Assembly (NCBI GenBank): GCA_964291315.2
Contig: OZ219753.1
Span: 2,176,001-2,240,000, forward strand
Reading direction: 5' to 3'
Length of the DNA: 64,000 nt
Source of the DNA: Candidatus Poribacteria bacterium
GTDB taxonomy: Bacteria > Poribacteria > WGA-4E > WGA-3G
Shown here: piece after piece, positions 1 through 64,000 of the stretch
Layout: each line of letters begins with the position of its first letter
Position numbering within the stretch: the first letter of the stretch is position 1
The notes under the pieces: generated by a model
Seen by the model: only the letters and a program-made list of their open reading frames with translations
What the model was told of the DNA's origin: nothing
The model's database searches: none
Position numbers and translations under genes: made by a program

Positions 1-1269
1 CCATAAGACAGAAAACACCTTGCTCATCTTTTGACCGAAGAAGATGGTGAAAAAGATAAGACAAGGTACTGGAATTAGCGTCCATGCGGCCAGTTTCCAA
101 TTGGTAAGGAACATAATGGCACAGATGTAAATGAGTGTAAACGAATCACCGATGAGGTCTTGCAGTCCATTGGCGATGAAATCCCGGAGCCTCGCGACAT
201 CGCTTGTGATTCTCGACATGAGATTACCGGTGTCGCGCTGATTGTAAAAATCTAAGGAGAGCGAGTTGAGGTGCTCATAAGTTTCATTCCGGAGCCGGCG
301 CGTGATGTTTTGTCCCACCCAGGCCATCATGTACCCGCGAACAGCGGAAGTCCCTAGGGTGAAAAGACGGAAACTTGCCATAAGAAAAACAATAGTGAGG
401 AGATGCCCCCAACTTCCAGCAACGGGGAGCGTTAGCCACCCCGAGACACCGTCAACTATCCAGCTAAGTTTACCCCAGGTTGGAGGCGGGAGCGGTTCTC
501 CGGTTTCGGTCACCACGGCCCCGCTAACCGCTGCACCAGCCGGGACAAGAATATTATCAATCATTTCCTCGCTAAGAACAATCGGTAACAGCGAGACAAG
601 TCGAATCACCATCATCAATATTAGTGCAGGAACCGCGACGTGCCAGAACGGTGATGAATATTTGATGAGTCGGAAGATGAGTTTGCCTTTTTCGACACAA
701 TTGACACAAACCCCAGACCAACGGGGTAGCGGTTGTCCACATTTTTCGCATTTTCCCTTATTTTTCCCTAGTCCCTGCGGCCGGTGCTGCTTCTCTTGTT
801 CTGCATCTGGATTCGCGCCTTGGATGAGCGTCTCTAACTCTGGCATCACCAGTTCAAACTTCGGTGTGAAGCGGCGCGAGTAGCGTGCCAATTCAACCGC
901 TTTATCGGAGGTGCGGACCTTTAAGATGTTGTTTCCATACATCTCAACGATTTCAACAGTAGAAACTGATGCAAGCGGGATTTCCTGGATCCCATGTTGT
1001 GGCGCGCCGTTTTGATTAAAGGCGACAAGCCGCCTATCAGTAGCAATCAACCAGTCTTTCCCATATTTTCCATCGAACTTGAGATCCGTTGAAACGGCAA
1101 CTTTAATTTTTTCGTCATTTGTTAGCAGTGCTTGTACCTGTTGTTCTAGCTCTTCAGGTACTTTTTCCATTGTGGTTAGCTCGTTTCCATCTTGTTGTTC
1201 GAAAGTAGGATTTCCATTAAAAGGTCTTTTCCGTAAAGATTCCTTTCTTACATTAGATGGTTTCGGCAT
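1..1269 (-). CDS. ABC exporter (fused permease/ATPase type), N-terminal part with a soluble extension and CxxC...CxxC motif; runs off the left edge
   Basis: Translated by hand (absent from ORF track as it has no stop in the window): MPKPSNVRK...CEKCGQPLPRWSGVCVNC...GQNITRDLRNETYEHLNSLSLDFYNQRDTGNLMSRITSDVARL, a typical ABC type-1 transmembrane segment; GAGGG RBS before ATG 1269; alternative start 1170. Confidence 0.85.
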   Translation of the reverse strand, partial: MPKPSNVRKESLRKRPFNGNPTFEQQDGNELTTMEKVPEELEQQVQALLTNDEKIKVAVSTDLKFDGKYGKDWLIATDRRLVAFNQNGAPQHGIQEIPLASVSTVEIVEMYGNNILKVRTSDKAVELARYSRRFTPKFELVMPELETLIQGANPDAEQEKQHRPQGLGKNKGKCEKCGQPLPRWSGVCVNCVEKGKLIFRLIKYSSPFWHVAVPALILMMVIRLVSLLPIVLSEEMIDNILVPAGAAVSGAVVTETGEPLPPPTWGKLSWIVDGVSGWLTLPVAGSWGHLLTIVFLMASFRLFTLGTSAVRGYMMAWVGQNITRRLRNETYEHLNSLSLDFYNQRDTGNLMSRITSDVARLRDFIANGLQDLIGDSFTLIYICAIMFLTNWKLAAWTLIPVPCLIFFTIFFGQKMSKVFSVLW

Positions 1270-1480
1270 TATCCCTCGCATAAATTAAAACCCCCAAAGA
1301 TTAAAGGCATGGTTTAGTAGCCTATATTAAACACTTAGGATATTTTATTTAACGGAAATCTTAGGGAAAAGTTGAATAAAAGTAGAAAAAAAATAAAAAA
1401 GTGTGGATAATACCTTAAACCGTGTTTCTGCGGGGCGGTTGAAACCTGAGCTAGCAATTAACCTTTTCCAGCTCGAGCTT

Positions 1481-3178
1481 CTAAGGGCGCCGCGATTCCT
1501 GAATCCTGCGAAAACCTGCGACCGCCAAAAATAGCAACACAATTACACCTGTTCCACTAGCAACTCCTATCTTTGAAGAGACACCGAGAGCAGCGGGGAG
1601 GTAACCAGAAAATAGAGCGATAGTTGCAACAGTAAGACTATAAGGCAGCTGCGTTCTCACATGATGCAACGGGTCACAACTACTGGCAATAGAGCTGAGA
1701 ATCGTTGTATCTGAGAGGGGTGAGCAGTGGTCCCCGAAGATTGCTCCATCTAATACCGTAGCGAGACAGATGATTGTGGTTAGTCCGTAGCTCCCGTTGT
1801 CAAGCGAGAACGCCACTGGAATAGCGGTCGGGATCAGGATTGCCATCGTTCCCCAACTTGTGCCGGTTGCGAAAGAGGTCACAGAGGCGCACACAAAGAC
1901 GAAAAGCGGAAACCAAAGCGGCGATACGACCTCGCCGAGCATCGTAGCCAGAAATTGACCCGTCATCAATCTATCGCAGCTCGCTTTTAAACCCCATGCC
2001 AATAACAGAACGCTCAATGGGGTGAGGCTACTTTTCACACCGCTCCAGATAACTGGGGTGATCTCTGAGAACCGCAGTTTCGAGAGGAAGCGCGCACAGA
2101 CAATCGCCAGAACACATGCACTCGCGGCGGCCGAAGCGAGAATCTTGACGTTGTCTGCCGCTGAAAGTGCGTCTCGCCAAGCAGTGAGTGAGAGAACAGA
2201 CCCCGTGCCTTTACCGTCTATCCAGAAACCGCCCAGAAGCAATCCGGAAAGCGCCAAAAGAGGCAAAACTGCTGATAAAGGTTGGATAACAGCGTTTGGT
2301 AAGCTGGTAAAAGAAGCAGCGTGTCCCAATGCTTCGGCATCTGCGGAGGCAACCGCTCCTGTCTCCCGCGCACGCGCCTCCGCCTTATGCATCGCGCCGT
2401 AGTCTCTGCCACTAATAGCATTGACAATAACAAAGATAACGGTTAGAATGCAATAAAACCGAAAGCCGAGTGCGTCGAAGAACATTGAATATCCGTCGCG
2501 GTCGAGTCCGATCGTCTCAGCCACATCGTTAAAGAGTCCTACTTCGTAGCCGATCCAAGTGCTTACAAACGCCAGTCCGGCAATCGGGGCGCTTGTGGAA
2601 TCCACAAGAAATGCCAATTTCTCGCGACTGACCCGATAATGGTCAGTGAGCGGACGCATCGTTGGTCCGACAAGCATCGCGTTGGAGTAATCTCCAATAA
2701 AAATGAGGATTCCCATCAAACCTGTGATAAATTGCGCCGACCGTGGCCCTTTTGCAAACTGGGAGAGCCAGATAACAACACCACTGATACCGCCCGAGGC
2801 AACCACTACGGAGATCGTTGTTATGATAAGACAGACGAACAAGACAACCCAAAAATTGAAGAGGTCCACGCTATCATTGCCAATGCTCACCGCGCGAACA
2901 AACCAGACGACTTCGATCAAAAAACCGGTCGGTGTGAAGTGTTGTTGATACCACGAGAGTACGACCCCGACCCCGACAGCTATACAGAGGCTCAGAAACA
3001 GTCGGGTTGTCAGGATTGCTAACGTCACAGCGAGTAGCGGCGGGATTACGCTGTACCACACCAAGGTTTCCGCACCGGCATCTGAGAACGAGGCGGTCTG
3101 CTCTGCACGTCCCCTGAAAATAACGCATATTCCAAAAAAGATTAAAAAACCGATTACATATTTTAGTCTAGAATTCAT
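1481..3178 (-). CDS. Na+/H+ antiporter NhaC-family membrane protein
   Basis: 565 aa polytopic; motifs SREKLAFLVDSTSAP, SFATGTSWGT, GAIFGDHCSPLSDTTILSS, HVRTQLPY. Confidence 0.9.
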   Translation of the reverse strand: MNSRLKYVIGFLIFFGICVIFRGRAEQTASFSDAGAETLVWYSVIPPLLAVTLAILTTRLFLSLCIAVGVGVVLSWYQQHFTPTGFLIEVVWFVRAVSIGNDSVDLFNFWVVLFVCLIITTISVVVASGGISGVVIWLSQFAKGPRSAQFITGLMGILIFIGDYSNAMLVGPTMRPLTDHYRVSREKLAFLVDSTSAPIAGLAFVSTWIGYEVGLFNDVAETIGLDRDGYSMFFDALGFRFYCILTVIFVIVNAISGRDYGAMHKAEARARETGAVASADAEALGHAASFTSLPNAVIQPLSAVLPLLALSGLLLGGFWIDGKGTGSVLSLTAWRDALSAADNVKILASAAASACVLAIVCARFLSKLRFSEITPVIWSGVKSSLTPLSVLLLAWGLKASCDRLMTGQFLATMLGEVVSPLWFPLFVFVCASVTSFATGTSWGTMAILIPTAIPVAFSLDNGSYGLTTIICLATVLDGAIFGDHCSPLSDTTILSSIASSCDPLHHVRTQLPYSLTVATIALFSGYLPAALGVSSKIGVASGTGVIVLLFLAVAGFRRIQESRRP

Positions 3179-3538
3179 CAGTGTCTATTATTTTATGTAT
3201 CCTCTTTCAGCAAGCAGGTTTTATATCTTGCGGCTGATGTGTATAATAGCAGTTTCTGGTGCAACTTACAAACTAAAACTGTGTGTGGTGTTTTTTATCT
3301 CATATAACAACAGCTTCATTTTTTTGTAACTTTTTCTCCATTCTTTACACTTATAACTTAATAGAGAGCGGGTGACGGATTGGACAAAGCGTTATCGTCT
3401 ATTTTCGGCTTCTTGATAGGGTATGCCGAAATAGTTGTGTAATGTAAGTCCCGAGTATGTCTTCCAAGGTGCACCGATCCGTTAACCCTAATAATAAAGT
3501 TTAGGTGCGCCGGCGGGAGACCAAGGAGGTAAACTAAG

Positions 3539-4279
3539 ATGTTCCGCGATATACTTTCAAATCGTCTGTTTCTCACGAGTATAGTTTTCTTTGTTGTTAT
3601 CGTCAGTTGCAGCTTGATTTATAGCTGGCGAGTTCACAAGAGCAGTGAAGAAGCAGTAGAGTTGACAAGGCAGCAGGTGCAGCGGCTTGAAGAACCTACA
3701 GCCCCAGATCCCGAAGTGGCCTCCGTAGATAGCAGCCCGGTGGTTTCTGAGCCAGCAGAGATGCCCCCACGGGAGGCGGGTGCGATGTCGCCTGCTGCGG
3801 CAACCGTTGCACACCTTATGGACCTTGTGGAGTCAGTCTCTGCTGATGACCCTGTGCCGTTGGCAGAGTCTGCCGAAGAGGTGGGCGTTTCTCCGTTCGG
3901 TTTTGGTCCTTATCCGGAGTTGCCGGAGGGTTGGCCAGCAGATGAGATATGGCCCTGCTCTTCTCCAGATCATGAGTTGATGGCGCGCGTCTTCGTGAAG
4001 TTAGCTCATCAAGGAATAACTACTATAGGAGGCACGATGGGAAATGGGCTGGTATATCCAACGTATCCCGGCGCTGTCTATATTACATGGGCGTATCGAG
4101 AAGATGGTGTTCTCTATATTGAAAGTCTGTCTGGTGATGATGAGCCTTTCGATCGGATCAGGGCGATTGAAGAGGCGAGGGGCGACGATTTTAGCAAGTC
4201 AGACATTCCATCGGACATAAAAGTCCTCTCTTATGAAGAGGACGGTATCGACCCGTATACATTTCTGAATCTACAATAA
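3539..4279 (+). CDS. Hypothetical N-terminally membrane-anchored protein (lineage-specific family)
   Basis: 246 aa, AAGGAGG RBS, N-terminal TM helix, acidic/Pro linker, SPFGFGPYPELP and C-terminal GIDPYTFL; a homologous fragment lies at 59192-59450. Confidence 0.8.
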   Translation: MFRDILSNRLFLTSIVFFVVIVSCSLIYSWRVHKSSEEAVELTRQQVQRLEEPTAPDPEVASVDSSPVVSEPAEMPPREAGAMSPAAATVAHLMDLVESVSADDPVPLAESAEEVGVSPFGFGPYPELPEGWPADEIWPCSSPDHELMARVFVKLAHQGITTIGGTMGNGLVYPTYPGAVYITWAYREDGVLYIESLSGDDEPFDRIRAIEEARGDDFSKSDIPSDIKVLSYEEDGIDPYTFLNLQ

Positions 4280-4290
4280 GGAGAAAAACC

Positions 4291-4827
4291 GTGAAGAAGT
4301 CTTTTCGTAATACCCTGGTTGTTCTGCTGATAGCGTTGTTTAGCGGAACCTGCCTGTGGGCGTATAATAATATCTTGAACAATAGAGAGAACGTAAAAGC
4401 AAAGTGGGGAAAACGGACATCCGAGGATTCAGATGGATCCGTGCGCGCCAAGGCCTATATCGACGTGGATGTGGATTATCCTGGAGAAGAGTGGTGGATC
4501 GACCTCCTAAAACGTTATCGTATAACATATGAAGCGAAATCCGAAGTCAGGGCCTCTTTTGGTTGGGGCAGGGAAGGACACTATTCTCTTTCCTCGGCAG
4601 TACCTGGTTCTACCCGCTATAAGAGTAAAACATGGTCATGGCATTTGAAAGACGACCTCAAAGCTGAGAAATTTGATAAACGATCTGATGGCAATAGTCT
4701 GCTTGACATGGATGAAGACGACATTCGGTCAGAGCTCGATAGGTGCATTGCGACTGGCCGGGTAAATCAAGACAGCAACCCGAGCTCGGGTTCTGAGGCC
4801 TATAGTTCTGTCGCGTCTGCTTATTAG
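4291..4827 (+). CDS. Hypothetical secreted protein
   Basis: 178 aa, GTG start with AAGGAG RBS 11 nt after the previous stop, signal-peptide-like N-terminus, followed by a terminator-like hairpin. Confidence 0.7.
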   Translation: MKKSFRNTLVVLLIALFSGTCLWAYNNILNNRENVKAKWGKRTSEDSDGSVRAKAYIDVDVDYPGEEWWIDLLKRYRITYEAKSEVRASFGWGREGHYSLSSAVPGSTRYKSKTWSWHLKDDLKAEKFDKRSDGNSLLDMDEDDIRSELDRCIATGRVNQDSNPSSGSEAYSSVASAY

Positions 4828-4855
4828 ATTAACGTCTGAGATGGGCTGAGAATAG

Positions 4856-4910
4856 AAAAGGGGCGTGATGGCGGGTAGGTTTTATAACCGACGACTATCA
4901 CGCCCTTTTT
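4856..4910 (+). terminator. Intrinsic terminator-like hairpin (possibly bidirectional)
   Basis: AAAAGGGGCGTGAT...ATCACGCCCTTTTT inverted repeat; near-identical arms at 50540-50593. Confidence 0.7.
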
Positions 4911-5460
4911 AACGCTGGATATGCGCAATCGTCAACCTACCATTTGTAGTAGAAGATTTAGTCTTGTTGATGTGTGATGCACTTGAGGAAATCTATAGGG
5001 CCTACCTCTGATGGCAGATCTTCAAATAAGTGTGTAGTGTCATGAAAATGCAATCTGTTTAGAAAAAAGAGGTTGACTTTTAGTGCATGAGATGGCATTC
5101 TAAGACCCATATTAACCTTGTTAGGATGCCATATCGTGAAAGCATAGGTTAAAAAAATCATTTTTTTCAACCTTTACGGTTACAGTTATTATGTTGCGGA
5201 TACGACGACAACACATTACAAGTCTTATCACAGAGGTCCTACCGTGCCGAATACACATCCGCATCCACACACTGCAACACTCACGGAACGGATTTGGTAT
5301 TCAGGCACGAGACAGTTGAACACCTTGTGTGATGGAAGCCACCGACAGATGGCAAGTAGTGGCTCTAACAACGTCTAAACGGGTAGAAATGTTAACTCTA
5401 GAGACGGAAGCAGTGGAATGCCTGTTTCCGTCCTAGACTTCGTAAAAAGGAGGATTTCTC

Positions 5461-6117
5461 ATGCGTCGCTTTACTATTGCTGTTATTATCATCTGTGCCC
5501 TTTCGATGATAGCGGTTCTCTATATGGAACATGACACTCGCACATTTATCAAAACCTTGGCCCCGCCTGTTTCAAGCACAATCCAGCAGAACGCTCACAC
5601 TCAGGAAAAGATGGATCCCGTCTCAAGAGAAGAAACAGTTCGGGCTGCCGTGCAGGATCCCCAAGGCATCGTTGACAAAGCAGCTACTGATACCCATGTT
5701 CATCAAACAGATCATCCACATCCGCACGAGCACACAGAGGACAAACACACGCGCAGGGCTGCCTCTGACACATTGAAAATGCAGCGATCTGCGGTTGCTT
5801 CAGAGACCGCCCCGCAAGCGAAGGACGATTTGAAAAGCGATCGTTCCAAACCGCTGGAGGGGCTCAAGGCAAAGTTAATTGAAGAGCATGGAGATATTCC
5901 GCTAGTGCATAGGTATATTGAGCTCAGAAGGAAGGAACTCAATAGAGAACCAATGACAATGGATGAGGTGAGTGCTTTATGGGAGGCGATAATAGTTTTC
6001 AACCCGCATCCTGAAAATCTGAAGAGCTATGAACTGATAAAAAAGCTCTCATCGCAAGCGGATCCTGATAGGTTTGAGATAAGGTATGATCTGAAAAAAG
6101 GAGAGAGAGATCAATGA
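5461..6117 (+). CDS. Hypothetical membrane-anchored protein with His-rich stretch
   Basis: 218 aa, AGGAGG RBS, N-terminal TM, THVHQTDHPHPHEH segment. Confidence 0.75.
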   Translation: MRRFTIAVIIICALSMIAVLYMEHDTRTFIKTLAPPVSSTIQQNAHTQEKMDPVSREETVRAAVQDPQGIVDKAATDTHVHQTDHPHPHEHTEDKHTRRAASDTLKMQRSAVASETAPQAKDDLKSDRSKPLEGLKAKLIEEHGDIPLVHRYIELRRKELNREPMTMDEVSALWEAIIVFNPHPENLKSYELIKKLSSQADPDRFEIRYDLKKGERDQ

Positions 6118-6126
6118 AACCTACCT

Positions 6127-6174
6127 AACTCTGGAGGGTGGCATCCATGTTTCACGCTCCAGAGTTTTTCTTTT
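6127..6174 (+). terminator. Intrinsic terminator
   Basis: AACTCTGGAG...CTCCAGAGTT stem followed by T-rich tract; duplicated at 7139-7187. Confidence 0.7.
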
Positions 6175-6286
6175 GGGAGATATGTTTTCTAAACCCCGCA
6201 GGTCTTCCATTAAGCTAAACCCTGTCGTGTTTTTTATTTCATATTCTCCGTTTTTTACACCTAATTTGATAATGTGGGGTATCGAC

Positions 6287-6922
6287 ATGAAAGGAAATTA
6301 TGAAAAATACAGTGATGCCGAGCTTGTGCAATGTTATCAGAAAGGCGATGAAGAAGCTGGAAATGCCCTCTATCAGCGATACTGGTCCCCTCTCTGCAGG
6401 TTCTTCAGAAAGAAAGTCAAGGGAAATCGCCGAGAGGATATAGAGGATCTCGTTCAAGAAACGTTCTGTGAGACCCTGAAGACGCTTAAAAACCTGCGAT
6501 CTCCGGCGAGTTTTCAGCCGTGGATCTATAAGATCGCAAGACGGGTTATAAGAAACCGGATCAACGTGCAGCAGAAGCGCATCGAATATGTCTCACTAGA
6601 TCACTCACCAGAAGACGAACTTGAACAAACGTTTGACATAGAGTCTTTTCATGCACCGGTGACGGAGCAGCCGGAATATCAGACGCTTGACAACGAACTG
6701 AGAGACATTTGTCTCCGTTTTGAGCAGACGCTTCGACCGGATGAATTAAGGGTATTCCGTTTAAGACATCACAAGGGCAAGACTTTCCAAGAGATTGGAG
6801 AGGCGTTGGCTATCAAACAGGGTACTGCGAAAGTTCGGTATCATCGGGTGGTTCAGGCGTTTAGAGCGTGGTTAGGCAAGCATTATCCAGATATTTATCA
6901 TTCAAATCAATTAACTAACTAA
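6287..6922 (+). CDS. ECF-type sigma-70 family RNA polymerase sigma factor
   Basis: SDAELV...GDEEA...EDLVQETF...SFQPWIYKIARR (region 2) and VFRLRH...TFQEIGEAL...GTAKVRYHR (region 4); ATG 6287 preferred over TTG 6173, which overlaps the terminator. Confidence 0.9.
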   Translation: MKGNYEKYSDAELVQCYQKGDEEAGNALYQRYWSPLCRFFRKKVKGNRREDIEDLVQETFCETLKTLKNLRSPASFQPWIYKIARRVIRNRINVQQKRIEYVSLDHSPEDELEQTFDIESFHAPVTEQPEYQTLDNELRDICLRFEQTLRPDELRVFRLRHHKGKTFQEIGEALAIKQGTAKVRYHRVVQAFRAWLGKHYPDIYHSNQLTN

Positions 6923-6926
6923 TAGA

Positions 6927-7225
6927 GAGGAGCTTTTTCATGCGCCGCTTTACTATTGCTGTTATTATCATTGGATGAGGTTGGTCTTTTATGGGAGGCG
7001 ATAATAGTTTTCAACCCGCATCCTGAAAATCTGAAGAGCTATGAACTGATAAAAAAGCTCTCATCGCAAGCGGATCCTGATAGGTTTGAGATAAGGTATG
7101 ATCTGGAAAAAGGAGAGAAAGATCAATGAAACCTACCTAACTCTGGAGGGTGGAACTCATGTTTCACGCTCCAGAGTTTTTTCTTTTGGGAGATATGATT
7201 TCCAAGCCCCGCAGCTCTTCCATTA
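6927..7225 (+). repeat. Direct repeat of ~5449-5492 joined to ~5960-6215 (includes the terminator copy)
   Basis: Near-identical sequence TTTATGGGAGGCGATAATAGTTTTCAACCCG...GATCAATGAAACCTACCTAACTCTGGAGGGTGG...CCCCGCAG at both loci. Confidence 0.9.
6940..7129 (+). pseudogene. Internally deleted duplicate of the 5461-6117 gene
   Basis: ATGCGCCGCTTTACTATTGCTGTTATTATCAT matches 5461-5492, then jumps to sequence matching ~5960-6117; in-frame TGA after 12 codons. Confidence 0.85.
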
Positions 7226-7833
7226 GGATCACCACTCTATTCTGTTTTCAGCAGCGTACCAGTCAAAAGTTTCCTTGGCGATATAAAATCAGCCCAAAAT
7301 AGGTTCAATAATTCTTGCCATCGCTGGGAGCGACTTGTTTGAGAAGTAAAGCCTTGACAGTTTTACTCTTGTTCTATGTTGCTTACGGTATTCTACCCGT
7401 TAGCGTTGAAAGAGGTTGACATAAAATTAACATGTGTGTAATAATAGATAGATGTCATATGGCCGATGTATCCATGTGTTCGACATCCCGTATAGGTTAA
7501 TCGGCTACGTAATGTGTGGTGTAGTCTGTTAGGTTGTGCCGCAGTGGTTCTGACGCTTAAAGCAGGATTTTTCCGTGTGTCGCGTCTAGTGTTAATGATG
7601 AAGTAAGTAAAACTAAGTATGAAAAAGGGCGTTTTCAATTTAATATGGAGGGCCCGTTCACACAGAAACGGATTCGTTTAATCAACCCGTACACCTCGTT
7701 GTTTCAAAAAAGATTGTTTTTTTTCACATTTCCTATTATAGTACTTTAAACGATCAAAAAATAGAGACGTGTTGTACAGGAAGCGTCAAAAATACAGTCT
7801 GTCGCTTTCTATACCGACACATAGGAGGTTATT

Positions 7834-8592
7834 TTGCTAAACGCAAGCGTTATCATTGTTACCCTCAGCGTACTGCTCATGCTGGGTTTTAACCTAACCG
7901 CCTCAGGTGAGATCACCACAGATATGGTTGCCGCAGCATGGCTGTTTGATGGCGATGCCGCTGATTTCTCACAAAACGGATTTGATGGCGAAGTAGAAGG
8001 CGGCAAATTCGTTACTGGCAAGATCGGTGAAGCAATTGAATTGAACGGTAAAGACGAGTGGATCGCTATTCCAAAGCGGATTGGTGAATTTGAGGAAATT
8101 ACCTTCACACACTGGGTCAAATCCACGGGACGCGAAGCACAATGGCGTGTCTTTTTCAACAACGATGGGTGGAAAGCAGGAGACATCCACTATCAAATGC
8201 ACCCGAACAATAAAGTAGAGTTCTCTATTCACAGTAACCCAGGCGGCAACGATACCTTTGCGGATTACATGTTAGCAGGGGATCAGATGGACAAGTGGGT
8301 CCATATCGCAACTGCCTATAGTGCAAAAGAGAAGAAGATTCGTTTTTATATTAACGGTGAGCTCGATATCGAAAACGATTGGGGCGGCAACCCCGGTATC
8401 CTCGACCCAGGTCGGATTGGCGACTGGGACCAAACCAGACAGTGGCAAGGCCTGTTAGACGAATTCATTATCTTTAACACGGTTCTTAGCGAAGACGACA
8501 TCCAAGCCGTCATGAACAACGGTTTGGAGCCAACGCTTGCTGTGGATCCGAAACGGAAATTGGCTGTCACATGGGGCAGTTTGAAAAAATAA
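7834..8592 (+). CDS. Secreted LamG-like jellyroll (concanavalin A-like) protein
   Basis: Signal peptide, AAWLFDG, GKIGEAIELNG, WVHIATAY, FYINGE, GLLDEFIIFN; C-terminal AVDPKRKLAVTWGSLKK; GGAGG RBS. Confidence 0.85.
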   Translation: MLNASVIIVTLSVLLMLGFNLTASGEITTDMVAAAWLFDGDAADFSQNGFDGEVEGGKFVTGKIGEAIELNGKDEWIAIPKRIGEFEEITFTHWVKSTGREAQWRVFFNNDGWKAGDIHYQMHPNNKVEFSIHSNPGGNDTFADYMLAGDQMDKWVHIATAYSAKEKKIRFYINGELDIENDWGGNPGILDPGRIGDWDQTRQWQGLLDEFIIFNTVLSEDDIQAVMNNGLEPTLAVDPKRKLAVTWGSLKK

Positions 8593-8631
8593 GGAGCAGT
8601 CGATGTGCTGCTTTTCCAAAGGAGAAACACG

Positions 8632-9474
8632 ATGCTTTTGGGAAAATGCTATCTGAATTGTCCACTCACTGCAATCGTCGTCATTGCCATCAGTTTTGCA
8701 GCGTCTACCGCAAGCGATGCAGCTTTTGATGAGAAGCACATTGCGGGGATGTGGACATTTGAAGAAGGGAAAGGTAAAGTTGTAAAAGATCTATCTGGTA
8801 ATGGAACCGACGGTGAATTTGTGGGCGACCTGAAATGGGCAAAAGGTAAATTTGGAGGCGGTTTAGAATTCAACGGTGAGGACACCTGGGTCAAGCTCGG
8901 CACAAAGGGTGATGAAAAGACACTGGCTGCCTTAGATTTCAAAGATTCCGAAGGGTTCTCAATCCATTCCTGGGTCTATGCAGCAGAAGACCCTACTGGT
9001 AAATGTATTATCTGGAAGGGACTCGGCTGTTCAACGTGGTCACAGTTCTTACTCGGAACAGGTGCACATGAAAACGGAGAAAACAACACGCAGGCTGCGT
9101 TTCACATTCGCGCAGCAAATGGTGACGGAAAGCTTGAAGTCCTCGGTGACGAACTCGCCGCCAAAGAGTGGGTACATCTCGTCGGCACATGGGACGGAAA
9201 CAAACTTCATGTCTATGTTAACGGCAAACTGCAGAACTCCGAAGATGCAAAAGGACCGCCCTGGGCCTCGCCCGAGGAGGTCTACATCGGCGCAGATCCC
9301 GGCTGTGGTAAACGCTGCCAGTGGAACGGCATCATTGACGAAATTGTTGTCTTTGATACGGTGCTCACTGATGCCGATGTATCGAAACTCGGCGCAGGCA
9401 TCGAAGGAGCATTAGCCGTTGATGCCGCACGGAAAACAGCGACAACCTGGGGATTACTCAAGGCTGCACAATAG
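8632..9474 (+). CDS. Secreted LamG-like jellyroll protein
   Basis: WTFEEGKG..VKDLSGNG, GKFGGGLEFNG, WVHLVGTWDG, GIIDEIVVFD; tail AVDAARKTATTWGLLK; AAGGAG RBS before ATG 8632. Confidence 0.85.
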   Translation: MLLGKCYLNCPLTAIVVIAISFAASTASDAAFDEKHIAGMWTFEEGKGKVVKDLSGNGTDGEFVGDLKWAKGKFGGGLEFNGEDTWVKLGTKGDEKTLAALDFKDSEGFSIHSWVYAAEDPTGKCIIWKGLGCSTWSQFLLGTGAHENGENNTQAAFHIRAANGDGKLEVLGDELAAKEWVHLVGTWDGNKLHVYVNGKLQNSEDAKGPPWASPEEVYIGADPGCGKRCQWNGIIDEIVVFDTVLTDADVSKLGAGIEGALAVDAARKTATTWGLLKAAQ

Positions 9475-9598
9475 TTGTTTCTCAAAACAGTTACTCTTAG
9501 GGTATTCAGGGTATCCTGAAAAGAAACATCGACGGCAAATAGCGTGTCATGCCGTGCAGAGCATTAACAAACAGCTAAACCTCAAGGAGGTTGCTTAA

Positions 9599-10372
9599 AT
9601 GCGTATCTTTATTAATCAATTTCTACACAAACCTTCCATATTCATAATAGTCGCTGTCGCTGTTCTCATCTGCAGCACCAGCAGCTTCGCTGAGGTTTTA
9701 TACTTCGACGATTTTGAAGATGGAAAAATTGATGGAAAATATGAATTCAAGAACAACGAAGGGAAATGGATAGAAGAAGGGGGCGTTATTACTCAAACCG
9801 ACGAATCCCCAGGCGATCATACCTATCTCGTCTTAGATGGCGGTTTCCCAGAACCACATACCGGACTAGTCATGATTCGTATCGATGACTGGGGCGATGG
9901 TGACCTTGCACGGTGTGGACTCGGATTCCGTCTAGATCCGGGGGATGCCTCTGGTTACGCATTTTTGGTTCATCACTTCCTCAATAACATGGAATTCCTC
10001 AACGACCATCTTGCTTGGAAGCAGAATGATACCGAACCGCCATTCGGTGAGGTGGAACTCGGCAAATGGTACTGGATGAAAGCCGAAATATCCGATAAGG
10101 GCTTTACCGGTAAAATCTGGGAAGATGGCAAAAACGAACCCAAAGATTGGCTTCTCGACAGTAAACTCGACTTCGGGAATGTCAGGCCAGAGAGTGGCCA
10201 GGTTGGACTCAACGGAGGTTCAAGCAATGGTGCCCCGGCGCTGACTGTTGTCTCCTTTGACAATTGGGCGATTTGTGAAACCGCTGACGAATGTACACCG
10301 GACGAGATCCTCGCTGTTCAGGCGACAGGCAAACTTTCAACAGTCTGGGGCGCACTCAAGACGCACTACTAA
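9599..10372 (+). CDS. Secreted protein, probable concanavalin-like beta-sandwich
   Basis: Signal peptide, YFDDFEDG start, GKWYWMKAE...GKIW...EPKDW...GQVGL...FDN pattern; tail AVQATGKLSTVWGALK. Confidence 0.75.
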   Translation: MRIFINQFLHKPSIFIIVAVAVLICSTSSFAEVLYFDDFEDGKIDGKYEFKNNEGKWIEEGGVITQTDESPGDHTYLVLDGGFPEPHTGLVMIRIDDWGDGDLARCGLGFRLDPGDASGYAFLVHHFLNNMEFLNDHLAWKQNDTEPPFGEVELGKWYWMKAEISDKGFTGKIWEDGKNEPKDWLLDSKLDFGNVRPESGQVGLNGGSSNGAPALTVVSFDNWAICETADECTPDEILAVQATGKLSTVWGALKTHY

Positions 10373-10495
10373 AACACCCCATCCATACAAAGATTGGGGC
10401 AATACTAACAAAAGCAACCGGGGATAATTTTTATCCCATCTGCAGGAGAGTGCAACCCGCGGAGCTGTCTCCACGTAACCACTAACGTATAACTT

Positions 10496-10663
10496 ATGGC
10501 AACAATTCTTCTCGCTATTTTCGGGATTTTCATATTTGTTGTGGGAGTCCTGATCCTCTTTCAAATTCTGCAAGTAATTTTCGCCTTCATATTTTCGGCT
10601 GCCCTATTCGTCATCGTTGTTGGCGGGGCATTCCTTATCCTCAAGAAAATTTTGAAGAGTTAA
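10496..10663 (+). CDS. Small hydrophobic membrane protein (55 aa)
   Basis: Read by hand: MATILLAIFGIFIFVVGVLILFQILQVIFAFIFSAALFVIVVGGAFLILKKILKS; two TM-like segments with a basic C-terminus; below the ORF track cutoff; no clear RBS. Confidence 0.6.
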   Translation: MATILLAIFGIFIFVVGVLILFQILQVIFAFIFSAALFVIVVGGAFLILKKILKS

Positions 10664-10734
10664 AAGGTACTTATCGCAGTCGTAGGCATTCACTTGCACG
10701 TTTTTCACATCCAACACATCAAAGGAGAAACACT

Positions 10735-11526
10735 GTGTTACAAAAGGCTATTTTGGTAATTTTGATCACGCTCATTATTCTAAGCACAACCCATCTTCCC
10801 GCCCAAATCGTAGAAGATGGACTAGTCAGCTATTGGAGCTTCGACGCAAACAACGTTGCCGGAAACAACGTTAAAGATGGAACCGGCAACTATAATGGCA
10901 CTATCAACGGAAACCTAAAAAAAGCCGCCGGTAAAATCGGGGATGCCTTGGAGTTTGACGGCAACGAAGCAAATTTCATCGAAATCGACACCCCTGAGGA
11001 CTTCGATTTCAACGCCGATTTCACCTGGGCAGCATGGATAAAAACCGACTTTTCCGGGCCCGGTGTCATCTTCGCGAAGACAGGAGGCCCTGGCACTGAT
11101 GATAAGGGCCCCAAAACCTTATGGATCCGCAATAGTGTCCTTAATCTTGACACAGGTTGGGTAGGCAACGTCGAAGACGCAGGAAACAATATTGACGACA
11201 ACAAATGGCATTACATTGCCGTCACGGGAACACCAGAAGATAGTAAAGTCCAATTCTTCGTTGACGGCAAAGCCACAACTGAAGGAATACTCAACCTCGC
11301 CCAATTCCCTGAAGATGAATGGGAAAATCATCTCTTTATCGGTGTAGACGGCAGATCCGATGGCGAATTCGGAGTATTCACAGGTATCATTGACGAATTT
11401 AGTGTCTATAACCGAGCTCTTGACGAAGCCGAAGTCAACCAGAATTTCATGTCCGACATGGGTCTTGCAGTCGATCCGAACGGAAAGCTTGCAGTGACCT
11501 GGGGCACCATCAAGGCACATCGATAG
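10735..11526 (+). CDS. Secreted LamG-like jellyroll protein
   Basis: GLVSYWSFD, GKIGDALEFDG, FTWAAWIKT, KWHYIAVT, GIIDEFSVYNRAL; tail AVDPNGKLAVTWGTIK. Confidence 0.85.
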   Translation: MLQKAILVILITLIILSTTHLPAQIVEDGLVSYWSFDANNVAGNNVKDGTGNYNGTINGNLKKAAGKIGDALEFDGNEANFIEIDTPEDFDFNADFTWAAWIKTDFSGPGVIFAKTGGPGTDDKGPKTLWIRNSVLNLDTGWVGNVEDAGNNIDDNKWHYIAVTGTPEDSKVQFFVDGKATTEGILNLAQFPEDEWENHLFIGVDGRSDGEFGVFTGIIDEFSVYNRALDEAEVNQNFMSDMGLAVDPNGKLAVTWGTIKAHR

Positions 11527-11541
11527 AGTGCTCTGCTTCTC

Positions 11542-11568
11542 GTAGGTGCGCGAGATCAGCGCACCTAC
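11542..11568. repeat. GTAG-type REP-like palindrome
   Basis: GTAGGTGCGC-GAGATCA-GCGCACCTAC, 10-bp perfect arms just after a stop codon. Confidence 0.55.
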
Positions 11569-11729
11569 ACAACCCTATAGGGCTAACATAAACTTGGGCC
11601 AAGTGTGCAGAGCTACGTTATTACAAGCCTGTATAAACAGGATCATCCGCACAAGCACAAACTACTCGGTTCTCAAACACTTTCGCCCTTCCCAAAAAAT
11701 ATGACAGTCAACTGTCTGTGACAATCTTT

Positions 11730-11780
11730 AGTTGTTGTGTAGCGTCTGTAACGTCATGAAGAGAACGCTACACAACAACT
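11730..11780. repeat. 16-bp perfect inverted repeat upstream of 11813
   Basis: AGTTGTTGTGTAGCGT ... ACGCTACACAACAACT. Confidence 0.7.
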
Positions 11781-11812
11781 GATTCAAATCTAAAAAAGAG
11801 AGGTACTCTTCA

Positions 11813-12604
11813 ATGAACAAGTTTATGACGTTTCTTAGGTCTACCAAGACCAGAATCCAGGTGATAACAGTAATAGGACTGATATTTTCTCTAACGCAGC
11901 TCCCCACTGTTGCGAAACGGGATAAGCAGTACGTTGCCAAGCAAATTACGAACCTTAAAATAGATGGGGATCTCAGTGAGTGGAAACGTGCCGAAATTGT
12001 TGCCTTCGATGAACTAAAAGATGTTGGGCAAGGCATGCCGAAGGCCAAAGATTTCAGTGGACAAGGCCGGGTGGCATGGACGGCCAAAGAGCCGACCCGT
12101 ATCTATTTCGCTGTTGAAATCACGGACGACGAGCTCCAAGACGTTAACCCACCGGAGGCCAGATGGTGGGAAGATGATAGCGTTGAATTTATGTTTGATT
12201 TTGACAACGGTATGGTCCGGGAGAGCCTCGTTCAGTGGACGCTCGGAGCCAACGGTAAGGACTTATCTGCAGCGGCTTCCGAGGAAAACACCGAATGGGT
12301 GCTGATTAAAAACGGAAACGACTATATCTACGAAGTCGCTATTGACCCTACCAAACCGCGCGGTAATCCCGAATTCGCAAACCCCGGAAAAGGGGAAAAG
12401 TTCAAAGCAAAAGATGGACTGACCATCGGGCTCAGCTTTCACGCAAACGATTGTGAGGGCGGCCAACGCGAACATCAGATCGGATGGACGCCAGGAGGAG
12501 CATGGGATGGGCTCGCCTACGGCGACCTCATCTTTGACGAAGAAATATTAGCTGTCGAACCCTCAGGCAAGCTCACTCTCACGTGGAGTGCTTTAAAACG
12601 GTAA
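11813..12604 (+). CDS. Secreted CBM9/DOMON-like sugar-binding domain protein
   Basis: KIDGDLSEW, IYFAVEITDD, WEDDSVEFMFD, YIYEVAI; tail AVEPSGKLTLTWSALKR. Confidence 0.8.
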   Translation: MNKFMTFLRSTKTRIQVITVIGLIFSLTQLPTVAKRDKQYVAKQITNLKIDGDLSEWKRAEIVAFDELKDVGQGMPKAKDFSGQGRVAWTAKEPTRIYFAVEITDDELQDVNPPEARWWEDDSVEFMFDFDNGMVRESLVQWTLGANGKDLSAAASEENTEWVLIKNGNDYIYEVAIDPTKPRGNPEFANPGKGEKFKAKDGLTIGLSFHANDCEGGQREHQIGWTPGGAWDGLAYGDLIFDEEILAVEPSGKLTLTWSALKR

Positions 12605-12720
12605 AACGTTATCAGCAGTCAGCCCCGGGTTATCCGAAATTAAAGAGATATGTGATTTTATCATATATTTCTTTTTCTTAATCCAACTGCTGGCTGCCAA
12701 CCTCCGCCCGCTATTCATGC

Positions 12721-14649
12721 ATGCCAAAACCTAACGGATCTTTTACCTCCGGAATTACCTTTCGTTCTCTCTTTATTGGGACATTCCTCATTATCGGGAA
12801 CGCCTACTGGCTCGCCTACGCTGCTGAGATGATTCAGCCGCAGTTCCTGCTCAACTTCGTCTCGCTCTTCTTCAACGCGGTTTTCACTCTCTTTATCCTC
12901 ATCGGCTTTAATCTCGCTTGGAAAAAACTCTCACCGCGCACGGCACTGACTTCCCAAGAACTCCTTGTTATCTATATTATGGTGGTTATGGTATCCACCA
13001 TCGGCGGCCACTCTATGATGACTTTTTTGATCGGCACCTTGGCACATCCGTTTCGGTTCGCCACCATTGAGAATGAATGGGCATCGCTCTTCTGGCGTTA
13101 CATTCCGACTTGGTTTGTGCCTGAAGACTACGCATTGGATGCCTACTTCAAGGGAGGTTTGAGCTTCTACCTCCCTAAGCATCTACGGGGGTGGATGGTG
13201 CCGATTCTGGTCTGGACAGGGTTCGTTGCAATGCTCTGGTTCACACTGATATGCCTGAATAGCATCATTCGTGTACAGTGGACAGAACGTGAAAAGTTGG
13301 CGTATCCGATCATCCAATTACCGTTGCAAATGGCACAAGGCCGGAAAAATTTTTACAGAAACGGCGCAATGTGGACCGGTTTTTCAGTCGCCGCAGGTAT
13401 CGAAATTATCGCGGGGTTGAGTCATCTGTTCCCACAAATCCCCGCTATTCGCCTCGGCTCTTACTCTATCCAACATCTATTCACTGAGAAACCGTGGAAC
13501 GCAGTCGGGTGGTTGCCGCTGTCCATCTATCCTTTTATCATAGGGCTTACGTTCTTCGTACCCTTAGATATCTCGATGTCGGCGTGGTTCTTCTATCTGT
13601 TTGGCAAAGCGGAACGGATTGTTCGTATGGGGATAATCGGTGAAGGTGAGCTCTACTTTGCGGAACGCGCCGGCGGGGCGTGGCTTGCTGTCGGTGCCCT
13701 GGCGTTGTGGGGTACTCGGAGACATCTCCGGGATGTTATCAAGAATTGCTTTATGGCGCAAAAAGCGTTTGACGATTCAAACGAACCGATGCCGTACCGT
13801 GTCGCCGTCATCGGGTTAATTTTGGGGGCGGTTGCCCTGACGCTCTTTTCGGTGAAGGCGGGTATGTCTTTAGGCGGCGTGCTCGGCTTTATTGCGATTT
13901 TCACTGTGATGGCGCTCGGCGTTACACGCGTCCGGGCCGAATTCGGGCCCCCTTCACACGAAATCCTCGCCCTTGATCCAGCAAGACTGATGGTTGTTAC
14001 CTTCGGGGCGCGATTCGTCGGAACCGGCAACCTCACGATTATCTCTTTCTACTATTGGCTCAACCGCCTCAACGTTTCACATCCGATGCCGAATCAATTA
14101 GAAGGATTCAAGATCGCCGAACGAGCAGGCATAGACAGCCGAAAACTCGTCTGGGTGATGATGTTCGCAATCATCATCGGCACCCTTGCATCGTTTTGGG
14201 CGTTCCTCTACTTACTCTATGAAACCGGGGCATTGGCAGTGCATGGATACATCATCGGTATCGGCGATGAGGTCTTTGGGAGACGTTTAGAACGGTGGAT
14301 TAACAACCCGAGCGGCCCAAATTGGAATGGCACTCAATCTATGGGGATCGGGGCATCCATGACGTGGCTCCTCTACTTTCTACGTCATAAATTTATCTGG
14401 TGGCCCTTCCACCCTATCGGATACGTGATGACGGCCGCGACGTGGGGCGGACTTGCAGACTTCTGGTTCTCTGTCTATCTCGGCTGGATGGTAAAGTTCA
14501 TCATCGTTAAAATCTTCGGGTTACGCGCACACCAACGCGCAATACCGTTCTTTTTAGGCCTCGTCATGGGCGACTATGTATTTGTAGGAGGATGGGCACT
14601 GATCGGCACTCTGTTCGACATGCCTACTTACGTGCTCTGGTCGCCTTAA
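12721..14649 (+). CDS. Polytopic membrane protein, DUF6785/DUF6784-like putative transporter
   Basis: 642 aa, many TMs; QWTEREKLAYPIIQLP, TRVRAEFGPP, WWPFHPIGY, PFFLGLVMGD motifs recalled for this family. Confidence 0.7.
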   Translation: MPKPNGSFTSGITFRSLFIGTFLIIGNAYWLAYAAEMIQPQFLLNFVSLFFNAVFTLFILIGFNLAWKKLSPRTALTSQELLVIYIMVVMVSTIGGHSMMTFLIGTLAHPFRFATIENEWASLFWRYIPTWFVPEDYALDAYFKGGLSFYLPKHLRGWMVPILVWTGFVAMLWFTLICLNSIIRVQWTEREKLAYPIIQLPLQMAQGRKNFYRNGAMWTGFSVAAGIEIIAGLSHLFPQIPAIRLGSYSIQHLFTEKPWNAVGWLPLSIYPFIIGLTFFVPLDISMSAWFFYLFGKAERIVRMGIIGEGELYFAERAGGAWLAVGALALWGTRRHLRDVIKNCFMAQKAFDDSNEPMPYRVAVIGLILGAVALTLFSVKAGMSLGGVLGFIAIFTVMALGVTRVRAEFGPPSHEILALDPARLMVVTFGARFVGTGNLTIISFYYWLNRLNVSHPMPNQLEGFKIAERAGIDSRKLVWVMMFAIIIGTLASFWAFLYLLYETGALAVHGYIIGIGDEVFGRRLERWINNPSGPNWNGTQSMGIGASMTWLLYFLRHKFIWWPFHPIGYVMTAATWGGLADFWFSVYLGWMVKFIIVKIFGLRAHQRAIPFFLGLVMGDYVFVGGWALIGTLFDMPTYVLWSP

Positions 14650-14691
14650 GCAGCACACTGTCTGATTCCAGCTGAAGGAGCTACATTCTCT

Positions 14692-15528
14692 ATGTACAAC
14701 TTAAATGGAAAAGTCGCCTTAGTAACAGGTGCAGGCGGCAAAAACGGCATCGGCCGCGCCATCGCGACCCGCTTAGCAAGAGAGGGCGCTGATGTTGCTG
14801 TCAACGACATCACAGAGCATCCGTATATTGATAATCAGGCCGATTGGCAGGGGCTGCCGGATGTCGTGCGTGAGATCGAAGCAATGGGACAAAGCGCTAT
14901 GAGTATCGTTGCAGACGTTTCAGATTCGGAACAGGTCGGCCGGATGGTAGACCAAACTGTGGCACATTTCGGGAAAATTGATATCCTCGTCAATAACGCC
15001 GGGACAATCGCTGGCAAGGATCGTGTGCCTGTCGTGGATCTGGCGGAAGAGGATTGGGACCGCGTGCAGCGGGTTAATGTAAAAGGCGTTTTCCTCTGCT
15101 CTCAGGCAGTGGCACGGTATCTGATCGCACAAGGAACAGGTGGTAAAATTATTAATCTCTCTTCTGTTACCGGGAAACGGGGATCGGTCCGTTTCGCTGC
15201 ATACAGTGCCTCGAAATTTGCGGTGCTCGGTTTCACGCAGTGCCTTGCCCACGAACTCGCCCCTTATCAGGTTAACGTCAATGCTATTTGTCCAGGACTT
15301 GTGGAGACAGAGCGTACCGCCCATCTTGCATCTGCTCTCATGCCCGATACGCTTTCCCCAGATGAGCAGCTCACGGAATACAGACACCGCTATGAGACGA
15401 CCGTTCCATTCGGGCGACTCGCTAAGGGAACGGACGTTGCCAAGATGGCTGCTTTCCTCGCCTCAGACGAGGCTGCTTACTTAACGGGGATATCTATTAC
15501 TGTCGCAGGTGGTTCGGTCATGGATTAA
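14692..15528 (+). CDS. SDR family NAD(P)-dependent oxidoreductase
   Basis: ALVTGAGGKNGIG, ILVNNAG, YSASK, VNAICPG. Confidence 0.92.
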   Translation: MYNLNGKVALVTGAGGKNGIGRAIATRLAREGADVAVNDITEHPYIDNQADWQGLPDVVREIEAMGQSAMSIVADVSDSEQVGRMVDQTVAHFGKIDILVNNAGTIAGKDRVPVVDLAEEDWDRVQRVNVKGVFLCSQAVARYLIAQGTGGKIINLSSVTGKRGSVRFAAYSASKFAVLGFTQCLAHELAPYQVNVNAICPGLVETERTAHLASALMPDTLSPDEQLTEYRHRYETTVPFGRLAKGTDVAKMAAFLASDEAAYLTGISITVAGGSVMD

Positions 15529-15624
15529 CACATATTACCACAGGCTGCTAGGCGATCTGTTCAATCTGATTTGAAACCCGAAAAAAGATGGTGTATAATT
15601 TTTAGAAACCGAAGCAACCGAGAT

Positions 15625-15747
15625 TAACGTGAGCTTGAAAAAGAGTGAGTAGGCTCTTTTGTAGCAGGGCTTCCTGTTCGGGTGTGCAGGCGCTCTTTAT
15701 TATTCGAAGTATTCGAAGCAGGTGCGAATATTATCAAGACCTCGTTA
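15625..15747 (-). mobile_element. MITE-like element, copy 1 (inverted orientation, shorter)
   Basis: Ends TAACGTGAGCTTGAAAAAGAG and ATTATCAAGACCTCGTTA are reverse-complement matches of the ends of the copies at 17010, 27508 and 46947. Confidence 0.55.
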
Positions 15748-16249
15748 AATTAAACGTTTCTGCAAAACCAAACGTGAGGAAAAAGATTTATGAAAATAAA
15801 CAAAAAAGTGTGGCTCGCTTGCCTTCTCTTTCTCTGTGGAGGTGCTATAGGGGCGTTTGCAACCCGATCTCGCTGCGACGCTTTGGGGAGCGCGTAGACT
15901 CAACGACTGGCTTGGTCTTTCTCTGCGCGGCTCATTCAGAACTTGGGGCAACATTACTGAATCCATGAAGCATGAAGACGAGCACAGCAATACAAGACGC
16001 GCCTCTCTATTAATTTCAATTACTTCGCCTATCCTCTGAAGAGATTTGCATAATGATTAGAGCAGATAAGACAAAGAACGAGGAGTGCGACTGTGAAAAT
16101 CGCACCCAACACAATAACGGCGGGAACTATCATTATAGCGAATACCATGTAGCTCTGGATTATATAGATGTGTTCAACATAGATATCTCCCGCTAACTCT
16201 CAAACGTCCTGAGTAAGACGTAAAACTGCTCATTTTAAGGAGAAATATC

Positions 16250-16888
16250 ATGAAAACCGCATTAGTATTGGTGGCCATAAGCACCACTCTCATAAGCACT
16301 GGATGCTTCGACAACAACGGGTGTAACAACCTACTGATTGAAGCAATGAAAACACAGGACAGGCAGACGGCTGCGGACAAAGCACATGACCTCATAGAGG
16401 ACACCGTCTGCTATAAGGAAATCAAGGACGGTATGGAAGCCATAGGGCAGCCTGAATCCGAATGCCCTATAGGGCTAAAGAACTTCGATATAACCCCCTA
16501 CATATACAGAGGAAGCGAACAGGGCAGAGTACCTGTCAAACTGATAGATGGTAACATAGAACGCATAGGGAGTTCTAGTAATATCAAACCTGCATTCTCA
16601 ATATACGACGGTGCTGGAGCATATATCCCTGCCAAGTACCGGTACTGGTCTTACCAGGGTAAACGCTGGGACGACGACCTATCTATGTGGAAAGTGATGT
16701 GGAAACTAAAAGTAGGTGAGTGCAAAGGCAGGGAGGTCAAGGAAGCTCACGAGGTACGGCAGAGACTTGCCAACGGGAGCATCAGAAACCCTAATCCTAC
16801 TCGCACAACCTCTACTAGCACCACCACTAATAAAGAGGAGGACAAACCTGACCTAATAGAAGGGACAGAAGTTCCCCCTTCACAATAA
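16250..16888 (+). CDS. Hypothetical lipoprotein
   Basis: 212 aa, AAGGAG RBS, lipobox-like ISTG-C, Thr-rich C-terminal tail. Confidence 0.7.
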   Translation: MKTALVLVAISTTLISTGCFDNNGCNNLLIEAMKTQDRQTAADKAHDLIEDTVCYKEIKDGMEAIGQPESECPIGLKNFDITPYIYRGSEQGRVPVKLIDGNIERIGSSSNIKPAFSIYDGAGAYIPAKYRYWSYQGKRWDDDLSMWKVMWKLKVGECKGREVKEAHEVRQRLANGSIRNPNPTRTTSTSTTTNKEEDKPDLIEGTEVPPSQ

Positions 16889-16971
16889 ACGCTATGACCT
16901 GCGCACGTCATAAAACTGCTCATACCTTATGAATAAAAGCGGGTGAAGATGAACAGATGTCATTTTTTAAG

Positions 16972-16999
16972 TTGACACATTTCTCTTTTCAATTATAAT
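16972..16999 (+). promoter_or_regulatory. Sigma70-like promoter upstream of the tubulin/actin/ZorAB-like operon
   Basis: TTGACA-16 nt-TATAAT, with a second TATAAT at 17004-17009 from a tandem TATAATTAAC duplication. Confidence 0.6.
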
Positions 17000-17009
17000 T
17001 AACTATAAT

Positions 17010-17218
17010 TAACGTGAGTTTGATAATTATTTGGTTCATCTTTGGATAAAGAGAGCCCTTGCACAGTTTAATAGGTTGTCTGAGAAACACCAAAGTGGCA
17101 CAGGAAACTAACAGCATATGATATAGGAACTGAAGACGCACAGGAAACCAACAGCATATGCTACAACTTACCGAACAGGCATATCAGTATAAGAGGAGTA
17201 TTTTATCGAGTCTACGTT
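17010..17218 (+). mobile_element. MITE-like element, copy 2
   Basis: TAACGTGAGTTTGATAATTATTTGGTTCATCTTTGGATAAAG...TTTTATCGAGTCTACGTT; internal 40-nt-period repeat GCACAGGAAACYAACAGCATATG. Confidence 0.7.
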
Positions 17219-17339
17219 GGTGATTTTGGAGTCAGGTGTACGGTATATTTCTCCAAGTAATCGAAACGTTGAAATAGCTCGGTAACATCGAATCAACAAA
17301 GCACCGGGGCGTTATACGTTGGTTCGGTACTTTTAAAGT

Positions 17340-18767
17340 ATGGAAACAAAAGAAATAAAGTGGGAAAATAATCTCTTACTATTATCCATCTATCTATGCT
17401 GCTCTATTTTTCTCACAAGCTGCGATACCGGAAAAGAGCTAGGTGTTCCAGAGTTTGAACCTGACACATCTGATTTAACGCCTGGCGATATATCCGACAA
17501 GCTTGTTGCGCGCATCTATTTCGACGCGACACTCTCAATGCAAGGTTTTGTGGTCCCGGCTCCAACGGATTACACCCGAATCTGTCAAGATTTAGACAGT
17601 GTTGTCTTAAGCAGTTGGAAAGGCGGACGATCAGAATTTTTTTGGTTTGGTGAAAAGGTTGAAAGTATTGATAGGTCCACCTACTTGCAAGCAGTATCTG
17701 CAGAATTTTACGAAAATAAACATATCTACAGAAAAACGTTTATTGAAAAAATTATTGCCCATGAAACTCGGCTGACCAACGATCAGGCAGGCATCAGTAG
17801 TGATTCTGAAGAATCAGCAGAGATAGCGGCAAGTAAAACTCCTGAAGCGTTAACAGAGGTGGCCACATCCACGGAAAACGTTGATGAGCGTGAAAAAGAA
17901 AACTCATTGGTTATTATTCTGACAGACCTTTTTCAAGATCAAGGCGATATAGCACTGCTGGTTCGACTACTCAAAGAAAAATATATTCAAAAGGGGCTTG
18001 AAGTGGGATTATTCGGTCTGCGCAGCCAATTTGACGGCACAGTCTACAACATCGGTATAGGTCAGAAACCACTCCCTCATCGCAGTAATCCGAATGACCC
18101 GGATACGTTTCGTCCCTTCTACCTTCTTGTGTTAGGCAGGCACGCCGATATTGCCCACTTTTTTACGAAATTAAAATCAAAGAACCCGGAAGCAAAAACG
18201 ATACTCTTTTCTCGGTATCTGGTTAGTCCCTTACTGTCGTTTGCCAACGCTGAAATATCAAAGAAGGGTAATTTAAATGAAAATACTTTCCATCCTATTG
18301 CAGATCCGAGCTTGAAACAGTATGAAATCGTGAAAAATGCTTATCGCGCTACAATCCCTGCTGAATTGACATACACCCCGTTGCCACATGCCATGTCCTT
18401 TGATCCCCAGAGGCTTGAGCCTGCTATTAAAGCGAAAGACAATTCGACTGGACAAACTAAAGAGAATTCAGGTGCTGCGAAGTGTCTGAAAGTGGAATCA
18501 GAGCTAACTAAAGAGAAACTCATGGTTGATTTTACTCTGGAATCCAGCAAACTGGAAAGCGCTATCTACCTTTATGAAGTGACGCTACACCCCAAAATTG
18601 AGGCATATCGGGAACCGGAGTGGTGTTCGGCTTGGGATATGGGATCGGGACGTGACGGTTCAAAAACACTTAATTTAGTTAATTTCGTTCAGGCTCTTTC
18701 ACAAGTAACAGTTCGAACACATCACCCTAAAATCGCCACATTTCACTTCTACGTCAAAAAAAGGTAA
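17340..18767 (+). CDS. Putative lipoprotein with vWA-like domain
   Basis: Lipobox FLTS-C; IYFDATLSMQGF (MIDAS-like DxTxS) and downstream IILTDLFQD strand. Confidence 0.7.
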   Translation: METKEIKWENNLLLLSIYLCCSIFLTSCDTGKELGVPEFEPDTSDLTPGDISDKLVARIYFDATLSMQGFVVPAPTDYTRICQDLDSVVLSSWKGGRSEFFWFGEKVESIDRSTYLQAVSAEFYENKHIYRKTFIEKIIAHETRLTNDQAGISSDSEESAEIAASKTPEALTEVATSTENVDEREKENSLVIILTDLFQDQGDIALLVRLLKEKYIQKGLEVGLFGLRSQFDGTVYNIGIGQKPLPHRSNPNDPDTFRPFYLLVLGRHADIAHFFTKLKSKNPEAKTILFSRYLVSPLLSFANAEISKKGNLNENTFHPIADPSLKQYEIVKNAYRATIPAELTYTPLPHAMSFDPQRLEPAIKAKDNSTGQTKENSGAAKCLKVESELTKEKLMVDFTLESSKLESAIYLYEVTLHPKIEAYREPEWCSAWDMGSGRDGSKTLNLVNFVQALSQVTVRTHHPKIATFHFYVKKR

Positions 18768-18783
18768 CGGAGTCACTATTGAA

Positions 18784-19266
18784 ATGAAACATGTTGGTCT
18801 TATCTGTGGTATCTTAGTTATTATCGGTTTATTTTTCCTTCTTGTTATATTAGGTGAAGTGCTTATTTTCGAGGCTTATCCACCGCAATTACCTGACACG
18901 GGCACAACGGAACAGCAACAACAGCAGTGGATGTGGATAGCGAGTTTTGAATCTTGGGCGAGGGTCTGTGTTGCGATTGCGGGAGCGGCAAGTCTTTTAT
19001 GGTATGGATTGGCACAATGGACTTTTAAAATTCGTAACGAAGGGAAAGGGTCTGAAAAACGCGTCGTTTGGGGTTTGTTGTTTCTTTTCCCAATTGTCGC
19101 CGGTATTGTAAGTTGTATCCTTGTTGACAGAGCTGAAAAAATGTGGATAGCATATCTGTTTTTCATCTTAAATGGTTTGATACCTTACTATCTTGCCACC
19201 CTACTATTTTCACCAGCGTCCTTTAAGTACATACCATGGGGTGCAAAACAGATTCGTCGTTGGTAA
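18784..19266 (+). CDS. Small four-TM membrane protein
   Basis: 160 aa, four hydrophobic segments, tightly spaced within the operon. Confidence 0.8.
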   Translation: MKHVGLICGILVIIGLFFLLVILGEVLIFEAYPPQLPDTGTTEQQQQQWMWIASFESWARVCVAIAGAASLLWYGLAQWTFKIRNEGKGSEKRVVWGLLFLFPIVAGIVSCILVDRAEKMWIAYLFFILNGLIPYYLATLLFSPASFKYIPWGAKQIRRW

Positions 19267-19290
19267 ACGTTTTTTATAGGAGGTAAATAA

Positions 19291-20721
19291 ATGGCATATT
19301 ATGCGATCGGTATTGGCGGGACAGGGGCAAAATGCCTTGAATCCCTGATTCATCTGGCAGCAGCAGGAATGATGCCAGATGACAAAGAGCTTTACACACT
19401 TTTTGTTGATCCTGATACTTCAAATGGAAGCCGTGCGCGGGTTGAGAAAACACTGGTTAATTATGTGAAATGCAAAGATCAACTTCAACTCGGAAACACA
19501 AACTTTTTGAAGACAAAAGTTATTCCTGCTAATCCTGTCCTTTGGACACCTTTTAAAAGTGCTAATCCAAGCTTAGAGGATTTCTTTCACAGTCCAATTT
19601 TTAAAGGTTCATCCGCAGCTAAGTTATTCGACGTGTTATATAGCAAATCAGAACAAGATATGCCCTTGGAAGACGGTTTTCGTGGTCACCCCTCCATTGG
19701 CTCAGCGGTCATGGCAAAGACAGTAGATTTGAAAGGAGACAAAACGTGGAGTTGGTTTAGTAAAGTAATTTCTAATGATCCAGAATCTAAAGTGTTCTTA
19801 GCAGGTTCTATTTTCGGCGGCACAGGCGCTTCTGGATTCCCTACGATCGCGCAGATCCTTAAAAATAATTTACCAGGTGTAACGCTCGGAGGGGCATTGA
19901 TTCTTCCGTACTTTAAGTTTGAGGATGCAGATGATGGGAAACTCAAAGCAAGATCTGCCGAGTTTTTGATGAATACACAAACCGCTTTGAAGCATTACCA
20001 TCTATCGAATAAAACAGGTTCTTATGATGCGGTCTACCTATTTGGCAATGAATCTCGAACGAATGTGGGAAACGCTCTCGGCGGTGGGCAGCAGGAGAAT
20101 GCTCCACATTTCATTGAACTCTATGCAGCCTTAGCAGCAATCGATTTTTTTGGTAAGAAACCAGATCAATCAGATGGCAAGGGCGGAACTCAATATTTCA
20201 TGACAGCCCGCAAAAAAGTTAACGCTCTTGACTGGAGCGATCTGCCAGATGGTAACAACGGTGATACAGTTCGTTCAAAAATCTTGCAACTGGAACATCT
20301 TGCTTTTGCGTATCTTAGCGTCTATCATCCCACAATTCTAGATATTAACAAAAACATAAAAGCGGCATACTGTGCTCCATGGTATGTCGATTTCTTTGAA
20401 CGACGTAAGGTCGGCATCGACGATACATTACTCAGCACCGTCGGTGAATACTGTAAAGATTTTTTGCTATGGATCGCCAACATACAAGGAAATTGTGGTG
20501 TCGGAGAAAAAATTAATCTCATTAAAAATAGGTATGGAGCGTACTCCAAGAAACAAAATGGTAGTCTTGTTCTCAAAAAATCCAAAGATTTTTCAGAATC
20601 TGACTGGTTGAACAAACTTTGGGAACGTATGTGTAATAGTCGGAGAAAAAACGGATATTCACAAGGCGTTGGAAAGTTTCTACATGCCTTATACCACAAT
20701 TGTCCTGATAAACATAACTAA
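19291..20721 (+). CDS. FtsZ/tubulin-like GTPase (divergent, Tubulin_2/FtsZ-like type; not cell-division FtsZ)
   Basis: N-terminal AIGIGGTGAK, GFRGHPSIG, signature SIFGGTGASG, LILPYF; AGGAGG RBS. Confidence 0.85.
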   Translation: MAYYAIGIGGTGAKCLESLIHLAAAGMMPDDKELYTLFVDPDTSNGSRARVEKTLVNYVKCKDQLQLGNTNFLKTKVIPANPVLWTPFKSANPSLEDFFHSPIFKGSSAAKLFDVLYSKSEQDMPLEDGFRGHPSIGSAVMAKTVDLKGDKTWSWFSKVISNDPESKVFLAGSIFGGTGASGFPTIAQILKNNLPGVTLGGALILPYFKFEDADDGKLKARSAEFLMNTQTALKHYHLSNKTGSYDAVYLFGNESRTNVGNALGGGQQENAPHFIELYAALAAIDFFGKKPDQSDGKGGTQYFMTARKKVNALDWSDLPDGNNGDTVRSKILQLEHLAFAYLSVYHPTILDINKNIKAAYCAPWYVDFFERRKVGIDDTLLSTVGEYCKDFLLWIANIQGNCGVGEKINLIKNRYGAYSKKQNGSLVLKKSKDFSESDWLNKLWERMCNSRRKNGYSQGVGKFLHALYHNCPDKHN

Positions 20722-20744
20722 TTAATTGGTTAGGAGGTTATATA

Positions 20745-23700
20745 ATGCCAAAACCACTTCTTCCTAGTTTGATACCAGGTAACAAGGTTACCGCTTTTGG
20801 TAACGCTGGAAAATGGGTTCCAAGAAACGCTTCTGAACTTAAACTCATTAGCGATGGGCTTAACGTTGCAAAACAGGGAGTGACCCCAACTGAGGTTGAT
20901 AGCATTCCGAGTATGTGGGCACGCCCTCTACTGTTCCAAATGGCGCTGTATGATGACAAACATCCAGTGCATACGCAAGTTTTAGGCGAATGGCGTGGAC
21001 TTTTAGCGATGTTGGCACTGAAAGAGTGGAGCGAGTTCCCCATAACTACAGAGCAAGTTGAGATTGATGTTGCCAAGAATCCAGAAGCAGCTGCGGATTT
21101 TCTTCGGGCCCTAGCGAAATTGCGACCAACAGACACGTTATCTGATCTGAGCTTACCAGATCCGGCGACATGGGAAGTCCTTAATATCATCCTGTTTGAT
21201 GGAGAGCCTATTGGTATTGCCTCACCAACTACTTTGGTGTGTACCTCAGTTAACTGTTTCGGTCGGATCTCGGACGTTCCCTGGTTTGACAATCGAAGAT
21301 TCCTCGTCGATCCAGTTCGGAAATTGAACGTTTCCGAGAAAGAAGCAGTTAAGTATTGGCTAACAACTCTTCAGGAAGGCACTGCAAAGCTTCCTATTCT
21401 TGACATAACAGTTAGCCTTAACAAACTTCTACTCAATTTTATAAATCAGTTAAATGTACCTTTAAAGGTGTTCGACTTTTCTATTACTAAACTCGGTTTG
21501 ACTCAAGACCTTTTTAAGTATATGAATCAACCGGTGGTAGCCCCCAAGGGGTCTAAATCGAGTATAAAACTTGTTCATTCCAAAAACAAAAAGTCAAAGG
21601 AAAATCTCCTCGTTTTCGATAAGGACATTCATAAAGCTTGGAGAGTCGAACCGCAAAATGTAATTGTTTGGAAAGGGAAGACACTTGCAACAAGTCAAAA
21701 TTCCAGTGGGACGCCCGAACTGGTACTTCCAGAAGATGTTGAGCTGCAAACTCCACAAGATTTTTTCATAGACAAACTTTTTGTCATCAAGCAAAAAAAA
21801 GCCTTCCATAAGGGCAGTACTTTAGCCTCTAAAGGCAGTAGGAATATTAATTTTAACGGAAGCCCGGTCACACCAATTCTACCGCTCACTACGAAATTGC
21901 TAACCTATCTTGATGTAGAAGATTTAAATGATAGAATTACTTTTAACCAGCTGAATGACCGTATTGTTGTGGAGTTGCGTCTCACTTTGAACGGTATCGA
22001 TGGGAAGGGGAATTCAGATTTTGTTATTTCTAAAGAATATGACAAAGCAAACGTTAGGACCATTGCGACCGCACCAGTTTTGGCGGTTTGGCCGAACTTC
22101 AGAACTCAAGGTTGGAAGGCTTACTATACCTATTTCACAACAGCCGATCAAGACGCATTTTACGCCAAACCCCTCCCGGCAGCAAAAGAGTCGGATACGC
22201 TGCCTGATCCGCTAACGTTTCAAGATAATAGCGGAAATGTTAAGAAAGAGACTACAAAAACGGAACATTTTCCTGAAGCGATGCTATGTGAATATAAAGG
22301 GGCTAAGGCGGGAATTTTGCTCATTTCAGCACCAGAAGCCTTAAATGCTAATACTAATAAGGCTAATACTAATAAAGAAACAATATGGACCGTAGGGGTA
22401 GATTTCGGCAGCAGCAGCACTACAGTCTATAGGTATAGCAACGCTGATAATGAGCCTCAGAGCGTAACTTTTGATAAGAAACACATTTTACGTATTACCG
22501 ACCCTCTTACTTCCTCAAAAATCGCATTCTATAAGGATTTTCTCTCTCATGAAAGCAAATCGACACCGTTCTTCAGCCTCTTTCAAACACTCCAAACTGT
22601 AAAACCCGATGAACCCCTCCTTGATGGACATATCTACTTTCCTGATAATCATAATGATATTTCTTCTGATAAACGCATTGTTAGCGATCTCAAATGGTCT
22701 AGTACAATAAACCGGAGGCACATTCAGGTTTTTCTCAAACAACTCTGTCTTCAAACCGCCGCTGAGGCTGTTAACGATGGGGCCCAAAAGATAGATTGGA
22801 ATTTTTCTCATCCGCTTGCCTTTACAAGACAGGATAAAGGACAATTTGAACTGATTTGGAAAAGCGTCGGAGCAGCTTGTGGGAGCGCGACTGGCGTGAA
22901 TCAAAAGGTTGTGACCCCGGCCCAATCAGAAAGTGTGGTCACCGCAAAATTCTTTGCAAGCACCTTACAAAATCCAACAGCTATTGGCGATTTTACCAGC
23001 GGGGCAGTCTGCATCGATATTGGAGGAGAAACCTCAGATATCTCAATTTGGCAAAACAATAAACTGTACTGGCAAACGTCTATCAAATTTGCAGGACGGC
23101 ATATTTTTTTAAATCTGCTCAAAGAAAATCCCGAATTTCTGAAAGAACTTGGTGTGAACGAGAACGGGATCAAATTGTTAAAAGAAATCAAGGACGACAA
23201 GTTTTATGCTCAAGCGGACGCTTTAATTGAAACGGAAGGTCAAGATTGGTTGAGCGAACTCCCTAACGTAGAGAACCCATCCATTATCCAACCGTTTCTT
23301 CAACTCATTTCACTTGGGGTTTCCGGTCTTTTATACTATGTCGGGCTACTTCTCACTTACCTTTCTAAAGTCAAACCTGAATCTGATCTTAAGTCTGAAA
23401 TCCCCAGTATATACATCGGCGGTAACGGATCAAACATTCTACATTGGATGGCAGATGGCAGTTTCGATCCTGACAACTCTACAGCGCAAGATTGTAGAAA
23501 GTACCTTAAAAAGGTCATCTGCAAAGCATCAGGATTTGCCCCAGATGATAATAATCGCGATATAGAGATTAGTCACTCCCCAAAAAAGGAGGCTGCTTAT
23601 GGATTAGTCATTGACATTGACGAAACAGAACTCGATTTTGATCCAGATACTCAATTTGACGTTTTAGCTGGTGAAACTTTTACAGAGAATGGAATAGAGT

Positions 23701-24026
23701 ATCCATGGACTGAAGTTCTTACTGCCGAACGACTACATAACCGCTTATCGATTCCTAAGAGGTTCGACAAAATTCAACACTTTATAGACAGTTTCAACCA
23801 AAATTTAGGTGAAGGGATTAAGAAAGTATCCCTGAAGGAAACTGTAAGTGGCAAAGAAGGCGACTCCGCTACTGTTAGCGATGCTATGTTTGCAGAGCTG
23901 GAAAAAGTTTTCCAAGCTTTTAGTAATAGGGACCCAGGAAAAATCTCTATTGAACCGTTATTTATTCTCGCGTTAAAAGAATTACTGAGAGCAAAAACAA
24001 GACGATGGATAAACATGGATGGATAA
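20745..24026 (+). CDS. Large protein with C-terminal actin/Hsp70-fold (FtsA/SrfB-like) ATPase domain
   Basis: 1093 aa; phosphate-1 VGVDFGSSST, connect SESVV, phosphate-2 CIDIGGETSDISIW, adenosine IYIGGNGS; N-terminal ~540 aa of unknown function (IPSMWARPLLF, EWRGLLA). Confidence 0.85.
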   Translation: MPKPLLPSLIPGNKVTAFGNAGKWVPRNASELKLISDGLNVAKQGVTPTEVDSIPSMWARPLLFQMALYDDKHPVHTQVLGEWRGLLAMLALKEWSEFPITTEQVEIDVAKNPEAAADFLRALAKLRPTDTLSDLSLPDPATWEVLNIILFDGEPIGIASPTTLVCTSVNCFGRISDVPWFDNRRFLVDPVRKLNVSEKEAVKYWLTTLQEGTAKLPILDITVSLNKLLLNFINQLNVPLKVFDFSITKLGLTQDLFKYMNQPVVAPKGSKSSIKLVHSKNKKSKENLLVFDKDIHKAWRVEPQNVIVWKGKTLATSQNSSGTPELVLPEDVELQTPQDFFIDKLFVIKQKKAFHKGSTLASKGSRNINFNGSPVTPILPLTTKLLTYLDVEDLNDRITFNQLNDRIVVELRLTLNGIDGKGNSDFVISKEYDKANVRTIATAPVLAVWPNFRTQGWKAYYTYFTTADQDAFYAKPLPAAKESDTLPDPLTFQDNSGNVKKETTKTEHFPEAMLCEYKGAKAGILLISAPEALNANTNKANTNKETIWTVGVDFGSSSTTVYRYSNADNEPQSVTFDKKHILRITDPLTSSKIAFYKDFLSHESKSTPFFSLFQTLQTVKPDEPLLDGHIYFPDNHNDISSDKRIVSDLKWSSTINRRHIQVFLKQLCLQTAAEAVNDGAQKIDWNFSHPLAFTRQDKGQFELIWKSVGAACGSATGVNQKVVTPAQSESVVTAKFFASTLQNPTAIGDFTSGAVCIDIGGETSDISIWQNNKLYWQTSIKFAGRHIFLNLLKENPEFLKELGVNENGIKLLKEIKDDKFYAQADALIETEGQDWLSELPNVENPSIIQPFLQLISLGVSGLLYYVGLLLTYLSKVKPESDLKSEIPSIYIGGNGSNILHWMADGSFDPDNSTAQDCRKYLKKVICKASGFAPDDNNRDIEISHSPKKEAAYGLVIDIDETELDFDPDTQFDVLAGETFTENGIEYPWTEVLTAERLHNRLSIPKRFDKIQHFIDSFNQNLGEGIKKVSLKETVSGKEGDSATVSDAMFAELEKVFQAFSNRDPGKISIEPLFILALKELLRAKTRRWINMDG

Positions 24027-24083
24027 ACCAGCTTGTATTTTCGAACAGGGGCATAACATAGCATATATGTTTTAAGGGGACTC

Positions 24084-25220
24084 ATGGAACAACTTAAAGA
24101 TCTGCTAAACTTAACCACAGCGATCGCACCAATTCTCGCTATTTTAGTAGTTGCGATCATTGGTTGTTCGGCTTTTTATTTTTTAAGGAATCGGCAAGAA
24201 ACTGCTAACGAAGCTAAAAAAGTCGGCAACCCTAACAGTGGAGAGAAGCCTGAAATTGTAGTTTTCCTACGGCCGCATGCTGCATGTGTTCAATGCCTGA
24301 TGCTTTGTATAGAGAACATAGGGACTAGGACAGCCTATAATGTCCAGTTTGGACCCTTAGCTTCCGCCCCGTTTATCAGGTCTTCTAATATCGGCAATGT
24401 AAAGATTTTTAAGGAAAACGATTTTCTTCGGAGGGGAATCAGCTGTTTTGGCGCTGGACAGAAGATCGAGCTATTCCTAATCCGTTTAGTAGGCGACTTC
24501 CCTGAAGAACTGAAACAACCTCTTGAAATCTCTGTTACTTACAAGGATTCGCTGAACTACACGTACAAGAATGGGTATAAACTGGACTTTAGCGAATTTG
24601 AAAGCCTTGTAGAAATCGAGTCAATAAAAGAACAGACGATATCTGACTTGAGATCTCTGCTTCACGTAATACAGAAAAACTTTAGTCAAGTTGATGAAAG
24701 TATTGAACCTCCCAGGACACCCCAAACCTCGAAATCTAAGGATAGTGAAATTCCGCACGAAGAAGAGGAAGAATGCCGCCAAATCGACCACAATGGGCAA
24801 GCCAACTTATTAACACCAGAGCTTCAGCAACTCGTTGAGTTATACAATGCAAGTGATGATGCCACATTACGGCAAAATCATAAGCACCAAGTTTCAATTA
24901 GCGTTAGTAATGATGTAGAACTTTTCAACAATCCAGATAAAGAAGCACTTTTCCAAACTAAGCCAAATGGCAGCTTGGTTGCCTACAACATTGATTCAGA
25001 AAATTCATATGCGGTTGTACCATTTTTGGGTTGCGTTCTGCAAAATGATCTCTATAATTCTGGTGCTTTCCGTCAGGTTTTTAAGTGCCCTAATTTTGAT
25101 TCAAAACGCAAGTATCATATGAAAGTTATTCGCCCCGCCATGTTTACACTGGATCCTGTAAACGAGAAATGGACACTTCAAGAAATGGGAGAATTAGAAT
25201 TAACGGTACACGACAATTGA
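24084..25220 (+). CDS. Membrane-anchored hypothetical protein, two soluble domains
   Basis: 378 aa, single N-terminal TM, Pro/Glu linker between two globular regions. Confidence 0.75.
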   Translation: MEQLKDLLNLTTAIAPILAILVVAIIGCSAFYFLRNRQETANEAKKVGNPNSGEKPEIVVFLRPHAACVQCLMLCIENIGTRTAYNVQFGPLASAPFIRSSNIGNVKIFKENDFLRRGISCFGAGQKIELFLIRLVGDFPEELKQPLEISVTYKDSLNYTYKNGYKLDFSEFESLVEIESIKEQTISDLRSLLHVIQKNFSQVDESIEPPRTPQTSKSKDSEIPHEEEEECRQIDHNGQANLLTPELQQLVELYNASDDATLRQNHKHQVSISVSNDVELFNNPDKEALFQTKPNGSLVAYNIDSENSYAVVPFLGCVLQNDLYNSGAFRQVFKCPNFDSKRKYHMKVIRPAMFTLDPVNEKWTLQEMGELELTVHDN

Positions 25221-25362
25221 TCGAAAAAAGATATCTGCCTACGAAAACGCAGGAGCACATAGCACAAATAACACCTGTTTTAAAAATCTGTATCACATTA
25301 GCTGTAGCATCCATCCAAAACCGGGCGCATTGTGTGTGATGCCTTAAATCAATAAAACGCTT

Positions 25363-27474
25363 ATGCCTTTCGAATATTTCTCTCCCACAAACGCTTTTGC
25401 TTCAGGAATTGTAACCTTCTTGCAATATTTCTTTGTGTTTTGGTTTGTAGGATTAGTAGGTTATGGGATCCGGTTGCTCCAAACAAGCAAACACATCGAA
25501 AAAAAGCAGAATATCCAGCGACTCGTCGATGCTCGACGAAAACGGAATGTTGGACGCGAAGATAACGACGTGGAAACCGATGCTGATACGGTGTTCCACG
25601 AATTTTTAAATGAACAATCTCTCAACAAAAGTTCTCCTATAACAAGACATCTCAAAGCGATTTTCTTAGCTGGCTGGGAGGAGAGTCGTCTTGAAGTCAG
25701 TGAATTAATTAATCACACCACTTCCGATCTGTTTAGGTGGAACAGTCTGTTTCGTTCTGTATTGGCGGTTTTCATCGTGATCGGATTGCTCGGCACGCTC
25801 TTTGGACTTACGGATAGTTTAACAGAACTATCTCCGGCTTTAAGAGAGAGTACCGCAGACACGGCCGCGACAGAAAACAGCCAAAGAATGACCCAGGCGT
25901 TAGGCGATCTCATGGATGACATCAAAGGGGCTTTTGCCCCAAGCATTTGGGGGATTATTTTTACGATCGTCGGCGTGCTTCTTTACGGATTTTACCTTCA
26001 AATCGCTTGCCATCCTGTTAAGACTACTCTGGAGCGGTTGACGTTGACCGTTTGGGTTCCGCAGCTCTACCCAACAACTTCCCAAAAACTTATCCAAACC
26101 CTGCAGCAGAGCGAGTCTCAGATGCAAAAGGGGTTTGAGACCGCAGCACAGTTCAGTGAATCTGTCAAAAAAGTCCATGGCAACATAGATGAATTCAATG
26201 CAAATCTCACGCAAGCTGCATCTATTACACAACCGCTCTCCAATTCGGTGACGCAAATTAACAAGGCGGCATTGGACATTAGTACTGCAGCGGATGTGCT
26301 GAATACAGGTTTTACGGAGAACCTTGACAAATTTTTAAGAGAATTTGCAGCTAGTGTTGCCCATCTCGCCGGTTTTCAAGATGAGATTCGGAACCTCCAC
26401 CAACAATTTCAAGACTCAGCGAACCAAAAATTAGACCAGCAAACACAAAAATTGGAGGAACAGAATCAAAATCTTACTACAAACTTAGATGTCTTGAAAA
26501 ATTACAAGGAACTGTACGTTGATTCCTGTCAACAAATGGAGAAGACCCTTCAAGAGTTTCTTAATAACACTATCGAAGCAAACACCCATATAGAAGCTAC
26601 CAATCGTGAGTTCCTTGAAGGCATAAATGCGGCCAATCGCGAATGGCTTGCAGAAATACAAGTGCAGTTGAAGGCAGATCTTGCAATTATGGAACCAACC
26701 TTGAAAAAGGAGTTAGAAACGCTGACCGTGCAATTAACTACGGATCTCAAAGAGGTTCAAGGCACTCTCGACCAAAGGTTGGAAGCACTTACCAACCAAT
26801 TAAATTTTTTCCAATTACCTATTGAAAAAGCTGCCGATCATATTGAAAGGATTATCGAAAGTTTTGCTCGGATAATGGAGGGAATAGTTAGAGATCTACA
26901 ATCACAGTTCCAAAAGCAGAGCGAAGAAATAAAAGAACAAAATGAAAGTTATGGGGAGCAGCTTACGGGAGTCAAACATCTCAATGAAAGTGTTGTAGGC
27001 TTGTTGAAACAATTAGACGAAAGCAGTAAAAATCAGAAAGGTGCAGTTAATACACTAAACGGTCATGTGGGCGGACTAACCACAGACATTAAAACCCTCC
27101 ATGTTGCAATCAACGCCTTTACATCTGATTCAGGAGAACTCAGTCAATCGATCGGGGCGATTAAAGGGGATATCGAAAAGTTAGGCACGGCTTCACAGCA
27201 ATTCGTGGAAAAGGTGGAAAAAGCCGATGTTACCCCGTTGACAGCTAATATTGGAAAACTCAATGCCGCTATCAACGAGATTTCTGGACATTCACAAGTT
27301 TTAGCAAACGCTGTTAATGGATTGGCGAAACAAATAAATTCACCGGACAGGGATTCTTCTAACCTAACGCAACAAAAGATTCCCTTCCTAGAAAGAATAC
27401 GAATTCTATTTCGCGGAAGATCGACTTCAACACAACCCCGTGCTAAACCCGAATCGAAGAAACAACGTAAGTAA
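25363..27474 (+). CDS. ZorA-like MotA/TolQ/ExbB proton-channel protein with long helical tail
   Basis: Three TMs including IGLLGTLFGL and AFAPSIWGI, then ~450 aa of Q/E/L/N-rich heptad-like sequence. Confidence 0.8.
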   Translation: MPFEYFSPTNAFASGIVTFLQYFFVFWFVGLVGYGIRLLQTSKHIEKKQNIQRLVDARRKRNVGREDNDVETDADTVFHEFLNEQSLNKSSPITRHLKAIFLAGWEESRLEVSELINHTTSDLFRWNSLFRSVLAVFIVIGLLGTLFGLTDSLTELSPALRESTADTAATENSQRMTQALGDLMDDIKGAFAPSIWGIIFTIVGVLLYGFYLQIACHPVKTTLERLTLTVWVPQLYPTTSQKLIQTLQQSESQMQKGFETAAQFSESVKKVHGNIDEFNANLTQAASITQPLSNSVTQINKAALDISTAADVLNTGFTENLDKFLREFAASVAHLAGFQDEIRNLHQQFQDSANQKLDQQTQKLEEQNQNLTTNLDVLKNYKELYVDSCQQMEKTLQEFLNNTIEANTHIEATNREFLEGINAANREWLAEIQVQLKADLAIMEPTLKKELETLTVQLTTDLKEVQGTLDQRLEALTNQLNFFQLPIEKAADHIERIIESFARIMEGIVRDLQSQFQKQSEEIKEQNESYGEQLTGVKHLNESVVGLLKQLDESSKNQKGAVNTLNGHVGGLTTDIKTLHVAINAFTSDSGELSQSIGAIKGDIEKLGTASQQFVEKVEKADVTPLTANIGKLNAAINEISGHSQVLANAVNGLAKQINSPDRDSSNLTQQKIPFLERIRILFRGRSTSTQPRAKPESKKQRK

Positions 27475-27507
27475 ATCGATTAAAAGCAATTTCATAAGTC
27501 CTTAAAA

Positions 27508-27729
27508 TAACGCGAGTTTGATAATTATTTGGCTCATCTTTGGATAAAGCGGATCCTTGGAGAGCCTGACAGGTTGTGTGAGAAGCGACGAAGAGGCACA
27601 AGAAATCCAACAGACTATGCTACAAGAACTGAAGACGCACAGGCTGACAGCCTATGCTACAAGGGCATGGCACAGACTGAGAGGTTATACTATAAAGGTA
27701 CTCCTCTAATTTTTTTTCAACTTACGTTA
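27508..27729 (+). mobile_element. MITE-like element, copy 3, between zorA-like and zorB-like genes
   Basis: TAACGCGAGTTTGATAATTATTTGGCTCATCTTTGGATAAAG...TTTTCAACTTACGTTA; internal GCACA...CAG.CTATGCTACAAG repeats. Confidence 0.75.
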
Positions 27730-27745
27730 AAATAGAAGGATATCC

Positions 27746-28480
27746 ATGGAAGAAAATACATTAGATTTTAATTTTTGGCCCTCCTTTTCGGACCTAATGC
27801 TGACGCTTGTGCTGATATTGATTATCGTTGTTTTTGCTGTTATCGTGGCTTTTTCTGTTAAACCGGTCGATCCTTCCTCCGAAGGGACGGTCGATCTGAC
27901 AGAAGTTGAACAGAGGCAAATCGGAATGATCCATGCAATCGCTGAACAGTACAATGTTGATCCTGAAGAAGTAGGCGACGGTTCCTTTGTGATTCGAATT
28001 TACCTCGAAGATGGCGGTTACACCGAAATTCTCATTCAAAATGAACCTACACTTCAACGTTATAGCTTTAGCGACCGCATTCTGTTTGAGCCCGATGAAC
28101 ACTATCTTAACGAAGATGGAAAAGAGACACTTCTCACCGTTGGTCTTCAAATAAAAAGAAATCTGAACGACATCCGTGAGATACAGATTCAAGGTCATGC
28201 GGATCCTGATCCGCCTGCCTTTGTGCCCTCTAACTTACATCTGGCAGCATTACGGGCAATTGAGGTATACACATTTCTACAGGAACAAGTCCGCATAGAT
28301 CCCGCGCGGCATCTGATGTCAGCAACCTCTTTTGGTGAATATAAACCTGTTCGCCGCTCAGATCAGGATAGAACCTATACGCCCGAAAAACTTGAAAGGG
28401 ATAACCGCACTAGGACGTTGAAAGCCCAGAATCGTCGGATAGAAATTTTGCTGTTTTATCCGCCCGAGCAAACAGACTAA
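27746..28480 (+). CDS. ZorB/MotB-like OmpA-domain membrane protein
   Basis: FWPSFSDLM TM helix with the conserved Asp; OmpA-like IQGHAD, NLHLAALRA, SFGEYKP, NRRIEI. Confidence 0.88.
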   Translation: MEENTLDFNFWPSFSDLMLTLVLILIIVVFAVIVAFSVKPVDPSSEGTVDLTEVEQRQIGMIHAIAEQYNVDPEEVGDGSFVIRIYLEDGGYTEILIQNEPTLQRYSFSDRILFEPDEHYLNEDGKETLLTVGLQIKRNLNDIREIQIQGHADPDPPAFVPSNLHLAALRAIEVYTFLQEQVRIDPARHLMSATSFGEYKPVRRSDQDRTYTPEKLERDNRTRTLKAQNRRIEILLFYPPEQTD

Positions 28481-29442
28481 TGGATGGAGAGTTGATTATG
28501 TATCGTATTAGATTGCTTGTTGCCTTGTTCTTGGTCAATTTCGTTATCACTGCCAACAGCACCGCAAGCGATGCTCTTAGCGGCGTTCGGATCGTAGAGG
28601 GGATTGTCCAGCAGCGCCCTCCGAACACGCGACGCACCCTCGGGAAACGATATGTCTGGAATTTCAAGGGAAAATCTTATACCGCACTAATGACAATAGA
28701 TATAGAAAAGTATAATAGCTACGATGGAAAAGAACGTTACGACATTCCGCGCTTGGTAGAAGAGGGGAGAAAGACCATCGGAAATCTCACTCGTGAATTT
28801 CGAAACATGTTCAAACGGCATCGCGCGTGGTCGAAGCGCGATCATATCGACTTTGTTCTCAGCTTCGTCCAATCCCTGCCTTATACCCACGATAACGTGA
28901 CCACAGGTTACGATGAGTTTCGGCGCTATGCGGTTGAAACTTTGATTGAGGGTGGTGGAGATTGTGAAGACACCACTATCTTGGTTGCGGCGATCCTACG
29001 AGGTTTAGGTGAGAAGACGGTACTCATTTTCATGCCAGGGCACATCGCCCTCGGAGTGAGTGGTAATTTCGCGGGTGCCTCTGTTACCTATGATGGTACG
29101 AAGTACTATTACTGTGAAACAACTGGCACCGGCTGGACAGTAGGCGACCTGCCACCATCCTTTCAGACAACTGTGACTAACATTTTCCCGTTAGCTCCCT
29201 CGAAAATAGGAAGCACACCGAGGCCGGGCCGCGTGACAACTCCAGAACCCACGTCTCCGTCGCAACCTTCCTCAATAGAAACTACGATGCCTGAAGCCTC
29301 TTCATCTGAAGTCGAATCCGAAGGCACACAATCAAACGGCAGACTCGTCACCGCGATCGTTATGTTCTTTATCCTCATCGGTTTGGGAATTTCTACTGTA
29401 TATTTCCTGCGCCGCTCTATTAAAGAACAACGTGAATATTAA
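28480..29442 (+). CDS. Transglutaminase-like cysteine peptidase domain protein with signal peptide and C-terminal TM
   Basis: SFVQSLPY, GGDCEDTTIL, GHIALG, YYCETT (Cys-His-Glu); start either 28480 (TAATG overlap with the zorB-like stop) or 28498. Confidence 0.8.
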   Translation: MDGELIMYRIRLLVALFLVNFVITANSTASDALSGVRIVEGIVQQRPPNTRRTLGKRYVWNFKGKSYTALMTIDIEKYNSYDGKERYDIPRLVEEGRKTIGNLTREFRNMFKRHRAWSKRDHIDFVLSFVQSLPYTHDNVTTGYDEFRRYAVETLIEGGGDCEDTTILVAAILRGLGEKTVLIFMPGHIALGVSGNFAGASVTYDGTKYYYCETTGTGWTVGDLPPSFQTTVTNIFPLAPSKIGSTPRPGRVTTPEPTSPSQPSSIETTMPEASSSEVESEGTQSNGRLVTAIVMFFILIGLGISTVYFLRRSIKEQREY

Positions 29443-29608
29443 CAAAACGCCAAACTTCGAAGCATGAAGCCTCGTTTGATTCTGAAGCCCTCGGACAACA
29501 TATCAGCATACTCCGAAATAATTAATGAAAATTCACACAATTTGCAACAAACCTAACAAAATAACGTTCTTTTCTATAGCTATGAAATGATCGGATCTAC
29601 ATACACAC

Positions 29609-30526
29609 ATGGATATTCAGCACTTAAAATATTACCTGCTCATTCTCTGCATCAACGTATTAGCGATAGGCACAAGCTGCACTACCCCCGACACCACGAA
29701 TCCCGTAGCACCCACAGAAGCTGCGGAGATTACCCTTGAAAATTATCATCTAACTGAAAACGAGACTTGGACACCTGAAAAAACATACATCGTCAAGGGC
29801 ACGTTGGAGATTCCACAAGAGGTAACGCTCAACATTCCACCCGGCACAACTGTCAAATTTGGACGAAACGCTCTGCTTACAGTGAGAGGCATTCTGAAAG
29901 TAGGAACCCCGTTAGCACAGGAACAAGTAACCCAACTTGTCCATCTCACATCGGACAACGTCAAACCAACTTCCGGAGATTGGGAGGGCATCCTCTTTGA
30001 CCATACACACGATTTAGAGAGTTTTATCAGAGGCGCAGTCGTAGAATACGCCACGACCGCATTGGATATCAAAACGACTTCACCGAGTGTGTTGGAATGC
30101 ACCCTACGGTTAAATAAAACCGCCATCGCTTTAGACGGTAGCGACGCGAGTATCCAACACAACGATATCCTTGACAATAATACGGGTATTAGTACAATCG
30201 GGCGCCAAACGCGACCGCAAATCCAGAAAAATAACATCACCAAAAATGAGACCGGCATCTTTTGTGAAAATGTTCAGTCTATGATTCAGAACAACAACTT
30301 GAATGGCAATATTTTCGCTCTTCGGCTAAACGTAAAGTTCAACCTAATCGTAGTCAACAATTGGTGGGGGCACGCAGACGCTACGGAAATAGCAGACACT
30401 GTCATAGATGCCGCAGATCCAGAGCTGACAACCAAACAGGTCGGAACTGTTTATTATGAACCTTTCACAGATGAGCGAATTGTGGACGCGGGTTTTCCGT
30501 ATCTGACACTCCTGACCGGCTTATAA
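29609..30526 (+). CDS. Lipoprotein with right-handed parallel beta-helix repeats
   Basis: Lipobox IGTS-C, TLNIPPGTTVKF, GDWEGI, repeated I..N.I..N..GI units, NNWWG. Confidence 0.8.
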   Translation: MDIQHLKYYLLILCINVLAIGTSCTTPDTTNPVAPTEAAEITLENYHLTENETWTPEKTYIVKGTLEIPQEVTLNIPPGTTVKFGRNALLTVRGILKVGTPLAQEQVTQLVHLTSDNVKPTSGDWEGILFDHTHDLESFIRGAVVEYATTALDIKTTSPSVLECTLRLNKTAIALDGSDASIQHNDILDNNTGISTIGRQTRPQIQKNNITKNETGIFCENVQSMIQNNNLNGNIFALRLNVKFNLIVVNNWWGHADATEIADTVIDAADPELTTKQVGTVYYEPFTDERIVDAGFPYLTLLTGL

Positions 30527-30661
30527 AACAGTGTTTTGTCACGTCGCAGTTGAAGTGTAAAATCGCATAACTTAATTTTAACAAGCAGTGGAGCTGACAG
30601 CCCGTAATGCCTTTATGCCGTTGATTAACCGAGAATTGATACCTAAAAGGAGGCACTCCCG

Positions 30662-31867
30662 ATGAAAGGGGCTATTTTGAACATTTCACAAAATTATCAC
30701 GTTCGTGGTGGTTCAGACCGGTACTTTTTCACCCTTGCTGACTTGTTGCAAAAACATGGACACCGGGTAGTGCCGTTCACAGCGGCGAATCCGAACAATG
30801 AGTCATCTGAGTGGGAGCGTTATTTTCCGCGCGGTGCGGATTTCGAACATCCGGGTGCGGGGGATCTTCTGCGATTCTTATATTCACACGATGCCGTTAA
30901 ATCGGTACGACGGTTGTTGAACGACACAGAGATAGCCCTTGCCCATTTCCACATTTATTACGGCAAACTCACTGCCTCAATCTTGGAAGTCCTCAAGAGA
31001 GCGGGTATCCCGCTCATCCAGACATTACATGAGTACAAGTTAACGTGTCCTGTTTACAGCCATCTTTCAAACGATGCTATCTGTGAAGCGTGTGAAGGCA
31101 AACATTTTTGGCGCGCGCTTCCGAGACGTTGCAACCGGGGTTCCCTTGCTCGGACGGCGTTGAGCGTCGCTGAATCCTACGTATCTAAAATGCTGGGTGC
31201 GGTTAAGAAATTTGACCACTTCATTTCGGTCTCTCATTTCCTTCGGAAAAAGGCGATCTCACACGGTATCCCTGCAGATAAAATTTCGACGGTTCACAAT
31301 TTCGTTGATGTCTCAGATATCACCCCTAACTTCTCAAGGGGCGATTATGTCCTCTATTTCGGCCGGGTGCATCGGAGCAAAGGGGTTCTAACGCTAATAG
31401 AGGCGGCTGTTCCGCTGACGGACGTTCCGATCTATATCGTTGGCGACGGTGAAGCCCTCCCGGAAGTGCGACGGCTCGTTGAGCAAAACGGATGCAACCA
31501 TATCCGCCTTCTCGGCTTCAAACAGGGCGATGAACTCCGCGAGTTGATCGCCAACAGTATCTGCACAGTCCTACCCTCAGAGTGGTATGAAAACTGTCCT
31601 ATGTCAGTGTTAGAATCTTATGCCCACGGCAAGCCAGTCATCGGTGCTGATATTGGTGGGATCCCGGAACTCATCGTAGATGGCGTTGATGGCTACCTCG
31701 TTCCGTCCGGCGTAAAAGAGACACTCCAAGAACGTCTCCTCTGGATGTTCGAGCATAAAGGTGGTGCAGCAGAAATGGGACGCGCCGGACGCTACAAAAT
31801 GGAAACGGAGTTTAACGCTGACATTCACTATCAAAGAATTATGAATGTCTACCAACAATTTCTGTAG
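30662..31867 (+). CDS. Glycosyltransferase family 4
   Basis: GGSDRY, YFGRVHRSKG, PSEWYENCPMSVLES, GGIPELI. Confidence 0.92.
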   Translation: MKGAILNISQNYHVRGGSDRYFFTLADLLQKHGHRVVPFTAANPNNESSEWERYFPRGADFEHPGAGDLLRFLYSHDAVKSVRRLLNDTEIALAHFHIYYGKLTASILEVLKRAGIPLIQTLHEYKLTCPVYSHLSNDAICEACEGKHFWRALPRRCNRGSLARTALSVAESYVSKMLGAVKKFDHFISVSHFLRKKAISHGIPADKISTVHNFVDVSDITPNFSRGDYVLYFGRVHRSKGVLTLIEAAVPLTDVPIYIVGDGEALPEVRRLVEQNGCNHIRLLGFKQGDELRELIANSICTVLPSEWYENCPMSVLESYAHGKPVIGADIGGIPELIVDGVDGYLVPSGVKETLQERLLWMFEHKGGAAEMGRAGRYKMETEFNADIHYQRIMNVYQQFL

Positions 31868-31886
31868 GAAAACTGACAGCCATATT

Positions 31887-32882
31887 ATGAAAAAGAAAGC
31901 ATTGGTTACAGGCGGCGCAGGCTTTATGGGCGCACACGTCGTCAACGAACTTCTTCGCCAAGAAGATACAGATGTCGTCGTCCTTGACGATCTGAGCGGT
32001 GGTTTTTGTGAAAACGTCAACACGAATGTATCCTTCGTTGAGGGAAGTATTCTCGACATTTCGCTGATAAATCAACTCTGTGAGGAACATCAATTCGACT
32101 ATATCTATCACCTTGCCGCCTATGCAGCGGAAGGGTTGAGCCACTTTATCAAGCGATTTAACTATCAGAACAATCTCATCGGAAGCGTAAATCTCATCAA
32201 TGCGGCGGTGAACTACGGTGTTAAACGGTTTGTGTTCACTTCCTCTATCGCCGTTTACGGAGCGAACCAGCTCCCGATGCATGAGGGGCTCACGCCGATG
32301 CCTGAAGATCCGTACGGCATTGCCAAGTATGCAGTTGAACAAGAGCTGGCAGTTTCCAAACGCCTTTTCGGTCTCGAATATACTGTATTTCGCCCGCATA
32401 ATGTCTACGGTGAACTTCAGAACATAAGCGACAAGTACCGAAATGTTATTGGCATTTTCATGAACAAAATCATGCGGGGCGAACCACTGCTCATTTTTGG
32501 CGATGGGGAACAGACGCGTGCGTTCACTCACATCGCCGATGTCGCGCCTCACATCGCCCGGTGTGTTGATATAACAGAAGCCTCGGGCGAGATTTTCAAC
32601 GTTGGTTCAGACAAACCTGTCACGGTAAACGAGCTCGCGGATTTTGTGATGACTGCGATGGAAAAGGAAGTACAGGTAAAATATCTTCCAGAGAGAGAAG
32701 AGGTGAAACACGCCTATTGTTCACACGAAAAATTCCACAACGTTTTCGGGACAACCTCTGAAGTTTCACTAACAGAAGGTTTGAGTAGAATGGCGGCGTG
32801 GGCAAAATCTGTCGGCCCCCGGGCCTCGAGTCTATTCGCTGACATCGAGATCCGTAAAAACCTGCCCGAGGGGTGGAAGTAG
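31887..32882 (+). CDS. NAD-dependent epimerase/dehydratase
   Basis: LVTGGAGFMG, HLAAYAAEG, YGIAK, RPHNVYG, FGDGEQTRAF. Confidence 0.92.
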   Translation: MKKKALVTGGAGFMGAHVVNELLRQEDTDVVVLDDLSGGFCENVNTNVSFVEGSILDISLINQLCEEHQFDYIYHLAAYAAEGLSHFIKRFNYQNNLIGSVNLINAAVNYGVKRFVFTSSIAVYGANQLPMHEGLTPMPEDPYGIAKYAVEQELAVSKRLFGLEYTVFRPHNVYGELQNISDKYRNVIGIFMNKIMRGEPLLIFGDGEQTRAFTHIADVAPHIARCVDITEASGEIFNVGSDKPVTVNELADFVMTAMEKEVQVKYLPEREEVKHAYCSHEKFHNVFGTTSEVSLTEGLSRMAAWAKSVGPRASSLFADIEIRKNLPEGWK

Positions 32883-32977
32883 ATTTTGAAGGACTGTTGC
32901 CGTTAAACGGCCAGCAAATTGCTAACAACTAGCTGTGAGTACAATAGATATTGCAGATCGGAACCGATCATTAAACA

Positions 32978-34279
32978 ATGGTCAAAAAACTTCTACAGTA
33001 CAAGACGTTTTGGGTAATGCTGATTACGTTGGTGGGTATGGGACTGAGCCTCCTTGTTCGTGTGATACTGATTCCGAAAAGGTTCGGTTTCAGTAACACT
33101 GCAGACGCGCTCACGACAGCTCTGACGGTTGTCCTGGTTGTTGATACGATTCTCCGAGAAGGGGTGAAATTTAGTCTCGTTCCGTTGTTCATCACGCGTG
33201 AAAAGGAGATGACTCGCGCAGAATATCAACATTTCACAAATAGCCTTCTGTTCTCCGCGCTCGGTATCGGTTTCGGGATCTTCGTCCTAATCGAATTTTC
33301 TGCGCCCTGGATAGCCCGTGTAGCTTTGTCTAAGTCGACTATTGATGTCCAAAGTGTGACGGTTCTATTGCGCCTCTGTGCACCGCTCCTTATTTTCGGG
33401 TGTGGTAGCACGGTCTTGGGGGCATTTCTGAACAGTCGACAACATTTTAAAACGGTCGCTCTCCGCAACGCGCTGCCTGCTGGCAGTGCAGCAGGCATAT
33501 TTGTACTCCTATGGCGCACCGAAAACCTTGAAAACTGGATTGCGATGGCGTACACAGGCGGCTTTGCTGCGTACTTCGTGTGGTTGTGCATCGGAACGGC
33601 CCGAACGGGACATCGGTACGCGCTGACGGGTTTCTCTATAGACACGCTGCGCGCTTTAAAGAGTACAGTCACCTTACCAACACTCGGTTTTGCGATTAGA
33701 CAAATCATCAATCGTCTATTGGTCGAGATATACTTCGTCTCACAGCTGGGAGAGGGGGTTATTACGCTCTATAAAAGCGCTTTCCAGATATTCTCAGCGT
33801 TACAAACATTCATCGGTATCAGTATTGCAACAACAGGCTTACCCGATATGGCGACAGACGAGGCTGCAAATGATAGGCAGAAATTAGGGCGCACGCTCAA
33901 CCGAAATGTACGTACTGCAATCATCATCGGAGTGCCGGTAACAGTAATCTTATTGATATTTCACGAAAAGATCAGCTGGATTTTGTACGGGAGAGGTACA
34001 GCTGTAGGCCAAATCCTCTTTTGGCTGAACACGGGCTTAATATTTTCATGCCTGATACCTGTGTTGAACGCAGGACTCTACGCGCAAAAGGCGTATCGAT
34101 CCGTTTTCGCAAATATGGTAGCGATGGCTCTGCTCAATTTCGTAGTAGCGTATGGGTTGATCAACATATGGCAGCTCTCAGGGGTAGCCCTTGCTGTATC
34201 AATCACAGCATTTCTCGCTGTCGTGAATCTGACATATCTGCTCCGAAAGAGACAGGTTTCTTGGTTTTGGAAGCAATGA
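32978..34279 (+). CDS. MurJ/MviN-like (MOP superfamily) lipid-linked sugar flippase
   Basis: 433 aa polytopic; FGFSNTADAL, SLVPLF, IGISIATTGLP; ATGA overlap with next gene. Confidence 0.75.
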   Translation: MVKKLLQYKTFWVMLITLVGMGLSLLVRVILIPKRFGFSNTADALTTALTVVLVVDTILREGVKFSLVPLFITREKEMTRAEYQHFTNSLLFSALGIGFGIFVLIEFSAPWIARVALSKSTIDVQSVTVLLRLCAPLLIFGCGSTVLGAFLNSRQHFKTVALRNALPAGSAAGIFVLLWRTENLENWIAMAYTGGFAAYFVWLCIGTARTGHRYALTGFSIDTLRALKSTVTLPTLGFAIRQIINRLLVEIYFVSQLGEGVITLYKSAFQIFSALQTFIGISIATTGLPDMATDEAANDRQKLGRTLNRNVRTAIIIGVPVTVILLIFHEKISWILYGRGTAVGQILFWLNTGLIFSCLIPVLNAGLYAQKAYRSVFANMVAMALLNFVVAYGLINIWQLSGVALAVSITAFLAVVNLTYLLRKRQVSWFWKQ

Positions 34280-35235
34280 AAACGAAAATGAAGATAAAAA
34301 ATGTTGCGGATTATCACTATCTGATTGTTGGCGGCACCACGAAGGCGGCAACAACGTCTCTATTTACCTATCTTGCCGACCATCCTGCTATTTGCGCTGC
34401 CACTTACAAGGAGACTCGTTTTTTCCTCAGCATCGACTATCCGCTCCCTTCAAAATATCGCTACAGAGAGGATGAGCGAAGCGCGAACATGGAAGAATAC
34501 GATCAATTATTTTCCAGCCGTGATGAAAAGCAGCTAAGGGTTGAATCAACACCAGATTACCTATATTGCGACAAGGCGCGTGAAAGAATAGCAGCCTCAC
34601 TCCCATATGTAAGGTTAGTTTTCAGTCTTCGTGAACCTATATCGAGATTAATGTCGTGGTATCGCTTTGGAAAGCAAATTGGCAAACTGCCACAAACCCT
34701 AAGCTTCGAGGCTTACGTCGATCTGCTGTTTGCTCCTGGGCAGCACCAAGAACAGTACTTGCAAACACTCCAGCAAGGCTGCTATACTGTCTATTTAAAA
34801 CCTTATTTTAATCTATTCGGTCCGGAGCGGATTCACATTCTGTTTTATGAGGAATTGGCAGCGCAACCGTTGAAGGTTATCACAGATGTGTGCAAGTTCG
34901 CTGGGATAGATACCGATTTTTATAATGACTATGTCTTTAAGGTAACAAACCGTTCCGAAAACATGAAAAACGCCGAGCTACATCGGAAATATAGAGATTT
35001 TCGATTCCGGCTGCGACAGTGGACACACAACAAACCTATTGTGCATAGACCGCTGCGGACAATCAGAAAGACAATTGAACCGCTCTATCTCCGTCTAAAC
35101 ACGCAACCTGCTAAGAAAATTCAGGTATCAGAAGAGACACAACGCCGTTTAACCGACTATTACAAATCTGATGTTTATTCCCTCAGCGAATTAATTGGAA
35201 AGCCCTTACCCTGGTCTTTAAACGACTGTGCCTGA
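34276..35235 (+). CDS. Sulfotransferase (Sulfotransfer_1 type)
   Basis: 5'-PSB GGTTKAATTSL, KETRFF, ESTPDY, 3'-PB LREPISRLMSWY. Confidence 0.88.
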   Translation: MKTKMKIKNVADYHYLIVGGTTKAATTSLFTYLADHPAICAATYKETRFFLSIDYPLPSKYRYREDERSANMEEYDQLFSSRDEKQLRVESTPDYLYCDKARERIAASLPYVRLVFSLREPISRLMSWYRFGKQIGKLPQTLSFEAYVDLLFAPGQHQEQYLQTLQQGCYTVYLKPYFNLFGPERIHILFYEELAAQPLKVITDVCKFAGIDTDFYNDYVFKVTNRSENMKNAELHRKYRDFRFRLRQWTHNKPIVHRPLRTIRKTIEPLYLRLNTQPAKKIQVSEETQRRLTDYYKSDVYSLSELIGKPLPWSLNDCA

Positions 35236-35362
35236 GCAGCTGCACCAGCTGTTCTTACAGTTCTCTGATTCTTAAGAGGCGGTTTGAAACCTAAACTGGA
35301 TCCGTTTCTAATTTTATACCAAGGGTCAGCTGTCAACCTCTATCAGGACTTATTGGAAAGTT

Positions 35363-36283
35363 ATGATAAAAAAAATTCAACTCATGATTGTTGGCGTACA
35401 AAAGTCTGCGACATCCTCGCTACTGCGTTACTTGGCGCAACATCCAGATATCCACACACATGCGCAGTCAGAGATGACCTTTTTTCTTCAAGACAGCGAG
35501 TATACACGAGGATATGAATGGGCTTTCGCAAAGTACTTCGCCACAGAATGTTCTCACGATCAAATTAAAGAGAAACGACTCATCGCTAAAAATGTGATGG
35601 TGATGCATTCAGCGGAAGTTATGCAGCGGATCCATGCCCACAATCCTGATATACATCTCGTTGTCCTCTTACGGGAACCTGTCGCCCGTGCTTATTCCGC
35701 CTATTGGTGGGCTCGGAGGAGAGGCTGGGAAAACATTAAAACTTACGAAGAGGCACTCGCCGCTGAGGCAGCGCGCTTGAACGAAGACAGGTTTAAATGG
35801 CGCCAGTGCGCTTATCAGTACAATAGCACCTACTACCCACACGTCAAAAATCTGATAGATCAATTTGGTCGAGACCGCTTCCACTGCTTATTAACCGACG
35901 ATTTGAAGGAAAACGCCAATAGTATCTGCCAAAACCTCTTTAACCACATCGGTATACGTGCCGACTTTCAACCTTCAATAGACGAACGTCATAACCAAGC
36001 GACACCGCCGCGTTCCGAACGGTTTAATTTTCTCTTTACGCAATTTCTTGCGTCCCACAATCCGCTGAGAAGAGCGATCAGAAAACTTGTACCGGACACC
36101 ACTGCTTATAAACTCAGAAAAGCCGTCCTCGACTGGAATGAGAAACCTCAGAAGAATACGAATTGGACACCACCGCCGATCGATCCACAGACGCGTGAAC
36201 GGCAGGTGGCATACTTCAAACCGTTTAACGAACAGTTAGCTGAATTACTAGACAGAAATCTTTCCGCGTGGTGGAGCGATTAG
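35363..36283 (+). CDS. Sulfotransferase (Sulfotransfer_1 type)
   Basis: GVQKSATSSL, EMTFF, LREPVARAYSAY. Confidence 0.88.
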   Translation: MIKKIQLMIVGVQKSATSSLLRYLAQHPDIHTHAQSEMTFFLQDSEYTRGYEWAFAKYFATECSHDQIKEKRLIAKNVMVMHSAEVMQRIHAHNPDIHLVVLLREPVARAYSAYWWARRRGWENIKTYEEALAAEAARLNEDRFKWRQCAYQYNSTYYPHVKNLIDQFGRDRFHCLLTDDLKENANSICQNLFNHIGIRADFQPSIDERHNQATPPRSERFNFLFTQFLASHNPLRRAIRKLVPDTTAYKLRKAVLDWNEKPQKNTNWTPPPIDPQTRERQVAYFKPFNEQLAELLDRNLSAWWSD

Positions 36284-36373
36284 CTGTCGGTTATCAGCAC
36301 AGTGATCATTGTGGCGGTTGCTAATGTCGGTAAATACTACAACGCTTAACTGAAAACTGACCCCGCATAAAAT

Positions 36374-37735
36374 ATGGTTTACTTTTTGACAGGATATGTT
36401 GCCTTTGAAGAGTTTGTACTGAAGTTTCTACCGGTGAGTGATGCTGTCTACTCCTATTTAAGATTCTTCGGCGAGATACTCATCTATGTAGCTTTCGGGA
36501 AACTCGTTATCCATAAACTCTACAGAGGTATTCCTTTTGTCAAAACAACAATAGACTTACCCATTATTGGTTTTTACAGTGTTGTGCTGCTCTCTATGTT
36601 AGTCAACAGGTCGCCTTTGATAGGGAGTCTTTACAATATCCGTCCATTTGCGCGATATATCATTCTTTTTTATCTAGTCGCGAATTCTAACCTGTCGGAA
36701 AGGCGAATTACGACTTTTTTGCGCATAATTCTCGGTGTCGGCATCTTCCAAATCGCGGCAGGTATTATTCAGTGGGCAGGTGGTCCCGCGGCATTTGATT
36801 TTTTCTTGCCGCGCGAATCCGTACTCAGCATAGGCGGATTTACAAAGGAATATAGATTGCTTGAACTCGGCAGGGAAATTGGAAGCGTCTACGGTACTTT
36901 AGGCGATACGGTGATCTACGGTGTTTTCATGATCCTCGTCCTTGTCGTCTATCTATCACGGATTAGACGATTGGAATATCTGAATCTGCTGGGCGCAGCA
37001 ATCCTATTTTTCTTCATCGCCCGTTCATATTCGCGTGCTGCTACTTTTTCAGCACTCCTTGCGGGTGGTGCATGGTACTACTTCCACCACGGTTGGAGAA
37101 AGACACTTCAGTTAGCATTCGCAACCGTTCTAATCTTTGGAATCCTTCTGGCAATAGCGAACCCATTCAACCTTGAGTACATAAACCCTCGTAAAGTAAA
37201 GGTTGGGCTCATCGGTAACGTCACAGGCGTATTTTCCGGTTCTTACGTCCGGGTGGCGCAGAAACAGCGGCTCGGTGCTTTAATCGGAAATGTTCCCACA
37301 GTCCTTGTGAATAAACCGATCTTAGGCTACGGTGCCGACCAGAATACGACTATCGAAAGCCTGAACTCCAGCCAACGTTCTTTCCTTCTGAAAATACTGA
37401 GTAAGAACGGCTTCAAGGATGTCTACTGGGTCGCGATTCTCTGCTTCTACGGCTTATTGGGTTTAGGTTTTTTCGCTTTAATATTTTACCGGCTTTTTCG
37501 ATCTGCCCTGAACCTTTATAAAAAATCCGTTGGTACATCAGTCACTGTGCCGCGAGTGACTCAGCAGATTGCGATCATCATGCTTTGCCTCGTTACTGTT
37601 ACTGTATTCCTACTTTTCTTTAATCGGACCCTTGAATTTCGAGGATATGGATTCTATTTCTGGCTTTGCGCCGGTCTCATGTTCGCCAGCGATAGATCAC
37701 TCCCAACCTACAGACCGCTGAGGATAACGTTATGA
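36374..37735 (+). CDS. O-antigen ligase/Wzy polymerase family membrane protein
   Basis: 453 aa polytopic; YGTLGD, SYSRAA, PILGYGA, YGLLGL. Confidence 0.75.
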   Translation: MVYFLTGYVAFEEFVLKFLPVSDAVYSYLRFFGEILIYVAFGKLVIHKLYRGIPFVKTTIDLPIIGFYSVVLLSMLVNRSPLIGSLYNIRPFARYIILFYLVANSNLSERRITTFLRIILGVGIFQIAAGIIQWAGGPAAFDFFLPRESVLSIGGFTKEYRLLELGREIGSVYGTLGDTVIYGVFMILVLVVYLSRIRRLEYLNLLGAAILFFFIARSYSRAATFSALLAGGAWYYFHHGWRKTLQLAFATVLIFGILLAIANPFNLEYINPRKVKVGLIGNVTGVFSGSYVRVAQKQRLGALIGNVPTVLVNKPILGYGADQNTTIESLNSSQRSFLLKILSKNGFKDVYWVAILCFYGLLGLGFFALIFYRLFRSALNLYKKSVGTSVTVPRVTQQIAIIMLCLVTVTVFLLFFNRTLEFRGYGFYFWLCAGLMFASDRSLPTYRPLRITL

Positions 37736-39396
37736 GAACTATTTTAATGACTGTCGGTTTTAGCGTCGTCGGCAATCAACAATCAACAGTCGGTAGCTCT
37801 TGCTGGACACTAGAACTGTATAGCCTTTATAAAAGGCTATCGATAATAGCCGTTGTGATTATCATGTTTTCAAACATCGGTTGTCGAGAGGAAGCACCCT
37901 CCCCGGAAGCGATCCGTTTGGAAATTGACACTCGTAACGCGCAACCGCTTCGGCACGCGCTTCACGGGTTTAATACAAACATGATGAGCGGCGATTATGG
38001 TTACCTTGATGCCGAGTTTGTCGATTTAACCAAAGCACTCGATCCGAGGACCTTACGATTTCCCGGTGGCACTGTCGGAAACTTCTACCATTGGAAAGCG
38101 AGCGGTTTTTTTGAGAGTGAAATGAACTCAACACTTAATCTAAAACTTAATAAACGGAACAGAAATAATTACGTTAAACTTCAGAAACGAAGGAACGGCA
38201 GAATTGCTTTCGACGACTTCATGCAGTTGTGTGATACGCTAGACATAACGCCCGTTGTTGTTGTGAATCTATGGACCGGGAGTCCAGAAGAGAGCGCAGC
38301 GTGGGTTGCCTATGCTAAACGCAAGGGGTATCAAATTACACATTGGGAACTCGGGAATGAGTACTACTTGCCCCACTACCTCAACAAATATCAGACGGTT
38401 AAAAACTACATCGCAGAAGCCAAAAAACATGGTGCAGCGATGAAAGCCGTTAATCCCGACATAAAAGTATCTGTCTGTGCCACTCCGCTCGGCTTCCACA
38501 AAGAAGGGTGGCTGACAAAAAGACAGCAACGGGCATGGGATGAAGGGCTTGCAGCAGATAGCAGTTTTTTCGACGCTTACACTGTCCACGCTTATGCTTA
38601 CAAAGCGGCCCAAAAAAAAGAGATAGACGAGATGCGATGCTATCTCATGGGATGGATCCACTTCGGGGTCGCGGAGGCACTTGACTACTATCAGAAGTTA
38701 TTTCCTGATAAAGAGATGTGGATAACGGAATGGAATATCGCTAATCCGGCGAACCGAGTTGCGAATACACAACTCCACGCAATGTACGTTGGTGATTTTT
38801 TTCTCAAAATGCTAACGATACCTAATATCACACAAGCAAATTTCCATGTGATTGCGGGGCCCGGTAAAGGATTTCCAGCATTTTCTCCAATAACGCCTCC
38901 AACCCGCGGAACCTTCTGGAAATACGGAGGTGAACCGAAATCGGATTTCGGTAACAACATCCGGCGTGCTGTCTATCCTGCTTTTCAGCTCATTGGTGAA
39001 GCATTCGCGCAGGCAGACACGCAGCTCACAGTGTCAATCCAAAACCCGCCGAGCCTCGAAGGGGCTATCACGTACGCCACGAAACTACTGCCCGGCATTC
39101 AGGCACAAGCCGTCGGTAAGAAAAACGAGTCGAACGGCATCGAAAACCTTACTACCTTCATCAGCAATCGCACAAGTGAACAACATACCCTACAAATCGT
39201 GATTGATGGTGAACATTACACAGGTGATGCCACCTATCGTTACGTCGCCAATGAAAAACTCCAAGCAACAAATGGCGGTAACGCTGAAATGGCAGGGTCC
39301 GGAGACATCGAAGTCCGTATTGAAGAATGGTCGGGCAAAGCGACGGACTTTGTTATTCCTAAGAACAGCTTCGGCATTTTAAAAATAAAAAATTGA
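37732..39396 (+). CDS. Clan GH-A glycoside hydrolase (GH79/GH51/GH44-like), probably exported
   Basis: LRFPGGT, WELGNE (acid/base), WITEWN (nucleophile); true start may be downstream of 37732. Confidence 0.75.
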   Translation: MRTILMTVGFSVVGNQQSTVGSSCWTLELYSLYKRLSIIAVVIIMFSNIGCREEAPSPEAIRLEIDTRNAQPLRHALHGFNTNMMSGDYGYLDAEFVDLTKALDPRTLRFPGGTVGNFYHWKASGFFESEMNSTLNLKLNKRNRNNYVKLQKRRNGRIAFDDFMQLCDTLDITPVVVVNLWTGSPEESAAWVAYAKRKGYQITHWELGNEYYLPHYLNKYQTVKNYIAEAKKHGAAMKAVNPDIKVSVCATPLGFHKEGWLTKRQQRAWDEGLAADSSFFDAYTVHAYAYKAAQKKEIDEMRCYLMGWIHFGVAEALDYYQKLFPDKEMWITEWNIANPANRVANTQLHAMYVGDFFLKMLTIPNITQANFHVIAGPGKGFPAFSPITPPTRGTFWKYGGEPKSDFGNNIRRAVYPAFQLIGEAFAQADTQLTVSIQNPPSLEGAITYATKLLPGIQAQAVGKKNESNGIENLTTFISNRTSEQHTLQIVIDGEHYTGDATYRYVANEKLQATNGGNAEMAGSGDIEVRIEEWSGKATDFVIPKNSFGILKIKN

Positions 39397-39425
39397 GGAA
39401 CAGCAATTAGCTGAGAATTACTAAA

Positions 39426-40421
39426 ATGATATTTGTTGTCGGTAACAGCCGTAGTGGCACAACAATGATGGGACGGATTTTAGGGAAGCACCGGGACGTT
39501 TATACCTTTGGTGAACTCCATTTCTTTGGACAATTATGTGCCCCTCCGTTTTCATCTGAGATACCTAGAGCAAATGTGTCAAAGCTCGCTGCATCACTCT
39601 ACTGTGTGCAGCGCGAAGGTTACCGTACGCATGGAAACCCTCGCAGTTTTCTAAAAGAGGCGGAGGCGTTTCTGGACGGTTTAGCTGCATATCCTGAAAC
39701 ACCAGCACAGCTCTTCTCAGCGTTTCTCCAGCATGAAACAACGGAAAAGGGTAAAACCCTCCCGTGTGATCAGACACCCCGTAATGTGTTTTATCTTACG
39801 GATATCCTAGAATTGTATCCGGAAGCACGAATTATTAACATGATTCGGGATCCGCGCGATGTCCTATTATCCCAAAAACGGAAGTGGAAACGTCGATTCC
39901 TCGGTGGAAGCGATATGCCTATGAAAGAAACACTCCGGGATTGGATTAACTATCACCCCGTCACTATCAGTTACATCTGGCGCACTGCGGTCAACGCTGC
40001 AGATCAATTTGCGAAGCATGAACGGGTCACGTCTATCTATTTCGAGGAACTCCTTGCGCGTCCAGAAACTACAGTCAAACACGTTTGTAATTTCGTGCAT
40101 ATCTCCTACACCGATAGGATGCTCCACGTCCCACAGGTTGGATCTTCCGTTACAGAGGACAGACCACAAGAGCTCGGTATAAACCCGCAGCGAGCACACA
40201 GTTGGCAAAGCGGGGAACTCGGCTCCGCTGAAATTTATCTCAATCAGACGATAACTGCAGCACTCATGAAGAGACATAACTATAGTTCAGTCTCAGTCCA
40301 ACCTAACATTATAGCTTTGATGTTCCACTTACTGAGCTTTCCTATGAAATTAGGTGGTGCATTTCTCTTTAACCTTGACAGGATGAAAAATATTGCACAA
40401 ACCCTAAAGAGACGTTTGTGA
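39426..40421 (+). CDS. Sulfotransferase (Sulfotransfer_3 type)
   Basis: VGNSRSGTTM, DQTPRN, IRDPRDVLLS, FEELL. Confidence 0.88.
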   Translation: MIFVVGNSRSGTTMMGRILGKHRDVYTFGELHFFGQLCAPPFSSEIPRANVSKLAASLYCVQREGYRTHGNPRSFLKEAEAFLDGLAAYPETPAQLFSAFLQHETTEKGKTLPCDQTPRNVFYLTDILELYPEARIINMIRDPRDVLLSQKRKWKRRFLGGSDMPMKETLRDWINYHPVTISYIWRTAVNAADQFAKHERVTSIYFEELLARPETTVKHVCNFVHISYTDRMLHVPQVGSSVTEDRPQELGINPQRAHSWQSGELGSAEIYLNQTITAALMKRHNYSSVSVQPNIIALMFHLLSFPMKLGGAFLFNLDRMKNIAQTLKRRL

Positions 40422-40454
40422 TTTCCATAAGCGTTCTGTACACTCGACAGATAT

Positions 40455-41456
40455 ATGATTGCACAAATAAATCCGCTCTACATCCAGACACGACCAACGA
40501 AAGTTCTCACACGGCTTATGAGCTACGCTTTCTTTGAAGGCCGCCCTGTAACAACAAAGGGGCGTTGGATAAACCCGCTTGTCTTCTCTATTCTGAAAAA
40601 GGTTGCAGCAAACAGTAGTAGATACAGACCCGTTAAAAAACCTGTTTTTATTTTGGGTACTGGACGCAGTGGAACAACAATACTCGGTATCGTTCTCTCT
40701 ATGCACAGAGAGGTTGGTTACCTCAATGAACCGAAGGCGATGTGGCACCTCATTCATCCGCATGAAGACATCATCGGAAACTATAGCCGAAGTCCTGCAA
40801 AATATCACCTTACCGCTGAAGAGGCAACAGACGAAATGCGCCGGCGCGCGGCGCAGATGTTCGGGGCCTATCTGACAATAACCCGTTCAGAACGTCTCGT
40901 TGATAAATACCCAGAACTTATTTTCAGAGTAGACTTCGTACGTGCTTTATTTTCGGATGCCCGCTTCATCTTCCTTGTGAGAAACGGGTGGGATACCTGC
41001 CATTCCATCGCAACTTGGTCAAAGCGACTTGGTGTCCATGTCAACGGCGAGAAACACGACTGGTGGGGTGTCGAGGACCGGAAGTGGCTACTCCTAGTCG
41101 AACAACTGGTTAAAACGGATCCAATTTTCTCCGAAATCGCCGATGAGATTAAGCATTTTGAACGGCACCTTGACCGGGCAGCCATAGAGTGGATAGTTAC
41201 CATGCGGGAAGGGGGCCGTCTCTTGGAAACCTTTCCGGAGTGTACGCATCTCGTTCGCTTTGAGGACTTAACGGCCGAACCAGACGAAACGCTATCAGCT
41301 TTATGCGACTTCTGTGAGTTACCAGAGGATCCCACATTTCGAGAATATGCCCGACAGACATTGCATCCTGTACCAGCAAGGAAACCTTTTGATATTCATC
41401 CAGAAATCGCCCCAATTTTCTATGAAACTATGGCGGAATTGGAGTATCGCATTTAA
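40455..41456 (+). CDS. Sulfotransferase (Sulfotransfer_3 type)
   Basis: PVFILGTGRSGTTIL, DKYP, VRNGWDTCHS, RFEDL. Confidence 0.88.
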   Translation: MIAQINPLYIQTRPTKVLTRLMSYAFFEGRPVTTKGRWINPLVFSILKKVAANSSRYRPVKKPVFILGTGRSGTTILGIVLSMHREVGYLNEPKAMWHLIHPHEDIIGNYSRSPAKYHLTAEEATDEMRRRAAQMFGAYLTITRSERLVDKYPELIFRVDFVRALFSDARFIFLVRNGWDTCHSIATWSKRLGVHVNGEKHDWWGVEDRKWLLLVEQLVKTDPIFSEIADEIKHFERHLDRAAIEWIVTMREGGRLLETFPECTHLVRFEDLTAEPDETLSALCDFCELPEDPTFREYARQTLHPVPARKPFDIHPEIAPIFYETMAELEYRI

Positions 41457-41560
41457 ATGAGAAACTTTGTTGTTCTTACGGATTTGGTAGAGACAGCTCA
41501 TATAAATACTTTTTATCTGTTATCCGAATGTAGGTAGAATAGGAGACTAGATTCATAAAC

Positions 41561-43225
41561 ATGATGATTTTACGCAGTTTATTAGTCATTTGCTTTGTAA
41601 TGTTTGCCACGGCACTTTCTACAGCAGAAGCGGCTTCGCTGATCAATGTGCCCCTGAAGTCAGAAGTCTCTGACTTTAATCGTGAAACTTATCGCTTTAT
41701 CCATCGTTTACTTAACAAACGGGTGTTGCCCGGCATATCGCGCGGGTCGTTACCTTTCACTCGTAAGCAGGTTGTATCCTATCTACTGAAGGTGCATCAG
41801 AAACAGGAATCTGGCGAAATTGTATTGAGCCCCATAGATCGGGAGCGAATGCGCGCGCTGCTAGCGTTTTATCGAGAATCTTACAATTTTTCAAAAACCG
41901 AGAGCCAAGGGTCGACACAAATTCGGCAGAACAGCCGGTTGCACCTGATGACACTGACAGGAGAGGACTACCGTTTTTCCTTCGATCTAAGGGGTTCACA
42001 GCAGGTTATCACGCACCTCATAGATAACCTCTCAGATGAACAACCTGTTGAAGGGAACATGCTCGTTACGACCTTCTACCCACATCTCTACGGACAGGTA
42101 GGGGAAACGTTTGCTTTTACCACCGATATAGCACATAGATTCGTATACGGTGAAATTTTTGACGATTTTTTTCCTGATGAAACAAAAATTAGGCAATTGG
42201 AGGGCAGCCTTAAAAATAGAACAGCGATCAACGCTTACCTGAAATTTAACTTGCCTTGGTTTGAGCTGCAGCTGGGACAAGACACGCTTCAATGGGGCCC
42301 CGGCTACTACGATAGCCTGTTGATTTCTAGAAATCCGCTAGCTATGGACATGATCAAGTTGCAAGCCGAGTATAAATCTGTCACCTTTAGTGCATTTACC
42401 GGTATATTAGAAGACATGGCGACAGACATCAACGACAAGTATATTTCGGGACACAGGGTTGAAGGGTATTTCTGGGACAGGTTCGGCTTTGGCATCTCCG
42501 AAGTTGTCGTCTACGGCAACCGCTTCGAGCCAGGCTATCTCAACCCGGTCAATATCTACCTCATCAACGAGCAGCCGATTTCACGGGCGGATGGTCGTGT
42601 TGATGGGAGCGGCGACAACGTTCTCATGAGCGTTGATATGAGGCTCCGGCCTACAGACGATTTTGAAATCTACGGCGAACTGATGGTTGACGATGGGAAT
42701 CCGGCTGCGAATTTCAAACACTGGGACACAAAATTCGGTATCCTTGGCGGCATATATCTAACGGATCCGTTTGGTATCAAAGATACCGATTTCCATGCTG
42801 AGTACGCTTTTATCAACCAATACGCGTATACGCATGTAAATCCAGTCAATGTCTATAAACATTTTACCACACCGATTGGACATCAGATCGGTTCCGATGC
42901 TGACAACCTATGGTTAGAACTACGCCGCCGTTGGACGAATAGACTAGAAACGGTTTTCGGTTATGAATTAGAGCGGCATGGTTCGGGCAACATTGATAAG
43001 GAACACCCTGCAGATGCTCCAAACGATGATATATGGACCCCGTTGTCCGGGGTTACAGCAGGTGAGCATCGTCTGTCAGTTGGGGTGAATTGGGTTGTCA
43101 TTGGGAAGTATTCGCTCTATGCAGAATGGGTGCGTGTCTGGCGGCAGAACCTAGGAAATCGCTGGGACGTATACGAAAACGGAAATGAAGTCGAGGCTAA
43201 ATTCCTCACCCGCATTCCATGGTAG
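41561..43225 (+). CDS. Capsule assembly Wzi-family outer-membrane protein
   Basis: Signal peptide, PFTRKQV, LGQDTLQWGPG...SLLIS.N, GISEVVVYG, YLNP, YGELMVDD, PIGH.IGSDAD. Confidence 0.75.
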   Translation: MMILRSLLVICFVMFATALSTAEAASLINVPLKSEVSDFNRETYRFIHRLLNKRVLPGISRGSLPFTRKQVVSYLLKVHQKQESGEIVLSPIDRERMRALLAFYRESYNFSKTESQGSTQIRQNSRLHLMTLTGEDYRFSFDLRGSQQVITHLIDNLSDEQPVEGNMLVTTFYPHLYGQVGETFAFTTDIAHRFVYGEIFDDFFPDETKIRQLEGSLKNRTAINAYLKFNLPWFELQLGQDTLQWGPGYYDSLLISRNPLAMDMIKLQAEYKSVTFSAFTGILEDMATDINDKYISGHRVEGYFWDRFGFGISEVVVYGNRFEPGYLNPVNIYLINEQPISRADGRVDGSGDNVLMSVDMRLRPTDDFEIYGELMVDDGNPAANFKHWDTKFGILGGIYLTDPFGIKDTDFHAEYAFINQYAYTHVNPVNVYKHFTTPIGHQIGSDADNLWLELRRRWTNRLETVFGYELERHGSGNIDKEHPADAPNDDIWTPLSGVTAGEHRLSVGVNWVVIGKYSLYAEWVRVWRQNLGNRWDVYENGNEVEAKFLTRIPW

Positions 43226-43335
43226 ATTTGAATCGCGAGTTTAGATTTGCAAGCTGCGGAAAAAATGAAGTTTTATAGACGCTGGATCATCAAAGGGCCT
43301 GAAGTGTTGCATATAGGGTGTCCGTAAAAAGAAAT

Positions 43336-43364
43336 TGGACTTTTAGGCTTAAAATAGGTATAAT
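43336..43364 (+). promoter_or_regulatory. Sigma70-like promoter
   Basis: TGGACT-17 nt-TATAAT upstream of 43604. Confidence 0.4.
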
Positions 43365-43603
43365 ATATAAGGGGTTTCGGTTATCGGAATCTCAGCAAAA
43401 AAGGGACTCTGTAGTAACAGTTCGCGGTTTTTTAGTGTGCACCAAGTTCGGATAGATCTTTAATGTAAGTTCAACAAAGGAAAGTGGGTTCTCTATCCAC
43501 TTCAAATCGATGTCCCACATAGCATTGTGTTATTCTTATACCGAACACATATTTCTTAAAAAGTGCCTCTTAACTAACAGCTATTAATGAGGTAACAATA
43601 AGA

Positions 43604-44722
43604 ATGAGAATTCGGGTATTGGGTATACGGGGGCTGCCTGCCACCTATAGTGGTCTAGAGACCATCATGGGTGAGCTCGCCCCGCGCTGGGTAGAGGCCG
43701 GACATGAAGTTATTGTCTATTGCCGTAAGGCACTCTTCAAAGAGAGGCTACCGGAATGGAAAGGCATCAAACTTATTTACCTTCCCAGTATAGAGCATAA
43801 GATGTTCAGTACCCTGAGCCACAGTTTTCTTGCAAGCCTGCACGCCTCCTTTGCAGCGTCCGATGTCATTTTAACGTGGAACGCAGGTAACGGGCCCTTC
43901 GGATGGCTCTTCCGTATCACGGGCAAAACTGCCGCTATCAATGTGGATGGAATGGAATGGTTACGGCCAAAATGGAAAGGACTCGGTGCCCTCTATTTCA
44001 AATGGGCCGCAAAAATGGCGACAGCTGCGTTTCCAGTTGTGATTACTGACGCATCTGAAATGAAGCGGCTCTATCTCGAAGAACTCGGCGCGGAAACAAC
44101 TTATATTGCTTACGGTGCGAACATTGAGCCCTCAGAACATCCAGAAATTTTGGAGACCTACGGGCTTAAGCCTCGAAATTACTATCTTGTCGCCAGCCGG
44201 CTGGTCCCAGACAACAATGCCGACTTAATTTTAGAGGCATTTGTTGCCTCCAAAACCCAAAAGCAACTTGCTATAGCCGGAGGTGCTGACTACAAAGGCA
44301 ATAAACTCGAAAACGAATTCTTAGATAAATTGAAAAGTATCGCCAGCGAAAACGTCAAGTTTCTCGGGCACATCGATAATTCCGGACATATTAAAGAACT
44401 TCACCATCACTGTTTCGCCTATATTCACGGTCACCAGTTTGGAGGCATCAACCCTTCTATTCTCAAAGCGTTGGGCTTCTCCAACTGTATTCTAGCCCTG
44501 AATACACCTTTCAACGATGAAGTGCTTGAAGGCGGACATTACGGCGTACTCTTTGACAAAGATGTTGACGCATTGAAAGAGAAAATTCTAGCGTTAGAAC
44601 AAAACCCAGGGAAGGTTGAAGATTTTCGACATCGCGCCCCGGAACAGATACGCAAACGCTTCAATTGGGAAAACATCGCCCAACAATACCTTGATGTGTT
44701 TGAACAACTTCAGCAGAACTAA
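43604..44722 (+). CDS. Glycosyltransferase family 4 (DUF1972 type)
   Basis: GIRGLPATYSGLET, INVDGMEW.RPKW, SRLVPDNN, YIHGHQFGGINPSIL.AL. Confidence 0.88.
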   Translation: MRIRVLGIRGLPATYSGLETIMGELAPRWVEAGHEVIVYCRKALFKERLPEWKGIKLIYLPSIEHKMFSTLSHSFLASLHASFAASDVILTWNAGNGPFGWLFRITGKTAAINVDGMEWLRPKWKGLGALYFKWAAKMATAAFPVVITDASEMKRLYLEELGAETTYIAYGANIEPSEHPEILETYGLKPRNYYLVASRLVPDNNADLILEAFVASKTQKQLAIAGGADYKGNKLENEFLDKLKSIASENVKFLGHIDNSGHIKELHHHCFAYIHGHQFGGINPSILKALGFSNCILALNTPFNDEVLEGGHYGVLFDKDVDALKEKILALEQNPGKVEDFRHRAPEQIRKRFNWENIAQQYLDVFEQLQQN

Positions 44723-44842
44723 GATTTGCTCGAAATCGAGGCATCCGAATTTAGTTAGTACAAAAAATCCTGATTGCGAAGTTTTAGAAGTTTCGTTAGG
44801 GAAGCCCAAACTACATCGAATATTATATTCTAATTAAGGGAA

Positions 44843-45565
44843 TTGACCATGCCATTCCTATCAAGAAACATAGGCCGGATAGGAAACGACGCGGACGAGG
44901 AGCAGATGCATCGGGATAAAGGCTCAACAGCAAGTTTTGGCTTGCAGGCTTCGCCAAAAATACGAAAAACAGGAACTCCAGTGGAACGACTCTCTTCCTT
45001 CTATGCGACGCATGGCAAGTATTTGTTTGATACTATCGCGGCATTTTTCCTCATCATTCTTTTTTCTCCTTTGATGATGCTGATTGCTATATTGATTAAA
45101 TGCACCTCACGAGGGCCCATTTTCTTCTCTCACAAGCGCGTCGGGATAAACAACGAGCTGTTTGTCATCTACAAGTTTCGGAGTTTGCATATGGACACTC
45201 CGTCTTACTCAGAAAAGCCCGGTTCAACAGACGATAAACGTATTGCACCGTTTGGCAAATGGCTCCGTAAGACGAGCTTAGATGAACTCCCGCAGCTTTT
45301 CAACGTCCTCAAGGGTGAAATGAGCCTCGTTGGCCCACGCCCAGAGATGCCCTTTCTTGCAGAAGACTATGAGGATTGGGAAAATCAGCGCCACCTCGTT
45401 CGACCAGGAATGACAGGGCTCTGGCAACTCAGCCCACGCCGGCAAGGCACAATCCGAGAGGGCATCCCTGTTGACCTCGAATACATCGAAACTTTCTCTT
45501 TCTGGAACGATTTCAAAATACTGATTCGTACTTTCAAAGTTTTTTGGGACAACAACACCTACTAA
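44843..45565 (+). CDS. Polyprenyl-phosphate sugar phosphotransferase (priming glycosyltransferase)
   Basis: [42 protein letters not shown]; start uncertain. Confidence 0.92.
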
Positions 45566-45573
45566 ATCGCTCC

Positions 45574-45927
45574 ATGAAGCTCAGTAAAAACCTTGCTCGA
45601 ACGCTGCGGTGCAGCTTTCGGTTGAAATGTCCACAGTGTGGCAAAGGTGCCCTGTTTCAAACGTTTTTCAAAATGTTTTCCCGCTGCGCGCAGTGCGACT
45701 TGAAGTTTGAACGGGAGCCAGGTTATTTTATCGGTGCAATGTACCTTAACTATGGCACAACTGTCGTCATCGCGTTTACGTGTTACTTCCTCACTGAAAA
45801 GTTCACTAATATTCCTTACTTCTTAAATCTAAGCGTCTGGGGCATCTTTTCCGCCCTATTTCCGATTATTTTCTACCGCTATTCAAAGAGTCTGTGGCTT
45901 AACTTCGATCACCTGTTTTCTCCATAG
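45574..45927 (+). CDS. DUF983-family protein
   Basis: CPQCGKG.LF...C..C...FEREPGYF.GAMY plus two TMs. Confidence 0.8.
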   Translation: MKLSKNLARTLRCSFRLKCPQCGKGALFQTFFKMFSRCAQCDLKFEREPGYFIGAMYLNYGTTVVIAFTCYFLTEKFTNIPYFLNLSVWGIFSALFPIIFYRYSKSLWLNFDHLFSP

Positions 45928-45983
45928 ATCCAACGTATAAAAAGCGATGCGCGTTGTGCGTCGTACCTCTGAAGAGACTGTAT

Positions 45984-46736
45984 TTATCTTGTGAAAATTT
46001 GCCCGCGTGTATATGAAGCCGCATCAGATGCTAGGAATGTAAGTACACGTGCAACACCTGCAGGATCTCCGAGCAATTTGCGAGCAGTGGCGACAGCAGC
46101 AGCTGGGTCTCGTCCTTCGCGCCTTGCTGATTCTGCGATCTGTCCTAATTTCAACGGAGTCGCGAGTCCACCCGGACAGATGGTATGAATACGGATACCC
46201 ATTGGGGATATCTGATTTTCTATGACCATCACAAGCCCATTGACTCCACCTTTGCTAGAGCCGTAAGCAACTGAAGAACTCCCTCCGCGAACCCCGGCGC
46301 TTGACGCAATACATAGGATAACACCGCCACCACATCTGTTCATTATCGGCACAGCATGCTTAAGAGCGAAAAAGGTGCCTTTAAGGTTTACGTCGATAAC
46401 CGAATCAAAAGTTGCTGTCTCAAACTCGTCAATGCGGATGCCCGGTCCACGCAGGACCCCCGCTGCGGTTACCAAAACATGAATCCCGCCAAACTCTGCG
46501 TCAGCGGTTTTCATCAGGTCCTCTACTGCAGTTTCGCGAGTGACATCGGTGCATAGGAATTTGGCGATACCTCCTTCTTGACGAATTGCGCTGACTGTTT
46601 CTTCAGCGTCTGCCTCATTAATATCACCGAGGACAACTTTCGCGCCTGCTTTGGCATATGCAATTGCCGTTGCAGCACCAATGCCAGTTGCTCCGCCAGT
46701 AATCACAGTGACTTTATCATTGAGTCGAATATCCAT
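45984..46736 (-). CDS. SDR family oxidoreductase
   Basis: ITGGATGIG, VNLKG, YGSSK, ICPG. Confidence 0.9.
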   Translation of the reverse strand: MDIRLNDKVTVITGGATGIGAATAIAYAKAGAKVVLGDINEADAEETVSAIRQEGGIAKFLCTDVTRETAVEDLMKTADAEFGGIHVLVTAAGVLRGPGIRIDEFETATFDSVIDVNLKGTFFALKHAVPIMNRCGGGVILCIASSAGVRGGSSSVAYGSSKGGVNGLVMVIENQISPMGIRIHTICPGGLATPLKLGQIAESARREGRDPAAAVATARKLLGDPAGVARVLTFLASDAASYTRGQIFTR

Positions 46737-46946
46737 ATTTTTTATCTCCGGCGCACTACTTAGATTTGTTAAAAAAGATTATAAGTGGAATATGTCTACA
46801 ACGCAAGCCTTTTCGGCTCCCTTCCAGCACGGGGACGGTTAGAATAACGATTGCCGTTTTAGGAACTGGATTCCCCACAATGCCGGGGCCGACCTTCGCT
46901 ATCGTTGAAAAAGAGTGTTGCGTTTAAAGTTCAAATAGCGTATAAT

Positions 46947-47122
46947 TGACGCGATTTTGATAATTATTTGGTTCATCTTTGGATAAAGAAGCACTTGCAC
47001 AGCAGAACAGGTTGTGTGAGAAGCGCCGAAGCGGCAAAGATCACATTCTATGCTACAAGCGCCTTGCAGGGGCATCGAACGGGTTATTGGACATCCCGAA
47101 CTCTTTTTTCAAACTCACGTTA
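46947..47122 (+). mobile_element. MITE-like element, copy 4
   Basis: TGACGCGATTTTGATAATTATTTGGTTCATCTTTGGATAAAG...CTATGCTACAAG...TTTTTCAAACTCACGTTA; immediately follows TATAAT. Confidence 0.7.
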
Positions 47123-47126
47123 TAGC

Positions 47127-47168
47127 AAGGTTACTACATCTTCATTAAGGTTACTACATCTTCATTAA
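47127..47168. repeat. Perfect tandem 20-mer duplication
   Basis: AAGGTTACTACATCTTCATT x2, 4 nt from the MITE-like end. Confidence 0.85.
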
Positions 47169-47352
47169 TGTATATTGTATCACTCTTCAGCAAAATAGAC
47201 GAATTTTTTCTTGCATATCGGAGAAAGCGCCCCCTAGCGGAGAGGTGCGGTCGTTTGTGAGGTCTGCATCCGAGCGAGATCGTCTATTCTCTATCTGACA
47301 TTTTAGGGGATGATAGTCAAAAAGGTGTCCCCAATTTTTTTTACTAAAAAAC

Positions 47353-47381
47353 TTGACATGAGGTGCGTTTTAAGATATACT
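47353..47381 (+). promoter_or_regulatory. Sigma70-like promoter
   Basis: TTGACA-17 nt-TATACT upstream of 47712. Confidence 0.6.
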
Positions 47382-47711
47382 ATTAATATATCTTAGAAAA
47401 TATAGGACGAAATAGTCGGGAAGTGAATTTGTAATCTATGCGACATATGAAATCTTTGGACACTTTCGCCAGAATTAGGAAGTCAGAGAGGCTTAGCCTG
47501 CTCTTGGACATTCAGTGCTCGTTATATTGTCTAAGCTCTGTTGTTGTGGTTGTTAGCGATTACCCCCCCCGCTCCACGCACAGTAAGTATTATATCCGCT
47601 TTATCACAAAATATACCGTCGCTCCACCGCCTCTCATTTTGTCTATATTTAACATAAGCATAAGAAAGAAACATATATCTGTGTATCTTCACAGATAAAA
47701 GGAGAAACAAC

Positions 47712-50480
47712 ATGCGAAGAACAGTATTGGCTTTGTCCACACTCGCCGTGCTTATATTTGTGAGCGTTCCGTTCGCGGCAGCAGAATGGCAAGAGAACCT
47801 GGTAACCAATAACACACTCGAAGAGATCTATGTGATCAAGAGCACGTGGCAGGCAGCGAATAGCAACAAAGGCATCCCCGCAGGGTTCTGGACGCGCGGC
47901 TCCTACCGGCTTGATCCTGGGAAGTCCAGAGTGTTCTATTCCTGGGACACTAACAGTATCTATTTCCGTATTTCAAACGCAGATGGTGCGATAAAAGCGA
48001 ATAGCGGCACGACGGCTTCTGCGTTCTGGTCTCATCCGAAGCGCTCCTTCCGCGTCGTCTCACAGACGCTCGATACCTCTGTGACGACAGATCAGCTGCT
48101 TTACTCGGATCGTCCGAACAATCAGTTGGTTCAATTAGAGGGATTTGTCAGCTATACGGGTGGCTCCGCAGTGGTTGTCACTCCGGAGTGGGTGTCGCTA
48201 GATGGGCAGCCGACTGCTCCGCCGAATGACGAACTCGGAGACGATGGGGGTCGGCCTGGTGAAGATGTTGCTCCGCCTGCGTGGGTAGCGAGTGTGATAA
48301 CAAATGCCACGGAAGCCGATCTATATGTAGTCTACGCGACGTGGAAGCTGGAGAACTCGAAGAAAGGTTATCCGGAGGGGTTTCGGACGCGCGGCACGTA
48401 TCGCATTCGTCCAGGGAAGGGGCGCGTGTTTCATTCATGGGCGGATAACGAGATATACTACCGCATCGCAAACACACAAGGTGCGTTAAAACCGGAGGCG
48501 AGTTCGGAGACGTTTGGGTTCTGGTTGCATCCGAGTCGTTCGTTTCGGCTGGTCTCGGATCAAGTAGCTGCGACAGTAGAGAGATCGGGTCTGAGCTACT
48601 CGGATCGTTCGACGGCGAAGTTAGTGCAGTCGGATGGTTTTATGGTATATGAGAGCGGTTCTGACGTGGTAGTGACTGCTGATTGGGTACCGGTAGTGCC
48701 AGTAGATGATGGGAACGGTGGTAACGGGAATGACGTTGAAGATGGTACTCCAGTGCCGCCCGAAACGCCAACGCCTCCAACGCCGCCCACGTCTCCGGTA
48801 ATTCCTGTGGCACCTGCGGGCATGGTTTTAATCCCTGCTGGCAGCCTTGAGATAACAGGCACATATGAGAAGACGGTATCGTTAGATGCGTTTTATATGG
48901 ATAAGTACGAAGTGACGAACGCGGAGTATGCTGCATTTCTGAACGCGAAGGGCAGACACGCTGTTCCGGGGCTCCATAGGGACGAATACAGCGATACGGG
49001 TCAGCGGTGGATAGATATGGAGGAGGATTCTGGTGTTCGCATTGAACTGGTAAATGGAAGCTATCGTGTGAAGGCGGGTTATGAGAATCACCCGGTCACT
49101 CATGTGAGTTGGCATGGTGCGATGGTTTATGCTGCGTGGGCAGGCAAACGGCTGCCGACGGAATCGGAGTGGGAGTATGCTTCACGCGGTGGCAAGTCGA
49201 AGCGTTCGTATTCTCCGTCGGGCGACACGTTTCAAGTTATCACGACAGCGGTAGGGAGTTATGCTGCGAACGGTTACGGTGTCTATGATATGGCTAGGAA
49301 TGTCCACGAGTGGTGTCTCGATGCACACACTGCATATTTCGATGGCACTTTCTATGCAGTTCCCCCCAAACATTCGGCATCGGCTAACAAACATTCGATA
49401 TCGGCTCCAAATCTAAACAGTTTCCAATGGTTAGTAGCTAACTATGAAAGTCTTAGAAATAGTTACCCATTTAATGTAGGGCATCGCATCTTACGCGGCT
49501 CAACTCCCTACATCCCTTGGGGTGAGGTTTACGTACCCAGAGCAAATATATGGGTCGGCGGTCGCAAAGGTATTGCTGCTGGGAGAGTGGATTCCACCAA
49601 TGGTTTTCGTTGTGTGAAGTCTGTGTCTCCGGCACCTGCTAATACTGGTACACCAACGCCTCCGAAAACCCCAATGCTGGCCAAAACGCCGCCGCCTCCA
49701 AAAACCTCCGACGTTCCTGCAGGCATGGTGCTGATCCCAGCGGGTAAATTTCAGATGGGGCCCGTCTTGATTGACGGGAGCAGGAGTGGCCAGCTAGATG
49801 AATTTCCCGATCACCCGGTATCGTTGGATGCGTTTTATATGGATACGCATGAGGTGACGAACGCAGAATACGCGGCGTTCCTCAATGCGAAAGGCAAACA
49901 TTCAGATGCTGGCAAGACCTGGTTGGATCTCACAGATTCTGACACGCGCATTGTGTTAGTAGACGGAGCGTATAGTGCGAAAGCAGGCTATGCGAATCAT
50001 CCTGTTGTTCGGGTGAGTTGGTATGGTGCGATGGCTTATGCTGCGTGGGCAGGCAAGAAACTGCCGACCGAGGCACAGTGGGAATATGCTGCACGCGGTG
50101 GGTTAGCCGGTAAGCTATACCCCTGGGGCAACACAATAGATACAACCAGGGCCAACCACGGTAGGAACACCGGTGGAACTACGGCAGTCGGCAGCTATGC
50201 TGCGAACGACTACGGTCTCTATGACATGGCAGGCAATGTATTTGAGTGGTGTCTGGATGCGTATGAAGCTTACATCTATAGGAACAGGCATTCTCTTGTC
50301 CATAATCCGTCGCCCGGTGCTGACGGTGACACGATGCATGACTATACGCCTCGCGTCTTGCGGAGTGGTTCATATTTGTATTCAGCATTTGATCTACGTA
50401 TATCGAATCGGGGCTATAGTTATCCGATGAGTACGGGTGGCGATCTCGGTTTTCGGTGTGTGAAACCTGCGTCTCCGTAA
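47712..50480 (+). CDS. Secreted protein: two copies of an unknown ~135-aa domain plus two FGE-sulfatase (SUMF1/C-type-lectin-fold) domains
   Basis: Signal peptide; GMVLIPAG, FYMD..EVTNAEY, HPV..VSW..A, RLPTE..WEYA, YDMAGNV.EW, GFRCV each twice; Pro-rich linkers. Confidence 0.88.
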   Translation: MRRTVLALSTLAVLIFVSVPFAAAEWQENLVTNNTLEEIYVIKSTWQAANSNKGIPAGFWTRGSYRLDPGKSRVFYSWDTNSIYFRISNADGAIKANSGTTASAFWSHPKRSFRVVSQTLDTSVTTDQLLYSDRPNNQLVQLEGFVSYTGGSAVVVTPEWVSLDGQPTAPPNDELGDDGGRPGEDVAPPAWVASVITNATEADLYVVYATWKLENSKKGYPEGFRTRGTYRIRPGKGRVFHSWADNEIYYRIANTQGALKPEASSETFGFWLHPSRSFRLVSDQVAATVERSGLSYSDRSTAKLVQSDGFMVYESGSDVVVTADWVPVVPVDDGNGGNGNDVEDGTPVPPETPTPPTPPTSPVIPVAPAGMVLIPAGSLEITGTYEKTVSLDAFYMDKYEVTNAEYAAFLNAKGRHAVPGLHRDEYSDTGQRWIDMEEDSGVRIELVNGSYRVKAGYENHPVTHVSWHGAMVYAAWAGKRLPTESEWEYASRGGKSKRSYSPSGDTFQVITTAVGSYAANGYGVYDMARNVHEWCLDAHTAYFDGTFYAVPPKHSASANKHSISAPNLNSFQWLVANYESLRNSYPFNVGHRILRGSTPYIPWGEVYVPRANIWVGGRKGIAAGRVDSTNGFRCVKSVSPAPANTGTPTPPKTPMLAKTPPPPKTSDVPAGMVLIPAGKFQMGPVLIDGSRSGQLDEFPDHPVSLDAFYMDTHEVTNAEYAAFLNAKGKHSDAGKTWLDLTDSDTRIVLVDGAYSAKAGYANHPVVRVSWYGAMAYAAWAGKKLPTEAQWEYAARGGLAGKLYPWGNTIDTTRANHGRNTGGTTAVGSYAANDYGLYDMAGNVFEWCLDAYEAYIYRNRHSLVHNPSPGADGDTMHDYTPRVLRSGSYLYSAFDLRISNRGYSYPMSTGGDLGFRCVKPASP

Positions 50481-50539
50481 AGCTTCGTTGCCGAATGCGT
50501 TTTATCTTGAGATAAATCGCTGAAAGGCAGTGAAGATAC

Positions 50540-50593
50540 AAAAAAGGGCGTGATAGCTAGTAGAACCTCCTGCACGGCTATTACGCCCTTTTT
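50540..50593 (+). terminator. Intrinsic terminator-like hairpin
   Basis: AAAAAAGGGCGTGATAGC...GCTATTACGCCCTTTTT. Confidence 0.7.
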
Positions 50594-50633
50594 CTATTTT
50601 TGAGGGATCAAATCAAAACAGAGGGCACATCAC

Positions 50634-50714
50634 ATGGATTGGCAATTGGAAACAACCGTCTCCAACCAACAAGTTAAATTTTACAAAGATAACGGGTATC
50701 TCACATTCGGATGA
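50634..50714 (+). pseudogene. N-terminal remnant of a phytanoyl-CoA dioxygenase (PhyH)-like gene
   Basis: GAGGG RBS then MDWQLETTVSNQQVKFYKDNGYLTFG*, matching the PhyH N-terminal pattern .Q...FY.ENGYL. Confidence 0.5.
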
Positions 50715-50760
50715 AAAGTAGGCGAAACTTATTTACCAGTAATAATGAACAATCAACTAT

Positions 50761-50877
50761 GAAAAAAAACTTGACACATTAAATGGGTTTGTGATACCAT
50801 ATAATTACGTGTTAATCTGAAAAACCTGACACATTAAGTGGGTTTGTGGTATCATTAACTATGTGTTAGCTGGAAAA
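50761..50877 (+). repeat. Imperfect tandem duplication (~56 bp) of a promoter-like segment
   Basis: AAAACTTGACACATTAAATGGGTTTGTGATACCAT...GTGTTA and AAAACCTGACACATTAAGTGGGTTTGTGGTATCAT...GTGTTA. Confidence 0.75.
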
Positions 50878-51019
50878 GCAGGTAAAATGTAAATAACCTG
50901 CTTAAAGATGACAAATAATAATGGACAACCGATTATGATGGGAAATCCATTTTAGTAAATTTCCTCCTCTACTTCCAGGTGAAAGTAGAGCGGAAGACGC
51001 AACAAAGGAGTATTTTCCG

Positions 51020-51658
51020 ATGAAAACGTATGTGACAATCCCGACACTTATGATCGCAGTGCTTGCGATTCTCGCCTGCAGCTTCACACCGCACGCTTGG
51101 AGTAAGGCGCAAACCAGCTTTAATAGCCCCTCGGCTACGTTGCAAGTAGAAACAGACCGGCAATTTATCACAGAGCCCGAGGCGAAACCCACGGAGCCGG
51201 GTAGATTGGCGAAACCTCACGGGACAGTGGGCTTACACTTTATCACAGAGCCCGAGGCGAAACCCACAGAACCCGGTGAACTAGAACCCGCTCTCGTGCG
51301 TCCAAGACAACAAGAGCTCGCAGATCGCCTGCTCTTGCTATCCGAGAAGCAGCAGGCAATCCCAAAGCAGTCTGCACTGCTCACAAACTATCCGAACCCG
51401 TTCAACCCAGAGACTTGGATCCCATACGACCTCGCAGATGCCGCTGAAGTCAAAGTGTCCATTTACGCGGCTGATGGCAGCTTAGTGCGGACGCTCTCCT
51501 TAGGGCATCAGGCACCCGGTGCCTACCGCAGCAAGTCTCGTGCGGTGTATTGGGATGGGCGTAACGATACGGGTGAGTCTGTTGCGAGTGGTGTCTATTT
51601 CTACACACTTGAAGCAGGTTCTTTCCACGCAACCCGTAAAATGTTGATAATGAAGTAG
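51020..51658 (+). CDS. Small secreted protein with T9SS-A/FlgD-Ig-like C-terminal domain
   Basis: Signal peptide, FITEPEAKPTEPG x2, then LLTNYPNPFNPETWIPY...YWDGRN..GE.VASGVYFY.L...TRKMLI.K. Confidence 0.85.
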   Translation: MKTYVTIPTLMIAVLAILACSFTPHAWSKAQTSFNSPSATLQVETDRQFITEPEAKPTEPGRLAKPHGTVGLHFITEPEAKPTEPGELEPALVRPRQQELADRLLLLSEKQQAIPKQSALLTNYPNPFNPETWIPYDLADAAEVKVSIYAADGSLVRTLSLGHQAPGAYRSKSRAVYWDGRNDTGESVASGVYFYTLEAGSFHATRKMLIMK

Positions 51659-51679
51659 TTAAGAATAAGGAGGCACAAA

Positions 51680-53572
51680 ATGCGTAGGACAGTATTGGTT
51701 CTCTCCCTGCTTGCCGTATTCATGTTTGCGAGCGTCCCGTTCGCAGCGGCAGAATGGAAGATGAATCTTGTAACGAACAATACGCCGGAAGATGTGTATG
51801 TGATCAGGGCTACATGGAAGGCGGCGGATAGCACCAAAGACATCCCGGCTGGTTTCTGGACGCGAGGTCCCTACCGTATCAATCCTGGTAAGACGCGTAT
51901 TTTTTATTCGTGGTCAAGTAACAGCATCTATTTCCGTATTTCAAACGCAGATGGTGCGATAAAACCGGAGGGCAGCACGTCGACGTCTCCGTTTTGGGTT
52001 CATCCGGGTCGGTCGTTTCGTGTTGTTTCGGCTGCGTTTGATGGTTCGGTAGGAGTGGATCAGCTGCTGTATTCGGATCGTTCGAGTGATCAGTTAGTGC
52101 ACTCGGATGGTTTTGTACAGTGTGCGGGTGGTTGTCAAGTGACCGTCACTTCTGATTGGGTACCTCTGAATGGGTCCCCGGCTACTTTTACGACTGACGA
52201 GCTCACAGGTGGTGATAGTGGAAATGATGCTGACACTGTTCCGGAATGGACAGAGAACATAATAAAAAATGGGACAGAATCGGATGTGTATGTGGTCCGT
52301 TCCACGTGGAAGGAGGCAAACACAGATCTAGGAATTCCGGAGGGTTTTCGGACCCGAGGCCGCTATCGTATCCGTCCTGGTAAGGCACGAGTGTTTCATT
52401 CATGGGCGGATAACGGGATTTATTTCCGCATTTCAAACGCAGATGGTGCGATAAAACCGGAGAGCAGCACGTCGACATTCCCCTTCTGGGTTCATCCGGG
52501 TCGGTCGTTTCGGGTTGTCTCTGCGGCATTTGATGCTTCCGTAGCGGCGGATCAATTGCTGTACTCGGATCGTTCGCAGGGCCGGTTAGTCCACTCAGAC
52601 GGGTTTATGCTGTGTGCAAGTGGTTGTCAACTGATCGTCACTTCTGACTGGGTGTCGGTATCTTCTAGGAATAACGAGGGTAACGATAACAGTGAAACAC
52701 CACTGTCACCTCTGCAACTCGAGGAGTCTACTCAGCAAAGCCCGGAGCAAACCCAGAGGACTGCTCAGCAGCTCACGAGTACTGAGGGCATGGTGCTGAT
52801 CCCTGCAGGTAGCTTTCAGATGGGCAGCACGACGGGCGATGCGGATGAAAGTCCTGTTCACACTGTCACTTTAGATGCATTTTATATGGATGTTGATCCG
52901 GTGACAAACGCAGAATATGTCGAGTTTCTCAATGCTATGGGCAAACATGCTGATGATGCCGGCAATAAGTGGTGTGTGCTGGATAACGATGATTCCTCGT
53001 ACTTATTTCCGTGTGCTCACTCACAGCTAGTGTTGGTAGACGGTGTATATAGTGCAAAGGACGGGTGTGCGAATTGTCCCGTTGTTCGGGTGAGTTGGTA
53101 TGGTGCGATGGCGTATGCGAAATGGGTAGGCAAACGGCTCCCGACTGAGGCGGAGTGGGAATACGCTGGACGCGGTGGACTCTCCGGTAAAAAATATCCT
53201 TGGGGCGACACAATAGATTCCAGTCGTGCGAACTATGGTTCCCCTGCCTCGACAGAGAGCGGTACGTATCCAGCGAATGGTTATGGCCTCTATGATATGG
53301 CTGGTAATGTCTGGGAGTGGTGTCTGGATGCGTATGATATGGAGTTCTATACAAGTTCTCCTGCCCAGAACCCGTTGTCGGGCGCTGACAGTATCCAGTC
53401 GTTAGTAGATACCTATACAGCGGTTGATCCGACGACGCTTCGCGTGTTGCGCGGTGGTTCCTATCTCTATTCTACAGCCGAAACTGTGCGGGTGTCCAAT
53501 CGAGAGTACATTATGCCGATAAGCACGGGGCAAGACCTCGGTTTCCGTTGTGTGAGGTCTGTACCAAAGTAA
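51680..53572 (+). CDS. Secreted protein: two copies of the same unknown domain plus one FGE-sulfatase domain (paralog of 47712)
   Basis: MRRTVL signal peptide nearly identical to 47712; GMVLIPAGSFQMG, RLPTEAEWEYA, YDMAGNVWEW, RVLRGGS, GFRCV. Confidence 0.88.
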   Translation: MRRTVLVLSLLAVFMFASVPFAAAEWKMNLVTNNTPEDVYVIRATWKAADSTKDIPAGFWTRGPYRINPGKTRIFYSWSSNSIYFRISNADGAIKPEGSTSTSPFWVHPGRSFRVVSAAFDGSVGVDQLLYSDRSSDQLVHSDGFVQCAGGCQVTVTSDWVPLNGSPATFTTDELTGGDSGNDADTVPEWTENIIKNGTESDVYVVRSTWKEANTDLGIPEGFRTRGRYRIRPGKARVFHSWADNGIYFRISNADGAIKPESSTSTFPFWVHPGRSFRVVSAAFDASVAADQLLYSDRSQGRLVHSDGFMLCASGCQLIVTSDWVSVSSRNNEGNDNSETPLSPLQLEESTQQSPEQTQRTAQQLTSTEGMVLIPAGSFQMGSTTGDADESPVHTVTLDAFYMDVDPVTNAEYVEFLNAMGKHADDAGNKWCVLDNDDSSYLFPCAHSQLVLVDGVYSAKDGCANCPVVRVSWYGAMAYAKWVGKRLPTEAEWEYAGRGGLSGKKYPWGDTIDSSRANYGSPASTESGTYPANGYGLYDMAGNVWEWCLDAYDMEFYTSSPAQNPLSGADSIQSLVDTYTAVDPTTLRVLRGGSYLYSTAETVRVSNREYIMPISTGQDLGFRCVRSVPK

Positions 53573-53649
53573 GGCACAACCGTTCCTTGAGATCCCCTTC
53601 ATATCCACCGTAAGTGAAGATGGACTTGCGATTTGTCACAGAACCCAAA

Positions 53650-53806
53650 GATGGCTGTCTAGTGTGGGCATTGTGATGCTCGGACATCAGGCATCGGGTA
53701 TTTATCGTAGCAAGTCTTGTGCGGTGGGGGTATTGGGCGGATCGTACGAAGCTGAGGACCCGTCGCAAGTGGTGTCTATCTCTGGGCGCTTGAGGCGGGT
53801 CTTCCG
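53650..53806 (+). pseudogene. Decayed copy of the FlgD/T9SS-like C-terminal domain
   Basis: GGACATCAGGCATCGGGT...CGTAGCAAGTCTTGTGCGG...TATTGG...GCAAGTGGTGTCTAT...CTTGAGGCGGGT aligns by eye with 51473-51625, with frameshifts; boundaries approximate. Confidence 0.65.
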
Positions 53807-53855
53807 GTTATAAATGAAGAATAATGTCAAAAAACGGATGAGGAGGCAAATACGA

Positions 53856-54089
53856 ATGAAAGTGAGAATTGAATACTGCGCCGCTTGAAACTACCAACCC
53901 CGGGCAGCCAGTCTGGCAGATGCCTTGAAACAGAAATATGGTGATGGGATTACAACAGTTGATTTAATTCCGGGTAGTGGTGGGGCTTTCGAGGTTTCGT
54001 TAAATCAAACACTGCTCTATTCAAAATTAAAGACGGGGCAGTTTCCAACAACAGAACAGATAACAAGTGCTATAGACGACGCAGCATAA
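53856..54089 (+). CDS. Rdx-family (SelW/SelT/SelH-like) selenoprotein with CxxU motif
   Basis: AGGAGG RBS; MKVRIEYCAA-TGA(53886-53888)-NYQPRAASLA...LIPGSGGAFEV...LLYSKLKTGQFP; family motifs on both sides of the TGA; 77 aa. Confidence 0.9.
53903..53924 (+). promoter_or_regulatory. Putative bacterial SECIS hairpin
   Basis: GGCA-GCCA-GTC-TGGC-AGA-TGCC starting 15 nt after the in-frame TGA; apical (A)GUC(U) resembles the fdhF SECIS tip. Confidence 0.6.
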
Positions 54090-54138
54090 GTGCTACCACG
54101 CATCAGCAGTCTGGTAAGCATTTTTTGAAAATTAACTG

Positions 54139-54196
54139 AAGTCGTCAAAAACCTAGCGGATTATCACAAAATTTGTGCTACGGTTTTTGACGACTT
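54139..54196. terminator. Long hairpin between convergent genes
   Basis: AAGTCGTCAAAAACC...GGTTTTTGACGACTT inverted repeat. Confidence 0.55.
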
Positions 54197-54214
54197 GCTG
54201 CCGAATGCTGATAT

Positions 54215-55078
54215 CTACTCTACAGCGACGATCGCGATTTTAGATCGATCTGCTTCCTTGATAAGTGCATCGAGGTTCATAACAAAAGTTCGCCGTGCTT
54301 CTACTGCAAGCGCAGCTGCTTTGATTTGCTTTAGCCCCTTTAGCGTCTGCATTCCCACAGTCGGCACATCAACACGGAAATCGTGATGCTCCGCGGCTGC
54401 TTTTGCGATCACTATTCCTTTCATTCCTAAGCTTCCGACCCTCCGAATGGTTAGATCTGTCCCTTCGATCGCCTCAACTGCAAGGACAATCTGGTTTTTA
54501 ACAGCAACTGTTTGTCCAATATCCATGTTTGCTATCTGTCGGGCAGTACGAATACCGAGTTCAATGTCTGCCCATTGATTTGTTGTAGGTTTTCGCGCTG
54601 TTAAAACGCCGGGGCTTGGAAGAAGGTGGCGGAGGTAGTGATCTTGGGTGAGGATAATCAGTCCAGTAGATTCAAGATAGGTGAGTGCTGCATCAACAAT
54701 TGCAGCGGGGTTTTTACGTCTGTTCTGTACTAAAACCCTGATGATGGTTGCGTCAATCCGGAACGGACGAAGTAAAATATCTCTTTCGACTTTTCCGATA
54801 ATCACGACCTCTTTTACATTCGTATCGAGCAGGGTTCGGGCAATCTTTTGAATCTGACCGACACCGCAAGTATGGAGTTCATCTGTGAGTCCAGCGAAAC
54901 GTTGCGGGTCAGACTTCGTAATTTGGATGATAACGGGGGTTCGTTTATGATCGACAACGGCACGTGCTAACAGCACCGGCAACTCGCCCGCGCCTGCAAT
55001 AATACCGAGTTTTTCCACCGCTTGGGTCCCCGTTTTCTTTAATGCTGTGTCTCTGTGTGGTGTTCCTTGGACCAGCAC
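54215..55078 (-). CDS. lpxI: UDP-2,3-diacylglucosamine diphosphatase LpxI
   Basis: LGIIAGAGELP, DIGQTV.V, AVEAIEGTD..I.R, DFRVDVPTVG; directly downstream of lpxA. Confidence 0.88.
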   Translation of the reverse strand: MLVQGTPHRDTALKKTGTQAVEKLGIIAGAGELPVLLARAVVDHKRTPVIIQITKSDPQRFAGLTDELHTCGVGQIQKIARTLLDTNVKEVVIIGKVERDILLRPFRIDATIIRVLVQNRRKNPAAIVDAALTYLESTGLIILTQDHYLRHLLPSPGVLTARKPTTNQWADIELGIRTARQIANMDIGQTVAVKNQIVLAVEAIEGTDLTIRRVGSLGMKGIVIAKAAAEHHDFRVDVPTVGMQTLKGLKQIKAAALAVEARRTFVMNLDALIKEADRSKIAIVAVE

Positions 55079-55127
55079 TATCTCAGATTCCTTAAAGCCC
55101 TTGCTTGAGATGATAATTTTACAAAAA

Positions 55128-55952
55128 TTAGCCGCTCAAAGTACGATTCGGTTGGCTGAATCCGATGCCCCGTTTGGAACACTCAATAAATTGGAGTAGA
55201 TATTCAACCTCCGCGGTCGTTTCGAGTTCCTTTTTGGCTCTGGCGACAGCGTGTCGGAGAGGCAACCCGGATCGGAACAAGAGTCGGAACGCTTTTTTTA
55301 AGGATGCCAATGCTTCAGGCGTAAGTTGTGATAAAGGGTTGATACTTGATGTCTGTATGCCGATCCGATTGAGACTCCGGACCCGTGCTGGTTGCCCGGC
55401 AGAAAGTGTGAACGGCGGAATATCTTGGACGATCTTCGAGAAACCGCCGGCCATCGACATTTTGCCAACACGGACATATTGATGTAAGGCTGCATGTGCC
55501 CCGAGTCGAACATCATCTTCAATCACAACATGCCCTGCAAGCGAGACAAAGTTCGCCATGATTATCCTGCTTCCGACGACGGTGTCATGCGCGAGGTTAA
55601 CCCAATTCATTAACAGGTTATTGTCTCCAAGGACGGTCGCCCCTTCTTCAAACGTTGATCTGGAAATAGAGACGTATTCGCGGAGCGTATTGCGGTTACC
55701 GATTTTCACATAACTCCGCCAACCGCCATATTTCAAGTCCTTAGATTCGTTACCGATGGTAGCCCCGAAATAAATTTTGCATTCCTCACCGATAGTTGTC
55801 CATTTCTCAATCTGAACATGTGGCCCAATTTCAGTGCCGCGCCCGATATGAACATCTTCACCGATAAGACTATAGGGACCAATCTTAACGCCTTCTCCCA
55901 ATGTCGCTTTTGGAGAGATAATAGCCGTAGGGTGAATGTTAGTTTCTATCAC
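55128..55952 (-). CDS. lpxA: Acyl-ACP--UDP-N-acetylglucosamine O-acyltransferase
   Basis: IHPTAII, hexapeptide repeats, KDLKY, AHD, LAGHV, HQY, QDIPPF, SKRGI. Confidence 0.93.
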   Translation of the reverse strand: MIETNIHPTAIISPKATLGEGVKIGPYSLIGEDVHIGRGTEIGPHVQIEKWTTIGEECKIYFGATIGNESKDLKYGGWRSYVKIGNRNTLREYVSISRSTFEEGATVLGDNNLLMNWVNLAHDTVVGSRIIMANFVSLAGHVVIEDDVRLGAHAALHQYVRVGKMSMAGGFSKIVQDIPPFTLSAGQPARVRSLNRIGIQTSSINPLSQLTPEALASLKKAFRLLFRSGLPLRHAVARAKKELETTAEVEYLLQFIECSKRGIGFSQPNRTLSG

Positions 55953-56104
55953 AAATTTTCCCTCCGCTTAAGAGTTTTCTGTTACCAGCATCGATTATCA
56001 GTTAAGAGAACGTGTGTGACAGGCCGTTTCCGCTAGCGGTCACGAGGCGTTCTGTGTCGCTTGTCATAGAAAAACCTTGCTAGCTGACAATTGACAATCC
56101 TAAC

Positions 56105-64000: not shown

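Follow-up and report, generated by a model that had tools for sequence, protein, structure and literature searches.

Tubulin-fold GTPase and actin-fold ATPase genes stand side by side in the FtsZ-FtsA pair, in which ftsA precedes ftsZ in dcw clusters and FtsA binds FtsZ through the C-terminal FtsZ peptide. A more divergent group, FtsZl1 (Tubulin_2, PF13809), comprises proteins of about 1000-1130 aa in which a tubulin domain is combined with a long coiled coil and a helical domain. The available text of PMC2875224 gives as an operon example a vWA gene (Ava_1847), FtsZl1 (Ava_1848), B7 (Ava_1849) and a COG1360 gene (Ava_1850), and there Makarova and Koonin (2010) interpret such operons as membrane remodelling. 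Tubulin homologues with vWA proteins, and also HSP70 homologues, were predicted in GTPase-centric conflict systems, which according to the available text of PMC7159879 (Kaur, Burroughs, Iyer and Aravind, 2020) are interpreted as NTP-dependent, assembly-forming immune systems. In the Zorya defence system (Hu et al. 2024, PMC11946911) a MotA-type protein carries a long cytoplasmic tail; the available texts of this study and of Mariano et al. 2025 (PMC11890865) make no mention of tubulin or FtsZ.

The window analysed here, a stretch of 64,000 nucleotides from Candidatus Poribacteria bacterium, harbours a membrane cassette of eight genes spanning 17340-29442, with a tubulin-like gene and a giant ATPase gene as its middle. 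Its features are the following:

16972..16999, + strand: promoter-like site TTGACA-16-TATAAT (12/12), a consensus match only, 340 nt 5′ of the first cassette gene
17340..18767, + strand: A475, predicted lipoprotein of 475 aa with vWA-like (MIDAS-like) motifs and one N-terminal hydrophobic segment
18784..19266, + strand: B160, membrane protein of 160 aa with 3-4 hydrophobic helices (hydropathy)
19291..20721, + strand: TUB, divergent tubulin/FtsZ-fold GTPase of 476 aa with a helical C-terminal domain (edge of Pfam Tubulin_2, AlphaFold model)
20745..24026, + strand: ACT, ASKHA (actin/Hsp70-fold) ATPase of 1093 aa (motifs, model, PDB scan)
24084..25220, + strand: E378, single-pass membrane protein of 378 aa, N-terminal TM at 13-31
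25363..27474, + strand: ZorA-like protein, MotA/ExbB-type membrane domain and coiled-coil tail of ~450 residues (Pfam, PADLOC)
27746..28480, + strand: ZorB-like protein, single TM helix with Asp16 (FSDLM) and OmpA-type peptidoglycan-binding domain (Pfam, PADLOC)
28480..29442, + strand: H320, 320 aa, signal peptide, transglutaminase-like Cys motif GGGDCEDT and C-terminal TM anchor (hydropathy, weak profiles)

Both open reading frames of the pair, their sizes, the 23 nt between them and the GGTGASG motif of TUB were as given in a preliminary description of this DNA. The setting in a cassette with a ZorAB-like motor had been missed there. The start of the H320 gene overlaps the stop of the ZorB-like gene. 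In the region 36 promoter-like sites were found versus a shuffle mean of 27.1, and the 12/12 match is unique to 16972..16999. The GC content of the cassette block is 0.41-0.42 versus 0.46-0.51 in the flanks, which encode CBM9, DUF6785, SDR and NosD-like proteins, a glycosyltransferase and an epimerase. As had been noted before, the pair lies outside any dcw cluster: no dcw genes were found beside it, the neighbours being unrelated metabolic and membrane genes. A canonical FtsZ is encoded ~97 kb away on the same contig (Tubulin 162.9 bits, FtsZ_C 88.1 bits), and the earlier view of a non-division pair was borne out.

Residues 173-184 of TUB read SIFGGTGASGFP, in which GGTGASG replaces GGGTG(S/T)G, and its G-box (T1) is GIGGTG at 7-12. 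Among 20 TUB family members, GIGGTG 7-12 and SIFGGTGASG 173-182 are invariant, and in hhalign T4 and the following PYFKF aligned with GGGTGTG and PFNFEG in the canonical FtsZ that this genome encodes. In Pfam, Tubulin_2 (PF13809) scored 27.9 bits versus a cut-off of 27, over residues 163-235 only, Tubulin (PF00091) remained at 26.2 bits, below its cut-off of 33, and FtsZ_C (PF12327) gave no match. Precomputed annotation places PF13809 on 117 of the 120 best TUB homologues; these 120 are 417-523 aa long, save three shorter entries that cover 61-74% of the query. The AlphaFold model (mean pLDDT 73.4, pTM 0.83) was compared with 48,161 PDB representatives in a full scan. Ranks 1-17 were all chains of the tubulin/FtsZ superfamily (Z 15.4-10.6, model residues 1-330), among them CetZ as top match (3zid_B, Z 15.4, rmsd 3.4, 212 aligned), FtsZ (2vaw_A, Z 14.2), PhuZ (Z 14.1) and TubZ (3m8k_A, Z 10.6); Rossmann-type reductases ranked after them (Z at most 9.8). 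In Foldseek, FtsZ, CetZ and tubulins also led, though weakly (best E 5.1e-4, TM 0.2-0.35). Scan and Foldseek bear out the tubulin-like fold first suggested for this protein, and motifs and model together strongly indicate a GTPase of tubulin fold whose G-box and T4 motifs are intact.

In the model of TUB a helical domain takes the place of the region after H7, and residues ~325-470 are mostly helical. The C-terminal extension had been described as helical and ~190 aa long; the former agrees with the model, but only about 150 aa extend beyond the last aligned residue. No long coiled coil is seen in the model, helices only. The T7 synergy loop motif NxDxxD is absent from TUB, and an invariant W315-x-D317-L318-P319 follows the predicted H7. 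We also considered TUB as a canonical FtsZ and rejected this, given the PF00091 score below cut-off, the lack of an FtsZ_C match and the lack of a dcw setting.

As far as the available text of PMC2875224 goes, TUB and FtsZl1 share a divergent tubulin fold without the FtsZ/tubulin C-terminal domain or a clear T6-T7, coexistence with canonical FtsZ, a patchy spread, and a vWA gene (putatively vWA-like in the cassette) upstream and a MotB/OmpA-type gene downstream. In contrast to FtsZl1, TUB has 476 aa, no coiled coil and a marginal PF13809 match, and it has a fixed ASKHA partner of 1000-1150 aa, whereas the FtsZl1-associated families A1-A2 and B1-B9 described there include no actin/Hsp70-fold member. 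The cassette is a variation on the FtsZl1/vWA/OmpA theme.

In ACT, residues 551-562 are VGVDFGSSSTTV, residues 756-768 are CIDIGGETSDISI and the third nucleotide motif is IYIGGNGS at 889-896. G551, D553, G555, T559, D758, G760, G761, T763, G893 and G895 are invariant in 24 ACT family members. All 50 listed matches of the ACT model (pLDDT 70.9, pTM 0.66) in the full PDB scan have the ASKHA fold (Z 12.9-8.5, residues 544-965): MreB (4cze_A, Z 12.9), BiP (5e84_A, Z 12.4) and FtsA (7q6d_A, Z 12.0), with EutJ, BeeR, ParM, PilM and sugar kinases further down to Z 8.5. Foldseek returned the Hsp70 NBD, BeeR and MreB (E 2.5e-8 and up). The actin-fold C-terminal half with its three nucleotide motifs, read earlier from the letters, is thereby confirmed in the model, and motifs and model strongly indicate an ASKHA ATPase at residues ~545-960 with intact phosphate-1, phosphate-2 and adenosine motifs. 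Residues 1-170 are predicted to bind TUB, ~340-530 are beta-rich, and a helical C-terminal end follows the ASKHA part. For residues 1-540 no Pfam, NCBIfam, PADLOC or PHROG family was found, as expected from the earlier remark that this part was unrecognised; residues 1-340 folded alone gave a pLDDT below 60. The ACT family comprises 2818 representative clusters at E <=0.001 (1092 at 1e-30), its members are nearly all about 1050-1150 aa long, and no Pfam domains are annotated on the 120 best homologues.

An identity of ACT as FtsA was rejected. PF14450 (20.5 versus 31.8 bits) and TIGR01174 (22.4 versus 175.85 bits) stayed far below their cut-offs and covered only 33-36 residues of the phosphate-2 motif, and the Hsp70 NBD, MreB, EutJ and ParM are equally close to the ATPase; the label 'FtsZ/FtsA-like' for the pair does not hold. 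Several fold neighbours as near to ACT as the filament actins, namely the Hsp70 NBD, EutJ, PilM and sugar kinases, are non-polymerising. The structure prediction and alignment against FtsZ, TubZ, CetZ, FtsA and MreB that had been proposed were run, with a tubulin fold and an ASKHA fold as outcome; the SrfB family (PF07520), also named for comparison, gave no match on ACT at E <=0.01 in Pfam. The sole trace of SrfB was an Atlas feature lead (rank 6, score 0.81, family on 19% of a cluster).

Among 92 related loci, ACT lies directly 3′ of TUB in 74 of the 75 with at least 400 bp downstream of TUB, with a median gap of 5 nt. A search for longer relatives yielded five fusion proteins of TUB and ACT type (1341-1664 aa), all from metagenome gene calls. 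Two of them were aligned: P0243 matches TUB over 5-488 (E 9e-36) and ACT over 503-1350 (E 1e-28), and P0241 matches ACT over 507-1310 (E 4e-84). A complex of TUB with ACT residues 1-520 was predicted with a score of 0.85 versus 0.00 for the best of three controls; 116 of 157 solved complexes attain this mark, as do 2 of 215 mismatched pairs, counts that are a rough guide here, where own alignments were used. The runs share at least 89% of contacts with a partner pLDDT of at least 71, and sequence searches with TUB and ACT found no solved complex of this kind in the PDB. Because of the adjacency, the five fusions and the complex score, TUB and ACT very probably work together.

In the predicted complex, ACT residues 2-170 cover the loops round the nucleotide site of TUB. 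The conserved N-terminal ~170 residues would wrap the T4- and T5-equivalent loops (assigned by alignment to FtsZ), H7 and the post-H7 segment; by our own reading of the model, the T3-like loop may also lie under this wrap. The earlier suggestion that a partner acts on the GTPase gains support from this arrangement. Like FtsZ and FtsA, TUB and ACT are encoded side by side and are predicted to bind each other. The gene order is reversed, however, and the predicted contact is made by a 170-residue N-terminal region of ACT on the GTPase domain. Other differences are the lack of an FtsZ_C match, the FtsA scores below cut-off, the lack of a dcw context and the separate FtsZ of the genome.

The ZorA-like protein has three TM segments by hydropathy. 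Its MotA_ExbB match at residues 106-211 scored 23.3 bits versus a cut-off of 22.9 (Pfam), coiled-coil families match the tail over about 230-670, and PADLOC ZorA models matched with 4.4e-11 and 1.2e-8. In the ZorB-like protein, Asp16 adjoins the TM at 17-35, OmpA scored 38.6 bits versus 27.2 (Pfam) and PADLOC ZorB1 reached 4.4e-15. To our knowledge, MotA-type proteins whose tail extends far into the cytoplasm are not known from systems other than Zorya. Going by the available text of PMC11946911, the ZorA tail (223-729) is matched here by a tail at ~240-690, and in both systems the motor includes a MotB-type protein that combines a TM aspartate with a peptidoglycan-binding domain of OmpA type, and soluble cytoplasmic partners are encoded alongside the motor. 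Unlike Zorya types I-III, the cassette lacks ZorC, D, E, F and G, as PADLOC gave no match on the other seven proteins scanned; its partners are the tubulin-fold/ASKHA pair and periplasmic proteins. ZorAB-like genes accompany the pair in 7 of the 92 related loci, plus the phylum's own clade. This rarity marks the motor as an addition, in whose absence the core has to function.

The non-NTPase partners in the cassette are all membrane or periplasmic proteins by hydropathy. Of the 61 related loci whose upstream sequence extends over 2500 bp or more, 58 have the A475 gene; Cys28, D62, S66, M67, G69, D196 and L197 are invariant and T195 is nearly so in 22 homologues. In hhalign the A475 family aligned with 12 vWA domains of its own genome, weakly (E 0.0021, probability 13.6, 131 columns), with DxTxS on DxSxS and TD on SD. 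B160 has no family in Pfam, PADLOC or NCBIfam, and related loci hold a B160 homologue, or a small protein of similar size, at the same position. Across 13 cassettes, E378 is the most variable component (26-55% identity, often in the C-terminal third only) and H320 the best conserved (69-77%). E378 has no family save a weak phrog_11802 match (2.5e-6), and in some loci it occurs as 2-4 tandem paralogues (L022, L023, L024, L027, L030, L044, L086). Profiles on H320 are faint: LapG reached 0.0015 (NCBIfam), and Transglut_core stayed below threshold in three of four homologues (E 0.012-0.045).

The cassette was found in 25 of the 176 genomes of the phylum, among them 11 of the 65 of the window's genus, some genomes carrying 2-3 copies. 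The eight genes have an identical order in G001, G009, L011 and 13 of 14 further phylum loci; these cassettes have flanking genes that differ from those of the window and sit in various genomic places. Distant cassettes on IMG/VR contigs are accompanied by integrases and an excisionase (L089, L090), by replication genes (L093) or by terminase, portal and baseplate genes (L096). Conflict-type domains lie near 7 of the 21 loci with scanned flanks, a raw count with no background rate alongside: HNH, HEPN, CHAT-TPR, Mrr with SIR2, AAA_35/WD40, and Schlafen with SbcC-like and SNase.

We infer that TUB and ACT form the cytoplasmic core of a mobile envelope-spanning cassette, whose role is most probably defence or envelope surveillance; for this reading we estimate a probability of about 0.5. 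We favour such a role because of the patchy spread, the mobile-element neighbours, the variable and tandem E378 and the ZorAB-like features. Against it we count that the motor accompanies the pair at few loci, that the ZorA-like and ZorB-like proteins score far below curated NCBIfam cut-offs (antiphage_ZorA_2 29.8 of 100 bits, ZorA_4 19.1 of 500, ZorB1 17.2 of 400), that PADLOC models matched no cassette component besides the ZorA-like and ZorB-like proteins, that the cassette holds no nuclease, NADase or other recognised effector, that A475 had no vWA match in Pfam or PDB profile searches, and that housekeeping genes (photosystem, tRNA synthetase, NADH dehydrogenase) are neighbours at many related loci. 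The GTPase-centric conflict systems, in the available text of PMC7159879, resemble the cassette in having tubulin homologues, NTPases of HSP70 fold and vWA proteins (in part extracellular on TM proteins) and in being variable and patchy. They differ in having a TRAFAC-class GAP1-N2 GTPase and FNIII-repeat proteins, whereas no Walker A motif occurs in any cassette protein. Moreover, their tubulin and HSP70 (with GrpE) themes do not overlap, whereas the cassette unites a tubulin fold and an ASKHA fold and has a ZorAB-like motor attached.

For the mechanism, TUB-ACT may act at the inner membrane as a switch or assembly unit that uses two nucleotides (GTP and ATP), and B160 and E378 would connect it to the periplasmic vWA-like lipoprotein and the transglutaminase-like protein. 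A proton-driven motor of ZorAB type would in this lineage be anchored to peptidoglycan, with its long coiled-coil tail reaching into the cytoplasm, and might report envelope disturbance (e.g. phage entry) to the cytoplasmic module, as in Zorya. The GTPase-activating contact would be supplied or blocked by ACT, not by a second TUB, and E378 and H320 are candidates for the output, which might be a barrier, a toxic assembly or the remodelling of membrane or wall. We propose only tentatively the full form of this scheme, an immune or envelope-surveillance machine in which the motor signals to TUB-ACT and the N-terminal domain of ACT stands in for the following tubulin subunit and governs the hydrolysis of GTP.

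The alternative that fares best, although we consider it rather unlikely, is a cytoskeleton for membrane remodelling or envelope maintenance, in which TUB and ACT shape membrane or wall with the periplasmic partners, a MotAB-like pair supplies proton-motive energy and conflict plays no part. The membrane or periplasmic nature of the non-NTPase partners fits it, as do the lack of a recognised immune effector in the cassette (PADLOC) and those related loci that hold an ARC6-like IMS with VanY, DUF805 membrane proteins or Trypsin_2 peptidases. So do the FtsZl1 operons in the available text of PMC2875224, which encode a vWA protein and a 'flagellar motor protein' of MotB type along with the membrane protein B7. 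It is harder to reconcile with a cassette spread patchily within one genus and found at differing genomic places, with integrases and phage genes beside its distant versions and with a highly variable and multiplied E378; in addition, a MotA-type protein whose tail extends far into the cytoplasm is documented from Zorya defence alone (PMC11946911, available text).

A second, non-division pair of FtsZ/FtsA type co-polymerising into a filament, for cell shape or alternative division, is improbable. Both folds come from filament-forming superfamilies, the nucleotide motifs are intact and binding is predicted, but TUB has no FtsZ_C and no recognisable T7 motif, its post-H7 region is a helical domain, the FtsA models fail and the genome keeps a canonical FtsZ. 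Moreover, the predicted interface covers TUB loops needed for protofilament contact which, if the interface is right, favours a heterocomplex or cap and argues against a co-polymer. The pair is also missing from most genomes of the genus and so cannot serve a general cell-biology function.

We regard as very improbable a surface-motility or adhesion machine like the myxobacterial Agl-Glt (TolQR/MotAB-type motor, actin fold, GTPase, vWA lipoprotein adhesin): the long coiled-coil tail is a feature of Zorya and not of Agl, the motor is lacking at most loci with the pair, and no homology to Glt, Agl or MglA was seen. The parallel is one of folds only (MotAB-type motor, ASKHA protein, GTPase, vWA-like lipoprotein), CglB being the vWA lipoprotein of the gliding machine in the available text of PMC9946355. 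Least credible of all is a TubZ/ParM-like segregation or positioning apparatus serving an integrative element or phage itself, since a DNA-binding adaptor is absent, the conserved partners are a lipoprotein and membrane proteins, and in the window, G001 and G009 chromosomal metabolic genes surround the cassette with no integrase or replication gene near (and no tRNA gene in the window), even though TubZ, PhuZ, ParM and AlfA are structural neighbours and distant cassettes lie on phage-like contigs.

The ACT family is large and unnamed, and it accompanies, almost one to one, one branch of those tubulin relatives that are understood least. Together with the fusions, the predicted complex offers a testable idea of how an actin-fold protein may regulate a tubulin-fold GTPase without an activating domain of its own. 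The ZorAB-like link adds a new partner set to the question of how Zorya-type tails signal into the cytoplasm, and the cassette is a tractable eight-gene test of two proposals for FtsZl1-type proteins, 'membrane remodelling' (2010) and 'conflict system' (2020). If a motor-to-TUB-ACT machine were true, it would be the first direct, obligate heterocomplex of a tubulin fold with an ASKHA fold and the first 'cytoskeletal' effector or switch in a Zorya-like system, and it would assign a function to a protein family of thousands of members.

The preliminary description had set two large open reading frames side by side and was exact in their coordinates and sizes; both lie on the + strand, 23 nt apart:

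19291-20721, + strand: TUB, a 476-aa ORF encoding a tubulin/FtsZ-fold protein
20745-24026, + strand: ACT, a 1093-aa ORF encoding a giant protein with an ASKHA (actin/Hsp70-fold) domain

In Pfam, TUB matched Tubulin_2 (PF13809) at the very edge (27.9 bits against a cut-off of 27) and Tubulin under the cut-off (26.2 bits against 33), and FtsZ_C was absent. PF13809 is present in the precomputed annotation of 117 of the 120 best TUB homologues, and at least 1420 proteins were related to TUB at E ≤ 0.001 (8000 candidates scored). In an alignment of 20 members, the motifs GIGGTG (7-12), GFxGxPSIG (129-137), SIFGGTGASG (173-182), LPYF (205-208), NTQ (228-230), HFxELYxAL (273-281) and, after H7, WxDLP (315-319) are invariant. 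The tubulin-like fold proposed earlier was borne out when the structure model of TUB (pLDDT 73.4, pTM 0.83) was compared with all 48,161 PDB representatives. Ranks 1-17 were exclusively tubulin/FtsZ-superfamily chains, headed by CetZ (Z 15.4, rmsd 3.4, 212 residues), FtsZ (Z 14.2) and PhuZ (14.1), with Odin- and Asgard tubulins, gamma-tubulin, BtubA and TubZ down to Z 10.6; Rossmann-type reductases came after them (Z ≤ 9.8). The PDB fold matches span residues 1-330. Foldseek agreed with the tubulin fold, weakly (best E 5.1e-4), and a PDB sequence search gave no match. In a profile alignment with FtsZ of the same genome, S4-T4-H4 and S5-T5 were in line. Past the predicted H7 (274-288), the TUB model lacks the beta-sheet C-terminal domain, and residues 325-470 are mostly helical. 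A clear T7 loop had not been seen by eye; no NxDxxD occurs in the sequence, and the invariant WxDLP could stand in for it. The canonical FtsZ of this genome is a separate protein of 430 aa (C4:2,078,686-2,079,978, on the contig where the window starts at C4:2,176,001), scoring 162.9 bits for Tubulin and 88.1 bits for FtsZ_C.

The phosphate-2 motif was the sole part of ACT recognised in sequence libraries. FtsA models reached 20.5 of 31.8 bits (PF14450) and 22.4 of 175.85 (TIGR01174), none of 120 listed homologues carries a Pfam domain, and a PDB sequence search gave chance MHC matches only. The family is conserved over its full length, with invariant residues from P7 to K1078 (24 sequences, 41-65% identity to ACT). 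At least 328 proteins were related to ACT at E ≤ 0.001 (8000 candidates scored); in a representative library the family counts 2818 members at E ≤ 1e-3, 2077 at 1e-10 and 1092 at 1e-30, nearly all of 1050-1150 aa. The ACT model (pLDDT 70.9, pTM 0.66) is confident in a beta-rich domain (~340-530) and in residues 545-1093, and poor in residues 1-340. The actin-like fold also held, since all 50 listed rows of the PDB scan were ASKHA proteins, matching residues 544-965. The best were MreB (Z 12.9), BiP (12.4), FtsA (12.0), EutJ and BeeR (both 11.7), followed down to Z 8.5 by Hsp110, ParM, PilM, actins, Arps and sugar kinases; Foldseek found Hsp70 NBDs, BeeR and MreB, with E from 2.5e-8. ACT is thus an actin/Hsp70-fold ATPase whose catalytic motifs are intact, and it cannot be placed with FtsA or with any branch that forms filaments. 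In the ESM Atlas, the best score for residues 1-540 was 0.88, to an unnamed cluster, and there was a weak SrfB lead. A strongly hydrophobic stretch of 19 residues (852-870; window 23297-23354, within PFLQLISLGVSGLLYYVGLLLTYL) sits in a helix of the ASKHA insert that is long and confidently modelled, and could be either buried or a membrane-binding element.

To place the pair among its relatives, we used 92 loci carrying TUB relatives (1 Clostridia MAG contig, 2 congeneric genomes, 9 IMG/VR contigs and 80 metagenome loci, the best 80 of 562 confirmed matches), whose ORFs were sorted into the families of the window by phmmer and one round of hmmsearch. ACT comes next after TUB on the same strand in 74 of the 75 loci having at least 400 bp past TUB, with a median gap of 5 nt. 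Three loci have large gaps of 1117-1495 nt, each with small genes between; they are the only ones in which TUB and ACT lie more than 240 nt apart:

L010:12226-12705: HNH endonuclease-family gene between TUB and ACT
L051:11543-12910 and L083:9258-9818: Uma2 endonuclease-family genes between TUB and ACT

Five longer TUB relatives of 1341-1664 aa were found. The two that were aligned, both from metagenome gene calls, are TUB-ACT fusions: in P0243, residues 5-488 match TUB 4-468 (E 9e-36) and 503-1350 match ACT 2-792 (E 1e-28), and in P0241, residues 507-1310 match ACT 5-808 (E 4e-84).

The complex of TUB with ACT 1-520 was predicted with an alignment for each partner. It scored 0.84, 0.85 and 0.86, against 0.00 for the best of three controls. 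Of 157 solved complexes 116 attain this mark, as do 2 of 215 mismatched pairs, figures that are rough here because our own alignments were used. The runs share at least 89% of contacts, with a partner pLDDT of at least 71. The prediction supports binding of TUB to ACT 1-520, and it is unlikely to reproduce a structure already solved, since sequence searches with TUB and ACT found no similar complex in the PDB. On the TUB side, the predicted interface comprises residues 99-143, 180-189 (just past T4), 205-207 (T5), 226-241, 249-256, 275-285 (H7) and 300-324; we read GHPSIGS, within 99-143, as a T3-like loop. On the ACT side it comprises residues 2-9, 18-42, 51-70, 103-128 and 146-170, a stretch that holds the invariant G22, W24, IPxxWARPLLF (54-64) and GEWRGLL (81-87) and that is disordered when ACT is folded alone. 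If the prediction is right, the N-terminal part of ACT would cover both the post-H7 segment of TUB and the loops on its nucleotide side. FtsZ and tubulin contact the next subunit through these surfaces, so the predicted interface argues against a plain TUB homopolymer. The earlier guess that GTPase activation may come from a partner fits this predicted position. The proposal of a non-division FtsZ/FtsA-like pair thus survives in part: TUB and ACT are not the division pair, they very likely bind each other, and the partner is positioned to act on the GTPase; the FtsZ/FtsA likeness does not hold in any family sense.

The pair alone is not the whole unit, which is a cassette of eight envelope-related genes (17340-29442). 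TUB and ACT lie in a block of low G+C at ~16-28 kb of the window (0.41-0.42, versus 0.46-0.51 on either side), beyond which the genes are ordinary (CBM9, DUF6785/DUF6784, short-chain dehydrogenase, NosD-like, glycosyltransferase, epimerase). By tblastn, the eight genes are kept in order at two congeneric loci, while the flanks are not shared. The same genes in the same order were found in metagenome locus L011. Of 14 further loci from genomes of the phylum, 13 also have this arrangement; in the remaining one, a distant copy in another family, A475, TUB and ACT alone matched. Besides TUB and ACT, third and fourth in order, the cassette encodes:

A475 (475 aa): predicted lipoprotein, invariant Cys28, D62xTxS66...T195D196 motifs
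B160 (160 aa): 3-4 membrane helices
E378 (378 aa): single TM helix
ZorA-like (703 aa): MotA/ExbB domain and ~450-residue coiled coil; PADLOC ZorA, 4.4e-11 and 1.2e-8
ZorB-like (244 aa): TM helix beside Asp16, and OmpA domain; PADLOC ZorB1, 4.4e-15
H320 (320 aa): signal peptide, GGGDCEDT motif, C-terminal anchor; Transglut_core below threshold

Aligned with vWA domains of the same genome, A475 has its MIDAS positions in register, weakly (E 0.0021, probability 13.6). A PDB search with its profile gave nothing meaningful, Pfam found no common family over 22 homologues, and the ESM Atlas returned unnamed clusters only. PHROGs gave no match for A475, B160, TUB, ACT or H320, and a Walker A motif is absent from every protein of the cassette. 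Among the components, H320 varies least over 13 cassettes (69-77% identity) and E378 most (26-55%, often in the C-terminal third only). No similarity was seen between H320 and the neighbour with a cysteine-proteinase fold in L083.

A candidate sigma-70 promoter with a 12/12 consensus match lies at 16972-16999. Rfam found no family over 15400-30000, apart from one chance microRNA match (E 0.62). A non-coding element of ~165 nt contains ACAGCATATGCTACAA-type sub-repeats and belongs to no Rfam family. It lies upstream of A475 (17005-17170), as an 80% identical second copy between the ZorA-like and ZorB-like genes (27505-27665), and at about 46942-47039. We considered it as a shared leader and take it instead as a dispersed repeat, because it has 42 matches genome-wide and none in related loci. 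Directly upstream of the cassette, the low-GC block holds a 212-aa ORF (16250-16888) with a lipoprotein-like N-terminus, without a family or a counterpart in related loci; a 107-aa ORF (15645-15968) comes before it. Just upstream of the island, 12721-14649 encodes a polytopic membrane protein (642 aa) that belongs to DUF6785/DUF6784, an uncharacterised family (505 and 99 bits). No tRNA was found in the window, and no flanking direct repeats point to an integration site.

Across the 92 loci, the constant core consists of A475, a small membrane protein, TUB and ACT, with A475 in 58 of the 61 loci having at least 2500 bp upstream. The region past ACT is variable:

E378-like genes, single or in 2-4 tandem copies
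unknown 500-720-aa proteins, then DUF805 membrane proteins (marine clade)
ARC6-like IMS protein and VanY
cysteine-proteinase-fold protein
OmpA/MotB-type proteins (viral contigs)

ZorA-like genes occur in 7 of the 92 loci (L007, L008, L010, L011, L014, L015 and L028) and all through the clade of this phylum, which makes the motor a lineage-specific add-on and the core the older part. Upstream, several loci carry a divergent Trypsin_2 peptidase:

L036:4036-5001, L046:1073-2131, L060:3243-4304, L081:4738-5808: Trypsin_2-type peptidase
L032:7030-8073: Trypsin_2-type peptidase with PDZ

It adjoins the lipoprotein gene in marine and cyanobacterial loci, divergently oriented in four; in these clades the system may include it as an additional component. 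At one phylum locus (L123, G135:C21:1161228-1162665), TUB is matched in two successive frames (1-236, then 235-489), so that this copy is probably frameshifted. At another (G009:C201:66149-67654), one TAG was reported inside the TUB match, yet a 500-aa ORF is open there.

Of 176 genomes of the phylum, 25 carry the cassette; in the window's genus it is present in 11 of 65 genomes, and in a sister genus in 13 of 40. Certain genomes carry it in two or three copies, and insertion contexts differ. This is the distribution of an accessory, mobile trait. Distant lipoprotein-TUB-ACT cassettes (26-32% identity) were found on IMG/VR contigs: directly after integrases and an excisionase (L089, L090), beside replication genes (L093), beside tail genes and a methyltransferase (L094), and past terminase, portal, adaptor and baseplate genes (L096), which fits accessory genes carried by prophages or integrative elements. 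Conflict-type domains lie beside 7 of 21 flank-scanned loci, a count without background control; they comprise HNH, HEPN_Swt1, CHAT-TPR, Mrr_cat with SIR2_2, Schlafen with SbcC-like and SNase and, in two loci, AAA_35/WD40. Many related loci have housekeeping neighbours.

The nearest description is that of the FtsZl1 family with vWA, OmpA/MotB-type and membrane partners (PMC2875224), whose supplement lists vWA, FtsZl1 (1085 aa), B7 and a 'flagellar motor protein' for Anabaena variabilis. TUB differs in size and architecture, with 476 aa and no coiled coil, and the associated families given in that source include no actin-fold partner. Conflict systems have been predicted in which a TRAFAC GTPase stands with tubulin and vWA, or with HSP70 and GrpE (Kaur et al. 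2020, PMC7159879); unlike those described there, the cassette has no TRAFAC GTPase and joins both NTPase folds. Our literature searches found no description of a TUB-ACT pair and no link between Zorya-type motors and tubulin-like proteins, 'Zorya' and 'tubulin-like' never appearing together; 'tubulin' and 'FtsZ' are absent from the main texts of PMC13069673, PMC11890865 and PMC11946911. What is new is that the ASKHA partner is fixed, that a heterocomplex is predicted, that fusions occur and that a ZorAB-like motor is attached.

ZorAB is described as a peptidoglycan-anchored, proton-driven 5:2 motor, and its ~70-nm ZorA tail is proposed to carry an envelope-perturbation signal to cytoplasmic effectors (PMC11946911). 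The main rival to a role in defence is membrane remodelling, the older reading from PMC2875224. We keep it because the cassette contains no recognised effector and its PADLOC matches are limited to ZorA and ZorB, no other component matching a defence model. The mobile distribution and the ZorAB mechanism favour a defence or envelope-surveillance system, which is the best reading of the cassette. In such a system, the TUB-ACT complex would act as a cytoplasmic NTP-dependent switch or assembly.
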